Shown here: piece by piece, positions 1 to 54,564 of the stretch | How positions within the stretch are numbered: the first letter of the stretch is position 1 | Layout of the letters: every line of letters starts with the position of its first letter | Source of the DNA: an uncultured Clostridia bacterium | GTDB lineage: Bacteria; Bacillota; Clostridia; Oscillospirales; UBA644 | Direction: 5' to 3' | Length of the DNA: 54,564 nt | Assembly: GCA_944382895.1 (NCBI GenBank) | Contig: CALWNV010000003.1 | Location: 1-54,564 of the forward strand | Translations under genes and position numbers: made by a program | Notes under the pieces: generated by a model | What the model saw: only the letters and a program-made list of their open reading frames with translations | The model's database searches: none | Told to the model about the DNA's origin: nothing

Positions 1-57
1 CCCGGGAATATTATATCATTATACAAAAGATTATTATGTCAAAAAAAAGGACACAAT

Positions 58-94
58 AAAAAAATCCGTGGATATCCTGAAAGACATCCTCGGA
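58..94 (-). terminator. Intrinsic terminator downstream of helD-like gene
   Basis: Minus strand reads TCCGAGGATGTC-TTTCAG-GATATCCACGGA (one mismatch, one G-U pair) followed by a run of 7 T. Confidence 0.65.
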
Positions 95-192
95 AAAAAT
101 CTATCATAACCAATTCACACACAATAACAAAAATCTTAACACTTTTGCTTTTACCGGAACTTAAACATCCTTTTTCAAATACTGAAAACTAA

Positions 193-2298
193 TCATCTTA
201 TTATCGTCAATTTATGTAACGCGCGCGACGCACAGACATAAAAAACCCTACGCGCTTCTTCACTGTCCTCCTTATCTTCAAACACAACCGCCGCATCAAA
301 CTCAAGACCCTTTGTCAGATATGAAGCGATCACGACTGTCTCACCAGGGAAAACAATATCTTCCGGTCCGATAAGTTTTACGGGAACTCCCTTTTCGGAA
401 AGCTTTTCATATATCGTCTTAGCCTCGTCCCACGTTTTGCATATAACCGCGGTAGAGGGATATTTGAGAGACAGATCTTTGACAACAGATCCAAGATTTT
501 CAGCGTCTTCAAAAGTGACAGCCTCCCCGTGTCTCATAAAAAAGCCTGTATCAGCTGAAGTCTGGATAATCGTTTTCAGAAAAGTATTTATTTCCACGGT
601 AGACCTATATGTTTTATTAAATTCAACATATGAGGTATTCATCAAATTATAATACGCGGCAATATCACGAATTGAACCGAGATGTGAGATAAACGCCTGA
701 TCCGGATCTCCAAGCACTGTATGTTTCGCGCTATTAAAAACCTTTGCCGTTAACATATACAATATAGGAGGATAATCCTGAGCTTCATCCACCACAACAT
801 GTTTTATCCGATGCATCTCCCGGATATTCCCCGACAAAACCATAAGATACGCTATAGGGAGCATATCTTCAAATCTTATTTCATTCCGGGCAAGTCTCTG
901 TTCTGTGTCTTTACAATATTCCTCTGAAAACCCCCGTAAAACATTAAGATAAGCTTTTTCGATATCAGGCAAAAGCATTTTTTCAAGATCTGAAAGCATT
1001 TTTTCAAGTTCTCCCTGCCATTTTGCCTCACACTCAAGCGCAAATTCATCATTATCAGAACTTACCGCGCCGTTATAAGAATTTTCACGCTCATAACGTT
1101 TAATAAACTTTTGCCGGATTTCGTTTTCACAATATTCAGTGATACCGTCCTTTATTTTAGCAACACGCACGGCACAAGGAAACGATTTGTATAAATCGAA
1201 ATAAAGATATTCAAGCTCTTCCTTCGTTCGTATTTCCGCGTCATCAAGGAAAAGATTTGTTATTTTCACATCTGTAACAGCCGTATTATAAAAATAATTC
1301 TCAAGCTTTTCCGCGAACTCCAGAGAACCTTTAAGTTTTATCTCCGCGGCCCCCGTTTCTTCTGCAAAAACACGTTCACATTGCTCGGATAAAGACAGCG
1401 TATTTCTACTTGGGAAAAATCCGGACAGGAATTCATAAAAGCTTGTCTGTAAAACTTTATCTTCACCTAAATCTGGAAGAACATCGGCAATATAAGAATT
1501 AAAAACATTGTTAGGTGAAAAAATAATTATATTGGACGAAGTAAGAGTTTTTCTGTACTTATAAAGTAAATATGCGAGACGGTGAAGCGCGACGGATGTT
1601 TTTCCGCTCCCCGCGACTCCGCTTACAAGCAAAAGGGTACTTCCCAGATTACGGATAACCGCATTCTGCTCCGTCTGTATCGTAGCTATTATGGTTTTCA
1701 TTTTCAGATCGGAGGTTTTTCCGAGCTCGCTTTGAAGAATCTCGTCCTCAACGGCTATATCACTGTCAAACATATAGATAAGCTCACCGTCAACTATTTT
1801 GAACTGACGACGAAGAAGCAACTCACATGGGATTTCACCCTCCACGCTGTGATACGACGTTTTACCCAACGGACTGTCATAAAACATTCCTGCGATATCA
1901 CTGCGCCAGTCACAAACCAGCATTTCAGATGAAGTCTCATCGGAAAGAGATCTGCGTCCTATATATATAGTTTCCTCATCGAATCCGTCCTCTTTGAAAT
2001 CCAATCTCGCAAAATACGGGCTTTTCATAAGGATATTCAAAGAGGCGTTCTCTTTTTCCATACGCTCAAAACGCTGTGTATCCCGGCTTTCGGTCTGACT
2101 TATCTGAACAAGCTCGAATACTCCTTCCGGGCTTTCGTAATCATGGATAAAATCATCCCACATACGTTTACGCTCTTCACGGATATATTCTCTTAACGAT
2201 GATATATCTCCCGCATATCCGCCAAGCCGTTCGCGTATATAACTTTTTACCTTTTCAAGATATAGCAATTCCTGTTTATCTATATTCATCTGAAACAT
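193..2298 (-). CDS. helD: HelD-family RNA polymerase recycling ATPase (UvrD/SF1 helicase-like)
   Basis: HelD-type N-terminal motifs (SPYFARLDF, IYIGR, DWRS, IIATIQTEQN), Walker A GVAGSGKT followed by ALHRLAYLLY, Walker B VVDEAQD, LGDPDQ, YRST, KGLEFD, YVCASRA. Start may be the ATG at 2289. Confidence 0.85.
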   Translation of the reverse strand: MFQMNIDKQELLYLEKVKSYIRERLGGYAGDISSLREYIREERKRMWDDFIHDYESPEGVFELVQISQTESRDTQRFERMEKENASLNILMKSPYFARLDFKEDGFDEETIYIGRRSLSDETSSEMLVCDWRSDIAGMFYDSPLGKTSYHSVEGEIPCELLLRRQFKIVDGELIYMFDSDIAVEDEILQSELGKTSDLKMKTIIATIQTEQNAVIRNLGSTLLLVSGVAGSGKTSVALHRLAYLLYKYRKTLTSSNIIIFSPNNVFNSYIADVLPDLGEDKVLQTSFYEFLSGFFPSRNTLSLSEQCERVFAEETGAAEIKLKGSLEFAEKLENYFYNTAVTDVKITNLFLDDAEIRTKEELEYLYFDLYKSFPCAVRVAKIKDGITEYCENEIRQKFIKRYERENSYNGAVSSDNDEFALECEAKWQGELEKMLSDLEKMLLPDIEKAYLNVLRGFSEEYCKDTEQRLARNEIRFEDMLPIAYLMVLSGNIREMHRIKHVVVDEAQDYPPILYMLTAKVFNSAKHTVLGDPDQAFISHLGSIRDIAAYYNLMNTSYVEFNKTYRSTVEINTFLKTIIQTSADTGFFMRHGEAVTFEDAENLGSVVKDLSLKYPSTAVICKTWDEAKTIYEKLSEKGVPVKLIGPEDIVFPGETVVIASYLTKGLEFDAAVVFEDKEDSEEARRVFYVCASRALHKLTIIR

Positions 2299-2308
2299 CC
2301 TTTTCCAA

Positions 2309-2345
2309 ATTGAGAAAAATGCGGAAATCCCGCATTTTTCTCAAT
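2309..2345. terminator. Perfect 16-bp inverted repeat between GRE and helD
   Basis: ATTGAGAAAAATGCGG-AAATC-CCGCATTTTTCTCAAT, immediately after the GRE stop codon. Confidence 0.75.
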
Positions 2346-2346
2346 A

Positions 2347-4449
2347 TCAGTGCTGCTCTGTTTTTTTGATTATCATCTGCTGCCAGTGAGGATTAAGGGT
2401 AACAAACCTCGCTGACCATCCGGAAACTCTGACCGCAAGCGTAGGATATTTCTCGGGATGCGCCGTAGCGTCAAGTAAAGTATTATTATCCTCTACATCG
2501 GTGTGGATAAAGATACCGCTTTTTTCGATGAACGTTTTATAAAGCCCGACCATCGCTTTTATACCGTCTTCGCCGCGTACAGCCGAAGGTGATATCTTCA
2601 TGTCAAGAGCAGTACCGTTTACAAGGCATGTCAAATCAAGAGAACAATGGGACGTGATAACCGCCGTAGGTCCATTCTTGTCCGTACCGGGAGTAGGAGT
2701 GAGATTTGCGGCAAGTATCTCTCCGGCTTTATGTCCGTCAAATGTAGCTTTTCTTCCCTCACGCCAAGAGACTTCTCTTCCAAAAGTAGAAATACCGGCA
2801 GGACGTTTAACACCGTTTCTTTCCGGAATTTCTTTTGCGAACCTTGAAAAATCATGCAGAACCCGACGTGCCATTTCATCAACCTCAGGATGCCCGTTCC
2901 CGTAATGATCACATTCTTTAAGCATCTGCTGACGCAAAGGCTCATTCCCCTGCCAATCGGATCTAAGAAATTCCCGGACCTGACTCAAAGTAAATTTCTT
3001 CTCATCATAAACAAGTTTTTTTATCGCGTAAAGCTCATTTGCAACATCCGGAACCCCGCCGGTATGAGGTGAAAGCACTTTATACTTGGCCCCACCGTGA
3101 TAATAACCTTTCGCACTTTCTATACATCCGTCCGTAAACAATGAAAACAATGTATTGGCGATCCCGTTATACCCGAAATTATCCGCGCCTTCCATCAATT
3201 GCCCTATTATGTGCTGGACTCTGGCGTCATACGCTTTATACAAATCCTCAAACGTGGGATAGTCTACTGCGTCTGTCCCTTCTTCAAGTCCGAGCGCCTG
3301 CTGAAGACAGACAAGGATATCAATGGGATGGTATGAAAAACATGTCTTCCCGGGTATCTGAATCTCCCAACATCCGTCATTTGCGAAGTTTCTCGCTTCT
3401 TCAAGCGGATAACCGAAATTATAAAGATTATTTATTATAAAATCATTATTATAAATCGCCACAGTGCCGCTGCCTAAACGCTGAACTTCCGCAATCCGCC
3501 TGAAAAGCTTTTCCGGGGTCCTTTTACTTACTCTCACAGCAATGGGGAAATCACTTATCCTTAACTCTTCAACAACATCAAGCACCAGATATGTTACGTC
3601 ATTTACAACTTCATTCCCGTCTTTATCAACACCGGAGAGAATAATGTTCTGATAATGCTGACCGTCGCCGGAACCATCAAAAATCTCTGAACGGCCTATC
3701 CATTCACAGCCTTTGATCCAGAAATGAGCAATATACTCGCGTGCCTCATCAAGCGTTATTTTCCTCGCCTTAAGATCTTTTTCAAGATATTTACCGAGCA
3801 TTACGTCAATTCTTCCTATTCCGGGCCAATCTCCGCATTGACGCATAAACACAAACATGAACAAAAGAGACTGTATCGCCTCTCTGAAATTCTTCGGCTT
3901 ATTCTCAGGCACATTTTTAAGATTTTTCAAAACCTGTTCATAATGCAACTTAAGTTCACCATCGCTTTCACGTATAAGCTTACGCAAAAGCGCAATATAA
4001 CGCTTATGCCATGTTCCCATAGCGTCAAGTGTTATCTGAAGTGAGTGAAGAAATTTTATCTGATCTTTATCAAGGTTCCCACGCGCAAGTCTCTCATCAA
4101 CATGAGAACGCAACCCCTTAAGACCGATTTCAAGTACTTCATAGAATCCAGGCGTACAATGCGAAAGGCTGCCTATGGCGATATTCCCGTCAGGATCACG
4201 TACAGGGGTCACATGCATAGGCGATTCGGCAAGCGTACACGCCCCGACGAGCTTTTCCTCGGGAAGGATTCTGATAGGACCTTCCTCTGCGATATGTCGC
4301 ACACAATAAGCGCTGCGCAGATACGCGTTGGGTTCTTTATTTTCTTTTTTTGTCAAAACAAGCTTTGTCGGTTCCAAAGCCTTGCCCCATTTGCCGGTCA
4401 ATGCTTCTTCCGCCATTTTTCTTGTAGTCTCACTTAATCTCCTGACCAT
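2347..4449 (-). CDS. Glycyl radical enzyme (PFL-like superfamily), substrate unknown
   Basis: C-terminal glycyl loop LAVRVSGWS, Cys loop NDGCWE, GRID motif, PKNFREAIQ. Start moved to ATG 4449 (AGGAGG upstream); ORF track starts at 4467. Confidence 0.9.
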   Translation of the reverse strand: MVRRLSETTRKMAEEALTGKWGKALEPTKLVLTKKENKEPNAYLRSAYCVRHIAEEGPIRILPEEKLVGACTLAESPMHVTPVRDPDGNIAIGSLSHCTPGFYEVLEIGLKGLRSHVDERLARGNLDKDQIKFLHSLQITLDAMGTWHKRYIALLRKLIRESDGELKLHYEQVLKNLKNVPENKPKNFREAIQSLLFMFVFMRQCGDWPGIGRIDVMLGKYLEKDLKARKITLDEAREYIAHFWIKGCEWIGRSEIFDGSGDGQHYQNIILSGVDKDGNEVVNDVTYLVLDVVEELRISDFPIAVRVSKRTPEKLFRRIAEVQRLGSGTVAIYNNDFIINNLYNFGYPLEEARNFANDGCWEIQIPGKTCFSYHPIDILVCLQQALGLEEGTDAVDYPTFEDLYKAYDARVQHIIGQLMEGADNFGYNGIANTLFSLFTDGCIESAKGYYHGGAKYKVLSPHTGGVPDVANELYAIKKLVYDEKKFTLSQVREFLRSDWQGNEPLRQQMLKECDHYGNGHPEVDEMARRVLHDFSRFAKEIPERNGVKRPAGISTFGREVSWREGRKATFDGHKAGEILAANLTPTPGTDKNGPTAVITSHCSLDLTCLVNGTALDMKISPSAVRGEDGIKAMVGLYKTFIEKSGIFIHTDVEDNNTLLDATAHPEKYPTLAVRVSGWSARFVTLNPHWQQMIIKKTEQH

Positions 4450-4450
4450 A

Positions 4451-5332
4451 TTATTCGCCCTCCTCAAGCGGATCGCACTTTACTTTTTTTATGTATTTTC
4501 CCGCCGTTTTTTTGAATTCACGCAGACATTCAAGAGACGGTTCATCAAATTCCCTGCCAAATTTCATATTTAAATTTTCAAGTTTACTCAAACCAAATTT
4601 ATGATACCTTAAAATTTCATAATAATCAAGATTTTTCAGCCCGGAAACGATTTTACAAATATTTTCGGCATCATCCTCATTTACACCCGCTATAACCGGT
4701 GTACGAATAATAAGCTTTATCCCATCTACATTACCGAGTTTTTTTATATTTTCCACAATCATCTTATTGGAAACACCTGTATACTTCTTATGTTTTTCAT
4801 CATCATATAACTTAAAATCACACATGACAAAATCCGTATACGGCAAAATCTTTTCAATCTCAGTCCATTCCACATTCCCTGCGGTCTGTATCCCTACGCT
4901 TATTCCCGCGTCACGGCATAACTTCGATGTTTCGGCAATAAAATCTGCCTGCAACAAAGGTTCACCGCCCGAAAACGTTACGCCGCCCCCGGAATTTTTA
5001 TAAAAATCCAAATCGGAACGAATCACATCAAACAATTCGGTCGAAGAAAGCTCATACCCGCACATCTCTCTGGCTCCGGACGGGCATACCGCGGCACATT
5101 TCCCGCAACTATTACATTTTCCGGGATCAAGACCATTTCCGCAAACAGTCTCACACCTTCCGCAACCTATACATTTTACGGGATAGATCCTCAACTGAGG
5201 TTTTTTGTCAAGGCCTTCTGGATTGTGACACCACAAACACGCGTTATTACAACCCTTCATAAAAACCGTAGTACGGATACCATAACCATCATGCGTCGAA
5301 AAACGCTGTATGTCAAAAATAACGCCCTTCAT
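4451..5332 (-). CDS. Glycyl-radical enzyme activating enzyme (radical SAM, ferredoxin-insert type)
   Basis: IFDIQRFSTHDGYGIRTTVFMKGCNNACLWCHNPE (CxxxCxxC), inserted CxxCxxCxxxC motifs, GGGVTFSGGEP; adjacent to the GRE. Start moved to ATG 5332. Confidence 0.93.
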   Translation of the reverse strand: MKGVIFDIQRFSTHDGYGIRTTVFMKGCNNACLWCHNPEGLDKKPQLRIYPVKCIGCGRCETVCGNGLDPGKCNSCGKCAAVCPSGAREMCGYELSSTELFDVIRSDLDFYKNSGGGVTFSGGEPLLQADFIAETSKLCRDAGISVGIQTAGNVEWTEIEKILPYTDFVMCDFKLYDDEKHKKYTGVSNKMIVENIKKLGNVDGIKLIIRTPVIAGVNEDDAENICKIVSGLKNLDYYEILRYHKFGLSKLENLNMKFGREFDEPSLECLREFKKTAGKYIKKVKCDPLEEGE

Positions 5333-5333
5333 A

Positions 5334-6425
5334 TCAATCGATCCTGAAATCACAATATTTACAGGCATGCCCCGGCCTCGGTCCATTTATCTCGTATGTC
5401 AAAGCAGGCAAATACTTTTCGGTATTTGTGACACATACTGGATTAGGACAACGCATAGCGCCGTCTGTTTCCGTGAATCCGAAAATATCAGGTCTGAATC
5501 TTCCGTTTTTAAGCATTGTAAGAATAAGAGCCATACGTATATACATTCCGTTTTCTGCCTGTCTGAAATATAAAGCTCGGCTGTCAAAATCCACTTCGGA
5601 AGAAATTTCATCCACCCTAGGTAACGGATGCAACACAGCAAGATCTTTTTTCGCATATAAAAGTTTTGCCGGTGTAAGCACGTATTTACCGCTTTCCTTT
5701 TTATAAAGATCTTCGGACTGAAACCGTTCTTTCTGTATACGGGTCATATATAAGATATCCAATTCCCCTATACATTCATCAAGCGATGCAATCTCATAAA
5801 CCGTATTACCACTGGCTTGAAGTTCCTCCAATATATAACGCGGGACTTTCAAATTCAAAGTGGATACTAAATAATATGTATTTTTCCCCAATACGGTCAA
5901 TGCGCGTAAAAGTGAATGAACGGTTCTTCCGTGTTTAAGATCTCCGCAAAGGCCTATAGTCAACCCACTCAGTCCGCCTTTTTCCATAGTTATCGTCATC
6001 AGGTCTGTAAGTGTCTGTGTAGGATGAAAATGCCCTCCGTCACCCGCATTTATCACCGGACATGACGAATACAGAGAAGCGGCCAAAGCCGCTCCTTCAC
6101 GGGGATTACGCATGGCTATTATATCCGCATAAGTACTGACTATGGTTATCGTATCCTTAAGATTTTCACCTTTAGCAACGGAGGAATTCGCTGGGCTGTC
6201 AAACCCTATCACTGATCCACCCAGTTTCAGCATGGCTGTCTGAAATGAAAGCATGGTGCGAGTACTCGGCTCATAAAAAAGCGTTGCAAGAACTTTTCCT
6301 TTACAACTATCAGAATATTCTTCCGGAGACCGCATTATATCTGTTCCGAGACGATAAAGCGCATTCCACTGTGAAACCGTTATATCATTAAAGTCCACCA
6401 GATGCCTATACTGCACTCGGATCAT
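5334..6425 (-). CDS. pyrB: Aspartate carbamoyltransferase catalytic chain with fused C-terminal PyrI-like zinc domain
   Basis: FYEPSTRT, HPTQ, GDLKHGRTVHS, HPLPR motifs; C-terminal CPNPVC...CKYC. RBS spacing suggests the real start is GTG 6416. Confidence 0.93.
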   Translation of the reverse strand: MIRVQYRHLVDFNDITVSQWNALYRLGTDIMRSPEEYSDSCKGKVLATLFYEPSTRTMLSFQTAMLKLGGSVIGFDSPANSSVAKGENLKDTITIVSTYADIIAMRNPREGAALAASLYSSCPVINAGDGGHFHPTQTLTDLMTITMEKGGLSGLTIGLCGDLKHGRTVHSLLRALTVLGKNTYYLVSTLNLKVPRYILEELQASGNTVYEIASLDECIGELDILYMTRIQKERFQSEDLYKKESGKYVLTPAKLLYAKKDLAVLHPLPRVDEISSEVDFDSRALYFRQAENGMYIRMALILTMLKNGRFRPDIFGFTETDGAMRCPNPVCVTNTEKYLPALTYEINGPRPGHACKYCDFRID

Positions 6426-6439
6426 CCTCCTTTTCGGTT

Positions 6440-6468
6440 AGTTTAGCATAAATATACGACTAAGTCAA
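6440..6468 (-). promoter_or_regulatory. Putative sigma-A promoter for pyrB-activase-GRE
   Basis: TTGACT-17 bp-TAAACT with extended -10 TG on the minus strand. Confidence 0.5.
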
Positions 6469-6540
6469 GTAATATTATGTTAATTTTTTATTATATTATC
6501 TAATATCATTTATACAATAAAACTCTGATTTTTTATCATT

Positions 6541-8886
6541 TCAACCAAATACTTTTTTCGCTATATCAACCGCTTGTTTCGCGTCTTTAGAATAAAAATC
6601 TGCTCCGATCTTCTCAGCGTAGTTTTCTGTCAAAACCGCGCCGCCGACCATTATCTTGCAATCTGCCCCGCTTTCACGTAAAAGTTTTATCGTTCTCTCC
6701 ATCCCCTTAACAGTAGTAGTCATAAGCGCGCTTAATCCGACAAGACGTATATTCCCCTCAAGTACTGCCCTTACGATTTCTTCCGCAGGAACGTCCCGAC
6801 CAAGATCAATAACCTCATAACCATAATTTTCCAGAACTACTCTGACAATATTTTTGCCAATATCATGAATATCCCCCTCAACAGTTGCAACAATTATCTT
6901 TCCTTTTTCGACGCTTTTACCGCTGTTTTGAGATATACGTTTTTTTATTTCATCAAAAGCTTGCTGCGCCGCAGTAGCCGATGATAGGAGCTGGGGAAGG
7001 AAGATCGTATGATTTTCAAAACGTGTCCCGACCTCGTCCAGCGCAGGAATAAGTACTTTGTTCACAACTTCCAAAGGGTCTGAAGCTTCCAAAAGTCTCA
7101 CGGTATATCTGCGGCAAGAGTCCTTTATCCCGGAGACAACCGCATCAAAAAGAAGGCTCTCGGCTGTTTCATTTTTTTCTACTCCTGAAACAGAAGACTC
7201 ATTATCCTTTCTCTGTTTTCCCGCCTCCCTTATAATAAATTTTTCCGCGCCTTTATCAATATTGTAAAACACATTAAATGCCGCGATCGCGTCAATCATC
7301 TCAACGATATTCGGGTTTATTATCGGCAAATCCAGTCCATGCGCCAAAGCTAAAGTGAGATATGTAGAATTCAAAAGCGTCCGGGATGGCAAGCCGAAAG
7401 AAACATTTGAGACGCCTAATACGGTTTTTACCCCAAAACGTTTTTTTACCGTTTTGATTGCCTTTAACGTTTCAGTCGCTTCTTTTTGCTGGACAGAAGC
7501 AGTAAGACAAAGACAGTCTATGTAAATATCTTCACGTCTGATCCCCTGCTTTTCCGCCGCTTCTATTATCTTTCCCGCTATACATACTCTCTGTTCAGCT
7601 TTTGCGGGTATTCCGTTCTTATCAAGCGTAAGCCCGATCACCGCTGCCCCATATTTTTTGACAATAGGCAAGACCTCCGCAAGAGTTTTTTCATCACCAT
7701 TAACTGAATTCACAATCGGCTTGCCGTTATATACCCTGAGAGCCGCCTCAAGGGCCTCCGGATCAGAAGTATCTATCTGCAACGGCAGATCACAAACACC
7801 CTGTATTTCCTGCGTTACTTTTTTAAGAATCTCAGGCTCATTGATCTCTGGAAGACCTACATTCACATCCAGTATATCCGCGCCGGCATCCGCCTGTTCA
7901 AGCGCCTGTGAAAGTATGTATGAAATATTTTTATCCAATAACGCTTGTTTGAAAAGTTTTTTCCCTGTAGGATTTATCCTTTCGCCGACTATGCATATTT
8001 TATCAACATCTACATGCCGCGTACCTGAGGTAAGAACAGAAGTTCGTTTTATTCTTCTGGGTACAGGCCGTATATTCCCGAATTTTTCTGCTAAAAGAGA
8101 AATATACGTTTCATCAGTACCACAGCATCCGCCGACCATCGCAACTCCGGAACGGACAAGAGGAATAAGCTGTTTCAAAAATTCAGAAGCGGACACATTG
8201 TACTCATTAGTTTCAGGATCGGGAAGGCCTGCATTCGCTTTTACAATAACCGGCAGATGAGTTCTGTTCAGAAGAGTTTTTATAACTCCCGAAAGCTCTG
8301 CCGGGGCCAGAGAACAATTTACCCCTAAAGCCTCTACTCCGAGCCCCTCCAAAGTCGCCGCCATCGCTTCTGGAGAAACTCCGGTAAAAGTCCGTCCGTT
8401 TTTTTCGAATGTCATAGTGGCAAACACAGGCAAAGTTGAGTTTTCTTTAGCGGCAAGAACGGCTGCTTTAAGCTCAAGAAGATCCGAAAATGTTTCAAAC
8501 GCGATTATATCAGCGCCTTTTGCTGCAATTACCGCTTCTTTGAAATAGCTGTACGCTTCTTCAAAAGACATATCTCCGTTAGGTTTCATCAGTTTTCCTA
8601 TCGGGCCTAAGGAAAATGCGACCTTTGCTTTTGTGCCGGAGGCCGCCTTTGCGCAGGATATTCCTGCTGATATGAGTTCTTGCACACTGTAGCCGCAATT
8701 CTTCGTTTTATATGTATTTGCCCCGAAAGTATTGGCATATACTATATTTGCCCCAGCATCAATATACGCCTTGTGTATCTCTGTTATCAAGGAAGGCCTT
8801 TCTATATTAAGCTCTTCAGGACACTTCCTATACACAATCCCGCGTTTTTGTATCTGAGTGCCCATGGCACCGTCAAGAATTATCAT
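6541..8886 (-). CDS. metH: Cobalamin-dependent methionine synthase lacking the C-terminal reactivation domain
   Basis: Homocysteine domain (LDGAMGT, GVNC, GGCCGT), pterin domain (GERINPTGKK), B12 cap and DIHDIG...SALMTTT...GGA; ends right after the B12-binding domain. Confidence 0.9.
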   Translation of the reverse strand: MIILDGAMGTQIQKRGIVYRKCPEELNIERPSLITEIHKAYIDAGANIVYANTFGANTYKTKNCGYSVQELISAGISCAKAASGTKAKVAFSLGPIGKLMKPNGDMSFEEAYSYFKEAVIAAKGADIIAFETFSDLLELKAAVLAAKENSTLPVFATMTFEKNGRTFTGVSPEAMAATLEGLGVEALGVNCSLAPAELSGVIKTLLNRTHLPVIVKANAGLPDPETNEYNVSASEFLKQLIPLVRSGVAMVGGCCGTDETYISLLAEKFGNIRPVPRRIKRTSVLTSGTRHVDVDKICIVGERINPTGKKLFKQALLDKNISYILSQALEQADAGADILDVNVGLPEINEPEILKKVTQEIQGVCDLPLQIDTSDPEALEAALRVYNGKPIVNSVNGDEKTLAEVLPIVKKYGAAVIGLTLDKNGIPAKAEQRVCIAGKIIEAAEKQGIRREDIYIDCLCLTASVQQKEATETLKAIKTVKKRFGVKTVLGVSNVSFGLPSRTLLNSTYLTLALAHGLDLPIINPNIVEMIDAIAAFNVFYNIDKGAEKFIIREAGKQRKDNESSVSGVEKNETAESLLFDAVVSGIKDSCRRYTVRLLEASDPLEVVNKVLIPALDEVGTRFENHTIFLPQLLSSATAAQQAFDEIKKRISQNSGKSVEKGKIIVATVEGDIHDIGKNIVRVVLENYGYEVIDLGRDVPAEEIVRAVLEGNIRLVGLSALMTTTVKGMERTIKLLRESGADCKIMVGGAVLTENYAEKIGADFYSKDAKQAVDIAKKVFG

Positions 8887-9476
8887 ATCATATAAGCCTC
8901 TTTCATTTTATTTTTTTCTGGAGCTTCAAAAACACCTAATCCGCCGTACGTTATCCTAGAAACAATCTCCGACATCTCCTCTGCGGATTCCTTCATTCCT
9001 CCACCGATCCACTCTCGGATAATACCGACACTTCCAACCGCAGTAAACGCATAAATATATCTCAAAAGAACAATATCATCCGTATGCATTTTTTCCGCCC
9101 AATCGTCAATACATGCCTTTTCGGCGATATACATCACTCTTTTCAAAAAATCAGGATCTCCGTTATCACTGAATAAAACTTTGCACAAATCGCTGTTTTT
9201 TTGTATTCTGCAGAAAATTTCGTATATAACTTCTCTGGGATTATGTCCCTTCAAAGCCCCAAAAATTTCATCATAGAGTTCCCCTTCTATTTTATCAAGA
9301 AGATCATATGCGTCTTTGTAATACGAATAAAAAGTACCTCTATTCACATCAGCTGTTTCACAAATCTCTTTTACGGTTATTTTATTTATATTTTTTTTCT
9401 CCATCAGAAAAAGAAACGCTTGACGGATAACAGCTTTAGTGTAGCGAGTCCGCCTGCTCTCACGTTTTTCCTCCAA
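8883..9476 (-). CDS. TetR/AcrR-family transcriptional regulator
   Basis: HTH motif ITVKEICETADVNRGTFYSYY; divergent from the MMPL gene; ATGA overlap with metH. Confidence 0.92.
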   Translation of the reverse strand: MEEKRESRRTRYTKAVIRQAFLFLMEKKNINKITVKEICETADVNRGTFYSYYKDAYDLLDKIEGELYDEIFGALKGHNPREVIYEIFCRIQKNSDLCKVLFSDNGDPDFLKRVMYIAEKACIDDWAEKMHTDDIVLLRYIYAFTAVGSVGIIREWIGGGMKESAEEMSEIVSRITYGGLGVFEAPEKNKMKEAYMI

Positions 9477-9661
9477 AACTTATCCCTCCTAAATTATTTT
9501 ACACAATATTAATTTTACTGCCGTAGCGTTTTGAACAAAACAAAAAGGTTTTGTATATTTACGTACATAACAAAATAAACTGACTGTTGATTTTTGTACA
9601 CAGTGATATTATACTATAAGTGAGAGAAAAAGTCAACATCGTGTACAGAAAAAGAGGAATT

Positions 9662-11713
9662 ATGATGAATAAGATTTCCGACTCTGTTTTAAAATATAAA
9701 AAAACCGTAGTTTTGTTTTTTTTAATTCTTATAGCCGGTTGTGCCGTACTCGCAGTGTTTGTTCCGGCAAACTATAAATTGGCGAGTTATCTGCCTGCCG
9801 ATGCGGAAAGCACAAAAGCGCTCGAAACAATGTCTAAAGAATTTGCAGGAGAATTGCCAAACGCCCGCGTCGCCGTATTTGACGTAAGCCTGACCGAAGC
9901 CCTCGAATATAAAAATGAAATTAAAAAAACCGAAGGTGTAGAAAGCATAACATGGCTTGATGATGTCGCGGACCTGACTGTTCCGCTGGAAACAATGGAT
10001 AAAGCTACACTTGAAACCTATTATAAAGACAATGCCGCATTATTTTCTGTGGCTATCAAAGAAGGAACAGAAGCAAAAACAGTATCGCGTATACGCGAGT
10101 TAGTCTCCGATAAAGGAGCAGTCAGCGGAGAGGCAGCCGTAAACGCGAATACCCAGGAGATGTCCGTTGGTGAAAGTATTAAAGCCTTTGCATGCCTTTT
10201 ACCTCTGATCCTGATAATCCTTATTATCTCCACAAGCTCATGGATCGAACCCTTTCTATTCTTAATAGCTATAGGGGCAGCTGTCGTTATAAATATGGGA
10301 ACAAATATTTTTCTCGGCGAAATATCTTTTATCACACAGTCGATAAGTCCTATTTTACAACTTGCCGTGTCTCTTGATTACGCTATATTTCTTTTGCGTG
10401 CCTTTAGCGAATACAGGCAAACACACGAACCGGCTGAAGCTATGCGTCTTGCGAGAAAAAGATCTTTCCCCGCCGTCGCGGCAAGTGCGCTCACAACACT
10501 ACTCGGCTTTCTGGCGCTTTGCTTCATGAGATTTGAAATAGGGTCTGACCTTGGTATTAATCTTGTCAAAGGCGTTTTAATAAGCTTTATTTCAGTAATG
10601 GTTTTTTTACCGGCGCTTACATTATGTTGTATAAAGCTTCTTGACAAGACAAAACATAAAGAAATCAAACCGAAACTCAACAATATATCCAAATTTATCG
10701 TTAAATTGCGTATCCCGATAATAATCATTGTTTTAGCTCTCATAATACCGGCATTTATATTTCAGGGCAAAAATTCTTTCACATACGGAATGGGAGCATT
10801 GGATCCTAACAGCCGGGCAGGACGTGACGAAGCAAAAATCATTGAAACTTTCGGAAGATCGGTACCTACCGTAGTCCTTGTTCCCAAAGGAGATACAGGG
10901 AGAGAAAACGAGCTGTGTGAAAAATTTTCACAATTGGAAAACGTCACATCTGTTGTATCATACACCACAGCAGTAGGCGCTGAAATCCCTCCTGATTTTC
11001 TGGACACCGAGACTGTAGAAAATTTTTATTCTGAAAACTACAGTCGTATAATATTATACGCAGACACCGAAACAGAAGGAGAAGAAGCATTTACCCTTGT
11101 TGAAAATATCAGAACGACAGCTGCGGAATATTACGGCGACAATGCGCTTACTTTGGGCGAAAGCGTCAGTTTATATGACATAAAAGATGTTGTAAACGCA
11201 GACAGTACTTTTATAAATATACTGGCCATCGTTCTTATCGGGCTTGTAGTTTTAATAACTTTTAAGTCTATTTCTCTCCCGATTATTCTTTTGCTCACAA
11301 TAGAAGGCGCTGTTTGGATAAACCTTGCTATAACATATTTTTCGGGTTCAGCTCTGTGTTATATAGGGTTTCTCGTGATAAGTACTGTACAGCTAGGCGC
11401 TACTGTTGATTACGCTATACTGTTTACTGATAATTATTTAAGGTATAGAAAAGAACTCAAACCAAAAGAAGCAGCGGCAAAAACCCTTACCCATTCGATG
11501 CCGGCTATTCTGATATCCGCCGCGATCCTTTCACTCGCCGGATTTATTGTAGGACTGATATCTTCAAACGATGTTGTCAGCCAGCTCGGATATCTTTTAG
11601 GAAGTGGAGCACTTTTGTCCGCTGTGTCAGTATTGCTTTTCCTTCCGTCAATTTCATCGGTTACAGATAAAATCATAAGATTCACAAGCCTTAAAAGGAG
11701 AGATGATAAATGA
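9662..11713 (+). CDS. MMPL/RND-superfamily membrane transporter
   Basis: Two repeats of TM plus soluble loop plus multi-TM bundle, with LAVSLDYAIFL and GATVDYAILF motifs. Start at ATG 9662 or 9665 after AGAGGA. Confidence 0.88.
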   Translation: MMNKISDSVLKYKKTVVLFFLILIAGCAVLAVFVPANYKLASYLPADAESTKALETMSKEFAGELPNARVAVFDVSLTEALEYKNEIKKTEGVESITWLDDVADLTVPLETMDKATLETYYKDNAALFSVAIKEGTEAKTVSRIRELVSDKGAVSGEAAVNANTQEMSVGESIKAFACLLPLILIILIISTSSWIEPFLFLIAIGAAVVINMGTNIFLGEISFITQSISPILQLAVSLDYAIFLLRAFSEYRQTHEPAEAMRLARKRSFPAVAASALTTLLGFLALCFMRFEIGSDLGINLVKGVLISFISVMVFLPALTLCCIKLLDKTKHKEIKPKLNNISKFIVKLRIPIIIIVLALIIPAFIFQGKNSFTYGMGALDPNSRAGRDEAKIIETFGRSVPTVVLVPKGDTGRENELCEKFSQLENVTSVVSYTTAVGAEIPPDFLDTETVENFYSENYSRIILYADTETEGEEAFTLVENIRTTAAEYYGDNALTLGESVSLYDIKDVVNADSTFINILAIVLIGLVVLITFKSISLPIILLLTIEGAVWINLAITYFSGSALCYIGFLVISTVQLGATVDYAILFTDNYLRYRKELKPKEAAAKTLTHSMPAILISAAILSLAGFIVGLISSNDVVSQLGYLLGSGALLSAVSVLLFLPSISSVTDKIIRFTSLKRRDDK

Positions 11714-13005
11714 AAAAACTTAAATATATCCTGCCCGTAATTTTATGCATTTGCCTCGTTCCAATCTGTTCTTTCGCAAATTCGTCCTCAACTGCGGCCG
11801 GTGACGGGGTTATAACTTCAAAAGAAGAAGTTATATACGCAAATGTTTCAGCGGACGGAACAATAGAAAAAGTCTATGCGGTAAATGTGCTTGATATCGC
11901 AGAAGAGGGGCTTATTACTGATTGCGGTGATTTTTCATCCGTTGAAAACCTGACAAATACAGAAAAGCTAACACTTGAAAATGATACCGTTTCGTTTACC
12001 GCGTCTCAAGGAAGATTTTATTACCGAGGAGATATGAAACAGGCGGTTTTACCGTGGATATTCAAAATAGAATACACCCTTGACGGACAGCCTATCTCCG
12101 CAGATGAATTAAGCGGCAAAAACGGACTTTTGCAGATAAAAATCACAACTGATAAAAACGAATCGATAAATGACGGATATTTTGAAAACTACATGTTACA
12201 AATACAATTCACCCTGAATACGGAGAACTTTACTGATATCCATGCAAGCAAGGCGACCATTGCAAACGCAGGGAAAAACAAAGTTATATCATTTACGGCA
12301 ATGCCGGAGACAAGTTGTGAGTTCTCGTTCAGCTCAAAAGTTTCGGATTTTTCAATGCCATCCGCACAAGTAACAGCGTTGCCCTTTTCATTTTCGTTTT
12401 CCATGCCAGATACTTCTGATATCTCAGAACAGCTTACGGCCCTAACAGATGCGATTTCAGGAATATATTCCGGAACAAGCGGATTAAAAGAGGGACTCGT
12501 CGCAATCACGGCAAATTCCAACGACCTGACAAGCGCATCCGCATCGATTGCCGAAGCTCTTACCGATTTGGCCGCGAACGGCGATGAACTTCTTTACGGT
12601 TCCCATGAAATTCTTTCGGGATTACAACAACTCTCAGAAAATCTTTCACAAATGCCTCAACTTCAGCAGCCTGTTCTGAAAATTGAAGAAGGGTTCAAAA
12701 CTTTCAACACAGGGCTTGAAGAATATGTAAGAGGAATAAAACAACTTGCGACGTCATACACTGCTTTTGATGTCGGGATTTCACAGACAATGAACGGTAT
12801 CGGCGAAATAGAAACCGGTGCGGAGCAACTTTGGGACGGGACAAAAACACTTTATGAACAAACAAACGATCTTCCGCAAACTTTCCAGGAGGAAATAGAT
12901 AACCTTATCTCCTCATACGATAAATCCGCCTTTGACGCTCCCAGTTTCACAAGCGCACTGAACACAAAAACCGAAAGCGTACAATTTTTAATAAAAATAG
13001 CTTGA
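11710..13005 (+). CDS. Secreted or membrane-anchored YhgE/Pip-like partner of the MMPL transporter
   Basis: Signal peptide, KEEVIYA motif, YTLDG..I...EL.GKNG motif, x-x-x-L-x-x-G heptad helical region; ATGA overlap with the MMPL gene. Confidence 0.7.
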   Translation: MKKLKYILPVILCICLVPICSFANSSSTAAGDGVITSKEEVIYANVSADGTIEKVYAVNVLDIAEEGLITDCGDFSSVENLTNTEKLTLENDTVSFTASQGRFYYRGDMKQAVLPWIFKIEYTLDGQPISADELSGKNGLLQIKITTDKNESINDGYFENYMLQIQFTLNTENFTDIHASKATIANAGKNKVISFTAMPETSCEFSFSSKVSDFSMPSAQVTALPFSFSFSMPDTSDISEQLTALTDAISGIYSGTSGLKEGLVAITANSNDLTSASASIAEALTDLAANGDELLYGSHEILSGLQQLSENLSQMPQLQQPVLKIEEGFKTFNTGLEEYVRGIKQLATSYTAFDVGISQTMNGIGEIETGAEQLWDGTKTLYEQTNDLPQTFQEEIDNLISSYDKSAFDAPSFTSALNTKTESVQFLIKIA

Positions 13006-13022
13006 AATCTTAAATAACATAT

Positions 13023-13057
13023 AAAAAAGAGCTTCCGGCCGTCAGGCGGGAGCTCTT
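13023..13057. terminator. Terminator hairpin between convergent genes
   Basis: AAGAGCTTCC...GCC-GTCA-GGC-GGGAGCTCTT, preceded by an A-tract. Confidence 0.7.
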
Positions 13058-13122
13058 GTACATATACAAAACTTTATAAATGAATATTTTCTACAACAGG
13101 TTTTTACAAAAACAAAAAAAAT

Positions 13123-13626
13123 CTAACCCAAATACTTTTCATAAATCTTTGTATAAATAAGTTTTCCTCCAATACGTTCACTTTTCATCAGCATAAAACT
13201 CTTTACCGGGATTTTTATTCTTTCCACAGACAAAACAGGCTCACGCGCACATACTATCTTTCGTGCAAGCGTAATATGAGGAACAAAAGGTTTATTATCA
13301 ATAATAATCCCTATCCCTGTCAAAACAGAACGTACTTTCCCGGCAAGAGCGGTCAGCTCCTGTTTTTTTTCAATATTTACATAAAATAAATCTCCAAAAC
13401 GGCCAAACCCGTCAACCTCAATATCAAAAGATTTTCCCGAAACCCTGTCAAGCTCTTTTTTTATCTCATCAACTCGGTCGGTTTCACCTATAAACGCAAG
13501 TGTAATATGTAAATTTTCAAGCCGTGTAAGATTTGCACGACACACTTGTTTTATCAATAACCCGGCAGTTTCCGACAACGCTTTTTTTACACCGGGATCA
13601 AGCTCTATGGCAACAAACAGACGCAT
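13123..13626 (-). CDS. thpR: RNA 2',3'-cyclic phosphodiesterase (2H phosphoesterase)
   Basis: MRLFVAI start, two HITL motifs (NLHITLAF, FVPHITLAR), C-terminal LMKS....GK.IY. Confidence 0.9.
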   Translation of the reverse strand: MRLFVAIELDPGVKKALSETAGLLIKQVCRANLTRLENLHITLAFIGETDRVDEIKKELDRVSGKSFDIEVDGFGRFGDLFYVNIEKKQELTALAGKVRSVLTGIGIIIDNKPFVPHITLARKIVCAREPVLSVERIKIPVKSFMLMKSERIGGKLIYTKIYEKYLG

Positions 13627-13666
13627 GATAAACGACCTCAATTTACACTTCCGAAAAAAGACATTT

Positions 13667-15478
13667 TTATATCTTCTCTATCAAATAAACACCTACTTCG
13701 CTATAACCGATATAAGCAGTAAAAGAAGTGAAATCATCCGAAGCCCCTTCATATATCACCTCATCGTTCATAAGATCGGTCACACGAACATTTTCAGAAT
13801 TTATAAGCATACCGTCATAAGGCAGAGTTACATCTATGTTCCCTAAAATATTTTCCGGATCGGCATTAGGAACAATCACCGCTGCACGTTGATCTGAATA
13901 TCTCGCAAAAGCTCCGATATTTCCCGTTCCGACAGCAGGAACAGAACAGATATTGTTTTCCTCAAATCTCAAAGCGTATTCGCAAAAAATATCCGAATAA
14001 GTGTATTTAATTTCAAGATACTTTTTCACATCATTATAAAACGCATAATTTTCAGCATTATCAAGCAAAGTCAAATCTTGCTCAACATTATAATAAAGTG
14101 TTCCGGTCGCTTCAACTCCATATTCTTCACCTAAAAACCACAATGGGATATTCGGCATAAAAACAGCTGAGAAACCCATTAAAAGACGATTTTTATGAAC
14201 AATCGTAGTAGAAAAATCATGCATTGAAAGGCAATACGTGTTAAATCTTGCTTTAGTCGGGTAACTGTTGATTATCTGTCCTTTTTTAACCAGTTCCGCA
14301 GGGTTGGGATCAAAATAGGGCTTTGACGGGTCAGACAAATAATTGCCTATATTTATCTTAATCCCCGCCTGTTCAAAATCATAAACATTTGCACGGAAAT
14401 TTGTTCCTTCGGAAAATATAGCTATTTTATAGCCTTTGTCGTAAATACGACCACGGATTTCCTCATAAATATCGTATCCTGTTTCACCAGGCTCCAGATC
14501 ACAGCGAAAACCGTCGGCGTTGGTCTTTTCAATAATCGACACTACCTCAGAAATAAACCATTCCTTCATCTGAGGATTACTCCAGTCATACTCATGCCCT
14601 AAACCCCAGACTATATTACCCGTGAACCAATCCGGATGTTCTTCCAGAACAGGCGAATTTTCCCAAACACCCCATGTTATCACATCAAGAAATACACGTA
14701 TATTAAGGCTGTGAGCATATTCTATAAACTCCGCTGCCTTTTTCCATCCTTCGGTGTAATCAGCAGTCCCCGTAAGCTTGGGATTGACAGACTGCGGACC
14801 TTTATTTCCGTATTCTCCGTCATATATAGGGCATAGCCATACAGCGTTCACACCTACCTCACAAAGTCTTTCCAAAACAGATTTTGCCGCGTCAAAAGTT
14901 CCTTCGGCGGTGGCTTTCTCAACTCGCATTTCAACAATCGTAAGACCGGAAACCCAATCAGGTGTATTCTCATCAGCACGATAATACGCTTTTTCAAGCG
15001 TAACATCATCAGCTTCACGATACTTAGGGATCAGCTCTGAATTATCGATAGAAGTATGTTTCTTATTGAGCCTGTACGTATCATCGAACTCAACAACAGA
15101 ATCCTTTGATGTACGGCGCAAATCATCAATAAAATCATCGACAGCCATATAAAGAAAAAGAGACTCACTGGCTTTTATAGTGATTCCGCCGTTATTTACC
15201 GTCACGGAATACTCTCCTGTTTCTAAAGCCTGATCCGTTATAAACTCAATAGTTTTACCAGGTCCGTTATATGAGATATCAGAACCGGAAACCCCATCTA
15301 TAAAAGTTTTCAGCTTTTCCGCTGCAAGACGGGTATTGTTATCTTCCATATCCGCTTTTATGGTATAGTCAGATTGCCCATTTTCCGCAATTGTCACTTT
15401 ACCGCGAGTATCACGTACAGAACACGCGGAAAGTAAAATCATAAATAACAGAAAAATCGAAACAACTCTGGATTTCAT
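13667..15478 (-). CDS. Lipoprotein with GH13 (alpha-amylase-like) catalytic domain and an N-terminal accessory domain
   Basis: Lipobox LLSAC; GVNAVWLCPI, VFLDVI, DGFRCD, FSEG, SMHD, PLWFLGEE match GH13 conserved regions. Confidence 0.7.
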   Translation of the reverse strand: MKSRVVSIFLLFMILLSACSVRDTRGKVTIAENGQSDYTIKADMEDNNTRLAAEKLKTFIDGVSGSDISYNGPGKTIEFITDQALETGEYSVTVNNGGITIKASESLFLYMAVDDFIDDLRRTSKDSVVEFDDTYRLNKKHTSIDNSELIPKYREADDVTLEKAYYRADENTPDWVSGLTIVEMRVEKATAEGTFDAAKSVLERLCEVGVNAVWLCPIYDGEYGNKGPQSVNPKLTGTADYTEGWKKAAEFIEYAHSLNIRVFLDVITWGVWENSPVLEEHPDWFTGNIVWGLGHEYDWSNPQMKEWFISEVVSIIEKTNADGFRCDLEPGETGYDIYEEIRGRIYDKGYKIAIFSEGTNFRANVYDFEQAGIKINIGNYLSDPSKPYFDPNPAELVKKGQIINSYPTKARFNTYCLSMHDFSTTIVHKNRLLMGFSAVFMPNIPLWFLGEEYGVEATGTLYYNVEQDLTLLDNAENYAFYNDVKKYLEIKYTYSDIFCEYALRFEENNICSVPAVGTGNIGAFARYSDQRAAVIVPNADPENILGNIDVTLPYDGMLINSENVRVTDLMNDEVIYEGASDDFTSFTAYIGYSEVGVYLIEKI

Positions 15479-15525
15479 AATAGATACCTCTTAAAATAAT
15501 ATCAAGCCCTACCAGATAAATATTT

Positions 15526-16806
15526 TCAATACTTTTCTATACCTATCTCTTTATAATACAATATTCTATCCTTCAAATCCGGAATCGATGCAATAGTTTT
15601 TTCAGAAAACATCGCTCTGTCAATATTTTCCGTAGCAGCTTTTTCATGCCCGATAAGAGCCCATGCCGCATCGTATAAATTTGAAAATTCCTCATTACGT
15701 TGCGCCTTACATATAAAGCTTTGGCGCGGAGTATTGATATCCTCTCCGCTTATCTGGAACAAACCATATTTTTCACAACGTGAACGCACGGCACGGAGCT
15801 GATCAATATCGTTACGCGACGGCATATACGTAACGGCGTTAAATCCAAGTGAATATATTGTTTCAAATAAAAGATCAATATAATCATCTTCAAACTTCTG
15901 AGCTTTTTTATCTCCTGTAACCGATTGTTTGACATCACCCAAATATGCATACGCGGATATCGCGCCTACCTTATTTGCTAACAAAAGAAACTCTGTCACA
16001 TCCGGACATTCATCTTCAGCATCGATGTAAAATTTCTCGACCATATCGCTTTTTAGTGCGCCTAAAAGATCGTAATCATAATAAGGGTTATGTATATCAA
16101 GCAAAAAACCTCTTACTTTTTCGGAAAGATTCATCCTCAATCCATCTTCAAGAAAAGACACTGTTTCAGAACCTTTACCGAATCTGTCTATCAGTTTCTT
16201 CGCAAGAGCATACAGCAAATGCCTTTCTGTCACAGAACCGTCTTCTCCCGCCATGGAAAGAGGCAGCACATCCTTTTCAAAATCAATACATATCCCCGAA
16301 TCCCCGACAACAGAATTTATATTATCCGTCATTTTACGATCGCGCGCGATTCTCGCTTTGTTATACGGCTTAAAAAATTCCCTGACCTTGTCAATCTGCG
16401 TATGAGGTATTCCGTGCATGGCGACATATGCAATAGAAGCCTGATCGGGATTATTGATTTTTTTTCCATTAAGTGCGGTATTGTTCATTTTCACACGGGT
16501 CTCTACTCCGCATGTCGCAGCTATTCCGACAATCTCCGCCGCTTCAATAAACTCTTTCAGACCGGATACACTATCATGATCCATTATTCCTATGGTCCGC
16601 AGTCCCGACATAAACCCGTTCCAAACCGCGGCGGAAGGAGAATACGGCGAAAAAGAATAAATAGTATGAACATGGTTATTCACATCTTGCCCCTGTTCAG
16701 GAAAAGAGATTTTCCCCTTCTTTACAAGCTGTGAAAGTTTCGAAACGGCAAGTAACCGCTCTTCTTTTTTATCCGAATTGAGCTGTCCCTTTATATCCTC
16801 ATACAT
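15526..16806 (-). CDS. PHP-domain metal-dependent phosphoesterase
   Basis: NNHVHT, MDHDS, GVE, MHG, ERH and GED metal-ligand pattern of the PHP fold. Confidence 0.8.
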   Translation of the reverse strand: MYEDIKGQLNSDKKEERLLAVSKLSQLVKKGKISFPEQGQDVNNHVHTIYSFSPYSPSAAVWNGFMSGLRTIGIMDHDSVSGLKEFIEAAEIVGIAATCGVETRVKMNNTALNGKKINNPDQASIAYVAMHGIPHTQIDKVREFFKPYNKARIARDRKMTDNINSVVGDSGICIDFEKDVLPLSMAGEDGSVTERHLLYALAKKLIDRFGKGSETVSFLEDGLRMNLSEKVRGFLLDIHNPYYDYDLLGALKSDMVEKFYIDAEDECPDVTEFLLLANKVGAISAYAYLGDVKQSVTGDKKAQKFEDDYIDLLFETIYSLGFNAVTYMPSRNDIDQLRAVRSRCEKYGLFQISGEDINTPRQSFICKAQRNEEFSNLYDAAWALIGHEKAATENIDRAMFSEKTIASIPDLKDRILYYKEIGIEKY

Positions 16807-16823
16807 CCCTCTTCACCTTAACC

Positions 16824-17840
16824 TTAAATATTTATGCTGTTTGCCATCCTGAGCCTTTCGACATCAAACGGTTTCTCCATCTTAAGAGCCTCGACAATAT
16901 CGTAATCTACTATCTTCTCATTTTTCATAACTACCACACGATTACTTATACCTTTTTTGAGAAGTTTAACACAATAATTACCCATCTCTGCAGCCACAAT
17001 CCTATCACGGGCAGTGGGTGATCCGCCTCTTTGGACATGCCCGAGAATTGTTTCACGGCTTTCCACTCCGGTGGCCTTTTCAATCGCTTTGGCTAATTTA
17101 GCGGGCGAATCTATATCGTTATCAACAACATACTGATAATTCTTGTTTGATTTTACATTAAAGAACACACCTTCAGATACCATTACAATAAACGAGTCTT
17201 TTCCGAGACGCTTGCCTTCTTCTATACGGTCAATCACGTCTTTCTGAAAATCAAACTCAACCTCTGGTACAATGATACAGGTAGCACCTGTGGCAATACC
17301 TCCCTCAAGAGTCACCCAGCCCGCGTTCTTGCCCATGATCTGGACAACAGAACAACGATTATGAGAATAACATGTGTCGCGAAGTCTGTCAACAAGGTCC
17401 GCAACAATATTCAACGCGGTATCAAACCCTATAGTATAATCACTGCAAACAATATCGTTATCGATAGTTCCGGGCATGGCGACACACGGGATACCATGCA
17501 ATGTAAGATCTCTTGCTCCTCTGAACGATCCATCACCGCCAATAACAACAATTCCGTCTATCCCGAATTTTTTGCATGTTTCTACCGCTTTTATTATTCC
17601 GGGCTCCTCTTTGAACTCAAGACAACGCGCACTTTTAAGAAAAGTACCGCCTCTGGAAATAATCCCCGATACATCTGTCGCAAACAATTCCCTGATATTT
17701 CCGTCTATAAGACCTTTATACCCTCCGAAAATACCCATCATCCTAAATCCTTCGTCAAGCCCTGTACGTACGACAGCCCGCACTCCTGCATTCATGCCCT
17801 GACTGTCTCCTCCGCTTGTAAGAACTCCTATTGTTTTCAT
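16824..17840 (-). CDS. pfkA: ATP-dependent 6-phosphofructokinase family protein
   Basis: TSGGDSQGMN, GGTFLKSAR, GGDGS, PGTIDND, LGHVQRGG. The MGR motif is altered to MGK. Start moved to ATG 17840 by RBS spacing. Confidence 0.88.
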   Translation of the reverse strand: MKTIGVLTSGGDSQGMNAGVRAVVRTGLDEGFRMMGIFGGYKGLIDGNIRELFATDVSGIISRGGTFLKSARCLEFKEEPGIIKAVETCKKFGIDGIVVIGGDGSFRGARDLTLHGIPCVAMPGTIDNDIVCSDYTIGFDTALNIVADLVDRLRDTCYSHNRCSVVQIMGKNAGWVTLEGGIATGATCIIVPEVEFDFQKDVIDRIEEGKRLGKDSFIVMVSEGVFFNVKSNKNYQYVVDNDIDSPAKLAKAIEKATGVESRETILGHVQRGGSPTARDRIVAAEMGNYCVKLLKKGISNRVVVMKNEKIVDYDIVEALKMEKPFDVERLRMANSINI

Positions 17841-17949
17841 CCTCAAAACTCCTCTGCGTTAATAATATACATTAAATAAACCGTTTTCAGATATTTAATT
17901 AAAATATACATACATTGTACACTATCGTTAAAAATTTTTCAATACCCAT

Positions 17950-18750
17950 TCAGGAAAATTTTTTTACAAACTCCGCTGCTTTTTTCATTATATCCCTCAG
18001 CGGAGGATAAAGAGCACCGTTTACAGGCGAAAACGTATGATTTGAATTGTGTATACGCACATATTCAATATAAAAACCAAGGTCTTTGGCGCGATTGGCA
18101 AACATATCCGCACTGCGGACATTGACACATTCATCACAATCCCCGTGAACCAAAAAAAATCGAATATCTTTTCTGGCTCCGAATAAAAGAAATGACGGAT
18201 TGACTCTCTCATCCGGATATTCCTCAGATGCGTCAATAAAATCCCTAATAAAACCCCGTGTCAAAGAAGGAACTTCGATTCCGACAAATTCAGGGTCGTT
18301 CCCTCTCACAAATGTTATCCCTGAAAACGATAAAACACCTTTAATATCAAGAGTCTCACACATCATTGCTGTCTCAAGTGCCATATAAGCTCCGGCAGAG
18401 ATTCCTCCGGTAAAAATTCCGTTGCAGGAAACAAAAGGAAGGCTTTTGACAAACTCAATTGCATCTTTCGCATCTGATACGCTTTGCGAAAACCCTCCGC
18501 CGTTTTTACCCGTAAGCCGATATTCAGCCGAGGCTATACATATATCTTTTGATAAAAGCTCCATGGGTAAAAAAGGAAACTCGCCAATATCTGTCTTTTT
18601 CCCTTCTTTCCATCCTCCTCCATGAAACCATACAACGCACGGCACAGGGATTTCAGATCCGTTAGGGACAAGAAAATCAATACACAGATCATGACCGTTT
18701 ACAGTTTTATATACTATATCTTTTTTATAATTAAAATCCAAATCTATCAC
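17950..18750 (-). CDS. Alpha/beta hydrolase (HSL-like esterase)
   Basis: HGGGW oxyanion motif, GISAG nucleophile elbow, VHGDCD and a C-terminal His. Confidence 0.85.
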   Translation of the reverse strand: MIDLDFNYKKDIVYKTVNGHDLCIDFLVPNGSEIPVPCVVWFHGGGWKEGKKTDIGEFPFLPMELLSKDICIASAEYRLTGKNGGGFSQSVSDAKDAIEFVKSLPFVSCNGIFTGGISAGAYMALETAMMCETLDIKGVLSFSGITFVRGNDPEFVGIEVPSLTRGFIRDFIDASEEYPDERVNPSFLLFGARKDIRFFLVHGDCDECVNVRSADMFANRAKDLGFYIEYVRIHNSNHTFSPVNGALYPPLRDIMKKAAEFVKKFS

Positions 18751-18785
18751 CTTGTCATATTATATAATAAAAATATGAAATTTCG

Positions 18786-19055
18786 GTGTTATTAAAAATG
18801 ACTTTTTTCATTGCCGTAATACTTTCCGCTCTGATATCATTTTTTCTCAAATTTCCACAATACCGGAAACTTAACAACTTTGTCGGACATATATCACTAT
18901 ACGCTGTGCTGTTTTCACTTGGTGTCTCTCTCGGTGCGGATAAAACTTTTTTTTCAAACATACAGACTCTCGGAGCAGCTGCAATTACTTTCGCGCTGTC
19001 TGGAAGTCTTTTCTCTGCTTTTTCGGCATGGATACTTACACGGAGGCAAAAATGA
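18786..19055 (+). CDS. Small membrane protein, LysO/DUF340-like N-terminal part
   Basis: Three hydrophobic segments, LFSLGVSLGAD motif; ATGA overlap with the next gene. Confidence 0.7.
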   Translation: MLLKMTFFIAVILSALISFFLKFPQYRKLNNFVGHISLYAVLFSLGVSLGADKTFFSNIQTLGAAAITFALSGSLFSAFSAWILTRRQK

Positions 19056-19639
19056 CAGGTTGTATAGCGGCCATTGCGGCAGGGATAATATGCGGAAGTA
19101 TATTTTTTACGGAAACGACAGTCTTTACCGTTAAAAAAATTTATGAACCGCTTCTTTCTCTGCTGCTGATATCTGTCGGGTTTTCAGCGGGCGGGGAAAT
19201 AAATCTGTATAATCTCAAAAAAACAAGCAAAGCTTTTCTGCTTTTACCCATAATAACGATAACGGCAACTTTGGCCGCAGGTCTTTTATGCGGAGGAATA
19301 TTCGGATATCCTCCCGCATTTTCACTCGCAGTAGCGTCTGGACTTTCATTTTCGGGAATCTCCGGAGCGATAATAACAGAGACTGCCGGAACTGTTCCTG
19401 GAGCGCTGGCTTTTGCCGCAAACCTGATAAGAGAACTTCTCAGCTTTATCTTTGTACCGTTAGTAGCAAAAAAACTTAATATATATTCGGCCATTTCTTT
19501 ATGCGCGTCAACGGCAGGAGACACTCTCCTGCCGTTGATCTCAAAACAAGATTTATCAGCCATCGTACCCGCTGTTTACAACGGCATCGTCTGCACTGCG
19601 CTCGCGCCGATGCTCGTGAGGTTCTTTATCGGATTGTAA
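19052..19639 (+). CDS. Lysine exporter LysO/DUF340-family membrane protein
   Basis: ASGLSFSGISG, ANLIRE and DTLLP motifs; GGAGG before ATG 19052. Confidence 0.75.
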   Translation: MTGCIAAIAAGIICGSIFFTETTVFTVKKIYEPLLSLLLISVGFSAGGEINLYNLKKTSKAFLLLPIITITATLAAGLLCGGIFGYPPAFSLAVASGLSFSGISGAIITETAGTVPGALAFAANLIRELLSFIFVPLVAKKLNIYSAISLCASTAGDTLLPLISKQDLSAIVPAVYNGIVCTALAPMLVRFFIGL

Positions 19640-21565
19640 ATCAGGGTTCCCATTCTCATCTCCGGTTTCCTCAATATATCTTTTCGCCTGAGTTACAAAA
19701 AGATCCCTGTACTTTCCTCCCATATCCATAAGTTCACGATGCGTCCCTTGCTCTACTATTTTCCCGTTTTCAAGAAAAAATATTTTTGTAGCAAGAGTAG
19801 CACTTGAAAGCCGATGTGATACGAAAACCGTAAGCTTATTACGACGCAATTTATCAAACTGAGAAAATATCTCCTGTTCTGCCAGAGGATCCAGCGACGC
19901 GGTCGGTTCATCAAGGATCATGATTTCACTATTTCTGAAAAATGCACGCGCAACAGCGATCTTCTGCCATTGACCTATTGAAAGCTCTGTGCCGTTTTCC
20001 TCAAAAACCCGCATAAGCGGAGTATCGTAACCCAGGCGTAATTTATCAATAAACTCGGCGGCGGCAGAACATTCGGCAGCATTTTTCACTTTTTCTAAAT
20101 CGCCTGCACGCGCAATTTCTCCGAAAGAAATATTCTCGCTAACAGTAAAAGCGTATTTACCAAAATCTTGAAAAATTATCCCGAAAATCGAATATAATTC
20201 CTTAATATCATATTCTCTAATATCATGACCGTCAAGGTATATTACACCGGAAGTCGGGTCATAAAGCCGAGTAAGAAGTTTAAGCAAAGTCGTTTTCCCT
20301 GCGCCGTTAAGCCCGACCAGAACAACCGTATCGCCCTGCCCTATCTTAAATGAAACATTGTTCAAAACCTTTTTTTGAGTACCGGGATATGCAAAACTGA
20401 CATGAGAAAATTCTATTGTATGTGATTGCCGCTTGTCGACATGTCGGGGCTCAGAAAGCGACGGAGAGATATATGTCGGAGTTTTCATAAAATCGATCAT
20501 ATTATCTATAAACAAAGTTCCTTCATAAATACTTGCTGAAGTAGAGATAATAGACGAAACTCCGTTTGAAATCGAAAAAATAGCATTTGTATACAAGCTG
20601 TAATCGCCTATCGTCAGTTCCTGCGCGAAGCACTTTTGAACAATACGGAAAAATACCGAACCGTTAACAGCCGTGGACAAGATCGCAAAACCAATGCCCC
20701 ACAGCCCCTCATTTACGATGAGACTTTTAAGCCCCTTGAAATAATTTTTGAAAACATCTGTATATCTGCCTATGAAAAAATCAGAAAGATTAAAAAGTTT
20801 GACTTCTTTTACAAGATCTTTATCAACAATAAGATTCGCATAATAATCCATCTGTCTGCGATCTTTTGAACGACGACGCATATATGAAAAATTCTTCTTG
20901 CGATATCTATATGTAACCACCGCCATCGGCACCGAAAGTACAATAATCAACGGAGGAGCCCATGGTATCGCCGCCCCCAGTACCGTGATAAAACTTATAA
21001 GGCTTATAAACGAACTAACTATAGAAAAAGAAGCTTCAAGCACCTGGATAGGTCTGCGTCCCGCCTCAAGTGTTGCGTTTTCAAGTTTTGAATAAAACTC
21101 AGGCAAATCAAAAAAAGCAAGATCAACTGTTTTGGCTTTGCTCATTATTTTAAGTTTTATGCTGTTTGACAAAAGCTCAGAAGATAAACGTGTTATCATA
21201 TTACCTACTGAATTGACTACCTGAACAAACAGCTGAAAACCAAGCTGTAGAACCAAAAGCAAAATCAACGTGGACCACTCAACATCCTGGCCTGTAACGG
21301 CAAGGGTAAGAGTATCAAGAAAAAGCTTCGCGATATACGCCGAAATAAGCGGTGAAATACCATTAAAAACAGCTTTGAACGACATGATAAAAAGGAGAAG
21401 AGGTTTTGCGTCCCATACAAGCCTGTAAATATATAAAAGCCTGACTATCATATCCTTCGCTGTTTTAAAAATATACGGAAAAAAATTTTTAATCCCTTTA
21501 GGTCGCTTTTTGGGATTACCGTCCCCTGACATCGGAGGACCAAACCCTCCAGGAGGCATAAACAT
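19556..21565 (-). CDS. ABC exporter, fused permease and ATPase
   Basis: N-terminal TM domain, GLNGAGKTT, LSIGQWQK, ILDEPT, SHR. Confidence 0.92.
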   Translation of the reverse strand: MFMPPGGFGPPMSGDGNPKKRPKGIKNFFPYIFKTAKDMIVRLLYIYRLVWDAKPLLLFIMSFKAVFNGISPLISAYIAKLFLDTLTLAVTGQDVEWSTLILLLVLQLGFQLFVQVVNSVGNMITRLSSELLSNSIKLKIMSKAKTVDLAFFDLPEFYSKLENATLEAGRRPIQVLEASFSIVSSFISLISFITVLGAAIPWAPPLIIVLSVPMAVVTYRYRKKNFSYMRRRSKDRRQMDYYANLIVDKDLVKEVKLFNLSDFFIGRYTDVFKNYFKGLKSLIVNEGLWGIGFAILSTAVNGSVFFRIVQKCFAQELTIGDYSLYTNAIFSISNGVSSIISTSASIYEGTLFIDNMIDFMKTPTYISPSLSEPRHVDKRQSHTIEFSHVSFAYPGTQKKVLNNVSFKIGQGDTVVLVGLNGAGKTTLLKLLTRLYDPTSGVIYLDGHDIREYDIKELYSIFGIIFQDFGKYAFTVSENISFGEIARAGDLEKVKNAAECSAAAEFIDKLRLGYDTPLMRVFEENGTELSIGQWQKIAVARAFFRNSEIMILDEPTASLDPLAEQEIFSQFDKLRRNKLTVFVSHRLSSATLATKIFFLENGKIVEQGTHRELMDMGGKYRDLFVTQAKRYIEETGDENGNPDLQSDKEPHEHRRERSADDAVVNSGYDG

Positions 21566-21585
21566 ATATAAATATCACTCCTATA

Positions 21586-21602
21586 TTTAGTTAGTTAACT
21601 AA
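21586..21602. promoter_or_regulatory. Palindromic operator (probable MarR site) upstream of the ABC exporter
   Basis: TTTAGTTAGTTAACTAA contains the perfect palindrome TTAGTTAACTAA and matches 37011-37027 at 16 of 17 positions. Confidence 0.65.
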
Positions 21603-21606
21603 TATT

Positions 21607-21635
21607 AGTATAGACACATTTTGCGGCCTTGTCAA
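21607..21635 (-). promoter_or_regulatory. Sigma-A promoter of the ABC exporter
   Basis: TTGACA-17 bp-TATACT on the minus strand. Confidence 0.75.
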
Positions 21636-21770
21636 TATGATTAACAATATTTTCATAATTTTACAAAAAAACTCTTTGTATTTGTCCACGCTAAGCCTTT
21701 CACAAAAACAAACTTTATCTTAAGTCAAATAAAAAAATTTCAAAAAATTATAGTCTTACTTACAAAAAAC

Positions 21771-21801
21771 AAAAAAACGGGCAACATCACACACCCGTTT
21801 T
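21771..21801 (-). terminator. Terminator after the SDR gene
   Basis: AAACGGG...CCCGTTT stem with a T-tract on the minus strand. Confidence 0.6.
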
Positions 21802-21809
21802 ATCTGTAT

Positions 21810-22523
21810 TCAAAATATCCCGCCGTCCACGCTGAGTATCTGCCCTGTAATAAAAGAATCCGTATCCGCCAAAAACAACACAGCTTTTGCAACATCTTCA
21901 GCACGTCCCAACCGCATAAGAGGGGTCATATTCTTGAATTCCGCTTCAGTCTCAGGAGAAATATTTTTATTCATATCTGTATCTATATATCCCGGAGAAA
22001 CAGCGTTTACCCTGATACCTGAAGGTCCCAACTCTTTCGCAAGAGCTTTTGTAAAACCTTCAAGCGCGGATTTTGATGCCGAATATATCACCTCGCAGGA
22101 AGAGCCTGTCTTAGCCCACATTGAGGAAATATTTATAATTGCTCCCTCTTTTTTTTCTATCATATAAGGAAGAGCCGCCTGTGTACAAAAAAACGCGCCG
22201 CGCATATTAGTATCAAATACCGCGTTATAATCTTCGTTCGAAATATCGTTAATTTGCTTTTGTAAGGATATTCCAGCATTATTTACCAGAACATCGACAC
22301 CTCCGAAAATGCTCTTTGCCGTCGCGAACATTATCTCAACTTCCCCACGATCTCTTATATCTGCCTCAACAGCAACTGCATTTTTCAGAGTTTTTGCCAA
22401 AACAAGAGCTTCGCTGCGCGATTTCCGATAATTCACAACAACATTATATCCGGCAGCAGAAAACGCTTCTGCCGTTGCTCTGCCTATTCCCTTTGCAGCT
22501 CCGGTTATCAAAACGGTTTTCAT
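21810..22523 (-). CDS. Short-chain dehydrogenase/reductase, FabG/YmfI-like
   Basis: TGAAKGIG, NNAG, YSASK, PGYIDTDM. NISSMW..GSSCEVIY resembles the YmfI (EF-P modification) subgroup. Confidence 0.85.
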   Translation of the reverse strand: MKTVLITGAAKGIGRATAEAFSAAGYNVVVNYRKSRSEALVLAKTLKNAVAVEADIRDRGEVEIMFATAKSIFGGVDVLVNNAGISLQKQINDISNEDYNAVFDTNMRGAFFCTQAALPYMIEKKEGAIINISSMWAKTGSSCEVIYSASKSALEGFTKALAKELGPSGIRVNAVSPGYIDTDMNKNISPETEAEFKNMTPLMRLGRAEDVAKAVLFLADTDSFITGQILSVDGGIF

Positions 22524-23764
22524 TTCTTTTTTCTCCGATTAAAAAACCTTTCTGTTTTTTTTCTCTCAATTTTCTTAGGCGCAGGGGGAGAGTCTTCGCT
22601 GTCATATGGATCGAAACACGCATTTTCAAGATCCCGCTCTTTGAGGTTGCGTGTAGTATAGCGTTTCAGAAGCTTATATATAACCGCGGCTGTCGGAACA
22701 CCTATAAGCATCCCAGTCACGCCAAACAGTCCTCCTCCGACAATAATAGAAAGCATAACAAGCAGAGACGGGATACCTGTTCGTTCCCCGATAATTCGTG
22801 GAACGATTATATTCCCATCTACCTGTTGTACTATCAATATAAATATAATGAAAAAGAACGCCCACTTAGGATCTATCGCAAGTAAAAGTATCGCTGAAGG
22901 GATAGCGCCCAAAAACGGTCCGAAAAACGGAATAATATTCGTTACGGCGACTATAACGCTTATAAGACCCGCGTATGGGAACGTGAATATCGATAAGCCT
23001 ATAAAGCAAATAGTGCCAACAATTGCTGCATCAAGAAGCTGTCCGGAAATATATTTTGTAAACGTATCTGTTGTAAGTGAGGTGATCTCACATGCGCGAG
23101 TTGCAAATTTTGAAGGCATAAAAGCATATGTCACTCGCTTGATATTACGTATAAGAAACTCACGAGAGGCAAGCATGTATATAGACATCGCAAAACCTAC
23201 AATGGTATTTGCAACAGTGCCCGCAATACTTTTTGTTATATCGAATATCTGAGGGAACATATTAAGGAACATCTGTACAATACCCTCAGCTCCTTGTGAT
23301 GAGAGCCCCTCAAACCAGGCAGTCAACCATTCGACAAGTTTGTCAAAAATAGAGATCTGTATCCCAAATCTGTCTTCTATATCCACGAGGAAGCCTTTGA
23401 ATCCTTCAAGGTAATCGGGATATTTATTTACAATCTCCGTTATACTGTTTATGATCTCCGGAAAAATAAACAAAAGGAGAAGAGAAATAGCCGCAAGTGA
23501 AAACAGATAAATCAGAATAATCGAAACCGCTTTCACTACGCCTGATGTTTCATCCTTTTTAATTATTTTCGCGAAAGAACGCCTGACAGATTTATACGGA
23601 CGGCTGAGAACAAGAGCTATTCCCATTCCTATAAAAAGGGAAGAAAAAAGACCAAGTATAAACGAAACAGCCGTAAGAACAAAATCTATACGGACTAATG
23701 CCGCAACTATCAGAATACTTATGACAGCCAAAAGCAACACGCTTTTGAACATCTTTTTTTCCAA
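22520..23764 (-). CDS. AI-2E family transporter (PerM-like)
   Basis: TNIIPFFGPFLG, QQVDGNIIVPRIIG, GGGLFGVTGMLIGVP. Confidence 0.92.
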   Translation of the reverse strand: MEKKMFKSVLLLAVISILIVAALVRIDFVLTAVSFILGLFSSLFIGMGIALVLSRPYKSVRRSFAKIIKKDETSGVVKAVSIILIYLFSLAAISLLLLFIFPEIINSITEIVNKYPDYLEGFKGFLVDIEDRFGIQISIFDKLVEWLTAWFEGLSSQGAEGIVQMFLNMFPQIFDITKSIAGTVANTIVGFAMSIYMLASREFLIRNIKRVTYAFMPSKFATRACEITSLTTDTFTKYISGQLLDAAIVGTICFIGLSIFTFPYAGLISVIVAVTNIIPFFGPFLGAIPSAILLLAIDPKWAFFFIIFILIVQQVDGNIIVPRIIGERTGIPSLLVMLSIIVGGGLFGVTGMLIGVPTAAVIYKLLKRYTTRNLKERDLENACFDPYDSEDSPPAPKKIERKKTERFFNRRKKK

Positions 23765-23817
23765 AAGATCATTCTCCTTTCGGAACTGAAAATTCCTTAC
23801 AACAGGTTTATATTAAA

Positions 23818-23846
23818 AGTATACCATATTTTGCACAAAATGTCCA
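23818..23846 (-). promoter_or_regulatory. Putative sigma-A promoter of the AI-2E/SDR operon
   Basis: TGGACA-17 bp-TATACT with extended TG. Confidence 0.5.
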
Positions 23847-23937
23847 CACCTAATAAAAATATTTTCTGAAATAAAAAACATATATAAATAATTTCTTATT
23901 AACAAAAGGATATCAACTCTAAAGACTTATTCAGGTT

Positions 23938-23967
23938 GTAATTTTCATATTTCCCGCCGCATAGACT
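23938..23967 (+). promoter_or_regulatory. Possible sigma-E (mother-cell) promoter of ylbJ
   Basis: CATAGACT matches the sigma-E -10 consensus cATAcanT just upstream of the RBS; the -35 match is weak. Confidence 0.35.
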
Positions 23968-23982
23968 CAATAGGGGGATATT

Positions 23983-25134
23983 ATGCCGGAAAAAAAGAAA
24001 ATCTTTGAATATCTTTCATTTGTTATCACACTGATCGGATTCGCAGGGCTTTTAATATTTACATCTGACTGTATCAATTCAGCAAAAAAAGCGGTAGACA
24101 TGTGTCTAAATATAATCATACCGTCACTGTTCCCGTTTTTTATATTTTCCTCATTGATCATTTCCTCAGGGATATGCGAAAAGATACAACGACCGATGGA
24201 AAAAATAATGAAGCCTCTTTTCAACGTTTCCGGAGCATGCTCCGCGGCGTTTATTCTGGGAATATTATCCGGATTTCCCGTAGGAGCAAAAACAGCAGTA
24301 ACATTATACGAAAAAAGGTTATGCAGTAAAACAGAGGCTGAGAGAGTACTGGCATTCTGTAATAACGCCGGTCCGTTTTTTATTTTAGGCACAGTAGGAG
24401 TAGGAATGTGGCAAAGCTCAAAAGCCGGATGGATATTGTGGTCAGCTCAGGCAATATCTGCAATTTTGACAGGTATTATTTTTGGGCATCTATGGAAAAG
24501 GCATGACCACCCTTCAAAAACATATGCAGCTTCCGCAAAAAAAAGACTTTCACCTTCAAAAAATCTTTTCAGCGCGGTTAGCGGAAGCGCGGCAAGCATG
24601 GTATCAATATGCGCGTTTATAATATTTTTTGCTGTTATAGTGGCTCTTCTTCAAGCATCTGGAATTATAGGCGGATTCGCATCGCTCATATGTAAAATAT
24701 TCCCCTCATTATCAGAAAAAACAACAGAAAATATACTCTCCGGCTTTTTCGAAATGACAACAGGGATTGCGGCTGTGGGGAACAACACACCTCTTGTGCA
24801 AGGGCTGACCGTTACCGGCGCACTTTTAGGCTGGGCTGGGCTCTCAGTGCACTGTCAGGTATTATCGGTTGTACATGAAAGCGGACTTTCAACCCGCCCA
24901 TATTTCTACGGAAAACTTATGCAGACAGCCCTTTCTGCAACAATCACATTTTTATTTTCGGTATTTTTTACACTTCCGGACAAAAAAGATGTATTCATAA
25001 ACTATTCCACTTCCGGACTCTCTCCGTTTTCGGCAAGTGAATTATTTGCACTATGCACGGCAATATCAATCTTTTTACTTTGCGCGTTTGCAATTGTATC
25101 CGAACTGACAGATAAAAAGAAGGAGAAAAACTGA
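23983..25134 (+). CDS. ylbJ: Sporulation integral membrane protein YlbJ
   Basis: IIPSLFPFFI, SGFPVGAK, FCNNAGPFFILG, FEMTTG, GWAGLSVHCQ. Confidence 0.88.
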   Translation: MPEKKKIFEYLSFVITLIGFAGLLIFTSDCINSAKKAVDMCLNIIIPSLFPFFIFSSLIISSGICEKIQRPMEKIMKPLFNVSGACSAAFILGILSGFPVGAKTAVTLYEKRLCSKTEAERVLAFCNNAGPFFILGTVGVGMWQSSKAGWILWSAQAISAILTGIIFGHLWKRHDHPSKTYAASAKKRLSPSKNLFSAVSGSAASMVSICAFIIFFAVIVALLQASGIIGGFASLICKIFPSLSEKTTENILSGFFEMTTGIAAVGNNTPLVQGLTVTGALLGWAGLSVHCQVLSVVHESGLSTRPYFYGKLMQTALSATITFLFSVFFTLPDKKDVFINYSTSGLSPFSASELFALCTAISIFLLCAFAIVSELTDKKKEKN

Positions 25135-25204
25135 TACCGTTTTTTATTTTATAATGAATTCTACTTAATAATCTATATTAAAAATCTGAATTTTTACATT
25201 AAAC

Positions 25205-25249
25205 AACAAGGCCGCAAAGAATATACTATATTTCTCTTGCGGCCTTGTT
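25205..25249. terminator. 13-bp perfect inverted repeat between convergent ylbJ and capF-like genes
   Basis: AACAAGGCCGCAA-19 nt-TTGCGGCCTTGTT. Confidence 0.7.
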
Positions 25250-25419
25250 TCAAGCTCTGGATACAGTAAAGTTTCAGGCAGAAGATATCACGCATCAACC
25301 CAATTTTTTACTGAAAAATTTTATAAAACTTTTTCCCCGTTAACTCTGACTGATTTCAATACAAACATCAAAGATACAACAAAAAAAGCGCCCAATAACA
25401 CTGAATTATTTTTTATCTG

Positions 25420-26535
25420 TTAAACTTCCATAAAAAATGTATCCGGATTTTCCGGGTCAAACGGTTCGTTTGCCCACATAAAAGTTATCAAATCAGTTTC
25501 ACCCTCATTTTTTATGGAATGAGTATAGCCGGTAGGAATATCGACAACTTCAAGCCTTTCCCCGCTCACATGATACTCATATATCTCATTTTCACCGACC
25601 TTGCGAAAACGTATAACACCTCTCCCGCTTACGACAAGAAATTTTTCGTTTTTGGAATGATGCCAATGATTGCCTTTGGTTATACCGGGCTTCGCAACGT
25701 TTACGGAAAATTGGCCCCTGTCCGCGGTCCTTATTATTTCCGTAAACGAACCTCGATCATCAATGTTCATTTTCAATGGATAAGAAAAATCGTTTTCAGG
25801 CAGATAACTGAGGTACGTGCTGTAAAGTTTTTTCTCAAAACCATCCGACATATCCGGAACAGCGAGAGTCTTACGTGACTCCTTAAACGAATAAATCAAA
25901 TCAACGATATTCCCAAGTTTTGTCTCGTGAAGTTCCGGCACTCTGCAAAACCGAGGATCTTCCGCCCGAGTTTCCTCGCCGCATAAAGCTCTTTCAAACT
26001 CGCGCACGATATCATCGATGTAAACAAGCCTCATATCTACTGATGGATCATTTACCTGAATAGTCAGTCCCCGGGCTATATTATTGCAGAATGTCGCAAC
26101 CGCACTGTTATAATTCGGTCTACACCATTTACCGAAAACGTTCGCCAAACGATATATCAGAACTTTTACACCGTTTTTCTCACCGTATGAAAACATAAGA
26201 TCCTCTCCGGCCTTTTTGCTCTTTCCATACGGATTATCCCTTTCCGCCTGTATCGACGAGGTTATAAGAACGGGGGCTTTATTCCCGGATTTTTCAAGGA
26301 GTGACAATAACGTAGAAGTAAATCCAAAATTCCCGTTCATGAAATCCTCTTCATGCTGAGGACGGTTTACACCGGCAAGATGAAATACAAAATCGCACTC
26401 TTCGGTATATTTTTCAAGAAGCTCCGGAGGAGTGTCCACATCATATTCAAAAACATCGCTGTATCCTTTTTGGCTCAAATCAAGACAAAGATTTTTACCA
26501 ATAAATCCTTTCGCGCCAGTAACTAAAATTCTCAT
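25420..26535 (-). CDS. capF: CapF/WbjC/FnlB-like UDP-sugar epimerase-reductase (L-FucNAc pathway)
   Basis: TGAKGFIG, HLAGVNRP, YGKSK, NVFGKWCRPNYNS, and a C-terminal cupin with KGNHWHHSKNEKF. Confidence 0.88.
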   Translation of the reverse strand: MRILVTGAKGFIGKNLCLDLSQKGYSDVFEYDVDTPPELLEKYTEECDFVFHLAGVNRPQHEEDFMNGNFGFTSTLLSLLEKSGNKAPVLITSSIQAERDNPYGKSKKAGEDLMFSYGEKNGVKVLIYRLANVFGKWCRPNYNSAVATFCNNIARGLTIQVNDPSVDMRLVYIDDIVREFERALCGEETRAEDPRFCRVPELHETKLGNIVDLIYSFKESRKTLAVPDMSDGFEKKLYSTYLSYLPENDFSYPLKMNIDDRGSFTEIIRTADRGQFSVNVAKPGITKGNHWHHSKNEKFLVVSGRGVIRFRKVGENEIYEYHVSGERLEVVDIPTGYTHSIKNEGETDLITFMWANEPFDPENPDTFFMEV

Positions 26536-26569
26536 GTAAAACCTCCACTCCAGATATCATTTAATTTAA

Positions 26570-27289
26570 TTAAAATTCTCCCAAACGCTCATTCAGTATA
26601 CCAAGGACAACCAGCGGGACCGTTTCTGTTCTTAATATACGGCTTCCGAGCGAAAGCAACGGTATGCCTTTACCTGAAACAGCCTCCGCCTCATCCTTTG
26701 AAAAACCGCCCTCGCTACCTATCATAATCGAAATACTACCATGAAGATCACAATTCTTAAGCTTTTGTGAAAATCTGACATCTCCCAACTCATAAAAGAA
26801 TAACGGAATATCCGATATATACAACATATCCAATGCTTTATCAAAACTAAAAACACCATCGACTGTCATTGGTATCTCTCTTCCGCACTGTACAGACGCT
26901 TCACGTGCTATCTTATTCAGCCTTTCGATCTTCGCGCCGGTTTTATCATTTACACGCACAGCACAGTTTTCAGAAAAAAATAAAACGACCTTGTCCGCAC
27001 CGAGTTCAGCGGCCTTCTGTACCGTAAACTCATTTTTATCCGATTTGCACAACGCGTGAAAAAGAGTAAGGGAAAAATCCCTTTTGTAAATCTTTTTTTT
27101 ATCCGAAAGAAAAATCACCGCTTTTTCCGTCGTTAAACTTTCAATCATCCCGTTATAAGTATTGCAACAGCTGTCGCTTACGCGTATGTTGTCTCCGGGT
27201 TTCAAACGCAAAACACGCAAATGTTTAACATCACTGCCTGTGACAATAGCACGACCATCCTCTATATCATCAACATAAATTATACGCAT
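26570..27289 (-). CDS. rsmE: 16S rRNA m3U1498 methyltransferase
   Basis: HLRVLRL, QKAAELG, EASVQCGR, IGSEGGF, LGSRILRTET. Start moved to ATG 27289. Confidence 0.92.
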   Translation of the reverse strand: MRIIYVDDIEDGRAIVTGSDVKHLRVLRLKPGDNIRVSDSCCNTYNGMIESLTTEKAVIFLSDKKKIYKRDFSLTLFHALCKSDKNEFTVQKAAELGADKVVLFFSENCAVRVNDKTGAKIERLNKIAREASVQCGREIPMTVDGVFSFDKALDMLYISDIPLFFYELGDVRFSQKLKNCDLHGSISIMIGSEGGFSKDEAEAVSGKGIPLLSLGSRILRTETVPLVVLGILNERLGEF

Positions 27290-27481
27290 ACCTACTCCCC
27301 AACAATACCTTTTTACTGAACAAAACATTATAACGATATATTTTTTATTATTATAGCACAATACATCTCAAAAGTAAATAATATTTTCAACATGCTCATC
27401 AATTTTTGATATTTCCATCTTATTTCACAAACAATACGCTTAAACCCGCCGACATCACCTCCGCAAAATCTCCTGCTTTAC

Positions 27482-27511
27482 TTGACAACTGTCACTATGT
27501 AATGGTATAAT
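27482..27511 (+). promoter_or_regulatory. Sigma-A promoter of lysR with an overlapping dyad
   Basis: TTGACA-18 bp-TATAAT with extended TG; the dyad TGACA-AC-TGTCA overlaps the -35. Confidence 0.65.
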
Positions 27512-27553
27512 ATATTTATAATTCTATGATAATGTTTACAGGGAGGCCATCGT

Positions 27554-28486
27554 TTGAACATTCTGCATTTGAAATATGTAGTGGAAGCCGAAAAAACAAG
27601 ATCTATAAGCAAGGCGGCCGAAAATCTCTATATGGGACAGCCGAACTTAAGCCGAGCTATAAAAGAGCTTGAGGAAGATTTAGGTATCACTATCTTTGAA
27701 AGAACATCAAAAGGTATCGATCTAACACCCCAAGGCGAAGAATTCATGCAGTACGCAAAAAGAATTATTTCACAAATCGACGAAGTCGAGGCCATATACA
27801 AAAGCGAAAAACATGAAAAACAAAAATTTTCGGTTTCCGTACCACGGGCAAGTTATATCGCGGAAGCATTTACTGATTTTGCAGCTCACATTGACACTGA
27901 AAAACCAGCTGAAATATTTTATAAAGAAACGAATTCCATGCGTGCTGTAAACAATATCCTTCAAGAAGACTATCATCTTGGAATAATACGTTATCAAGAT
28001 ACATTTGAGCCTTATTTCGCGGCTTTTTTACACGATAAAGGCTTAAAATCAGAGCTGATATACGAATTTTCATATGTTGCTCTTATGTCTAAAAACAATC
28101 CATTGAGCAAAAAAGAAGAGCTCAACACGAAAGATTTTTCAGAATGTATAGAGATAGCGCACGCAGATCCATATGTACCGTCTCTGCCTCTTATCGATTC
28201 AAAAAAAGCCGAACTTTCCGAATTTGTCAACAAAAGGATTTTTGTTTTTGAGAGAAGTTCACAAATGGATCTTCTGAGCAATGTCCCCAAAACATTTATG
28301 TGGGTCTCTCCTATTCCCAAAAGACTTCTTGACCTTTACGGGCTTGTGGAACGCGAATGTAAAGGGAATGAAAAAAAATACAAAGATGTGCTTATATACA
28401 GAAAAGACTACAGACTCTCCACTCTTGACAAAAAATTTCTTGAAATACTTAAGAAATACAAACCTCAAAAAAATCAGGAAAAATAG
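27554..28486 (+). CDS. LysR-family transcriptional regulator
   Basis: SISKAAENLYMGQPNLSRAIKELEEDLGITIFERTSKGIDLTPQG. Confidence 0.93.
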   Translation: MNILHLKYVVEAEKTRSISKAAENLYMGQPNLSRAIKELEEDLGITIFERTSKGIDLTPQGEEFMQYAKRIISQIDEVEAIYKSEKHEKQKFSVSVPRASYIAEAFTDFAAHIDTEKPAEIFYKETNSMRAVNNILQEDYHLGIIRYQDTFEPYFAAFLHDKGLKSELIYEFSYVALMSKNNPLSKKEELNTKDFSECIEIAHADPYVPSLPLIDSKKAELSEFVNKRIFVFERSSQMDLLSNVPKTFMWVSPIPKRLLDLYGLVERECKGNEKKYKDVLIYRKDYRLSTLDKKFLEILKKYKPQKNQEK

Positions 28487-28541
28487 TCAGTATTTATCCT
28501 GATAAAAAACAAAAACTTTACAATATTCATAAAACCGCATA

Positions 28542-28583
28542 AAAAACGCCCTGATACAAACTGAGAATCATCAGGGCGTTTTT
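28542..28583. terminator. Bidirectional terminator between lysR and the histidine kinase
   Basis: AAAAACGCCCTGAT-14 nt-ATCAGGGCGTTTTT, perfect 14-bp arms. Confidence 0.8.
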
Positions 28584-28596
28584 ATCATTGAAATTT

Positions 28597-30366
28597 TCAA
28601 TTATCTTTTTTGAAAACAGGAAGCATAACGGAAAATTCCGTGCCTTTTCCAAGCTCACTTTCAACGGTTATTCCGCCTCCGTGCGCATCCACTATGCCGC
28701 TGGCGATCGAAAGCCCAAGTCCTGTACCTGTTTTAGAGCCTCCCCGTGATTTATCCGCTTTATAAAAACGTTCGAATATATACGGTATATCTTCTTTAGC
28801 CATTCCTTTCCCGGTATCCCTTATTTTCATGCATACCATCTCATCGACAAGCTGTGTCGAAACAGTGACAGTTCCGCCTGACGGTGTAAACTTCAACGCA
28901 TTGTCGACAAAAATTATTATCAGCTGACGTATTCTGTCTTTATCGGCAAAAATATGTGGTATGTTCGCTGTGTTGACATTAAGTCTGATCTTCTTTTTCG
29001 AAGAGATAAGTTTCAGGCTGTCAACCGTCTCTGAAATAAGAAGGTTGAGATCAAGTTCCGACAACGAAAGCTGTACTTTCCCGGCTTTGAAACGCGAAAC
29101 ATCAAGAAGATCCCTTACCAAATGCTCAAGGGCAACTGTTTCATTTTCTATCCGGTTATACATCTGCATAACATCCGCCGGATTTGTAACGGCGCCGTCG
29201 ATAAGAAGCTCAACAGATCCTTTGATAATAGTAAGAGGGGTTCTGAACTCGTGAGAGACATTTGAAACGAATTCTCTCCGTGTCTGCTCTAATTTCTCAC
29301 TCTGACTTATATCCTGAACTATGACAACGGTCCCAACCAGGTTTTCATCATAAAAACTCGGAGATATAGTAAATTTAAGTATATCATTTCCGTCAAGCAC
29401 AACCGTCTGCTGTTCTCTTTTCTCCATTGCCCGACGGCGCGCGGACACAATCCTCTTATCTGCAAGCATTTCATAATTGCACATACGCATGATTGCGGCG
29501 TTATATTTTATAAGTTTCCCCTCAGTGTCATAATAAGCGAGACCATCGGAAATATTATTAAGCAAGGTATCAAGATTTTCTTTTTCCGATCTGAGAGAAT
29601 TTACGGTTTTATCAAGAGTATAGGCAAGATCATTAAGGGATTGGGAAAGGGTTCCAATCTCTCCTTTATCTGAAATATCCGCTCTGACCGAATAATTACC
29701 ACACGCCATTTTCTGGGCTACAAGACTCATCTCTTTCAAAGGTCTCGATATACGCATTGCAAGTAAAACGGATATCAAAAAAGCAACTATTACACTAAAT
29801 GCAATAGATATTCCAAGATACATCTGCGCCGACAAAAAATTAGAATTTATATTCGACATGGGACAATGCATTAAAACAGCCCCGATAACTTCGCTTTCCT
29901 CTCCCTCATATAAAGTAGTAGAAGCCATAGGAACTATCACGGAAATAGTTTCCTGCCCGAAATAATCAGAAAATTCCTTAGTATATATATTTATATTTTC
30001 AAAAGAATTTTTTATTATATTTTCCTGATTTTCGGTCAGTTCTTTTATATTAAGCGGGCTTTGCGACGAAGTTCCTATATTTTCAAACAATCCGTCGGTA
30101 GTTACCACCCAAAGCTTTGAATCCAATATTCCCTCAGCAAAAAGAGAGTAATCAGATATAGTTTTTTTCCTGTAAGCATAAGAACTCGCCTTGTCTTGTG
30201 AGACAAGGCGGGCAATCTCCTGAGCACAGGAAAGCATTGTTTTTTGTTTTTCCTGAACGGCGTTATTGTAAAAAAGATACATAAATATCACGCTTGTAAT
30301 CAAAACAACAAGCACCGTAACGCCGATAAATACCGCAATAAGCTTGGACGATATGCGCTTAAGCAC
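28597..30366 (-). CDS. Membrane sensor histidine kinase (HAMP, PAS-like, HisKA, HATPase)
   Basis: Two TM segments, VSHEFRTP, DNALKF, DTGKG, FERFYK, GTGLGL. Confidence 0.93.
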   Translation of the reverse strand: MLKRISSKLIAVFIGVTVLVVLITSVIFMYLFYNNAVQEKQKTMLSCAQEIARLVSQDKASSYAYRKKTISDYSLFAEGILDSKLWVVTTDGLFENIGTSSQSPLNIKELTENQENIIKNSFENINIYTKEFSDYFGQETISVIVPMASTTLYEGEESEVIGAVLMHCPMSNINSNFLSAQMYLGISIAFSVIVAFLISVLLAMRISRPLKEMSLVAQKMACGNYSVRADISDKGEIGTLSQSLNDLAYTLDKTVNSLRSEKENLDTLLNNISDGLAYYDTEGKLIKYNAAIMRMCNYEMLADKRIVSARRRAMEKREQQTVVLDGNDILKFTISPSFYDENLVGTVVIVQDISQSEKLEQTRREFVSNVSHEFRTPLTIIKGSVELLIDGAVTNPADVMQMYNRIENETVALEHLVRDLLDVSRFKAGKVQLSLSELDLNLLISETVDSLKLISSKKKIRLNVNTANIPHIFADKDRIRQLIIIFVDNALKFTPSGGTVTVSTQLVDEMVCMKIRDTGKGMAKEDIPYIFERFYKADKSRGGSKTGTGLGLSIASGIVDAHGGGITVESELGKGTEFSVMLPVFKKDN

Positions 30367-30368
30367 CT

Positions 30369-31058
30369 TTATTTAACCTCAAATTTATACCCGACACCCC
30401 ATACCGTTTTAATATCAAACCCAACAGTCTCATCAAGATTGAGTTTCGTACGGATGCGTTTGATATGGGTATCGACCGTTCTGGTATCGCCGAAATACTC
30501 ATATCCCCAAATATTTTCAAGAAGATGGTCGCGTGTGTATACTCTTCCGGGATTTGTGGCAAAAAGCCAAAGTATCTCAATTTCTTTTTTTGTAAGAACA
30601 ACTGGTTTTCCGTTCACAGAGGCTTCATAGCTGCTCATATCTATAACAAGCCCAGCGACTTCTATCTTTTTATTACGATCGTCACTGCTGTCATCATTAA
30701 CTCGTCTCAAAACAGCTTTTATCCTCGTCATTACCTCGCGTGGGCTGAAAGGCTTAACAACATAATCGTCAGCACCAATATCAAGCCCGAGTATTTTATC
30801 AGCCTCGTCACTTTTAGCAGTAACCATTATAATAGGAACGTTGGAACTCTGTCTTATCTGCCGGCAAACATCATAACCGTTTATTTTCGGCATCATAACA
30901 TCAAGAAGAATAAGGGCAGGATTATATTCTCTGTGCATTTTTAATGCCTGCTCGCCGTCAAAAGCGCAAACCGCTTTATATCCTTCTTTTTGAGCATAGA
31001 TTTTAAGAATATCGACAATATCCTTATTGTCATCGGCAATCAAAATCACTTTATCCAT
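30369..31058 (-). CDS. OmpR/PhoB-family response regulator
   Basis: LLDVMMP receiver, GADDYVVKPF, RTVDTHIKRIR, TVWGVGY. Confidence 0.95.
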   Translation of the reverse strand: MDKVILIADDNKDIVDILKIYAQKEGYKAVCAFDGEQALKMHREYNPALILLDVMMPKINGYDVCRQIRQSSNVPIIMVTAKSDEADKILGLDIGADDYVVKPFSPREVMTRIKAVLRRVNDDSSDDRNKKIEVAGLVIDMSSYEASVNGKPVVLTKKEIEILWLFATNPGRVYTRDHLLENIWGYEYFGDTRTVDTHIKRIRTKLNLDETVGFDIKTVWGVGYKFEVK

Positions 31059-31096
31059 AGTTTTTCATCCTCCATGAGCACATATACTCTGAGTAT

Positions 31097-31125
31097 AGTA
31101 TACCACATAAAATCTCAATTGTCAA
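31097..31125 (-). promoter_or_regulatory. Sigma-A promoter of the RR-HK operon
   Basis: TTGACA-17 bp-TATACT with extended TG. Confidence 0.7.
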
Positions 31126-31143
31126 CATTTTTGCGAAAAAAAT

Positions 31144-32928
31144 TTAACATCTGCCTTTATCAGAAGGTAAAAGAACACGAATAAGATCACTTCTTCCCGC
31201 TTTCAACAGCGCTCTTCTAACAATTTCCCGATTTTTCGGCAACGTACATTGCAAAAGAGCTCTCTGTTCAGCTTTTTCCTGCGGTGTTTTTGGAACATAC
31301 ACTTTTTTCATGGTAACAGGATTGAGCCCGGTATAAAACATTGCGCAAGACAATGTGCCCGGCGTAGGATAAAAATCCTGGACCTGTTCAGGATGATAGT
31401 TTATCTTTTTCAAATACAGAGCAAGTTCAATAGCGTCTTCAAGTGTACAACCGGGGTGAGACGATATAAGATAAGGGACAAGATACTGTTTCAATCCTAA
31501 TTGTTTGTTTATTTTATAAAACTCTTTATAAAATTTTTCATACACCTCAAAATGCGGTTTACCCATACAATCAAGGACATTGTTCCTAACATGCTCAGGA
31601 GCTACTTTCAGTTGCCCGCTTATATGATGCTTTATAAGTTCCCTGAAAAACTCTTTATTTTTATCCGCAACGATATAATCGTACCTTATCCCTGAGCGGA
31701 TAAATACTTTTTTTACTCCCGGCAACGCGCGCACGGTTTTTAGGATGTCAAGATATTCTTCATGAGAAACATTCTTTTCGGCCACGGGACAGATTTCGGG
31801 AGCCATACATTTTCGGTCCTTACATACGCTTTTTTTATCACATGCGCTGTGCCGGAAATTCGCGGTAGGTCCGCCGATATCATTTATATAGCCCTTAAAA
31901 TTAGGTCCTTTTGTAATACGCACGGCTTCATTCACAACTGATTGCTTACTTCTTGAAGTAACCAGGGTTCCCTGATGAAAAGCTATTGCGCAAAAATTAC
32001 ACCCGCCAAAGCAACCCCTGTTATGCGTAATTGAATTTTCGACCTCCTCAATAGCAGGAACTCCGCCCTCAGCCTCATATGACGGATGATAAGCCCTCAT
32101 ATACGGAAGCGCGTAAACCGCGTCAAGTTCTTTTTTTTCAAGAGGCGCGGCAGGGATATTTTGTAAAAGGTATCTCTTACCATGTCGCTGAACGATTGGT
32201 TTACCGACAAAAGGATCCTGTTGCCTAAACTGTACTCTTGTTGCCTCAGCATATGCACGCTTTCCTTCCTCGGTCGGAAGTTTGACACGTTCGGCAGGAG
32301 CACATTCTACGGCGTCTATAGGTTTTTCATCAACCATCACACATGTTCCGGAAATATCCGTTATATCGCAAATGCGCTCTCCGGAAACAAGCCGTCGGCA
32401 AATTTCTTTCGTCTGATATTCGCCCATACCGAACATAAGTATATCGGCACCGCTGTCGACCAAAATAGAATTACGGACTTTGTCCTGCCAATAATCATAA
32501 TGAGCAAAACGCCTTAAAGACGCTTCCAATCCTCCGATAGCTATCGGGATATTCCCATACAGTTCACGTAGTTTATTACAGTATACCAAAACAGCCCGAT
32601 CCGGTCTCCGCCCCGCTTTTCCGCCCGGTGAATATACATCACGGCTTCTGGGCTTTTTAGCGACGGTATAATTCGAAACCATTGAATCGACACAACCGGA
32701 TGTCACCATAAAAGCGTATTTAGGACATCCGAGTTTTTTATAGTCCGTATCTGTCTGAGGCTGAGCTATAATACCTACTGTATAACCGAGGCTTTCAATA
32801 AGCCGCGATATTATCGCCACACCGAATGAGGGATGGTCAACATAGGCGTCACCGGTAATACATATAAAATCAAGGCATGATATCCCTCTGTCATCAAGAT
32901 CCTGACGGCAAACAGGTAAAAACGGCAT
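31144..32928 (-). CDS. ygiQ: YgiQ-family (UPF0313) radical SAM protein
   Basis: GDAYVDHPSFG, GGLEASLRRFAHYDYW, RGCFGGCNFC, GQLKVAPEH, QVQDFYPTP. Confidence 0.92.
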   Translation of the reverse strand: MPFLPVCRQDLDDRGISCLDFICITGDAYVDHPSFGVAIISRLIESLGYTVGIIAQPQTDTDYKKLGCPKYAFMVTSGCVDSMVSNYTVAKKPRSRDVYSPGGKAGRRPDRAVLVYCNKLRELYGNIPIAIGGLEASLRRFAHYDYWQDKVRNSILVDSGADILMFGMGEYQTKEICRRLVSGERICDITDISGTCVMVDEKPIDAVECAPAERVKLPTEEGKRAYAEATRVQFRQQDPFVGKPIVQRHGKRYLLQNIPAAPLEKKELDAVYALPYMRAYHPSYEAEGGVPAIEEVENSITHNRGCFGGCNFCAIAFHQGTLVTSRSKQSVVNEAVRITKGPNFKGYINDIGGPTANFRHSACDKKSVCKDRKCMAPEICPVAEKNVSHEEYLDILKTVRALPGVKKVFIRSGIRYDYIVADKNKEFFRELIKHHISGQLKVAPEHVRNNVLDCMGKPHFEVYEKFYKEFYKINKQLGLKQYLVPYLISSHPGCTLEDAIELALYLKKINYHPEQVQDFYPTPGTLSCAMFYTGLNPVTMKKVYVPKTPQEKAEQRALLQCTLPKNREIVRRALLKAGRSDLIRVLLPSDKGRC

Positions 32929-32952
32929 ATTACGATCCTTTCTTTCAAATAT

Positions 32953-34791
32953 TCATTCGTTCGCAAACTGAGTTTTATAAAGAGTATAATACGCACCTTT
33001 TTGTTTGAGAAGGTCTTCATGATTCCCGCTTTCGACAATCCTTCCGTCGTTTATTACCAATATCTTATCCGCATCACGGATGGTGGAAAGTCTGTGAGCT
33101 ATAATAAAACTCGTACGCCCTTTCATAAGCGATATCATCGCTTTTTGAACATTCATTTCGGTTCTTGTATCTATTGAAGAAGTAGCCTCGTCAAGTATCA
33201 GGATTTTCGGATCGGCCAAAACAGCTCTTGCAATCGATAAAAGCTGCCTTTGTCCCTGACTGAGATTGGAGCCCTCTTCCGACAAAACGGTTTTATATCC
33301 TTCCGGAAGCCTTGAAATAAACGAATGCGCATTTGCGGTCATCGCCGCATGTTCAACCTCTTCCTCCGTAGCGTCAAGACGCCCGAAACGGATATTGTCA
33401 TAAATATCTCCGCTGAAAAGAACCGTATCCTGTAACACTATCCCTATACTGCGACGGAGATCGTGTTTGCGTATATCATTTATGTTTTTTCCGTCAAGCT
33501 TAATAATACCATCATTTATATCATAAAAACGTGTAATCAGATTGACAACGGTCGTTTTCCCCGCCCCGGTAGGTCCGACGAGAGCAATTTTCTGTCCGGG
33601 AAGGACATCAAGAGTAAAATCTTTCAAAACAGGTTTGTCAGGCACATATGAAAAATTCACATGCTCAAACTCAACATGCCCTGTCACTTCCTCAGGATTC
33701 ATAATAATTTTTCCGTTATCAGTCTCCGATTCCTCATCCATAACTTCGAACACACGTTCTGCTCCGGCAACCGCTGACTGTATCGCGTTGTACTGATTAG
33801 CAATTTCATTTATCGGGCGAGTAAACTGCCTCGACAAAGTGATAAACGCCGAGATCGTACCAACGGTAACACCAAAATCACCAAAAGCCAAAAGCCCTCC
33901 TGATATTGCGACCAGTACAAAAGTTATATTATTTACGACATTCATAATCGGACCGACCATACCAGAAAATATCTGTGCTTTTATACTGCTGTCTCTGAGG
34001 GCTTCATTTATCGCCTCAAAAGAATTTATAGAGATCTGTTCACGGTTGAACGCTTTTACGGTCTTTTGCCCCGCGACCATTTCCTCAATATGCCCGTTGA
34101 GTTTTCCCAAAGACGACTGCTGTTTCTTAAAATAGAATCTGGTTTTTTTTGCGACAACCCTTGTTGCGAGAAGGCTCAGGGGGATACCGAGAAGAGTTAT
34201 CAATGTCATCAACGGACTGTAAACAAGCATCATCACAAAAGAAGCGGTCACAGTCATCGCGCTTGAAAACAATGAGGTTATGCTCTGCGACAATGTAGTC
34301 GAAACATTATCAATATCGTTCGTAACACGGCTCATCAAGTCTCCGTGAGCGTGTGTGTCAAAATAACGAACCGGAAGCCCGGACATTTTTTTAAAGAGAT
34401 CGTTACGCATTGACCGGACTGTTTTCTGCGAAAGAGATGCGCCCAGAAAACCCTGTAAAAAATTAAACAATATTGAAAAAAGATAAACCACACACAACAA
34501 CAAAAGAGATCTGAAAAGCGCTTCTGTATCTATATGAAGACGGCCGCTGTCTATAGTTATTGCGTCAATAGCAGACTTCTGGAAAGTAGACCCGTAAACC
34601 ATCGATAAGGAAGAGACGGCAACAAAGACTACCAACATTATCAAAACAAGTTTGTTTTTTCCCAGATACGAAATCAGCCTTAAAATAGTTCCCTTTCTGT
34701 TTTTCGCTTTTTCGCCGAACATATGAGCACCGGGACCGCCAGGTCGTCCCGGACCGCCGGGAGATGTATGCGAAGCTGTTCTCTTAGTCAT
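32953..34791 (-). CDS. ABC multidrug-type exporter subunit B (consensus ATPase site)
   Basis: GPTGAGKTT, LSQGQRQ, ILDEATS, AHR. Start moved to ATG 34791. Confidence 0.93.
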   Translation of the reverse strand: MTKRTASHTSPGGPGRPGGPGAHMFGEKAKNRKGTILRLISYLGKNKLVLIMLVVFVAVSSLSMVYGSTFQKSAIDAITIDSGRLHIDTEALFRSLLLLCVVYLFSILFNFLQGFLGASLSQKTVRSMRNDLFKKMSGLPVRYFDTHAHGDLMSRVTNDIDNVSTTLSQSITSLFSSAMTVTASFVMMLVYSPLMTLITLLGIPLSLLATRVVAKKTRFYFKKQQSSLGKLNGHIEEMVAGQKTVKAFNREQISINSFEAINEALRDSSIKAQIFSGMVGPIMNVVNNITFVLVAISGGLLAFGDFGVTVGTISAFITLSRQFTRPINEIANQYNAIQSAVAGAERVFEVMDEESETDNGKIIMNPEEVTGHVEFEHVNFSYVPDKPVLKDFTLDVLPGQKIALVGPTGAGKTTVVNLITRFYDINDGIIKLDGKNINDIRKHDLRRSIGIVLQDTVLFSGDIYDNIRFGRLDATEEEVEHAAMTANAHSFISRLPEGYKTVLSEEGSNLSQGQRQLLSIARAVLADPKILILDEATSSIDTRTEMNVQKAMISLMKGRTSFIIAHRLSTIRDADKILVINDGRIVESGNHEDLLKQKGAYYTLYKTQFANE

Positions 34792-36535
34792 CAAAAGCAC
34801 CTCCCTGACCTATCTGCGATGAATAAATATCTTTATATATATCACTGCTTTGCATAAGCTCTTCATGAGTCCCTTCGGCAGATATCTTTCCTCCGTCCAT
34901 AACAATTATCTTATCTGCGGCCATAACAGAGGATATTCTTTGTGCAATCAGTATTACCGTCATATCTTTCATATCTGTCTTGAGCGCTTTCTTAAGACGA
35001 GCTTCCGTTCCCATATCAAGCGCTGATGTACTATCGTCCATTATAAGTATCTGCGGCTTTTTCAAAAGAGCTCTCGCGATACAAAGTCTCTGCTTCTGTC
35101 CTCCGGAAAGAGTAAGACCGCCCTGCCCCAACTCAGTATCGTATCCATCAGGAAACGCCTTTACAAAATCATCAGCCTGCGCGGTTTTTGCAGCGGCATA
35201 TACCTCATCATCAGAAGCTGAGGGATTTCCCCACCGTATGTTTTCGGCAATACTTCCGCTGAAAAGCACGGCTTTCTGCAAAACCATCCCGATTTTTTCT
35301 CTGAGAGTTCCCGATTTATAATCTTTTACGTCAATCCCGTCGACCAAAATCCTTCCCGAACTTACATCATAAAACCGCGGTATAAGATTTACAAGCGATG
35401 ATTTTCCGGAGCCCGTGGAACCGAGAATAGCTACTGTCTGTCCAGGCTTTATATCTATATTTATATCTCGTAAAACAGGATCGCCCATTGCTAACGGATA
35501 CTTGAACGACACATTTTCGAAAACTACCGAACTGCCTTTCGCGGGCAAAAATGAAGAAACGCAATCTTCCTTATCTTTAACCGAAGGTTCCGTCGCCATG
35601 ACCTCTTTTACGCGGTCATAAGAAGCTTTTGCTCTTGAAAGCATCATAAACAACATTGACATCATCATCATACTCATCAATATCTGAGTCATATATGTCA
35701 CAACCGAGGTCACCTGACCGACCTGGATCGCCTTCGCCTCAACCTGAAGTCCGCCAATATAAATAACGGCAACAACCGATCCGTTCATAAATAACATCAT
35801 AAGAGGACTCAAAAGAGCCATCATACGCATAACTTTAAGCGTGGTTTTAGTTAAATCATCGTTTACCGAAGAAAACTTCTCTATCTCATTTTCCTCTCGT
35901 ACATAAGCTTTTACGACTCTTACACCGGTAAGATTCTCCTGCGTCACCGCATTTAACTTATCAACAAATTTTTGCATTTTTGAAAATAACGGGCTTCCGA
36001 ATTTAGTTATCAAAACAACTATCGTAAGCATAATCGGCATTGATACAACTAAAATAAGCCCGAATTTAATATCCATGGAAAGAGCCATCACTATCCCGCC
36101 TATACACATAAGAGGGGTTCTTATAAGCATCCTGAGAGACATCATAAGAAGATTCTGAAGTTGCGTAACATCATTAGTAAGTCGAGTCACAAGAGAACCT
36201 GTGGAAAATTTATCGGTTTCGGCAAACGAAAATGTCTGGACCTTCTTAAACAGATCGCTTCTCAAATCTGCACCGAAATTCTGCGAAACCTTGCTGGAAA
36301 AATATGTACAGCTCATACCCCCGACCATACCGATAACAGCAAAAATAAGCATTTTAAGACTTGTCCACAGTATTACATCCATCCGGTTCTCAAGAATACC
36401 TATGTTTATAACATCCGCCATCAGAGCCGGCTGAAGAAGGTCCATGACAACCTCAACCATCATCGTCAAAGGCGCAAGTATTGCGGCAACTGCGTACGGT
36501 TTTATATAACCTGAAAGTTTAATTTTTTTGTTCAT
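34784..36535 (-). CDS. ABC multidrug-type exporter subunit A (degenerate ATPase site)
   Basis: GSTGSGKSS, LSGGQKQR, with degenerate IMDD and AQR motifs typical of heterodimeric exporters. Confidence 0.93.
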   Translation of the reverse strand: MNKKIKLSGYIKPYAVAAILAPLTMMVEVVMDLLQPALMADVINIGILENRMDVILWTSLKMLIFAVIGMVGGMSCTYFSSKVSQNFGADLRSDLFKKVQTFSFAETDKFSTGSLVTRLTNDVTQLQNLLMMSLRMLIRTPLMCIGGIVMALSMDIKFGLILVVSMPIMLTIVVLITKFGSPLFSKMQKFVDKLNAVTQENLTGVRVVKAYVREENEIEKFSSVNDDLTKTTLKVMRMMALLSPLMMLFMNGSVVAVIYIGGLQVEAKAIQVGQVTSVVTYMTQILMSMMMMSMLFMMLSRAKASYDRVKEVMATEPSVKDKEDCVSSFLPAKGSSVVFENVSFKYPLAMGDPVLRDINIDIKPGQTVAILGSTGSGKSSLVNLIPRFYDVSSGRILVDGIDVKDYKSGTLREKIGMVLQKAVLFSGSIAENIRWGNPSASDDEVYAAAKTAQADDFVKAFPDGYDTELGQGGLTLSGGQKQRLCIARALLKKPQILIMDDSTSALDMGTEARLKKALKTDMKDMTVILIAQRISSVMAADKIIVMDGGKISAEGTHEELMQSSDIYKDIYSSQIGQGGAFDD

Positions 36536-36993
36536 TGTTTAGAAGACCTCAACTTTTCAAGAATTCTGCGAAGTTCCGTTATCTCCTCCGGGGTAAGTGT
36601 CTCAAAAGTTTCTTTTTCCACCTGTTCAAAAGTCCGGCGAATCTTATCCGCGAGAGCTTTACCGCTTTCCGTCAAAAATATTCTGAACTGTCTCGCATCG
36701 CTTTCATGAGGCTCACGCAAGATATATCCGGAATCCTCCATCTTTTGAATAGTCACACTAACGGAAGAGGGTTTGAAAAACATTTTTTCGGCAAGCTCAC
36801 ATTGCGAAAGACCCTCATGGCGCGAAATTTCCGTAAGAACAGGACCAAAAGAATGCGGGATCCCTATTTTATCAAGCTTTTCCCTCGCATCACAACCAAA
36901 AAGATGGAAAACGACCCTTATAAGATGACTCAGCGGGACATCGTCATTCTCACTTATAAAGGGACATTCCGGGACCTTGTCATTATGTTTCAA
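36532..36993 (-). CDS. MarR-family transcriptional regulator
   Basis: LSQCELAEKM..KPSSVS..IQKME..GYI.R....DAR...I.LTESG; first gene of the ABC operon. Confidence 0.9.
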   Translation of the reverse strand: MKHNDKVPECPFISENDDVPLSHLIRVVFHLFGCDAREKLDKIGIPHSFGPVLTEISRHEGLSQCELAEKMFFKPSSVSVTIQKMEDSGYILREPHESDARQFRIFLTESGKALADKIRRTFEQVEKETFETLTPEEITELRRILEKLRSSKQ

Positions 36994-37012
36994 AACACTA
37001 CCTCCTTTATTT

Positions 37013-37030
37013 TAGTTAGGTAACTAACTA
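37013..37030. promoter_or_regulatory. Probable MarR operator
   Basis: TAGTTAG-GTAA-CTAACTA, a perfect 7-bp inverted repeat between an extended -10 (TGTTATAAT, 37042-37050 minus strand) and the marR RBS. Confidence 0.7.
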
Positions 37031-37216
37031 TATTGCACTATATTATAACACCATATATAGACTTTTTTTCAACAATCAGGTAAAATATTTGCAAAATTTA
37101 GGCACCATTTATAAAGAATCACCTTTATATACACCATATATCAAAACAACTTCTATATTGTCCGAAAACCATATAGAATCCACATTTTATATTGTTCTTA
37201 AAAATTAAAATAAATT

Positions 37217-38101
37217 TCAAAATGCACAGCAAATATCAGAAAACGAAATATCATACCCGGCTGCACAGGCTTTTTTAACCGTTTTGGCAAAAGGATAAGC
37301 AATACCGGAAAAGCCCATATCAAGAGCTTTTTCTTCCAAGACCTCCGAGTAATATCCGGACGGACGCGCGCAACCGAGATAAAAAGAAGAACCGGGAAGT
37401 TTTTTCACCGCTGATTCAAAAAAAGACAAAACATCCTCAAGAGGCGGCGGCGAAGTTCTACTCATTTTTGTGCCGGACAACGGCTTAAGCACAACCAAAA
37501 CAAGTTTTTCGGGAGAAAACTCATAAACAATGTCAAGCGCAGCATATTCACCTTTTATTTTCCCGTAATCTAAACCGACTACTATATGAGGCGAACAACT
37601 GAGTCCGATTGTTTTCATACATTCAAGTCTTTCCGCATAATCTTCCGCTCCGGCATCTATGCCAAAAATATTTTTCACCGTTTCCCTGCTGCCGACAACA
37701 TCAAAAAAAACTGTTGAAACACCGCTCTCCTTAAGTTTATACAAAGTTTGAAAAGAAGGAAAACCGCAATGCACCGCAACTTTTATATATTTGCTTACTC
37801 TGCTTATAGATTCACAATAAGGAAGCAATTCCACTTCACCCGATATATTACATCCGCCGCTCAGCAAAATACCTTCGCAGCCTTCATCAATCATCTTCAT
37901 GCAAAGCGTCTCAAAATTTTGGGGATCAGAGCCGTCGAGCATATTTTTCAACATCTTCCCACCACAGTGAGGACAATCAAGTGCGCAGATATTTCCACTT
38001 ATACTCACCGAACGAAATTTTTTGCGGTTATTAAAATGAAACTCGTTTTCATAAAACTTTGCTCCCGGGGTAAAAAACGTTATCTTTTTCATTATCTGCA
38101 C
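37217..38101 (-). CDS. lipS1: LipS1-type radical SAM sulfur insertase (alternative lipoyl synthase subunit)
   Basis: CALDCPHC, LSGGC, PHIVVGL, GCARP and C-terminal CC, which are the motifs I recall for LipS1; adjacent to the lipoate ligase. Confidence 0.8.
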   Translation of the reverse strand: MQIMKKITFFTPGAKFYENEFHFNNRKKFRSVSISGNICALDCPHCGGKMLKNMLDGSDPQNFETLCMKMIDEGCEGILLSGGCNISGEVELLPYCESISRVSKYIKVAVHCGFPSFQTLYKLKESGVSTVFFDVVGSRETVKNIFGIDAGAEDYAERLECMKTIGLSCSPHIVVGLDYGKIKGEYAALDIVYEFSPEKLVLVVLKPLSGTKMSRTSPPPLEDVLSFFESAVKKLPGSSFYLGCARPSGYYSEVLEEKALDMGFSGIAYPFAKTVKKACAAGYDISFSDICCAF

Positions 38102-38109
38102 CCGACAAA

Positions 38110-39162
38110 TTACTGTTCACCGACAGCCATACGAACGGCATATACAAAATCCGACGGAATCACACCGGGTATTGCCCATTCCCTATTTTCAAAAAATTCT
38201 GTCGTCTTTTTCTCTATATCACAAATTCTGCAGTTTTTAAGTACACTCTCATAATCCTGAATAAGACGAGAAGGATACACAAAAAAATCCCCGTTTATAA
38301 CAGCCTGTGAAATATATGCTCTACCGTCCGTTATGATATAAACCCTTATACATCCTCCCGCCGCTTTGTAAACAGCACTACGGTATTGTTTTTTACTCTC
38401 ACGCGCATTACGGTATATCCACTCTTCACTTTCGAATTCTATCATATTCTTACTGTAAGACTCTTTTTCATACAAACTAAGTTCGCCGCACACATAATCA
38501 AACCCGAGGACGGAAGAAAACTCATTTATCAAAGCCTTTTTGAGACTAACAATATCCGGTACAGGAGCACACTCTCTCGAAAGCCATGTCATTCGTTCCC
38601 TAAAAGCGGATACCGCTTTATCTTTAAGTTTTTCAATGGGTGTATTAAGAGTTTTAAGCATCATCTCTATATCAAAATCGATAAGCAGGGAGCCGTGATA
38701 TAAAAACGTATCCCCTTCTTCTGTACCCCCGCTCCCGCTGACTTTACGTCCGTTTATTTCAATATCATTATGAGGACGGAACTCAGCAGCTATACCAAAA
38801 CTTTTGAGAGCATTTACACAACCCCCGCAAAGAGTTCGGTACATATTTTCAACCGTACTGCCCCGCAGGGCTGACTTCGGAGCAACCAGTTCCCATCCGA
38901 GAGCCCCCCTGTCCATTAAAATCGCGCCCCCTCCGGTGATACGCCTGTTGACCGGGATATCGTGTTCTTTGCAAAAATCAATTTTAACCTCATCTTCCAC
39001 ATTCTGATTATATCCCACAAGAATCACAGGCCGATCAAAAAACATAAATCTCAAGGTCGGAGGGGATTTTCTCTCATTAACGGCAGAGAGAATCGTTTTA
39101 TCTAAAGCCATATTTTCCGCAGCACCTATATATCCGGTATCTACAACACGCCATTTTTCCAT
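38110..39162 (-). CDS. lplA: Lipoate/octanoate:protein ligase, fused catalytic and accessory domains
   Basis: NMALD, PPTLRF, RRITGGGAI, NDIEINGRKVSG, HGSLL; C-terminal KAAGG...GDFF accessory domain. Confidence 0.9.
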   Translation of the reverse strand: MEKWRVVDTGYIGAAENMALDKTILSAVNERKSPPTLRFMFFDRPVILVGYNQNVEDEVKIDFCKEHDIPVNRRITGGGAILMDRGALGWELVAPKSALRGSTVENMYRTLCGGCVNALKSFGIAAEFRPHNDIEINGRKVSGSGGTEEGDTFLYHGSLLIDFDIEMMLKTLNTPIEKLKDKAVSAFRERMTWLSRECAPVPDIVSLKKALINEFSSVLGFDYVCGELSLYEKESYSKNMIEFESEEWIYRNARESKKQYRSAVYKAAGGCIRVYIITDGRAYISQAVINGDFFVYPSRLIQDYESVLKNCRICDIEKKTTEFFENREWAIPGVIPSDFVYAVRMAVGEQ

Positions 39163-39189
39163 ATAATCTTCCTTTTAAGAATTTTTTAT

Positions 39190-40206
39190 TCAGTACTTTA
39201 CAAGCTCTTTTTTTATTAGCAAAATATCCTCTGTATCAGGCGCAAACGGAAAATTTCGTATTTCCTCAGAAGGACGTTCGTTTCCAAACGGCCTGTTACA
39301 TGCAGCGCATTTTTCATCGCGTCCGGTACATCCAGATGTCCGGAACGGATATCCGCTTTCGACCGCTTCATTCATAACTGCATCGGAAACCCCGTATCCG
39401 GTGATCTTTCCGTTATGAAAAGTCATTTTATCCGCAGATGAATAGCCGTTATTTATAAGCCAACGGGCAAGCTGGACTCTTCGGTATTGCTCAACAGGCG
39501 GTTGTTTGCGCATACTTTCCCCACTTCCTCTTTCAGGAAAAAAGGAAAATAAATGTGTAGGAGCTCCGTATTCTTTCCATACATGATCAATCATCTTTAT
39601 CATTTCTTCCTCGGTTTCCCCCAAACCGACTATAAAATGGACACCTGCGTTACCTTTTCCGAAAACTTCTGCGGCATCTTTAAGACAGGAAAGATATTTA
39701 TCCCATCTGTGCGGCCCGTGTACGTTCTCGCCGCGGAATTTATCAAAAAGAACAGGAGTCGCTGCGTCTATCGCAATCCCGGATTTATCCGCGCCGGCGG
39801 CTTTCATTTTCATCATATCTTCTTTTTTTATAATTGTCGGGGACAATAAAACGCTCACGGGAAGTTTTGTTTTTTCTTTGATCTCCGTTATAATCGGCAA
39901 TATATCCGCCACACAGTCAGGATGTGTTATCATGGAAACACAAACTCTTTCAATATCGGAACAATTCGCAGCGGCATCCAATACTTCATCAAGTTTATAT
40001 ATAGGCCACGCCACACGGATAAATGTATCTGATTTTTCGCGCGAACGTGAAAGTCCGCAATAAGAGCAATTTGCTTTGCACCCTCCCTCGCAAAGCATAA
40101 GAAGATTAAGACAATGCAGTTTAGCGCCGCGGAAAAACAATCCGGGTTTCAACCCGACAGTCATTGCCGCAGCCATACTTATCTGAACAAATTCCGGGCT
40201 TGTCAT
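39190..40206 (-). CDS. lipS2: LipS2-type radical SAM sulfur insertase (alternative lipoyl synthase subunit)
   Basis: CKANCSYC, HFIVGLGETE, HLFSFFP, and C-terminal TSGC....CAACNRP (variant of TxGCPxCNRP). Start moved to ATG 40206 by RBS. Confidence 0.8.
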   Translation of the reverse strand: MTSPEFVQISMAAAMTVGLKPGLFFRGAKLHCLNLLMLCEGGCKANCSYCGLSRSREKSDTFIRVAWPIYKLDEVLDAAANCSDIERVCVSMITHPDCVADILPIITEIKEKTKLPVSVLLSPTIIKKEDMMKMKAAGADKSGIAIDAATPVLFDKFRGENVHGPHRWDKYLSCLKDAAEVFGKGNAGVHFIVGLGETEEEMIKMIDHVWKEYGAPTHLFSFFPERGSGESMRKQPPVEQYRRVQLARWLINNGYSSADKMTFHNGKITGYGVSDAVMNEAVESGYPFRTSGCTGRDEKCAACNRPFGNERPSEEIRNFPFAPDTEDILLIKKELVKY

Positions 40207-40222
40207 AACATGATATCCTTTC

Positions 40223-40258
40223 AAAAAATTCCGGGCGGCCGGCGCGCCGTCCACCCGG
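40223..40258 (-). terminator. GC-rich hairpin with T-tract inside the operon
   Basis: Minus strand CCGGGTGGACGG-CGCG-CCGGCCGCCCGG followed by AATTTTTT. Confidence 0.6.
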
Positions 40259-40271
40259 TAACTTATCATAA

Positions 40272-42206
40272 TCAGTGTCTCACATATTCTGTATGCAATA
40301 ACTCATGAGAAAGATGAGAACACGGCTTTCCGAGAAAATCTTCATAAATTTTCTTTATTTCAGGGTTCTCGTGCGATTTCCGTATCTCATGTTCATGATC
40401 GTCACGGTCAAGACCCTCTGTACGTTTTTTAGCTTTAACAGCGTTAGTAGTAAGGATCTGACCTCCTCCCCCGACACAACCTCCGGGACAGCTCATTATT
40501 TCTATAAAATGATATTTTGAGAATTCACCGCCGTTTATAATATCCTCGCATATCTTTCTGGCATTGCCAAGCCCGTATGCAACGGCGACCTTAAGTTCAC
40601 CGGCTTTTGTAGGCACGGTAGCTGTTTTTATTCCATCATATGTTCCCAACACACGTAAATCCATATCTTCCAAAGGTTTCTGCTCCACTTCTTCATATGC
40701 CGTACGCAAGGCCGCGGTCATAACTCCTCCTGTCCTACCGAAAATAGTCGCCGCACCTGTATAAGAAGACAACAGCGGATCAGGCGAACCCTCTTCCATA
40801 GCCGCTAAATCTATACCCAAAAGCTTAAACATCTTTGCGCATTCACGCATAGTAAGAACCGCGTCAACATCAGGATATTTGCCGTCGCCGTTCACGACTG
40901 AGGCATCTTTAAGCTCTTCACGCTTACATTCGTATTTTTTCGCCGTACACGGCATAACCGAAACCACAAACATCTTTTCCGGCTTGACATCACAGTTTCT
41001 CGCGCCATATGTTTTAGCGACAGCCCCGAACATCTGTTGAGGACTTTTAGCCGAAGATAAATTCGGGATAAGCTGAGGATAATATTTTTCCACATAATTC
41101 ACCCATGCCGGACAACATGAAGTAAACTGAGGGAACACTCCTCCGTTTTTAATACGACCGAGAAATTCGGTTCCTTCCTCCATAATTGTAAGATCCGCTG
41201 AAAAGTTGGTATCCCATACTCTGTCAAATCCCGCGGCACGAAAAGCGCTGTAAAGTTTTGCGGCAACATTTTCTCCGGGTTCCATACCAAACTGTTCGCC
41301 TATACCGGTTCTTACCGAAGGCGCGAATTGTACAACAGTAAACACTTCAGGGTCTTTAAGCGCGGCAATAACTGTTTCTGTATTATCCACTTCGCTCATC
41401 GCTCCGACAGGTCGTGAAAACGCGCAGTTTTCACATTTTGCAAGCGTCTTGACCATAGCGACCGTTTTATCCTGAAAACCAAGGGGACACGCCATTATGC
41501 ATTGTCCGCAACGCACACACCTGTCGCTGTCCATATCGACACCGAGATCACTTAAATGTATCGCTTCAATAGACTGGACCCTACAAGCCTCTACGCAACT
41601 TCCGCAACGTATACATTTATTGGGATAATAGTTTATCGACGGTTCTGTAGTTTTTGTAGGCAAACGCCTCTCTTTACGTTCCTGAAGGTCTACATGACCT
41701 CCGGCAGCAGCTTCACACGCAACAAATTCCTGCGCACATTGGATAAGAGGACATTCGGTACCGCGAAAATCAGGATCGTCACAAACAGGACATTTCTTCT
41801 TGATTTCGAGTTTGCCTAATTCTTTTATCTGAGAAGAAAACTCATCCATGACTTTTGCAAATTTTTCTCCCTCAGATGCCGATATCCATTCAAGGCGTAA
41901 TCTGCGGCGGTCAATACCGAGTTCATCAAGAAGAGGCTGGAACATTTCATATCTTGCAAGTGTTTTGAAGTTTCCGTTAGTGTAATGACAGTCAGACGGG
42001 ATATGGCAACCGGCAATCAGAACTCCGTCTGCCCCCTCTGCAAACGCTTTAAGAACAAACGAAGGTTCCACTCTTCCTGAACACATAACTCTGACAGCAC
42101 GCGCCGTAATATCGTGACGTATACGCGCGGTCCCGGCAAGATCGGCGCCCGCATACGAGCACCAGTTACACAAAAATTCAACTATCTTTGGTTTATATTC
42201 ACTCAT
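40272..42206 (-). CDS. MvhD-[FeFe]-hydrogenase fusion protein
   Basis: N-terminal MvhD domain (FLCNWCSY, RVMCSGRV, GCH...DCHY, RLEWISASE); two ferredoxin-type Cys motifs; intact H-cluster motifs FTSCCPAW, MPCTAKKYE, EIMSCPGGCVGGGGQ; C-terminal SHEN...LLHT. Start ATG 42206 by RBS. Confidence 0.93.
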   Translation of the reverse strand: MSEYKPKIVEFLCNWCSYAGADLAGTARIRHDITARAVRVMCSGRVEPSFVLKAFAEGADGVLIAGCHIPSDCHYTNGNFKTLARYEMFQPLLDELGIDRRRLRLEWISASEGEKFAKVMDEFSSQIKELGKLEIKKKCPVCDDPDFRGTECPLIQCAQEFVACEAAAGGHVDLQERKERRLPTKTTEPSINYYPNKCIRCGSCVEACRVQSIEAIHLSDLGVDMDSDRCVRCGQCIMACPLGFQDKTVAMVKTLAKCENCAFSRPVGAMSEVDNTETVIAALKDPEVFTVVQFAPSVRTGIGEQFGMEPGENVAAKLYSAFRAAGFDRVWDTNFSADLTIMEEGTEFLGRIKNGGVFPQFTSCCPAWVNYVEKYYPQLIPNLSSAKSPQQMFGAVAKTYGARNCDVKPEKMFVVSVMPCTAKKYECKREELKDASVVNGDGKYPDVDAVLTMRECAKMFKLLGIDLAAMEEGSPDPLLSSYTGAATIFGRTGGVMTAALRTAYEEVEQKPLEDMDLRVLGTYDGIKTATVPTKAGELKVAVAYGLGNARKICEDIINGGEFSKYHFIEIMSCPGGCVGGGGQILTTNAVKAKKRTEGLDRDDHEHEIRKSHENPEIKKIYEDFLGKPCSHLSHELLHTEYVRH

Positions 42207-42219
42207 ATCCAACTCCTCC

Positions 42220-44175
42220 TCAATCTCTCAAAAGTCCTTCAAGCTCGGCAAATATCTGCTCCGAGGAGAAGTGTCCCTGATTTATAGCTCCCGCAGGACA
42301 TGCGGCCGCACATGTACCGCAGCCGCGGCACTTAGTACTTTCAATACGCATGATTTTCGCGGCAGCGTCAAATTCAAGAGCCATATACGGACAAAGTCTT
42401 TCACACAAACGGCATCCCTTACACATATCAGGATTTATGGAAACAACCGTGGGTTCAAGTTTTACTTTGCCGATATTGAGGAAACGTATGACATCTCCCG
42501 CACATCCTTTAGCCTGACACACCGTATCGGGTATGTCTTTAGGTCCCTGCGCGCATCCAGCAGCATAAATACCGGCAGTTGGTGTCTCAAGAGGATTAAG
42601 TTTGGGATGCGCTTCCATAAAGAATCCGTCTTTTGTACGTGAAACATGCATCATCTCGGCAAGAGCGTCTGTATCCTCAGAAGGCTCAAGCCCTACGGCA
42701 AGGACTACCATATCCGCCTCAAGTTCGACTGTGGCGCCCATCAAAGTATCCTCTGCTTTAAGAAGGAGCCTATCATTTTCACTTTTTACGATTTCCGACA
42801 CTTTACCTCTTATAAAATGCACGCCCTCGCTTTGGATACGGTTATAAAACTCCTCATATCCTTTGCCTGCAGCACGTATATCCATATAAAAATTATATAC
42901 TTCCGCTCCAGTCTTTTCTCTTGCGAGATGCGCGTGTTTCAAGGAATACATACAACAGGCTTTTGAACAATACTCATTTGTATTTTTATCACGACTGCCT
43001 ACACAATGTATAAAAGCAATCGTCTTCGGCTTCTCGCCTTTCGATGTGACAATATGTCCCCCGGTCGGACCTGAAGCATTAGTCATTCTTTCATACTGCA
43101 TAGAGTCGATGACATCCGGATAAATCCCGAACCCATATTTGACAGTACGTGAGGCGTCAAAAATCTTAAACCCTGTAGCAAGGATAATCGCGCCTACTTT
43201 TATTTTTACGGTCTCATCTTTCAGATTGAAATCTATACAGCCCCTGTCACAGGCTTTTACGCAAGCCTGTGTACATCTGCCGTTTTTAAGATACAAACAA
43301 TTTACAGGATCTATAACAGCTTTAAGCGGAACTGCCTGAGGAAACGGTATATATGCCGCACCCCTGTTGGAAAGTCCGTAGTTGAACTCGTCCGGGATAC
43401 GGTCTTTCATAACACAGGCTTCAACACATTTTTTGCAACCGGTACAATCAGGTGTTGTATACCGTGTGTGTTTGATGACAGTCACAGTATAATTCCCGAC
43501 AGAACCCTCAACGGAAACTACTTCCGAATTCGTCATCAGGTCAATATTAGGTTCTCTCGAAACATCAACCATTTTGGGCATGAGTATACATGCCGAGCAG
43601 TCAAGGGTGGGAAAAGTCTTATCAAGCTGGGCCATAACACCTCCTATTGTCGGTTTTTTTTCAACAACATAAGTCTGATAACCCGATCTCGCAACAGTCA
43701 GCGCAGCCTCAATGCCGGCAACTCCCCCGCCTATAACAAGACATTTTTTCGTTATTGGTATCTCCTGAGTCTCTATCCGCTCATGGTGAGAAACTCTCGC
43801 AACCGCCGCACGAACAAGATCTTTTGCTTTTTGAGTGGCCGTCGGTATATCGGTACAGACCCATGAAACATGCTCCCGTATATTGGCCATCTGCATATAA
43901 TATGGATTAAGACCTGCTTCCTCCACAACTTTTCTAAAAGTAGGTTCATGCATCCTGGGCGAGCATGAAGCGACAACCACTCTGTTCAGTTTATAATTTT
44001 CTATATCTTCTTTTATTATTTTCTGTCCCGCGTCAGAACATGTATACATGTTATCTCTCGCGACAACTACATTATCAAGACCGCCCGCATATGCCGAAAC
44101 TTCAGGACAATCCACTGTTCCGCCTATGTTCGAACCGCAGTGACAAACATAAACTCCTATTCTCAATTCTTCCAT
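42220..44175 (-). CDS. hdrA: Heterodisulfide reductase subunit A (FAD, Fe-S)
   Basis: RIGVYVCHCG, ASCSPRMHE, ANIRE, IGGGVAG, KTFPTLDCSAC, CVGSRD, YCSKACC, GCAQGPKDI, C-terminal ferredoxin domain. Confidence 0.95.
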   Translation of the reverse strand: MEELRIGVYVCHCGSNIGGTVDCPEVSAYAGGLDNVVVARDNMYTCSDAGQKIIKEDIENYKLNRVVVASCSPRMHEPTFRKVVEEAGLNPYYMQMANIREHVSWVCTDIPTATQKAKDLVRAAVARVSHHERIETQEIPITKKCLVIGGGVAGIEAALTVARSGYQTYVVEKKPTIGGVMAQLDKTFPTLDCSACILMPKMVDVSREPNIDLMTNSEVVSVEGSVGNYTVTVIKHTRYTTPDCTGCKKCVEACVMKDRIPDEFNYGLSNRGAAYIPFPQAVPLKAVIDPVNCLYLKNGRCTQACVKACDRGCIDFNLKDETVKIKVGAIILATGFKIFDASRTVKYGFGIYPDVIDSMQYERMTNASGPTGGHIVTSKGEKPKTIAFIHCVGSRDKNTNEYCSKACCMYSLKHAHLAREKTGAEVYNFYMDIRAAGKGYEEFYNRIQSEGVHFIRGKVSEIVKSENDRLLLKAEDTLMGATVELEADMVVLAVGLEPSEDTDALAEMMHVSRTKDGFFMEAHPKLNPLETPTAGIYAAGCAQGPKDIPDTVCQAKGCAGDVIRFLNIGKVKLEPTVVSINPDMCKGCRLCERLCPYMALEFDAAAKIMRIESTKCRGCGTCAAACPAGAINQGHFSSEQIFAELEGLLRD

Positions 44176-44178
44176 CAG

Positions 44179-45381
44179 TTATCCCTCCAGCCTTTCGGCG
44201 AGAAATTCCGCAAGATCATAAACCTTTATACGGGCCCGGATACTGCGCGTGCCTTTCTGAAGAGAGCGTTTACATTGCTGACATGTCGTCACAATAGCCG
44301 AAGCACCCGTAGCAACTGCCTCAGACGCGCGTCCGGCAGAAATATTTTCGGCAAGCGAAGCATTCTGCATTTCTATATTTCCCCCACCGCCACAGCATTT
44401 ACTCTCATTTTTATTAAATCGCATTTCCTTTATGCGCGCACCGGTAAGAGAAATCAGCTGACGAGGTTCATCAAAAATTTTCTCCCCTTTACGTCCGAGA
44501 TCGCAGGGATCATGGTATGTAACCGTTTCATCTCCGTGTTTGAATTTCAAACGCCCTTCCTGAGCAAGCCGTAACAAATATTGGGAATAGTGAAGAATTT
44601 CGATATAATTGAATCCGGGAACATATTTCGTGTATACTTCCCTGAAAACATACAAGCATGTCGGACATGACATAACCACGGTTTCCGCACCTTTTTTTAC
44701 AAGTTCCGCATACGTATGTTCAGCATATTCCCTTAACGAATCCTCTCCCGCGCCGGAGCCGAGAAGAGGATAACCGCAACACCATTCTCCCTCACCTAAA
44801 AAACCCAGATCAATCCCGGCTTTTATAAGCATAAAAGAAAGCGACTGCGGTATTTTGTATGCCTGAGGAAACAACGCTGAAACACAGCCCGTATAGTAAA
44901 TCACTTTTGCTTTATCTTTTTTTAAGGCAGCTTCAACTTCCGACTTTCCTTCTCCCATATTGGAAAACCAAAGAGATCTGTTTTTCTGATCATCTCCGTT
45001 GATATTGCGTTTTTCCATGGCAGAAGCGATATTCGACTGATTTTCGGGAACACCGTTTTTACAGGTATACGCCTCGCGAAGCCTGAGAATTATCCTTGTA
45101 AGGGGGATCCCTCTCGGACACCGTGATTCGCAAAGTCCGCATGTTGTACAGTTCCATTCATTTTCCGAACCAAAGATCTCATCAGATCTGCCCATTTGCA
45201 GTAAACGCCAAAACTGACGGTGTGAATACCTGTTGCTCTCATTTCCGGGACACGTTGCAGAACAACTTCCGCATTGTATACAGGTATATATTTTCTCTCC
45301 GCCTTCTACATCTCGTATTATCCGGTCAAGATTTCTCTGTTCTTCTGTAATTTCGCTTATCCTGTAATGCAAAAATATCAC
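44179..45381 (-). CDS. HdrD-like protein (HdrC-type 2x[4Fe-4S] plus two CCG domains), next to hdrA
   Basis: CIQCGSCSATCP, CTTCGLCESRCP; GC..CCG..CPTC and DPC..CCG..CQQC. Start may be TTG 45372. Confidence 0.88.
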   Translation of the reverse strand: MIFLHYRISEITEEQRNLDRIIRDVEGGEKIYTCIQCGSCSATCPGNESNRYSHRQFWRLLQMGRSDEIFGSENEWNCTTCGLCESRCPRGIPLTRIILRLREAYTCKNGVPENQSNIASAMEKRNINGDDQKNRSLWFSNMGEGKSEVEAALKKDKAKVIYYTGCVSALFPQAYKIPQSLSFMLIKAGIDLGFLGEGEWCCGYPLLGSGAGEDSLREYAEHTYAELVKKGAETVVMSCPTCLYVFREVYTKYVPGFNYIEILHYSQYLLRLAQEGRLKFKHGDETVTYHDPCDLGRKGEKIFDEPRQLISLTGARIKEMRFNKNESKCCGGGGNIEMQNASLAENISAGRASEAVATGASAIVTTCQQCKRSLQKGTRSIRARIKVYDLAEFLAERLEG

Positions 45382-45385
45382 CCCG

Positions 45386-45814
45386 TCACTTTATATTGTT
45401 TTTTATCTCTTCTTCTTCGACAAATTTCGCGATTTCCTCCGCGTTATCAGTCGTCATGAATCCGTCTATATCCGACATATTGTCCGGCTTTATCTTTATA
45501 ACCCATCCGTCATCATACGGGTTTTCATTGAGCAAATACGGAAAATCTCCTAACTCTGCATTAGCCTCAATTATTTCACCGTTGACCGGAGCTTTGAGAC
45601 GCCCTACCCATTTCCCGCTCTCAATAGAAGCAAAAGGTTGACCCTCTTCTATTCTTCTGCCGGCGGCCGGGACTTCAACAAAAATGATTTCGCCCGCCAT
45701 TTGCTGAAACATGTCGGTAACGCCCATTATCAGAATATCTCCGTCTTTTTTCACCCATCCGTGATATTTATCGAACCGAAGTCCCTCGGGAAATTCATAC
45801 TTACCTGATTTCAT
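45386..45814 (-). CDS. gcvH: GcvH-like lipoyl-carrier protein
   Basis: H.WV, GVTD, IESGKWVG (lipoyl-Lys), APVNGEIIEAN, LNENPYDDGW. Start ATG 45814 after GGAGG. Confidence 0.9.
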   Translation of the reverse strand: MKSGKYEFPEGLRFDKYHGWVKKDGDILIMGVTDMFQQMAGEIIFVEVPAAGRRIEEGQPFASIESGKWVGRLKAPVNGEIIEANAELGDFPYLLNENPYDDGWVIKIKPDNMSDIDGFMTTDNAEEIAKFVEEEEIKNNIK

Positions 45815-45837
45815 TTTTATATACCTCCAAAAATAAT

Positions 45838-46986
45838 TTACTCCTCGCAAAGTTTGAACAATAACTCAGTTATATCAGCAACCTTTATACGTGTTCTTGT
45901 AGTTCTTGCCCCGGATTGCAAAGTCCTCCGACATTGTTGACAGCAGGAAACAATAGTTGTCGCACCGGTTTCAGCCGCTTGGGAAATTCTCAAAGCGGAT
46001 ACTTTACCCGAAAGAACAGGATCATTACTTTCCAGATTCCCGCCGCCGCCGCAGCAAACCGCGTCAACACGGTTTTTACGCATTTCCTTAAAAGTTATAC
46101 CGGGAATCGACGTAAGAATTTTTCTCGGGGATTCAAATATTCCGCTTTTACGTCCCAAATCGCATGGGTCATGGTATGTAACAGTTTCGTTGAGCTCTCT
46201 GGGATGAAGTTTCCCGTTTTCACAAAGTTCAGCCAAAAGCTCAACACCATGGATAACCTTTAAACCAGTTTCTTCTCCTAAAAGCTCGGGGTAATGATGT
46301 TTCCACATATAATAACACGAAGGGCATGTAGTCACTATCTTGTCTATTCCCAACTCTTTCACACATTTAACATTTTCACGCGCGACACTTTTAGCTTCCG
46401 ATTCCATCCCTCCTATAAAAAGAGGATATCCGCAGCATAGTTCATTTTCGCCCAAAACGGTAAAATCTGTGCCTGAAATACAAAGGAGCCCGACAAAACT
46501 CTGAACAACCGCATAGGAAGAGGGATAAAGAGATGAAACACAACCGGGAAGATAAAGATATTCGGCTTTCGCATTTATTTTAACATTGTATTTCTCCGAG
46601 AGATTCGCCAGCCATAACAGACGGTTTTTCTGCTCGTCACCGTTTACATTACCTGATTCAGTAATGTTTTTACGCATCCGTTCGCCTACGGCGGTCAGGC
46701 CGTACTTTTCATTGAGCGCGCAACGAAGTCTTTCTGCGATTTCAGGGATATGGACTCCGGGAGGACAATGTTCGCTGCAGGATCCGCATAATAAACATTG
46801 ATTTATTCTCGTTCGGAAAAGATCGCTTATATCATCCCCGTTCATGACTGCTTTGGCAAGCTGCATCCTTCCGCGCGCATTATATCCCTCATGTCTCGTT
46901 GCCTGATATGTTGGACAATATGCCTGACAATAACCGCATCTGACACATGTTTCTATTTCCTTAAGGATTTTTTCATCGATTTTCAT
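45838..46986 (-). CDS. GlcF/HdrD-like Fe-S protein (2x[4Fe-4S] plus two CCG domains), next to the dehydrogenase
   Basis: CVRCGYCQAYCP, ARGR, CLLCGSCSEHCP; GC..CCG..CPSC and DPC..CCG..CQQC; ATGA overlap with the dehydrogenase. Confidence 0.88.
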   Translation of the reverse strand: MKIDEKILKEIETCVRCGYCQAYCPTYQATRHEGYNARGRMQLAKAVMNGDDISDLFRTRINQCLLCGSCSEHCPPGVHIPEIAERLRCALNEKYGLTAVGERMRKNITESGNVNGDEQKNRLLWLANLSEKYNVKINAKAEYLYLPGCVSSLYPSSYAVVQSFVGLLCISGTDFTVLGENELCCGYPLFIGGMESEAKSVARENVKCVKELGIDKIVTTCPSCYYMWKHHYPELLGEETGLKVIHGVELLAELCENGKLHPRELNETVTYHDPCDLGRKSGIFESPRKILTSIPGITFKEMRKNRVDAVCCGGGGNLESNDPVLSGKVSALRISQAAETGATTIVSCCQQCRRTLQSGARTTRTRIKVADITELLFKLCEE

Positions 46987-48386
46987 ATCACGTCACCACC
47001 GTCAAAAGGAATAAGTTTGCCGGGATTCAATATATTATCCGGATCCAAGGCTTTTTTGATCTTACGCATAAGTCTTAACCCGCTGTCTCCGAATTCATCC
47101 TTCATATAATTTATTTTGGCGACGCCTATACCGTGTTCTCCGGATAAAGTCCCTCCGAGAGACAACGCCGCCGCAAAAATATCTTTTATCGCAGCCTCTA
47201 CCTTCTCCGACTCACCGTCACGAGAAAAATCAGCAAGGATAGTCGGATGAAGATTCCCGTCTCCTGCATGCCCGAAAGTTCCTATCGGGATTCCGTATTT
47301 CTCCGAAATGGCACTTACGGCTCTGAGCATTTCGGAGACAGCGGAACGCGGAACAGTAGCATCCTCTAAAATGGTAGAAGAAGCACGTTTTATAAGCGAC
47401 GGAAGAGCCGCGCGCCGGGCAGCCCACAAACTATCACGCTCCGTATCTGTATCCGCTCTCTCCGTCCTTTCCGCACCGAACTCTTTGCATATATCGACAA
47501 TCCTTTCCGCATCCCTTACGACTTCACCTTCAAATCCGTCTACTTCAATCAATAAAACAGCCTCTGCATCAACCGGAAGTCCTGCCCCTGTCGTCTCCTC
47601 AACACAACGGATCGTAGCGTTATCCATTATCTCAAGAGTCGCAGGAATAATATGACTGCGTATGATTGCGCTTATAGCTTTCCCGGCAGATTCAAGGTCC
47701 ATAAATACCGCCATCATGCTCCTGCGTGATTCGGGCAAAGGAATAAGACGAACCGTAGCCTCGGTTATTATACCAAGAGTTCCCTCAGAAGCCACAAAAA
47801 GCTGTGTCATTGAATATCCGGTAACATTTTTTACGGTTTTCCCTCCGAATCTTGAAACGTCGCCATCAGCCGAAACAACCTCGACGCCCATTACATAGTC
47901 TCTTGTAACGCCATATTTTACACCGCGAAGCCCTCCCGCACACTCAGCAATCGAGCCTCCCATGGTCGCACAATGAACCGTCCCGGGGTCAGGCGCATAT
48001 AAAAGACCGTGTTTTTTTGCTTCATTTATAAGGTCCTCAATAACTACTCCCGCTTGTACGGTAGCAGTAAGATTATCCTCATCTATCTCAATTATCTTGT
48101 TCATCCGGCACATCGAAATAACGATTCCACCGCCTACGGGGACCGTCCCTCCGCTTAAATTAGTCCCCGCCCCTCTGGGAAATAACGGAATCTTCTCTTC
48201 CGCCGCAATTTTTACGATTTCAGCAATCTGCTCCGTGGTCTCAGGCAGAACAACAGCAAGCGGAATATACGCATCCACATTCATTGTCGCATCAAAAGAA
48301 TAGCAAACAAGATCTTCATATTCCGTAAGTACGTTCTCCGCGCCCAATATCGCTTCAAGACGTTCTTTAAGCAGTTCAACAGTCAT
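46983..48386 (-). CDS. FAD-linked 2-hydroxyacid dehydrogenase (GlcD/LctD/D-lactate dehydrogenase family)
   Basis: PRGAGTNLSGG, PDPG, GGLRGVKYG, SEGTLG, EDATVP, GHAGDGNLHP, SGEHGIG, LNPGK. Start moved to ATG 48386. Confidence 0.92.
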   Translation of the reverse strand: MTVELLKERLEAILGAENVLTEYEDLVCYSFDATMNVDAYIPLAVVLPETTEQIAEIVKIAAEEKIPLFPRGAGTNLSGGTVPVGGGIVISMCRMNKIIEIDEDNLTATVQAGVVIEDLINEAKKHGLLYAPDPGTVHCATMGGSIAECAGGLRGVKYGVTRDYVMGVEVVSADGDVSRFGGKTVKNVTGYSMTQLFVASEGTLGIITEATVRLIPLPESRRSMMAVFMDLESAGKAISAIIRSHIIPATLEIMDNATIRCVEETTGAGLPVDAEAVLLIEVDGFEGEVVRDAERIVDICKEFGAERTERADTDTERDSLWAARRAALPSLIKRASSTILEDATVPRSAVSEMLRAVSAISEKYGIPIGTFGHAGDGNLHPTILADFSRDGESEKVEAAIKDIFAAALSLGGTLSGEHGIGVAKINYMKDEFGDSGLRLMRKIKKALDPDNILNPGKLIPFDGGDVI

Positions 48387-48442
48387 AAATCCCCCGCCTT
48401 TCATTTAATAAATCAGTATAAATTTATCGAAATATTCCATAT

Positions 48443-48488
48443 TTGATATATTGATATATATTTTACAACATATTTCATCCTGTGTCAA
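48443..48488 (-). promoter_or_regulatory. Sigma-A promoter of the dehydrogenase-Hdr-hydrogenase operon with a tandem repeat at the start site
   Basis: TTGACA (48483-48488)-17 bp-TAAAAT (48460-48465); direct repeat TTGATATA-TTGATATA at 48443-48458. Confidence 0.65.
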
Positions 48489-48709
48489 CACTTACCGAAA
48501 ACATTTTATGTTTTTCGCGTACAAAAACGTGATCGCTTTTTTATAGAAAATATATAAAACCTCTGGAATATATTTATGCAGCATCGGTTCAAAAAAACCC
48601 CTGTCTAAGCAAATATAATCATCTTCTGAAGAAAGGATTTTCAAATAAAAAGAAATTCTGTTTTTTGATTTTTTGATATAATCAAAATTCAAACAAATAA
48701 TTTCCGAAT

Positions 48710-48754
48710 AAAAATGCCCTGATTCAGGAATTTATCATAAATCAGGACATTTTT
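48710..48754 (-). terminator. Terminator after the second histidine kinase
   Basis: AAAATGCCCTGATT...AATCAGGACATTTT; the single mismatch becomes a G-U pair in the minus-strand RNA. Confidence 0.7.
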
Positions 48755-48801
48755 CTCAATATTCGATTTTTATCTTTCCGTATCTGTATCTCCAATCAAA
48801 A

Positions 48802-50280
48802 TCAAGATTTATTTTTTTTATAATCGGTTTCAGGTCCGTCTTCGGTACGCGGAAGCGCAATTACAAAAACTGCCCCGGTTTTCCCCATATCTTCCCCGTC
48901 TATCCCGAACGGTTTATTATATGCGTATATTTTACCTTTATGCCCCTCGATGACCGCTTTCGCTATTGCAAGACCAAGACCGTGTTTTCCTTTTTTCCCT
49001 TTATAAAAACGTTCAAAAACATGCGGCAGTTCTTCAGGATCAATTCCCGGCCCGTCATCAGAAACTACAATGAAAATATTTTGAGAAGAAACACCAAGCC
49101 TAACGACGACCTCACTTCGCGCAAAACGCAGACAATTTGAAAGTATATTCGTGATAGCTACTGTAAGATTCTCTCCGTCAGCAAAAATAGTTTCATTATG
49201 GAAATTAACTTTCCTAAGTTTTATATTCCCAGCAACCGCGATTCCCATAACACGATCAAACGCCTCATCCGTAATTTCCTGAATATTAACTTTACCGAAC
49301 CTGAGCATCCCGTAGGCAGTTTCGATCTTTGAAAGATACATAACGTCATTTATAAGCTTTTCAAGTCTGGAAACCTGAGCGAGTATAACATCGAGATTTT
49401 CATTTGTGTCCTCAAAAACCCCATCTTTTATACCTTCTACATAACCTCGCACGGACATCAACGGCGTACGAAGCTCATGAGAGGCGTTTTGCAAAAATAC
49501 TTTTTGATTCATGTCATATTCCTGTATGCTTTTTGCCATTTCGTCAATAGAGCAAGCAAGCTCACCGATTTCGTCTGTGGCATTTATAGGCACATCGACG
49601 TCAAAACGTCTGTTGGCAAGGAGATTTGCCCGTACTTTGAGCTTTTTGATATTCGCAGTTATGGTTTTCGCCATAAGCGTAGCTATCAATATCCCGAGAA
49701 CGGACGCAACAAGAATAGCAAAGAAATAAAGCCCTAAAGGCGTAGAAGCAAAGGAATAATTTGAAAGAGGCGCGAGAAGGACAAGATAGCCCACCGCATA
49801 TCCGTTAACACTCATACATTGCGTACACATAATCATCGTGCGGTTTTCTATCTTGATAAGCTTGGTACCGTCTTCCGAAACAAACGGAGCGAGCGCGTCA
49901 GGAGCCTGATCCTTGATGTTTGAAAATACACGTTTGAGCGCTCCTGCGTCACGGCTGTCAACATATTCTCCGTTTTCATCCAGAACAACTATGGAATAAT
50001 TACTGTCCGCTACCATTTCAAACATCGCGTCCATTGTATAATCATATCCGACAAAGTTGAGATAATACCCTGCAAGCTTTTCCGTTTTGCTCAAAAGGTC
50101 CCGCTGCACGGCCTGTACCACATAGTCTTCCAGAAAAAAAGAAACGAAACCGAGCGAAAGACCTCCTATAGTTACGATAAGAAACATAAAAATAAGTGTC
50201 AATTTCGCCTGAATCCCAAAATGAGGAATATGTTTTTTTACCCGCGCTTTTATTTTTGACAAAACACCGTTTTTACTCAA
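48802..50280 (-). CDS. Membrane sensor histidine kinase (HAMP, HisKA, HATPase)
   Basis: Two TM segments, ASHELRTP, NILSNCLRFA, DDGPG, FERFYKG, GLGLAI. Confidence 0.93.
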   Translation of the reverse strand: MSKNGVLSKIKARVKKHIPHFGIQAKLTLIFMFLIVTIGGLSLGFVSFFLEDYVVQAVQRDLLSKTEKLAGYYLNFVGYDYTMDAMFEMVADSNYSIVVLDENGEYVDSRDAGALKRVFSNIKDQAPDALAPFVSEDGTKLIKIENRTMIMCTQCMSVNGYAVGYLVLLAPLSNYSFASTPLGLYFFAILVASVLGILIATLMAKTITANIKKLKVRANLLANRRFDVDVPINATDEIGELACSIDEMAKSIQEYDMNQKVFLQNASHELRTPLMSVRGYVEGIKDGVFEDTNENLDVILAQVSRLEKLINDVMYLSKIETAYGMLRFGKVNIQEITDEAFDRVMGIAVAGNIKLRKVNFHNETIFADGENLTVAITNILSNCLRFARSEVVVRLGVSSQNIFIVVSDDGPGIDPEELPHVFERFYKGKKGKHGLGLAIAKAVIEGHKGKIYAYNKPFGIDGEDMGKTGAVFVIALPRTEDGPETDYKKNKS

Positions 50281-50980
50281 CTTTATCAGTCACCTTATAT
50301 CCATAACCCCAGACAGTTTCTATCCCAAAATCCATATTCGCCGCATCAAGTTTTTTTCTTATCCTTTTGACAAGGTCATCTACCGCTCTCGTATCACCTA
50401 CATACTGGTAATCCCAAATGTTTTTCAAAAGCTGATCTCTTGTAAAAACCCTGTTTTTATTTGTCACCATAAAATACAAAAAATCATATTCCATTGCAGT
50501 AAAATGTATCTCCGTTTCTCCGGAAGATTCTACTTTTACCACTTTTCTCTCAACCGGATATATCTTTATATCACGGCAGTTAGGTAAAGCGCCGGATTCC
50601 TTTTCCTTCATCATTCCGTCAACACGACGGAAAACAGCTTTCACTCTGGCAACCAGTTCTCTGGGAGAAAAGGGTTTCATCATATAATCATCAGCACCCA
50701 TTTCTATGCCGAGTATCCTGTCTAATTCCTCATCTCTCGCAGAAACGATTATAATCGGTGTATTTGCTTTTTTACGTATCTCGTTACAAAGTTCAAACCC
50801 GGACATACCGGGCATCATAATATCTATAACAAGCATGTCCGGCATCTCAGGAGAAAAAGCTTTAAGCGCATCTTCTCCGTTTTCGAACTCTTTAACGACA
50901 TATCCCTCTTTTTCCATATAAGAGCGGACTATCTGACGTATGTTTGTTTCATCATCCACAACAAATATTTTTTTAGGCAT
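50273..50980 (-). CDS. OmpR/PhoB-family response regulator
   Basis: VIDIMMP, GADDYMMKPF, RAVDDLVKRIR, TVWGYGY. Confidence 0.95.
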   Translation of the reverse strand: MPKKIFVVDDETNIRQIVRSYMEKEGYVVKEFENGEDALKAFSPEMPDMLVIDIMMPGMSGFELCNEIRKKANTPIIIVSARDEELDRILGIEMGADDYMMKPFSPRELVARVKAVFRRVDGMMKEKESGALPNCRDIKIYPVERKVVKVESSGETEIHFTAMEYDFLYFMVTNKNRVFTRDQLLKNIWDYQYVGDTRAVDDLVKRIRKKLDAANMDFGIETVWGYGYKVTDKVE

Positions 50981-51070
50981 ATAGATCCTCCTAAATTTTA
51001 TAGTAGTATTATAACATATATTTTTGGAAAAAAAAAGGGTTAATAAGAAAATTATTTAGGTCCTATCATA

Positions 51071-51105
51071 AAAAAGAAAAAAAGCGGCCGCTTCATGCAA
51101 CCGCT
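51071..51105 (-). terminator. Terminator after sleB
   Basis: Minus strand AGCGGTTGC-ATGAA-GCGGCCGCT (two G-U pairs) followed by a long T-tract. Confidence 0.7.
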
Positions 51106-51124
51106 GATCAATAATGATTTAAGT

Positions 51125-51805
51125 TTATTTTCCGGTCGAAAAAACGTGATTTCCGATTACTGCAGTCCTTGGCAAAGAATGCATCCATGCGTTAGAAGTC
51201 TTTGCCGGGTTAAAAAAGTAAATACTGCCGCCTGTAGGATCCCATCCGTTCATGGCAGCCTCAGCGGCTTTATAACAACTGCTTGAGACCGGCTGATACC
51301 AGTTGGAACTGTTTACGCTTGAAAAAGCACCTGACTGATATATGACCCCCGACATAGTATTCGGGAACGAAGGGTGCTTTACACGATTTAATACGACCGC
51401 TCCAACGGCAACCTGCCCAACATAAGGCTCCCCTCGCGCCTCAGCCGAAATAAGTCTTGCAAGAAGATTTATTTCATTTTGTCTGTTTGATGAAGAAGAA
51501 GTCATATATATACCCATTGCCGCAAGAGTTTTCGGTCCGGCGATCCCATCGGCGGTAAGCCCGTTCTTCTTCTGGAATTTTATTACCGCATTTTTGGTAA
51601 GCGTACCATAAATACCATCTATGTTTCCATCATAGTACCCCCACCGTTTCAGTCGTGTCTGAATCTCAGTAACCTCAGCTCCGCGCGAACCGTATTTTGA
51701 CAAAACACTTATAGACTCTTCGTCATAAAACATAATGGAAATAACAGAAAAAACCGCTGCCAATATAACCAACACCGAAATAAATTTCCTGACTTTTTTT
51801 CTCAT
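51125..51805 (-). CDS. sleB: Spore cortex-lytic enzyme SleB
   Basis: Signal/TM segment, peptidoglycan-binding domain (GSRGAEV..IQ.RL, DGIYG, FQKKNGL.ADGIAG), catalytic LARLISAEARGEPYVGQVAVGAVVLNR. Start ATG 51805 by RBS. Confidence 0.92.
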   Translation of the reverse strand: MRKKVRKFISVLVILAAVFSVISIMFYDEESISVLSKYGSRGAEVTEIQTRLKRWGYYDGNIDGIYGTLTKNAVIKFQKKNGLTADGIAGPKTLAAMGIYMTSSSSNRQNEINLLARLISAEARGEPYVGQVAVGAVVLNRVKHPSFPNTMSGVIYQSGAFSSVNSSNWYQPVSSSCYKAAEAAMNGWDPTGGSIYFFNPAKTSNAWMHSLPRTAVIGNHVFSTGK

Positions 51806-51849
51806 ACGCATTCTCCGTATAATTTTATATTTAGCCTGTCCTTTACATA

Positions 51850-51878
51850 CATTTTTCCTCATAAACCCCTGTTTATAC
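51850..51878 (-). promoter_or_regulatory. Possible forespore (sigma-F/G type) promoter of sleB
   Basis: GTATA-15 bp-GGAAAAATG resembles the sigma-F consensus. Confidence 0.3.
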
Positions 51879-52035
51879 CGACAATATGCAAAAAAATACC
51901 ACGACATACTTGTATTCGATGTAAATATAAATGACAAAATACATTGCGTTTTGACGAAATATTATTTTTACCCTCTTGCAATTTTTGTAAAAATAGTGTA
52001 ATATATATACATTACATAAAAAGGTGTGTATTTGG

Positions 52036-54381
52036 ATGGAGGAAGCTTCAGCAATACGAAAAAAAATACTTGAAGATGAATACTCGCTTCTTAACCCGGA
52101 ACAAAAAAAAGCAGTTTTTGCAACAGGTTCACCGCTTTTGATCCTTGCCGGAGCGGGAAGCGGAAAAACAACTGTAATAATAAATAAAATAAGTTATCTT
52201 CTTAAATACGGGCATGCGTATGAACTCAGCGAAAAAAACACAGAGCTTTCACAAAATGATATTTTATTTCTAAAAAAATGCCTTGAAAATAAAGAACTCC
52301 GAACAGGAGAAAAATATTTTTCTTTGATGAACTCAAAACCGTACCGTCCGGAAAATATTTTAGCTATCACTTTTACGAATAAAGCAGCAGAAGAAATGCG
52401 CGAACGTGCTGAAAGGCTTTCAGGTATCTCTGTTTCGGGCCTTTGGGCGCTGACATTTCATTCAACATGTGTCAGACTTCTGCGTTCGTATATAAATCTT
52501 CTCGGAAAGTCTAATTCATTCACTATATATGATGAACAAGACAGTATCCGTCTTCTTGAAAAAATAATCAAAGATAACGGGCTTTCGGAAAAATACGCAG
52601 CAAAAACGGTAAAAAAAATAATATCTAAAGCCAAAACATCCTATTGCCCGCCCGATAAATTTGACGATAGATTCCGAGAGCCTCTGATGCCCAAACTATC
52701 GTTTATATACGAAAAATACCAGCAAGAACTTGACGAATCCGACGCTCTTGATTTTGATGACCTTATATTTTTCACGGTAAAACTGCTTGAAGACTTCAAT
52801 GATGTGCGTGAAAGAATCCATAAAAGATTCCGATATGTCCTCGTCGATGAATACCAGGACACAAATCCTCTTCAATACAGGCTTATATCCCTGCTTTGTC
52901 ATGACGGAAACATCTGCGTCGTAGGTGACGATGACCAAAGTATATACAGATTCATGGGTGCGTCGATCGAGAATATTTTAAGCTTTGAGCATCAGTTTGA
53001 AAATGCCGTAATAATAAGGCTTGAACAGAATTACCGTTCAACCCAAACTATTCTCGACGCCGCAAATGAAGTTATATCCCATAATACCGAAAGAAAAGGC
53101 AAGAATCTCTGGACAGCTAACGGAGAAGGGGCGAAGATCAAATATTATAATCTTTCATCTCAATATGAGGAAGCGGATTGTATCGCGGGGCAGATACTGA
53201 AAGGAATATCAAACAGAGGACTAAAATACAATGATTTCTGCGTGCTGTACCGCACTCACTCTCAATCTAACGCCATTGAGCTTGCATTAAAAGGTAACGG
53301 TATCCCGTATCGGATTTTCGGGGGGCTCGCATTCTTAAAACGCAAAGAAATCCAAGATGTCTTAGCATATATGAACGTTATCAGAAACCCAAACGATAAA
53401 ACACGTCTGATACGTATCATAAACGAACCCAAGCGCGGTATAGGCGAAGCCACACTTGCAAAAATCGACGAACTTGCATCGCTGAACAGTATGAGGTTCT
53501 TTGATATAATAAAAAAAGCTTCGGAATTTCCGGAGCTTCAGAAAGTACGTGACAGGTTGCTGCGTTTTGCGCGGATAATAGAAGATCTACGCATAAAAAG
53601 CGAATACATGAAAGTTTCTGAACTTTATGAATACATGCTTGAAGCTGTCGGGTACAATCATATGCTCAGCGAATATGATTTGCGCGAACGCACTCAAAGG
53701 ATGGAAAACCTCGGTGAGCTTATGAACACTATCGTCACTTTTGAGAAAAACTCGGACGAACCTACCCTTCAGCATTATCTTGAAGAAACCGCCCTCACCA
53801 GTGACATTGACAATTTGGATGACAATGACGACGCCGTTGTACTCATGACAATGCACTGTTCAAAAGGTCTTGAATATAACACAGTATTCATTACCGGCTT
53901 TGAGGAAGGGCTGTTCCCGGCGGCAAATTCGATAAACGAACCGCACGGGATTGAGGAAGAGCGCAGACTATGTTATGTCGCTATAACACGGGCAAAAAAC
54001 AACTTATATATCCTTTCCGCCCGCTCACGCATGATATACGGAACGATAAGACCCTCATTTCCCTCGCGGTTTTTGAAAGAAATACCGCAGGATATTCTTG
54101 AGGTAATAAAAAAACAACCTCACGGAAAACCTTTACCGGAGCGCCCTGTAAGCAAGAAAAAACATATTTCAGTCCTTTCAGGAGCCGGACCGGCGGCAGA
54201 GAAAGAAGAAAAAGAAAAAGTACAATATCTATCCGGTATGAGAGTGCGCCATCAGGTTTTCGGAGAAGGGACCGTCACATCCGTTACCGAGATGTCTTCG
54301 GACACACTTCTCACAGTAGATTTTGAAAAAGTAGGCGTCAAAAAACTCATGGCCAACTTTGCAAAAATGGAAATAATTTAA
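52036..54381 (+). CDS. pcrA: ATP-dependent DNA helicase PcrA/UvrD
   Basis: AGAGSGKT, TFTNKAA, VDEYQD, GDDDQSIY, QNYRST, HCSKGLE, EERRLCYVAITRA, C-terminal Tudor-like domain (RVRHQVFGEG). Start ATG 52036. Confidence 0.95.
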   Translation: MEEASAIRKKILEDEYSLLNPEQKKAVFATGSPLLILAGAGSGKTTVIINKISYLLKYGHAYELSEKNTELSQNDILFLKKCLENKELRTGEKYFSLMNSKPYRPENILAITFTNKAAEEMRERAERLSGISVSGLWALTFHSTCVRLLRSYINLLGKSNSFTIYDEQDSIRLLEKIIKDNGLSEKYAAKTVKKIISKAKTSYCPPDKFDDRFREPLMPKLSFIYEKYQQELDESDALDFDDLIFFTVKLLEDFNDVRERIHKRFRYVLVDEYQDTNPLQYRLISLLCHDGNICVVGDDDQSIYRFMGASIENILSFEHQFENAVIIRLEQNYRSTQTILDAANEVISHNTERKGKNLWTANGEGAKIKYYNLSSQYEEADCIAGQILKGISNRGLKYNDFCVLYRTHSQSNAIELALKGNGIPYRIFGGLAFLKRKEIQDVLAYMNVIRNPNDKTRLIRIINEPKRGIGEATLAKIDELASLNSMRFFDIIKKASEFPELQKVRDRLLRFARIIEDLRIKSEYMKVSELYEYMLEAVGYNHMLSEYDLRERTQRMENLGELMNTIVTFEKNSDEPTLQHYLEETALTSDIDNLDDNDDAVVLMTMHCSKGLEYNTVFITGFEEGLFPAANSINEPHGIEEERRLCYVAITRAKNNLYILSARSRMIYGTIRPSFPSRFLKEIPQDILEVIKKQPHGKPLPERPVSKKKHISVLSGAGPAAEKEEKEKVQYLSGMRVRHQVFGEGTVTSVTEMSSDTLLTVDFEKVGVKKLMANFAKMEII

Positions 54382-54400
54382 AAGAGTTAAAGGAGCCGTT

Positions 54401-54564
54401 ATGGAACTTTTCCTTATATCTGCGGCAATATGTCTTCTTTTAGTCATATGTGCGCTCTGTATCGCGCTTTTCATCAAAACAGGCAGACAAAACAGCCGTG
54501 AAGATCTTGACAGAATGTCTCGGAACATTTCAGCAAGTATAAACGACAATATGAGAACACTGGA
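54401..54564 (+). CDS. Partial ORF running off the window; N-terminal membrane anchor (possibly RmuC-like)
   Basis: AAAGGAG RBS, then MELFLISAAICLLLVICALCIALFIKTGRQNSREDLDRMSRNISASINDNMRTL with no stop. The family assignment is a guess. Confidence 0.55.
   Translation, partial: MELFLISAAICLLLVICALCIALFIKTGRQNSREDLDRMSRNISASINDNMRTL

Follow-up and report, generated by a model that had tools for sequence, protein, structure and literature searches.

The window analysed here, a stretch of 54,564 nucleotides from an uncultured Clostridia bacterium that run records place in animal gut and faeces metagenomes, contains an operon in which genes for a 2-hydroxyacid dehydrogenase, a lipoyl carrier, Hdr-like proteins and an [FeFe]-hydrogenase follow one another. 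The locus raises the question of whether the lipoyl group links the two redox enzymes and, if so, in which direction electrons flow. The operon appears to wire a lactate-type dehydrogenase to an H2-making enzyme via an electron-splitting flavoprotein, with protein-bound lipoic acid as the go-between. We assign this lipoyl-coupled system as a whole a probability of roughly 0.55, the direction being its weaker part.

Operon architecture and cofactor sites

Nine minus-strand open reading frames (ORFs) lie in a row at 37217-48386 (-), tightly packed with gaps of -4 to +27 nt. The ORF list of the window and the Pfam and NCBIfam calls bear out the co-oriented genes of the initial annotation, with the same families for all nine, and cofactor motifs are intact throughout. 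Families and coordinates stand with two amendments: the start of GcvH is most likely 45814, giving 142 aa as in database copies, and the GlcD ORF itself runs to 48404, its start at 48386 being backed by a ribosome-binding site. The single promoter proposed ahead of the operon corresponds to TTGACA-17 nt-TAAAAT (48460..48488, -), the top-ranked promoter-like site within 36400-49000. It is near-consensus, with 11/12 positions matched, and is a consensus match only; the overall count of promoter-like sites is not above that of shuffled controls. A terminator-like hairpin (48729-48717) closes the histidine-kinase gene upstream, and the operon is flanked by a two-component system and a MarR/ABC transporter.

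The first gene encodes a putative LctD/GlcD-type FAD-dependent D-2-hydroxyacid dehydrogenase (467 aa; 46983..48386, -) with Pfam FAD_binding_4 and FAD-oxidase_C domains. It scores 527 bits against TIGR00387 (glcD), under the 568-bit cut-off, 332 bits against a 'glycolate oxidase' (9qgz_A) and, end to end, 323 bits against LctD of the Ldh-EtfAB complex (7qh2_C). CCG protein 1 (382 aa; 45838..46986, -) overlaps the GlcD stop by 4 nt, and in CCG protein 2 (397-400 aa; 44179..45381, -) an HdrC-like N-terminus is followed by an HdrB-like double CCG domain. Both are HdrD-like, each combining two CCG domains with a 2x[4Fe-4S] domain (Pfam Fer4_8 and 2x CCG, with two HdrB-type CCG motifs, in CCG protein 1). 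GlcF matches CCG protein 1 better (96.6 versus 52.7 bits), whereas the HdrC model TIGR03290 matches CCG protein 2 better (70 versus 32 bits); CCG protein 2 also matches PDB chains of HdrC (1e-15) and HdrB (3e-5). From sequence we propose that CCG protein 1 is the partner of the dehydrogenase and CCG protein 2 that of HdrA. The cysteines of CCG protein 1 (14/17/20/24, 64/67/70/74, 149/184/185/221/224 and 275/311/312/349/352) are kept in 4/4 orthologues, and those of CCG protein 2 (34/37/40/44, 78/81/84/88, 166/201/202/239/242 and 293/329/330/367/370) are invariant among 38 sequences.

HdrA (651 aa; 42220..44175, -) is of the full-length bifurcating type. It reaches 846 bits against NF040770, covering model positions 1-640 of 777, and 30/33 of its cysteines are kept in 10/10 orthologues, both ferredoxin domains included. 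The adjoining gene encodes an MvhD domain fused to a group A [FeFe]-hydrogenase (644-646 aa; 40272..42212, -; Pfam FlpD at 10-133, Fe_hyd_lg_C and Fe_hyd_SSU; 444 bits against TIGR02512, over the 406-bit cut-off). The N-terminus of the fusion matches HdrA2 model positions 644-776, exactly where the operon HdrA ends. MvhD cysteines 15/18/44/69/75 and H-cluster cysteines 366/367/422/575/579 are kept in 14/14, and the motifs TSCCPxW, MPCxxKxxE and ExMxCxxGCxxGGGQ are invariant among 20 sequences.

The lipoyl carrier and its association with CCG and Hdr genes

The GcvH-like carrier (142 aa; 45386..45814, -) belongs to a K-W-x-G subfamily and matches PF01597 (125 bits) and NF002270 (130 bits, over the 117-bit cut-off). 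The lysine of IESGKWVGRL aligns with the lipoyl-lysine of pea H-protein (1dxm) and is invariant among 41 sequences. Three lipoylation genes follow the hydrogenase: a LipS2-type radical SAM lipoyl synthase subunit (359 aa; 39190..40269, -), a lipoate/octanoate-protein ligase, Lpl (350 aa; 38110..39162, -), and a LipS1-type subunit (294 aa; 37217..38101, -). These three, like GlcD, all score under their NCBIfam cut-offs: LipS2 and LipS1 match whole models (NF053743, 1.1e-68, 232 bits, cut-off 270; NF053742, 1.3e-63, 215 bits, cut-off 230), and Lpl reaches 168 bits against TIGR00545 (under 280) and 171 bits against PF21948, with a catalytic domain and a C-terminal LplB-like domain (LplB match at residues 265-347). 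C64x3C68x2C71 and Cys 53/110/314/324 of LipS2, and C39x3C43x2C46 and Cys 75/244/291/292 of LipS1, are each kept in 8/8. The order LipS2-Lpl-LipS1 differs from the Lpl-LipS2-LipS1 of 10/10 other loci showing both genes.

The operon's GcvH is the only one found in a whole-genome search. In the same 92.8%-complete genome GcvP is absent, as is GcvT, the sole GCV_T match being MnmE. An E1 (alpha-beta fusion)/E2/E3 (Lpd) set lies on contig C16, and a canonical LipA with an adjoining second LplA-like ligase on C6. Because glycine cleavage partners are missing, and because other contigs encode a separate LipA-LplA pair and E1/E2/E3, the lipoylation genes of the operon appear to be reserved for its own GcvH. 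The window had been described as free of gcvP, gcvT, E3, tusA and similar genes; this holds for the families examined, across 29 window ORFs and whole-genome searches for GcvP, GCV_T, E2, Lpd and TusA, the E2 and Lpd genes and the TusA domain (contig C25) lying outside it.

Conservation was assessed in 18 other loci with a short-form fused hydrogenase (L002, L116-L131, L135), counting for each gene only loci whose contig reaches its position. HdrA is present in 14/14, CCG protein 2 in 9/9, GcvH in 5/5, CCG protein 1 and GlcD in 3/3, Lpl in 15/15, LipS2 in 10/12 and LipS1 in 7/9; the only missing neighbours are LipS2/LipS1, in 2 of the 18 loci. The cluster is thus kept as a unit, as the neighbourhood check of the initial annotation asked, and its recurrence shows that the gene set is not due to chance.

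A phylum sample of 400 genomes plus the window's own gave 62 GcvH matches outside that genome. Those with K-W-[VA]-G after the lipoyl-lysine form a KW class of 28 genes in 28 genomes and 12 families (L152 included). A CCG-domain gene lies in the fetched stretch of 3.5-20 kb for 25/28 KW-type GcvHs and 0/34 of the other, canonical ones, a contrast that rests on about 12 families rather than 28 independent events, since the sampled genomes are related. It is within 1.5 kb for 23/28, and HdrA occurs in the stretch for 14/28 versus 0/34. By these counts the distinct K-W-x-G subfamily of GcvH has a strong phylum-wide link to CCG/Hdr genes. Together with the absence of GcvP and GcvT, the second lipoylation system elsewhere and the preserved unit, this agrees with the earlier assignment of a dedicated lipoyl-GcvH to CCG/Hdr rather than to glycine cleavage.

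It is probable, in our judgement, that lipoyl-GcvH is the substrate of the CCG sites. We consider it rather improbable that it does not shuttle between the CCG proteins, with their sites using another thiol/disulfide (low-molecular-weight or protein) or only passing Fe-S electrons. The role of GcvH would then be accessory: an NAD(H) link via Lpd, a lipoyl relay for E2, or regulatory. CCG-domain proteins such as GlcF also serve enzymes for which no disulfide substrate is known. The own genome (G000) encodes E2 and E3 (Lpd), and at another locus, L117, an Lpd gene adjoins the cluster divergently, so lipoyl-GcvH may provide a link to NAD. Bacillus-type pathways also use GcvH as a lipoyl relay (PMC10332631). 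However, the E2 of G000 is already served by LipA and the LplA-like gene. A genome search of a relative with the full cluster (G001, completeness not established) found no GcvP, GcvT, E2, LipA or true Lpd (best 149 bits, under 409), which would leave a relay or Lpd role without a target there. KW-type GcvHs, which track CCG genes, have Lpd beside them in 0/28 cases in the phylum sample. The GcvH tree places the 35 non-KW rows in one starred group (100/98) and the four hydrogenase-type GcvHs in another of their own (100/98); a starred clade for each Hdr architecture suggests long co-inheritance, which also speaks against an accessory role.

Proposed electron pathway and its direction

We infer that the nine genes specify a soluble redox machine that supplies its own maturation and connects H2, via flavin-based confurcation/bifurcation at HdrA, with a D-2-hydroxyacid/2-oxoacid couple, which is most likely of the lactate type. 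Lpl would load octanoate or lipoate onto the conserved lysine of the carrier, and LipS1/LipS2 would insert the two sulfurs. The LctD-like flavoenzyme would oxidize the hydroxyacid and hand two electrons on, by way of the clusters in CCG protein 1, to the HdrB-type site of that protein, which would reduce the lipoyl disulfide on GcvH. Re-oxidation of dihydrolipoyl-GcvH would take place at the corresponding site of CCG protein 2, the HdrC-HdrB fusion that would dock on HdrA. There, FAD would merge these higher-potential electrons with low-potential electrons of reduced ferredoxin, supplied by 2-oxoacid:ferredoxin oxidoreductases (OFORs) acting on the oxoacid product, and electrons would leave through the MvhD [2Fe-2S] domain and the Fe-S chain to the H-cluster. 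The net reaction would be hydroxyacid + reduced ferredoxin + protons to oxoacid + oxidized ferredoxin + 2 H2.

The initial annotation preferred the opposite course, H2 oxidation driving 2-oxoacid reduction, and listed H2 production only as possible. If lipoyl-GcvH is the CCG substrate, we favour the H2-evolving, confurcating direction, with modest confidence, because of gene context in relatives. One locus (L123) includes a LarAH10 2-hydroxyacid racemase (565 bits, over 540) and an SSF symporter within the cluster, and IorA (741, over 651), IorB, a phosphate butyryltransferase (Ptb)-like gene and butyrate kinase (Buk; 504, over 222) after it. In a variant (L157) a lactate permease (372 bits) is accompanied by GlcD, CCG protein 1, a LUD-Fer4-CCG protein, GcvH, CCG protein 2, HdrA and MvhD, with an Fe-S/Fe-S/FAD-NAD module (Flx-like, NAD(P)H) in place of the hydrogenase; L002 has an LldR-like regulator. 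This context suggests that the relatives take up and oxidize 2-hydroxyacids, oxidize 2-oxoacids with production of reduced ferredoxin and carry out substrate-level phosphorylation. The match of the dehydrogenase to LctD of the confurcating Ldh-EtfAB complex also counts for H2 evolution, as do IorAB (contig C35) and another OFOR alpha subunit (C88) in the own genome, which by sequence are ferredoxin reducers.

The reverse course, to which we give a clear minority share, uses the same components: H2 would be oxidized with bifurcation at HdrA to ferredoxin and lipoyl-GcvH, and dihydrolipoyl-GcvH would reduce a 2-oxoacid via CCG protein 1 and the dehydrogenase. Reduced ferredoxin would feed Rnf for energy conservation, so that the oxoacid would in effect be respired with H2; RnfD occurs in G000 and G001 alike. 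The couples lactate/pyruvate and lipoamide lie at about -190 and -290 mV. With these values, and with the -325 mV quoted for lipoic acid in PMC8760232, every step of the H2-consuming direction is downhill at standard potentials, and the thermodynamic argument originally made for it stands. Transfer from hydroxyacid to lipoyl is calculated to be uphill by 100-135 mV, so the oxidative direction would work only if the ratio of substrate to product is high or the potential of lipoate is shifted in its bound state. Neighbouring window genes include no racemase, permease or OFOR beside the operon, and tblastn found nothing above 60 bits in the own genome for the racemase, symporter, Ptb or Buk of L123. 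MvhADG-HdrABC, the closest structural relative, runs in the H2-oxidizing direction (PMC5861303). On the other hand, the racemase and symporter, the lactate permease and LUD-domain protein, and the LldR-like regulators (L157, L002) are signatures of catabolic hydroxyacid utilization. If the hydroxyacid were an end product, a racemase would serve no obvious purpose, and IorAB-Ptb-Buk directly downstream in L123 would consume the 2-oxoacid oxidatively. At low H2 pressure, moreover, standard potentials leave almost no calculated driving force for bifurcation to ferredoxin and lipoate (about -290 mV). The system is probably near equilibrium and reversible.

Relation to known lipoyl and Hdr systems

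The initial annotation knew of no characterization of this combination. Our literature search found none for the nine-gene Hdr-hydrogenase-GcvH system, but the claim was overstated with respect to the idea itself, which appears as speculation for other systems: lipoyl-GcvH has been suggested as an Hdr disulfide in Culexarchaeia (PMC9723716), and for acetogen MetVF such a role was weighed but thought unlikely (PMC8760232).

The operon shares a common logic with sulfur-oxidizing sHdr-LbpA systems, in which a GcvH-like lipoyl protein and Lpl/LipS1/LipS2 occur in an hdr-like cluster (PMC6067878 and PMC10332631). That it is such a system, or a variant handling sulfane sulfur on the lipoate arm, is nevertheless very improbable. 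In this operon the Hdr proteins are paired with a hydrogenase and a hydroxyacid dehydrogenase, and run records have the organism in animal gut and faeces metagenomes. The operon GcvH contains no cysteine, whereas LbpA proteins have two that are strictly conserved. Sulfur transferases are said to accompany sHdr-LbpA systems in every case (10.1101/2023.12.18.572138), but the window contains no TusA, and the only TusA domain of the genome is fused to a larger oxidoreductase.

HdrA separates the two systems further. Residues 1-651 align with residues 1-652 of the 654-residue HdrA in the MvhADG-HdrABC structure (5odc_A, 724 bits), while the short sHdrA (6tjr_A), of a type of roughly 350 aa, spans only residues 324-561. 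The operon HdrA thus resembles, end to end, the bifurcating HdrA of MvhADG-HdrABC and is unlike the short sHdrA.

Nine-gene operon and its protein components

The stretch 37217-48404 holds nine successive open reading frames on the minus strand, all of which could be assigned to families with Pfam and NCBIfam. In order of transcription, they encode a GlcD/LctD-type FAD-linked oxidase (GlcD), a first CCG protein (CCG1), GcvH, a second CCG protein (CCG2), HdrA, a fusion of MvhD (FlpD) with a group A [FeFe]-hydrogenase, LipS2, a lipoate-protein ligase (Lpl) and LipS1. Intergenic spacing ranges from -4 to +27 nt, and the top promoter-like match across the region (TTGACA-17-TAAAAT) is found 70-100 nt 5' of the GlcD start at 48386, which has a good ribosome-binding site. 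The ORF listing, family assignments, spacing and promoter-like site confirm the nine-gene operon described in the initial annotation, with small corrections to its gene starts; GcvH probably begins at 45814. The flanking genes are unrelated, with a histidine kinase and a response regulator upstream and MarR and two ABC exporters downstream. Farther away in the window, 2347-5386 encodes a PFL-like glycyl radical enzyme (706 aa) with an adjoining 311-aa ORF that could be its activase, and 6541-8886 encodes a MetH-like B12-dependent methyltransferase.

HdrA has the full-length architecture, with an N-terminal domain, an FAD/TrxR-like core and both the inserted and the C-terminal ferredoxin domain. 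Its residues 1-651 align with residues 1-652 of the 654-residue chain 5odc_A (724 bits), which is HdrA from the crystallized bifurcating MvhADG-HdrABC complex, and 30 of its 33 cysteines are kept in 10/10 orthologues. The short sHdrA of sulfur oxidizers (6tjr_A) matches the core of the window protein only (residues 324-561). The score against the NCBIfam HdrA models stays under their cut-offs (846 < 1100), since these models either carry an MvhD tail or are specific to methanogens. By architecture and cysteine ligands, the protein is predicted to be an HdrA of the bifurcating type. Against the HdrA2 model, which includes a C-terminal MvhD, HdrA matches up to position 640 and the N-terminus of the next gene product covers positions 644-776. 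The MvhD adaptor thus appears, in effect, to have shifted from HdrA to the hydrogenase.

The gene for the MvhD-hydrogenase fusion lies directly 3' of hdrA after a 13-nt gap. Its MvhD/FlpD domain (PF02662, 158 bits) spans residues 10-133, with Cys15, Cys18, Cys44, Cys69 and Cys75, the predicted ligands of a [2Fe-2S] cluster, kept in 14/14 sequences. In the catalytic part, TSCCPxW, MPCxxKxxE and ExMxCxxGCxxGGGQ, which we take to be the L1, L2 and L3 H-cluster motifs of [FeFe]-hydrogenases, are invariant in 20 aligned sequences, and the score against TIGR02512 (444 bits, cut-off 406) is that expected of a group A enzyme.

CCG1 and CCG2 share 37-38% identity and the same build of a 2x[4Fe-4S] domain followed by two CCG domains, with eight ferredoxin-type cysteines and two full five-cysteine CCG motifs each. 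In CCG2, the motifs C166-C201C202-C239xxC242 and C293-C329C330-C367xxC370 are invariant in 38 sequences; both motifs of CCG1 are complete and follow the same pattern in 4/4 orthologues. The spacing Cx31-39CCx35-36CxxC, present twice, presumably provides the ligands of the two noncubane [4Fe-4S] clusters of an HdrB-type CCG site. CCG2 is nearer to HdrC at its N-terminus, and CCG1 is nearer to GlcF (96.6 bits). Pairwise matches of both proteins to acetogen-type HdrB are weak and local, and we therefore claim no close kinship with HdrB beyond the CCG motifs. Judged by sequence, the HdrA, MvhD, hydrogenase and CCG parts all fall within the definitions of their families.

The dehydrogenase combines FAD_binding_4 and FAD-oxidase_C domains and scores 332 bits against a 'glycolate oxidase' chain and 323 bits against LctD, and is thus a predicted VAO-type LctD/D-lactate dehydrogenase by domains and similarity. 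GcvH matches PF01597 with 125 bits and NF002270 with 130 bits (cut-off 117), with a score just below the cut-off of the equivalog TIGR00527 (111 < 115.85). Its lipoyl-lysine aligns with that of the pea H-protein, and the H-protein fold and lipoyl-lysine are thus both present. The two radical SAM proteins of the candidate lipoyl synthase pair, LipS1 (1.3e-63, 215 bits) and LipS2 (1.1e-68, 232 bits), score below the cut-offs of 230 and 270, cover the whole of their models and are the best matches to them; CxxxCxxC and further cysteines are kept in 8/8 sequences, and the Lpl gene lies between the two.

Conservation of the operon and its lipoyl carrier

The short MvhD-hydrogenase fusion comprises about 23 database clusters. 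A first scan of species genomes used the full hydrogenase alignment; among the 80 loci listed, further genes of the nine accompanied the hydrogenase in one case (L002), a figure that is no measure of rarity because the patterns were too generic and the loci listed are part of the total. L002 carries all nine genes at 40-73% identity. A second scan, run on metagenome contigs with an alignment of the fusion-specific linker region only, yielded 20 loci, 17 of them with the short form, which together with L002 gives 18. The three others (L132-L134) encode a long-form MvhD-hydrogenase in another context and were excluded from the synteny counts.

Counting only loci whose contig extends to the gene position, HdrA lies upstream of the fusion in 14/14 and Lpl downstream in 15/15. 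CCG2 is present in 9/9, GcvH in 5/5, and CCG1 together with GlcD in 3/3. LipS2 was found in 10 of 12 loci, a count that excludes L127 with only 310 bp left after Lpl, and LipS1 in 7 of 9. L123 and L131, the two that lack LipS genes, have a more distant ligase (26-28% identity). The initial annotation had named lack of conservation as a unit as a refutation of its own proposal; in view of these counts, the refutation does not apply in the 18 loci as far as their contigs reach. We conclude that the genes of the cluster form a conserved functional unit. The window operon itself occurs with identical flanks on contigs from other public runs, and run records place its DNA in runs from 8 studies, mostly of chicken gut and faeces metagenomes. 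No RNA run is listed among them; three runs labelled 'RNA?' are probably DNA, and their contigs extend beyond both ends of the operon.

Several variations were seen around this common theme. Behind the hydrogenase, the window has the order LipS2-Lpl-LipS1, and 10/10 other loci showing both genes have Lpl-LipS2-LipS1. Among the orthologous Lpl proteins, several have only 249-267 aa and end before the C-terminal domain. Hydrogenases of about 600 aa without MvhD (P0033-P0035, P0039) are 60-63% identical over the catalytic part; their longest contigs match those of the CCG2 orthologues P0195-P0197 and P0201 in size, which suggests variants with a separate MvhD. The long fusion at L134:580-16459 (783 aa) has an extra inserted domain and adjoins HdrA/HdrC/HdrB-MvhD-MvhG-MvhA ([NiFeSe]) genes; the locus also encodes cytochrome c3, a TmcB-like CCG protein and Rnf, and its HdrA is split over two ORFs, possibly at a selenocysteine codon.

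The operon GcvH is the only GcvH in the window's own genome (G000; 1.79 Mb, 92.8% complete). A GDC-P search of this genome and of the genome behind L002 (G001) found no GcvP in either. The sole GCV_T match in G000 is weak and corresponds to MnmE, and G001 has none. Since GcvP and GcvT were found in neither genome, we do not file the protein as a glycine-cleavage H protein: it is a GcvH by fold and fails the functional definition, and a role in glycine cleavage is rejected for G000.

From the window alone, no other lipoate-related genes were suspected. This holds for the 29 window ORFs scanned, and other contigs of G000 do carry such genes: E2, E3 and an 824-aa fused E1 alpha-beta of a 2-oxoacid dehydrogenase complex (contig C16; L082:7990-13238), and canonical LipA with an adjoining LplA-like ligase (contig C6; L137:2695-4313), a split pair that resembles the fused bifunctional family. 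A further weak match to the 2-oxoacid_dh catalytic domain (33 bits, 300-aa ORF) lies on contig C10 (25341-26078; L083). The possibility that the operon is a housekeeping lipoylation cluster placed here by chance is rejected given the conserved synteny and the second LipA/LplA pair. Two lipoylation systems in one small genome, with one of them located in the operon, match what PMC10332631 describes for LbpA maturation in sulfur oxidizers. In the G001 assembly, GcvP, GcvT, E2, LipA and a true Lpd were not found; the cluster GcvH may then be the sole lipoyl protein of that genome. In one orthologous cluster (L117:1-1015, minus strand), a dihydrolipoyl dehydrogenase gene (368 bits, cut by the contig end) lies divergently upstream of GlcD, a hint that the carrier of this organism could be linked to NAD.

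A survey of the class with the LipS1 model returned a true LipS1 in 2 of 399 scored genomes, G000 and G322. In G322 (L114:7605-18183), LipS1, LipS2 and Lpl directly follow a canonical GcvH and RACo within an ACS/CODH (Wood-Ljungdahl) cluster, and on this ground we rejected the locus as a second system of the window type. No LipS1 was found in the 14 genomes of the same order in the class sample. G+C content over the operon core (40001-48000) is 0.44-0.46, compared to about 0.39-0.40 on both flanks. This step and the LipS1 result for the order are compatible with horizontal acquisition of the operon.

The K-W-x-G GcvH subfamily and the direction of the reaction

Around the lipoyl-lysine, the operon GcvH reads IESGKWVGRLKAP, compared to VESVKA.SD in canonical H-proteins. 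We queried 400 evenly sampled genomes from the phylum with this GcvH and obtained 62 matches outside G000 in 57 genomes; the 3.5-20 kb around each match were screened with the nine window proteins and twelve queries from the loci. K-W-[VA]-G follows the lysine in 28 matches (28 genomes, 12 families; KW-type hereafter, L152 included), which are not 28 independent events because the genomes are related, and is missing from 34. A CCG-domain gene accompanies 25 of the 28 KW-type genes, within 1.5 kb in 23 cases, and none of the 34 others; for HdrA, the figures are 14/28 and 0/34. ACS/CODH genes lie in 10 of the 34 other stretches and Lpd in 7 of them, compared to 0/28 KW-type stretches for both. 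In a GcvH tree of 71 rows (HSPs shorter than 100 aa or containing a stop excluded), the 35 non-KW rows fall together in a single well-supported group, and the hydrogenase-type, MetF-type and HdrCBA-Lpl-type proteins each form a supported group of their own.

The KW-type genes (for example L153:9992-10411 and L157:10012-10362) occur in five architectures. Ten loci show GcvH-HdrC-HdrB, followed by HdrA-MvhD and more HdrA-like genes where the stretch allows; in five of these (L152, L153, L156, L164, L171), MetV and MetF precede GcvH. Four loci have the order GcvH-HdrC-HdrB-HdrA(-MvhD)-Lpl-LipT-LipS2, and in five others GcvH stands with lipoylation genes only. Another eight (L160, L172, L174, L180, L181, L189, L208, L210) combine one or two KW-type GcvHs with a VAO-type flavoprotein (25-28% identity to GlcD), a CCG1-like protein (38-44%) and varying sets of Lpl, LipT(-like), LipS2 and LipS1, and have no HdrA. 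A full-length E2-like protein, 30-33% identical to the E2 of G000, is encoded in five of the eight (L160, L174, L181, L208, L210), and none of the eight stretches contains an Lpd match of at least 150 bits. This architecture may serve E3-independent re-oxidation of dihydrolipoate. Finally, L157 encodes a lactate permease, GlcD (51% identity), CCG1 (40%), a LUD-Fer4-CCG protein, GcvH, CCG2 (42%), HdrA (59%), a free-standing MvhD, two Fe-S proteins, an FAD/NAD-binding protein, a GntR regulator and Lpl. It thus contains the core of the window operon and, where the window has the hydrogenase, a pyridine-nucleotide module, which shows that the H2 module is exchangeable.

The proposal that lipoate is the two-electron carrier on the Hdr side, originally made from the window, gains support from these comparisons and is the best available reading, although we infer each mechanistic step. 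Bacillota do not have CoM and CoB. KW-type GcvH could be a general, dedicated 'protein heterodisulfide' of bacterial Hdr/CCG enzymes, with its lipoyl dithiol/disulfide as the long-sought physiological substrate of HdrB-type sites in Bacillota; we give this reading a probability of roughly one in three. KW-type GcvH would then be a hub to which different modules attach: the [FeFe]-hydrogenase in the window, a Flx-like NAD(P)H module and lactate dehydrogenases in L157, the methylene-THF reductase MetFV-HdrCBA-MvhD from acetogen-like genomes in the ten GcvH-HdrC-HdrB loci (MetF/MetV in five), and VAO-type flavoproteins with E2-like proteins in the eight loci without HdrA. If true, this would supply the second substrate so far missing for the MetFV-Hdr complex and would account for the unexplained gcvH of Wood-Ljungdahl clusters. 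The phylum-wide link between KW-type GcvH and Hdr/CCG genes suggests a principle that reaches acetogen methylene-THF reductases.

Gene context also bears on the direction in which the window system runs. In L123, genes for a 2-hydroxyacid racemase of the LarAH10 family and for a sodium:solute symporter separate CCG1 from GcvH, and the cluster continues into IorA, IorB, a phosphate butyryltransferase-like gene and butyrate kinase. In L002, an LldR-like regulator stands ahead of GlcD, and L157 begins with its lactate permease and includes the lactate-utilization (LUD) domain protein. Read together, these contexts suggest a pathway of hydroxyacid catabolism; LarAH10 and IorAB hint at bulkier hydroxyacids in the L123 organism. 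G000 itself has IorAB, another 2-oxoacid:ferredoxin oxidoreductase and Rnf; no NifJ-type PFOR was found there at E<=1e-30. Its RnfD match (contig C20:16242-17216) contains one in-frame TGA, which could reflect a sequencing error, a pseudogene or recoding.

The electron pair of lactate lies at about -190 mV. In the oxidative direction, a 2-hydroxyacid would be imported, racemized to the D form and oxidized; the 2-oxoacid product would in turn be oxidized with ferredoxin, and its acyl-CoA would yield ATP. IorAB or the other oxidoreductase of G000 would supply reduced ferredoxin, whose electron pair HdrA would merge with the pair at about -190 mV to form H2. The initial annotation had preferred the opposite course, in which H2 oxidation drives the reduction of a 2-oxoacid. 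With standard potentials, every step of that course is downhill, and the window operon lacks the catabolic accessory genes of its relatives. With textbook potentials and the -325 mV quoted for lipoic acid in PMC8760232, lipoate reduction by lactate would be uphill by 100-135 mV under standard conditions. By our arithmetic, the oxidative direction requires that hydroxyacid exceed oxoacid roughly a thousand-fold or that the cofactor have an altered potential when bound. However, the racemase, symporter, IorAB and butyrate kinase of L123, the regulator of L002 and the permease and LUD protein of L157 all read as hydroxyacid oxidation, and H2 consumption is probably the reverse of the physiological reaction. 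We therefore treat the system as reversible, given evidence on both sides, with a moderate preference for the hydroxyacid-oxidizing, H2-evolving direction.

Relation to known electron-bifurcating and lipoate-dependent systems

HdrABC-like genes occur widely among bacteria that do not produce CoM-S-S-CoB, and we know of no substrate for the CCG sites of their products. The combination of GlcD, GcvH, HdrA and [FeFe]-hydrogenase is undescribed in the full-text literature searched, outside which subscription journals and supplements lie. A lipoyl-dependent bifurcating enzyme is likewise absent from the accessible parts of two reviews of bifurcating enzymes (including PMC5861303). The window operon is compact and conserved and places a dedicated lipoyl carrier, for which it also supplies maturation genes, between two CCG proteins, which makes for a concrete hypothesis that could be reconstituted with nine proteins. 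If confirmed, the operon would encode a new class of flavin-based confurcating hydrogenase that forms H2 from lactate-type acids and would matter for hydrogen and lactate turnover in animal guts. The role of lipoate would be widened from acyl and aminomethyl carrier to pure electron shuttle. The main interest lies in the K-W-x-G GcvH family, which may reveal the substrate still missing for bacterial Hdr complexes, with the operon as a compact test system.

The maturation genes resemble those of the sHdr-LbpA system with sLpl(AB), LipS1 and LipS2, in which, according to the parts of Cao 2018 and Tanabe 2023 available to us, the genes for a GcvH-like carrier, its own ligase and LipS1/LipS2 lie within an hdr-like cluster. 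As a further likeness, the genome contains a canonical lipoylation system apart from the cluster. In contrast to the sHdr system, the window HdrA is of the full-length bifurcating type, the operon lacks LipT, and its partners are a hydrogenase and a hydroxyacid dehydrogenase. LbpA is described in the accessible text of Cao 2018 as having two strictly conserved cysteines near its N- and C-termini that are absent from GcvH. Compared with this published description, the window GcvH lacks the LbpA hallmark, as it contains no cysteine at all. The window cluster is not classed as a sulfur-oxidizing sHdr system, because the short sHdrA is absent and TusA is found in G000 only on contig C25, outside the window.

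Lipoyl-GcvH has been discussed beside Hdr proteins before. GcvH is encoded next to HdrB/HdrA in the Culexarchaeia Ehe cluster and in acetogen MetFV-HdrCBA-MvhD and Wood-Ljungdahl clusters, according to passages of PMC9723716, PMC8760232 and PMC5039349. In the portion of PMC9723716 consulted, lipoyl-GcvH as the Hdr disulfide was speculated for the Culexarchaeia [NiFe]-hydrogenase/HdrBC cluster. Passages of PMC8760232 note gcvH beside genes for Hdr-type methylene-THF reductase and judge the corresponding scenario for acetogen MetVF 'highly unlikely', and what gcvH does in Wood-Ljungdahl clusters is described in the literature as unclear. Unlike the window operon, these clusters have a [NiFe] hydrogenase or a methylene-THF reductase as partner and no GlcD.

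Glycolate oxidase GlcDEF and the Dld-II-type D-lactate dehydrogenases, which we take to be pairs of GlcD and a CCG iron-sulfur subunit, offer a comparison for the dehydrogenase end. As in the window, an FAD-linked oxidase is followed by a protein with 2x[4Fe-4S] and two CCG domains, which accords with the GlcF similarity of CCG1. The window has neither GlcE nor a membrane or quinone link, and the proposed electron exit is instead the lipoyl carrier. At the other end, FlxABCD-HdrABC, presumably NADH:heterodisulfide-type complexes of anaerobic bacteria, resemble L157 rather than the window: beside HdrA, L157 encodes MvhD followed by a pair of Fe-S proteins and one protein that combines FAD_binding_6, NAD_binding_1 and DHODB_Fe-S_bind, a likeness in domain content only.

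The MvhADG-HdrABC complex of methanogens (5odc) shares with the window the full-length HdrA homology, an MvhD adaptor between hydrogenase and HdrA, and HdrC-like 2x[4Fe-4S] and HdrB-like double CCG motifs. However, the window hydrogenase is a group A [FeFe] enzyme fused to MvhD and not a [NiFe] enzyme, and HdrC and HdrB correspond to one HdrD-like soluble protein that is distant from HdrB (E 3e-5). The window system also includes another CCG protein and a flavin dehydrogenase, and the disulfide would be protein-bound lipoate instead of CoM-S-S-CoB. LctBCD (Ldh-EtfAB), a confurcating lactate dehydrogenase of Acetobacterium woodii that depends on ferredoxin (7qh2), has a dehydrogenase subunit, LctD, homologous from end to end and the same proposed job, in which lactate oxidation becomes feasible by the addition of reduced ferredoxin (reaction as given in a passage of PMC5861303). 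In contrast to LctBCD, the window system would couple through Hdr and a lipoyl carrier instead of EtfAB, with protons (H2) instead of NAD+ as acceptor; the L157 variant with its FAD/NAD module would be closest to it in net reaction. By analogy, the window system would resemble an Mvh-Hdr complex acting on another substrate in its working, and Ldh-Etf in its purpose.

Follow-up and report, generated by a model that had tools for sequence, protein, structure and literature searches.

In the window, the whole 54,564-nucleotide stretch of DNA that was analyzed, an MvhD domain and a group A [FeFe] hydrogenase are joined in a single open reading frame, which lies directly downstream of hdrA within a nine-gene operon that also encodes two HdrD-like proteins, a GcvH-like lipoyl carrier, and lipoylation enzymes. 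We read this operon, with moderate confidence, as encoding an HdrA-based bifurcating or confurcating [FeFe] hydrogenase that uses a lipoyl-GcvH disulfide as substrate and is linked to a 2-hydroxyacid dehydrogenase. The arrangement points to a hitherto undescribed coupling between hydrogen and ferredoxin.

A group A [FeFe] hydrogenase fused to MvhD

Translation of positions 40272-42206 on the minus strand yields one uninterrupted frame of 644 amino acids, preceded by a ribosome-binding site (GAGGAGG at 42215-42221) 8 nt 5' of the ATG at 42206. The protein begins with an MvhD/FlpD domain and a Cys-rich linker; two [4Fe-4S] motifs follow, then an H-cluster domain, and last a tail resembling a small subunit:

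40272..42206 (-): MvhD::HydA fusion gene, 644 aa, stop codon within coordinates
41814..42185 (-): FlpD/MvhD [2Fe-2S] domain, residues 8-131, with C13, C16, C42, C67, and C73
41637..41813 (-): Cys-rich linker, residues 132-190, with C139, C152, and C164
41478..41630 (-): F-cluster ferredoxin domain, residues 193-243, two CxxCxxCxxxC motifs; Pfam Fer4 dicluster
40464..41339 (-): H-cluster domain, Fe_hyd_lg_C, residues 290-581; Pfam E 4e-91
41109-41123 (-): H-cluster motif TSCCP, residues 362-366
40929-40955 (-): H-cluster motif MPCTAKKYE, residues 418-426
40458-40502 (-): H-cluster motif ExMxCPGGCxGGGGQ, EIMSCPGGCVGGGGQ, residues 569-583
40281..40433 (-): Fe_hyd_SSU-like C-terminal segment, residues 592-642; Pfam E 2.7e-23

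Residues 8-131 match Pfam FlpD over the entire profile (1-123 of 123, E 1.1e-46), and residues 1-133 align with residues 1-132 of 140 in the solved MvhD chain 5ODC_D (E 1.5e-49). All five conserved MvhD cysteines are matched in 5ODC_D and fall in columns that are invariant across 17 fusion homologs, as do the linker residues C139, C152, and C164. In a larger alignment of 63 sequences, C152, C258, and C261 are invariant and C139 is at least 90% conserved. Judged from the sequence, the three linker cysteines C139, C152, and C164 may, along with C258 and C261, be ligands of a further (fifth) cluster. The two F-cluster motifs comprise C198, C201, C204, and C208 and C230, C233, C236, and C240. The key residues of the H-cluster motifs, which we take to be those named L1 (TSCCP), L2 (MPCxxKxxE), and L3 (ExMxCxxGCxxGG) in group A HydA, are invariant in the 17 fusion homologs and also in the 63-sequence set.

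The fusion scores 443.7 bits on the NCBIfam model TIGR02512 ("[FeFe] hydrogenase, group A"; cut-off 405.95) and stays below the cut-offs of the NCBIfam A6 and clostridial hydrogenase models. The HydDB subgroups A1-A4 are partly set by gene neighbors, namely HydB (A3), a GltD-like protein (A2), or formate dehydrogenase (A4); none of these A2-, A3-, or A4-type neighbors is present at the fusion, which is flanked by HdrA and LipS2. Pfam detects no PAS or other sensory domain in it. The initial annotation had described a full MvhD/FlpD domain in one frame with F-cluster motifs and all three H-cluster motifs, TSCCP included, and this is confirmed by the translation, the Pfam matches, and the alignment with 5ODC_D. 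The fusion is a group A [FeFe] hydrogenase with the full predicted catalytic equipment.

Maturases HydE, HydG, and HydF, which the earlier reading had proposed to look for elsewhere in the genome, are all three encoded on another contig of the source genome, a metagenome-assembled genome (MAG) of 122 contigs that is 92.8% complete (C14:476-4147; 506.6, 927.7, and 535.6 bits, respectively, all above the curated cut-offs). The radical-SAM genes downstream of the fusion were also considered as HydE/HydG candidates and rejected, as their best matches are LipS2 and LipS1 and the LipS2 gene reaches only 18.3 bits on the HydE model, which it fails. A [NiFe] large subunit (NiFeSe_Hases) has 0 matches in this 92.8% complete genome, and its single copies of HdrA, FlpD, GcvH, LipS1, and LipS2 all lie within the fusion operon.

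Occurrence and phylogeny of the fusion

An independent 8.8-kb contig from another study spans window positions 37612-46447 with 31 substitutions and 0 gaps, and PF02662 and PF02906 occur together in 35 of 120 protein clusters among the matches listed. These two results exclude an assembly artifact across the domain junction, a concern that had been raised at the outset; the junction test rests on contigs, a raw-read run having given only 17 reads. Complete fusion ORFs are present on 10 metagenome contigs, the same open frame is found in a second genome of the same genus (G001), and at least 0.90 of the words of the fusion stretch are present in 17 runs, which come from 8 studies (7 without the possible source). 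Near-identical sequence is present in runs from several studies labeled as chicken-gut and feces metagenomes, so the operon may matter for hydrogen and lactate turnover in the gut. Four short identical contigs from RNA-library runs match pieces of the operon, which places it in RNA libraries and leaves transcription unproven.

Among 41 relatives searched, the fusion occurs in the source genome and G001 only. The five family- and order-level relatives whose loci were retrieved carry instead a small HdrC-like gene, HdrA, and a stand-alone MvhD, in that order, an arrangement that the fusion replaces in these two genomes. In a phylum sample of 401 genomes, with three candidates scored per genome, the whole query is covered in the source genome only; a match in genome G354 aligns from residue 65 and lies in a 582-aa frame. 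A scan of genome contigs listed matches at 80 loci, none (0/80) with an FlpD match, which is no measure of fusion frequency. A second fusion lineage is found in the Desulfovibrionales, and in a related fusion lineage Ser replaces the second Cys of TSCCP. In the hydrogenase tree, built with the quick version of the search only, fused and unfused relatives group together in a single clade, separate from the other two group A hydrogenases of the source genome (support 99), and the two fusion lineages fall in different subclades.

A conserved nine-gene module

The operon has the order GlcD-HdrD1-GcvH-HdrD2-HdrA-fusion-LipS2-LplA-LipS1, and its genes, from glcD to lipS1, overlap or are 2-27 nt apart. 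This wider operon, and the lipoyl synthase match of its two radical-SAM genes, had escaped the initial annotation. In addition to the fusion gene, it contains the following features:

48460..48488 (-): possible operon promoter, sigma-70-like TTGACA-17-TAAAAT, 11 of 12, 56 nt 5' of glcD
46983..48404 (-): GlcD-like FAD-linked 2-hydroxyacid dehydrogenase, 473 aa; TIGR00387 glcD 527 bits, cut-off 567.9
45838..46986 (-): HdrD-like protein 1, 382 aa; two [4Fe-4S] motifs, two complete CCG domains
45386..45814 (-): GcvH-like lipoyl carrier, probable start ATG 45814, 142 aa
44179..45381 (-): HdrD-like protein 2, 400 aa; two [4Fe-4S] motifs, two complete CCG domains
42220..44175 (-): hdrA, 651 aa; full-length methanogen-type heterodisulfide reductase subunit A
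39190..40269 (-): LipS2-type radical-SAM lipoyl synthase, 359 aa; NF053743 231.8 bits, cut-off 270
38110..39162 (-): lipoate-protein ligase, 350 aa; LplA catalytic and LplB-like C-terminal parts
37217..38101 (-): LipS1-type radical-SAM lipoyl synthase, 294 aa; NF053742 215.2 bits, cut-off 230

The putative promoter is the best sigma-70-like site of its region, where the number of such sites does not exceed that in shuffled sequence, and is therefore only a lead. Because GlcD, LipS1, and LipS2 score just under their NCBIfam equivalog cut-offs, we infer their exact functions. The glcD gene overlaps hdrD1 by 4 nt. In each HdrD protein, CxxCxxCxxxC occurs twice, as does a complete CCG domain of the form C..CC..CxxC, and the best NCBIfam matches of HdrD1 are TfrB-, LdhH-, and GlcF-like, each below cut-off. 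Neither a ferredoxin gene nor a NuoF-like HydB or NuoE-like HydC is seen in the operon, and a lactate permease was not found in the source genome (92.8% complete).

LplA lies directly downstream in 9 of the 10 metagenome fusion loci with downstream DNA, the exception being locus L133; LipS2 and LipS1 then follow in four loci, and in three more LipS2 reaches the contig end. On the other side, every contig that extends far enough (L123, L129, and L134) shows GlcD/HdrD/GcvH/HdrD in this order. G001 keeps GlcD-HdrD-GcvH-HdrD-HdrA-fusion, and its LipS2 gene lies farther along that contig, 8.7 kb downstream. Going by this gene order, the nine genes form one conserved module in the Clostridia lineage, lipoyl carrier and lipoylation enzymes included, with L133 lacking the downstream LplA.

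Proposed linkage of the hydrogenase to HdrA

Residues 1-651 of HdrA align with residues 1-652 of 654 in the solved bifurcating HdrA 5ODC_A (E 1.3e-216), an alignment that takes in the inserted and C-terminal ferredoxin domains. Its gene ends 13 nt ahead of the fusion start codon, and the fusion is directly preceded by hdrA in every metagenome locus whose contig extends upstream (11 of 11) as well as in G001. In the second lineage, all three loci (3/3) have a full-length methanogen-type hdrA in operons of the form HdrA-HdrC-HdrB-fusion or HdrA-fusion-HydE-HydF, with hdrA directly upstream of the fusion in L207 and with hdrC and hdrB between the two in L208 and L209.

The initial annotation had suggested that this [FeFe] enzyme docks directly on HdrA as a functional analog of MvhAGD. 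The genomic context lends support to this proposal, through the adjacency to hdrA, the match of HdrA to 5ODC_A, and the lack, in the source genome, of a [NiFe] large subunit and of any other FlpD or HdrA. Since no [NiFe] MvhA/MvhG was found in the 92.8% complete genome, the fusion would be an analog of the Mvh-Hdr complex rather than a member of it. With GlcD, two HdrD-type proteins, a GcvH-like lipoyl protein, and a lipoate ligase, the operon also differs from Mvh-Hdr on the acceptor side.

The GcvH-like carrier and its predicted docking site

The gcvH gene sits between the two hdrD genes, with junctions of 13 nt and 4 nt. Its product scores 111 bits on TIGR00527 (cut-off 115.85) and carries the lipoyl lysine K68 (codon 45611-45613) within an ESGKW motif that is invariant in 46 of 46 subfamily sequences. 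With 59 proteins at E <= 1e-10, this is a small subfamily, and several of its members are found on contigs of the same size as fusion-bearing contigs. A role in the glycine cleavage system was considered and rejected: in the 92.8% complete source genome, the P protein (GDC-P, PF02347) has 0 matches, and the only T protein match (PF01571, GCV_T) is a 21.5-bit stretch inside a GTPase-like frame. The genome also encodes an E2 acyltransferase with a lipoyl domain (C16:11989-13350) and a second LplA-like gene outside the operon.

A model of the complex between HdrD2 and GcvH obtained a score of 0.70, compared with 0.00 for the best of three controls. Among solved complexes, 58 of 80 attained the mark that this score reaches, as did 2 of 110 among mismatched pairs; these counts are rough because our own alignments were used. 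The runs share at least 97% of contacts, and the partner pLDDT is at least 90. The modeled interface includes residues 60-65, 68-70, and 72 of GcvH, with K68 among them, and on HdrD2 it includes residues 170-175 and 337, which adjoin the CCG cysteines C166 and C329/C330. The invariant lipoyl-lysine loop of GcvH is thus predicted to dock on the CCG site of HdrD2, the pass being a matter of the model's own confidence.

Proposed mechanism

In the preferred reading, the MvhD domain would serve as an integral adaptor connecting the hydrogenase to HdrA, as MvhD does for the [NiFe] MvhAG in methanogens, so that electrons would travel in either direction between the H-cluster, the F-clusters, the MvhD [2Fe-2S] cluster, and the HdrA flavin. 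At the flavin, they would be bifurcated or confurcated between ferredoxin, via the ferredoxin domains of HdrA, and a module of the HdrD type. The noncubane clusters of this module would reduce or oxidize the lipoyl-arm disulfide on the dedicated GcvH-like protein, itself lipoylated by LplA, LipS1, and LipS2. Protein-bound lipoamide would in this way take the place of CoM-S-S-CoB. The second HdrD and GlcD would couple the lipoyl dithiol/disulfide to a 2-hydroxyacid/2-oxoacid pair, for example, lactate/pyruvate or glycolate/glyoxylate, and the net reaction, in either direction, would be 2 H2 + Fd(ox) + 2-oxoacid <-> Fd(red) + 2-hydroxyacid. That the proteins form a single complex, act on a lipoyl substrate, and bifurcate electrons is an inference, as are the organic substrate and the direction; the support is computational throughout. 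The part of the scheme that assigns the high-potential role to a lipoyl disulfide on the GcvH-like carrier, with the arm swinging between the two HdrD modules and so linking hydrogen and ferredoxin to the 2-hydroxyacid/2-oxoacid pair, is put forward only tentatively.

Several observations count against the preferred reading. The midpoint potentials of lactate/pyruvate and lipoamide are about -190 mV and -290 mV, respectively, so the reduction of lipoamide by lactate would be uphill. The presence of the E2 with its lipoyl domain and of a second LplA-like gene in the source genome means that the lipoate genes could serve general lipoylation. CCG-domain proteins, GlcF and GlpC for example, can also be plain electron-transfer subunits without a disulfide substrate. 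The missing lactate permease match and the missing LplA downstream in L133 are counted on the same side.

Alternative explanations

An unlikely alternative, though one that keeps real weight, accepts that MvhD couples the hydrogenase to HdrA and regards GcvH, LplA, LipS1, and LipS2 as a co-located lipoate-assembly cassette, with GcvH acting, for example, as a relay that lipoylates E2, and the HdrD proteins carrying electrons between GlcD and HdrA or acting on another thiol/disulfide. The lipoyl-domain E2 would provide a target, GcvH can be a lipoyl relay in Firmicutes, and CCG proteins of the GlcF and GlpC kind score best among the named relatives of the two HdrD proteins. LipS2 lies 8.7 kb from the fusion in G001, and there is no LplA downstream in L133. 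However, gcvH keeps its position between the hdrD genes in L123, L129, L134, and G001, and it belongs to a small subfamily with its own invariant ESGKW and with members on contigs of the same size as fusion contigs. The model, moreover, docks the loop with the lipoyl Lys on the CCG site, whereas its controls score 0.00, and E2 could be served by the second LplA-like gene elsewhere.

We regard as improbable a linear, nonbifurcating chain, either a 2-hydroxyacid:proton oxidoreductase or an H2:2-oxoacid reductase, in which HdrA would be a mere wire and ferredoxin would take no part. The operon indeed has no ferredoxin gene, bifurcation is not universal among HdrA complexes, and the bifurcation partner of HdrCBA-MvhD-MetVF is still unknown. 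Yet HdrA matches the solved bifurcating enzyme in its full architecture (1-651), and hydrogen formation from lactate alone would be strongly uphill without a second low-potential donor (-190 vs. -414 mV).

To the idea that the fusion is an artifact, a pseudogene, or an inactive sensory hydrogenase we give hardly any credence, because the 122-contig state of the source MAG and the Ser at the second TSCCP Cys in a related fusion lineage are set against the same frame in 35 of 120 listed clusters, 10 complete metagenome ORFs, and G001, an independent contig with 0 gaps, 17 runs from 8 studies, intact H-cluster motifs including TSCCP, the absence of a sensory domain, and HydEFG in the genome.

Significance

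Two couplings of hydrogen to ferredoxin by bifurcation are established: the [NiFe] Mvh hydrogenase on HdrA in methanogens and the [FeFe] HydA on a NuoF-like HydBC core in bacteria. The Clostridia locus and the Desulfovibrionales lineage hint at a third pairing, that of an [FeFe] hydrogenase with HdrA by way of a fused MvhD. The literature searched yielded neither an MvhD-[FeFe] fusion nor an operon that combines GcvH, HdrD, HdrA, and a hydrogenase; earlier surveys or supplements may list such neighborhoods. To our knowledge, lipoate-dependent Hdr chemistry is so far confined to aerobic sulfur oxidizers. If the preferred reading holds, such chemistry would extend to fermentative gut anaerobes, HdrD-type CCG proteins would gain a defined protein-bound disulfide substrate, and lipoate would have a third role besides 2-oxoacid/glycine oxidation and sulfur oxidation. 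In addition to HydABC, bifurcating [FeFe] hydrogenases would then have a second route of independent origin. The nine-gene cassette makes the proposal directly testable.

Comparison with known systems

HydA1 of the bifurcating HydABC of T. kivui (8A6T_A, E 5.1e-116) is the second-best solved relative of the group A H-domain and its best fold match, and a role in ferredoxin-coupled hydrogen metabolism is likely shared. The site of bifurcation would differ, being the HdrA FAD here and the Bfu FMN/FeS center in HydABC.

In GlcD-HdrD-type dehydrogenases such as the glycolate oxidase GlcDEF, a GlcD-like gene likewise abuts an Fe-S/CCG gene, and GlcD/HdrD pairs are noted in archaeal MAG papers. The pair described here, in contrast, shares its operon with GcvH, another HdrD, HdrA, and a hydrogenase, and none of the papers listed in a literature search has GcvH, HdrD, and GlcD together. 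An HdrA with an MvhD adaptor is also found in a bacterial system, the acetogen methylene-THF reductase HdrCBA-MvhD-MetVF, but there MvhD is stand-alone, without a fused hydrogenase.

The sHdr systems have a short HdrA and the sulfur-trafficking genes DsrE/TusA. No sulfur-transferase genes of this type occur among the neighbors scanned here, and 6TJR (349 aa), the only sHdr-type HdrA structure matched, covers no more than residues 324-561 of the long, methanogen-type HdrA; on both counts the operon is not an sHdr member. What the operon has in common with sHdr-LbpA is a single locus with two HdrB/C-type modules, HdrA, a GcvH-like protein, a dedicated ligase, and LipS1/LipS2, without glycine cleavage partners. 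The sHdr-LbpA sulfur-oxidizing system, with its sLpl(AB)/LipS1/LipS2 lipoate assembly, is treated by Cao et al. 2018 (PMC6067878) and Tanabe et al. 2023 (PMC10332631). The passages of Cao et al. consulted describe an EtfBA-linked Group III in Firmicutes and mention no hydrogenase-linked form. Further differences from sHdr-LbpA are the fusion of HdrB with HdrC, the link to GlcD and an [FeFe] hydrogenase, and the origin of the locus in an anaerobic gut Clostridia MAG.

With the MvhAGD-HdrABC complex of methanogens (PDB: 5ODC and relatives), the fusion operon shares full-length MvhD and HdrA homologs, HdrC-/HdrB-like (CCG) parts, and the same proposed logic, in which electrons would pass from H2 through MvhD to the HdrA flavin and on to ferredoxin and a disulfide. 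Whereas the methanogen complex has a [NiFe] hydrogenase, a separate MvhD, and CoM-S-S-CoB, the operon has an [FeFe] hydrogenase, a fused MvhD, and, as proposed, lipoyl-GcvH; HdrB and HdrC are fused here as two HdrD-type proteins, and GlcD is attached.

A single MvhD-hydrogenase reading frame

Translation of window 40272-42206 on the minus strand gives one uninterrupted frame of 644 codons, the MvhD::HydA fusion, which starts at an ATG at 42206 and is preceded by a ribosome-binding site (GAGGAGG) 8 nt 5' of that codon, sharing bases with the TGA stop of the gene before. Its features are as follows.

Domains and additional cysteines of the fusion (minus strand)
Residues 8-131: FlpD, the MvhD [2Fe-2S] domain; entire 123-position Pfam profile, E 1.1e-46
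Residues ~193-243: two-cluster ferredoxin domain (Pfam)
Residues 290-581: Fe_hyd_lg_C (Pfam), E 4e-91
Residues 592-642: Fe_hyd_SSU (Pfam)
Window 41637-41813 and 41424-41435: C139, C152, C164, C258 and C261

Among solved structures, the MvhD chain of the Methanothermococcus Mvh-Hdr complex (5ODC_D, 140 residues) matches residues 1-133 of the fusion over its own residues 1-132 (E 1.5e-49), with all five conserved cysteines paired; for the remainder of the fusion, the best solved matches are the HDCR-filament subunit HydA2 and HydA1 from a bifurcating HydABC. The protein scores 443.7 bits against the NCBIfam model of group-A [FeFe] hydrogenases, above the cut-off of 405.95, and all H-cluster motifs are found (TSCCP, MPCTAKKYE and EIMSCPGGCVGGGGQ). 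An AlphaFold2 model (mean pLDDT 89.2, pTM 0.88) matches CpI and HydA1 in fold. The initial annotation of an MvhD domain and a complete [FeFe] hydrogenase in one frame is thus borne out as written. The five additional cysteines lie outside the known cluster motifs and are invariant in 17 of 17 fusions, with C152, C258 and C261 invariant across all 63 clade members; the five may ligate an additional cluster between MvhD and the F-clusters.

That the fusion arose in assembly or encodes an inactive enzyme is practically ruled out, as the following comparisons illustrate. A contig from another study covers window 37612-46447 without indels and differs by 31 substitutions, and at least 0.90 of the sampled words of the HdrA-fusion stretch are present in 17 public runs from 8 studies (7 without the possible source), labeled mostly as chicken gut or feces metagenomes. 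The same-genus genome G001 carries the fusion at 88% identity. A metagenome scan that used residues 1-200 as query yielded 13 loci of the lineage: 10 complete fusion frames, one cut after residue 200, and two whose contigs end just past FlpD, leaving 181 and 148 aa open. FlpD and the H-domain also occur together in 35 of the 120 clusters listed from a 5.8-billion-protein collection, under source names reading only "ferredoxin" or "[FeFe] hydrogenase, group A". The maturase genes hydE, hydG and hydF, sought elsewhere in the source genome (G000), are grouped on its contig C14, each above the curated cut-off.

A conserved nine-gene operon

The fusion lies sixth among nine same-strand genes that overlap or are 2-27 nt apart, encoding a GlcD-like FAD dehydrogenase, an HdrD-type protein (HdrD1), a GcvH-like protein, a second HdrD-type protein (HdrD2), HdrA, the fusion, LipS2, a lipoate-protein ligase and LipS1; the top promoter-like site of the region sits 56 nt 5' of glcD. 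HdrA residues 1-651 align with 1-652 of the 654 residues of the bifurcating HdrA of 5ODC (E 1.3e-216), and this end-to-end match indicates that the full domain set is retained. Each HdrD-type protein combines two complete CCG domains with two CxxCxxCxxxC motifs; in HdrB, this cysteine set holds the two non-cubane clusters. The downstream radical-SAM genes were considered as hydrogenase maturases and ruled out, their best matches being LipS2 and LipS1.

A MarR-family regulator (window 36532-36993, minus strand) lies 223 nt 3' of lipS1, and genes for a histidine kinase and its response regulator (48802-50980, minus strand) lie 5' of glcD; each is a candidate regulator of the operon. A further gene (31144-32928, minus strand), flanked on one side by a two-component system and on the other by an ABC transporter pair, encodes a protein of 594 aa with the domains Radical_SAM_N and DUF3362.

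In the metagenome loci, hdrA is immediately 5' of the fusion wherever upstream DNA is available (11 of 11), preceded in the same order by GlcD, HdrD, GcvH and HdrD wherever the contig extends. A lipoate ligase is 3' of the fusion in 9 of the 10 loci with downstream DNA (the exception being L133), and LipS2 and LipS1 come next where the contig continues. G001 retains the six genes from glcD through the fusion, with LipS2 on the same contig 8.7 kb beyond. This intervening stretch (G001 contig C26, 19667-28382) contains no ORF resembling any G000 protein at E < 1e-20 and may be an insertion.

Among 41 relatives, the fusion occurs only in G000 and G001; 15 others have a stand-alone MvhD, which in all five fetched loci lies behind HdrA and a small HdrC-like gene. 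G000 also gave the sole full-length match in a 401-genome phylum sample, and the fusion is therefore rare among species representatives.

A second fusion lineage next to hdrA

Alignment of fusion homologues revealed a second group of 765-773 aa, with an extra segment of ~90 residues behind FlpD and TSCSP where the first group reads TSCCP. Some members carry the source name Desulfovulcanus, and the fusion occurs in 4 of 301 genomes of one order (Desulfovibrionales). Three fetched loci are arranged as HdrA-HdrC-HdrB-fusion or HdrA-fusion-HydE-HydF.

Second-lineage fusion genes
L207, 9165-11480
L208, 8923-11220
L209, 8877-11276

In a quick tree, all fused proteins and their unfused relatives form one clade, apart from the other two group-A enzymes of G000 (support 99), within which the two fusion lineages occupy separate subclades. 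An [FeFe] hydrogenase that bears an MvhD tag and is encoded beside hdrA is thus a recurrent design. This recurrence is the strongest support for the earlier suggestion that the [FeFe] enzyme would dock on HdrA.

TSCSP is found in the second lineage (P0025-P0033, P0037, P0038 and L207-L209) and in 24 of 32 unfused relatives; the second cysteine of TSCCP (CpI numbering) ligates the [4Fe-4S] portion of the H-cluster. TSCSP-bearing fusion genes still adjoin hydE and hydF. Public annotations of Desulfovibrionales fusions (L208, on contig C1 of genome G734; P0107, P0124, P0125) use internal starts, giving 549-631 aa versus an open frame of 765-771 aa, so that the FlpD domain is hidden. Besides the fusion, G000 has five more Fe_hyd_lg_C loci (C27:12949-13803, C28:14792-15634, C28:9018-9680, C19:8991-9674, C19:12282-12944).

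The putative lipoyl carrier and its predicted partner

GcvH, LipS1, LipS2, HdrA and FlpD are each present once in G000, all within the operon. Neither a glycine cleavage P protein nor a [NiFe] large subunit was found in this genome (1.79 Mb, 92.8% complete), and the sole T-protein-like stretch is a weak match within a GTPase-like frame. The subfamily of the operon GcvH is small, with 59 proteins at E <= 1e-10, and several of its members come from contigs equal in length to fusion-bearing contigs; the ESGKW motif around the lipoyl lysine is invariant in 46 of 46 sequences.

A complex prediction for HdrD2, the HdrD-type protein adjoining hdrA, with GcvH passed with a score of 0.70, the best of three controls reaching 0.00. 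Scores at the pass mark or above were obtained for 58 of 80 solved complexes, against 2 of 110 mismatched pairs, counts that hold only roughly here because analysis-specific alignments were used. At least 97% of contacts agree between runs, with partner pLDDT of at least 90. The confidently predicted interface comprises GcvH residues 60-65, 68-70 and 72, including the lipoyl lysine K68, and HdrD2 residues 170-175 and 337, next to the CCG cysteines C166 and C329/C330. This prediction supports a putative HdrD2-GcvH pairing; no solved complex of such a type is known to us, although one may exist.

Alternatively, the lipoate genes may be no more than a co-located assembly cassette. G000 carries genes for an E2 acyltransferase whose N terminus holds a lipoyl domain (C16:11989-13350) and for a second, short LplA-like protein (C6:9694-10404), so that its use of lipoate extends beyond the operon; moreover, GcvH relays lipoate in Firmicutes.

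Proposed electron route

The whole case for the module is computational; its parts, motifs and conserved linkage are direct observations. In the route we propose, the MvhD domain would dock on HdrA, whose flavin would split or merge electrons between ferredoxin and an HdrD module. The latter would reduce or oxidize the lipoyl disulfide on GcvH, and the second HdrD and GlcD would join this carrier to a 2-hydroxyacid/2-oxoacid pair. The chain may instead be linear, without ferredoxin.

The lactate/pyruvate potential is about -190 mV and that of lipoamide about -290 mV, and the lipoamide step is thus uphill from lactate, a weakness of the lipoyl model. Published values are -414 mV for H2, about -500 mV for ferredoxin and -140 mV for the heterodisulfide. 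Given these potentials, 2 H2 + Fd(ox) + 2-oxoacid -> Fd(red) + 2-hydroxyacid would be about as favourable as the methanogen reaction, and its reverse is feasible at low H2 only. The reaction direction cannot be read from sequence.

Comparison with known systems

Literature searches of full main texts returned no description of an MvhD-[FeFe] fusion or of a GcvH-HdrD-HdrA-hydrogenase operon. The locus is proposed to work like Mvh-Hdr; because MvhA and MvhG are absent, it is not a member of that system. With sHdr-LbpA it shares the logic of a lipoyl carrier with LipS1 and LipS2, whereas the short HdrA of that system is missing, as are, among the neighbours scanned, its sulfur-trafficking features. 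Nor is it a HydABC/Bfu enzyme, since HydB and HydC are absent from the operon. We place the module, as a putative variant, among the HdrA-type bifurcating complexes.
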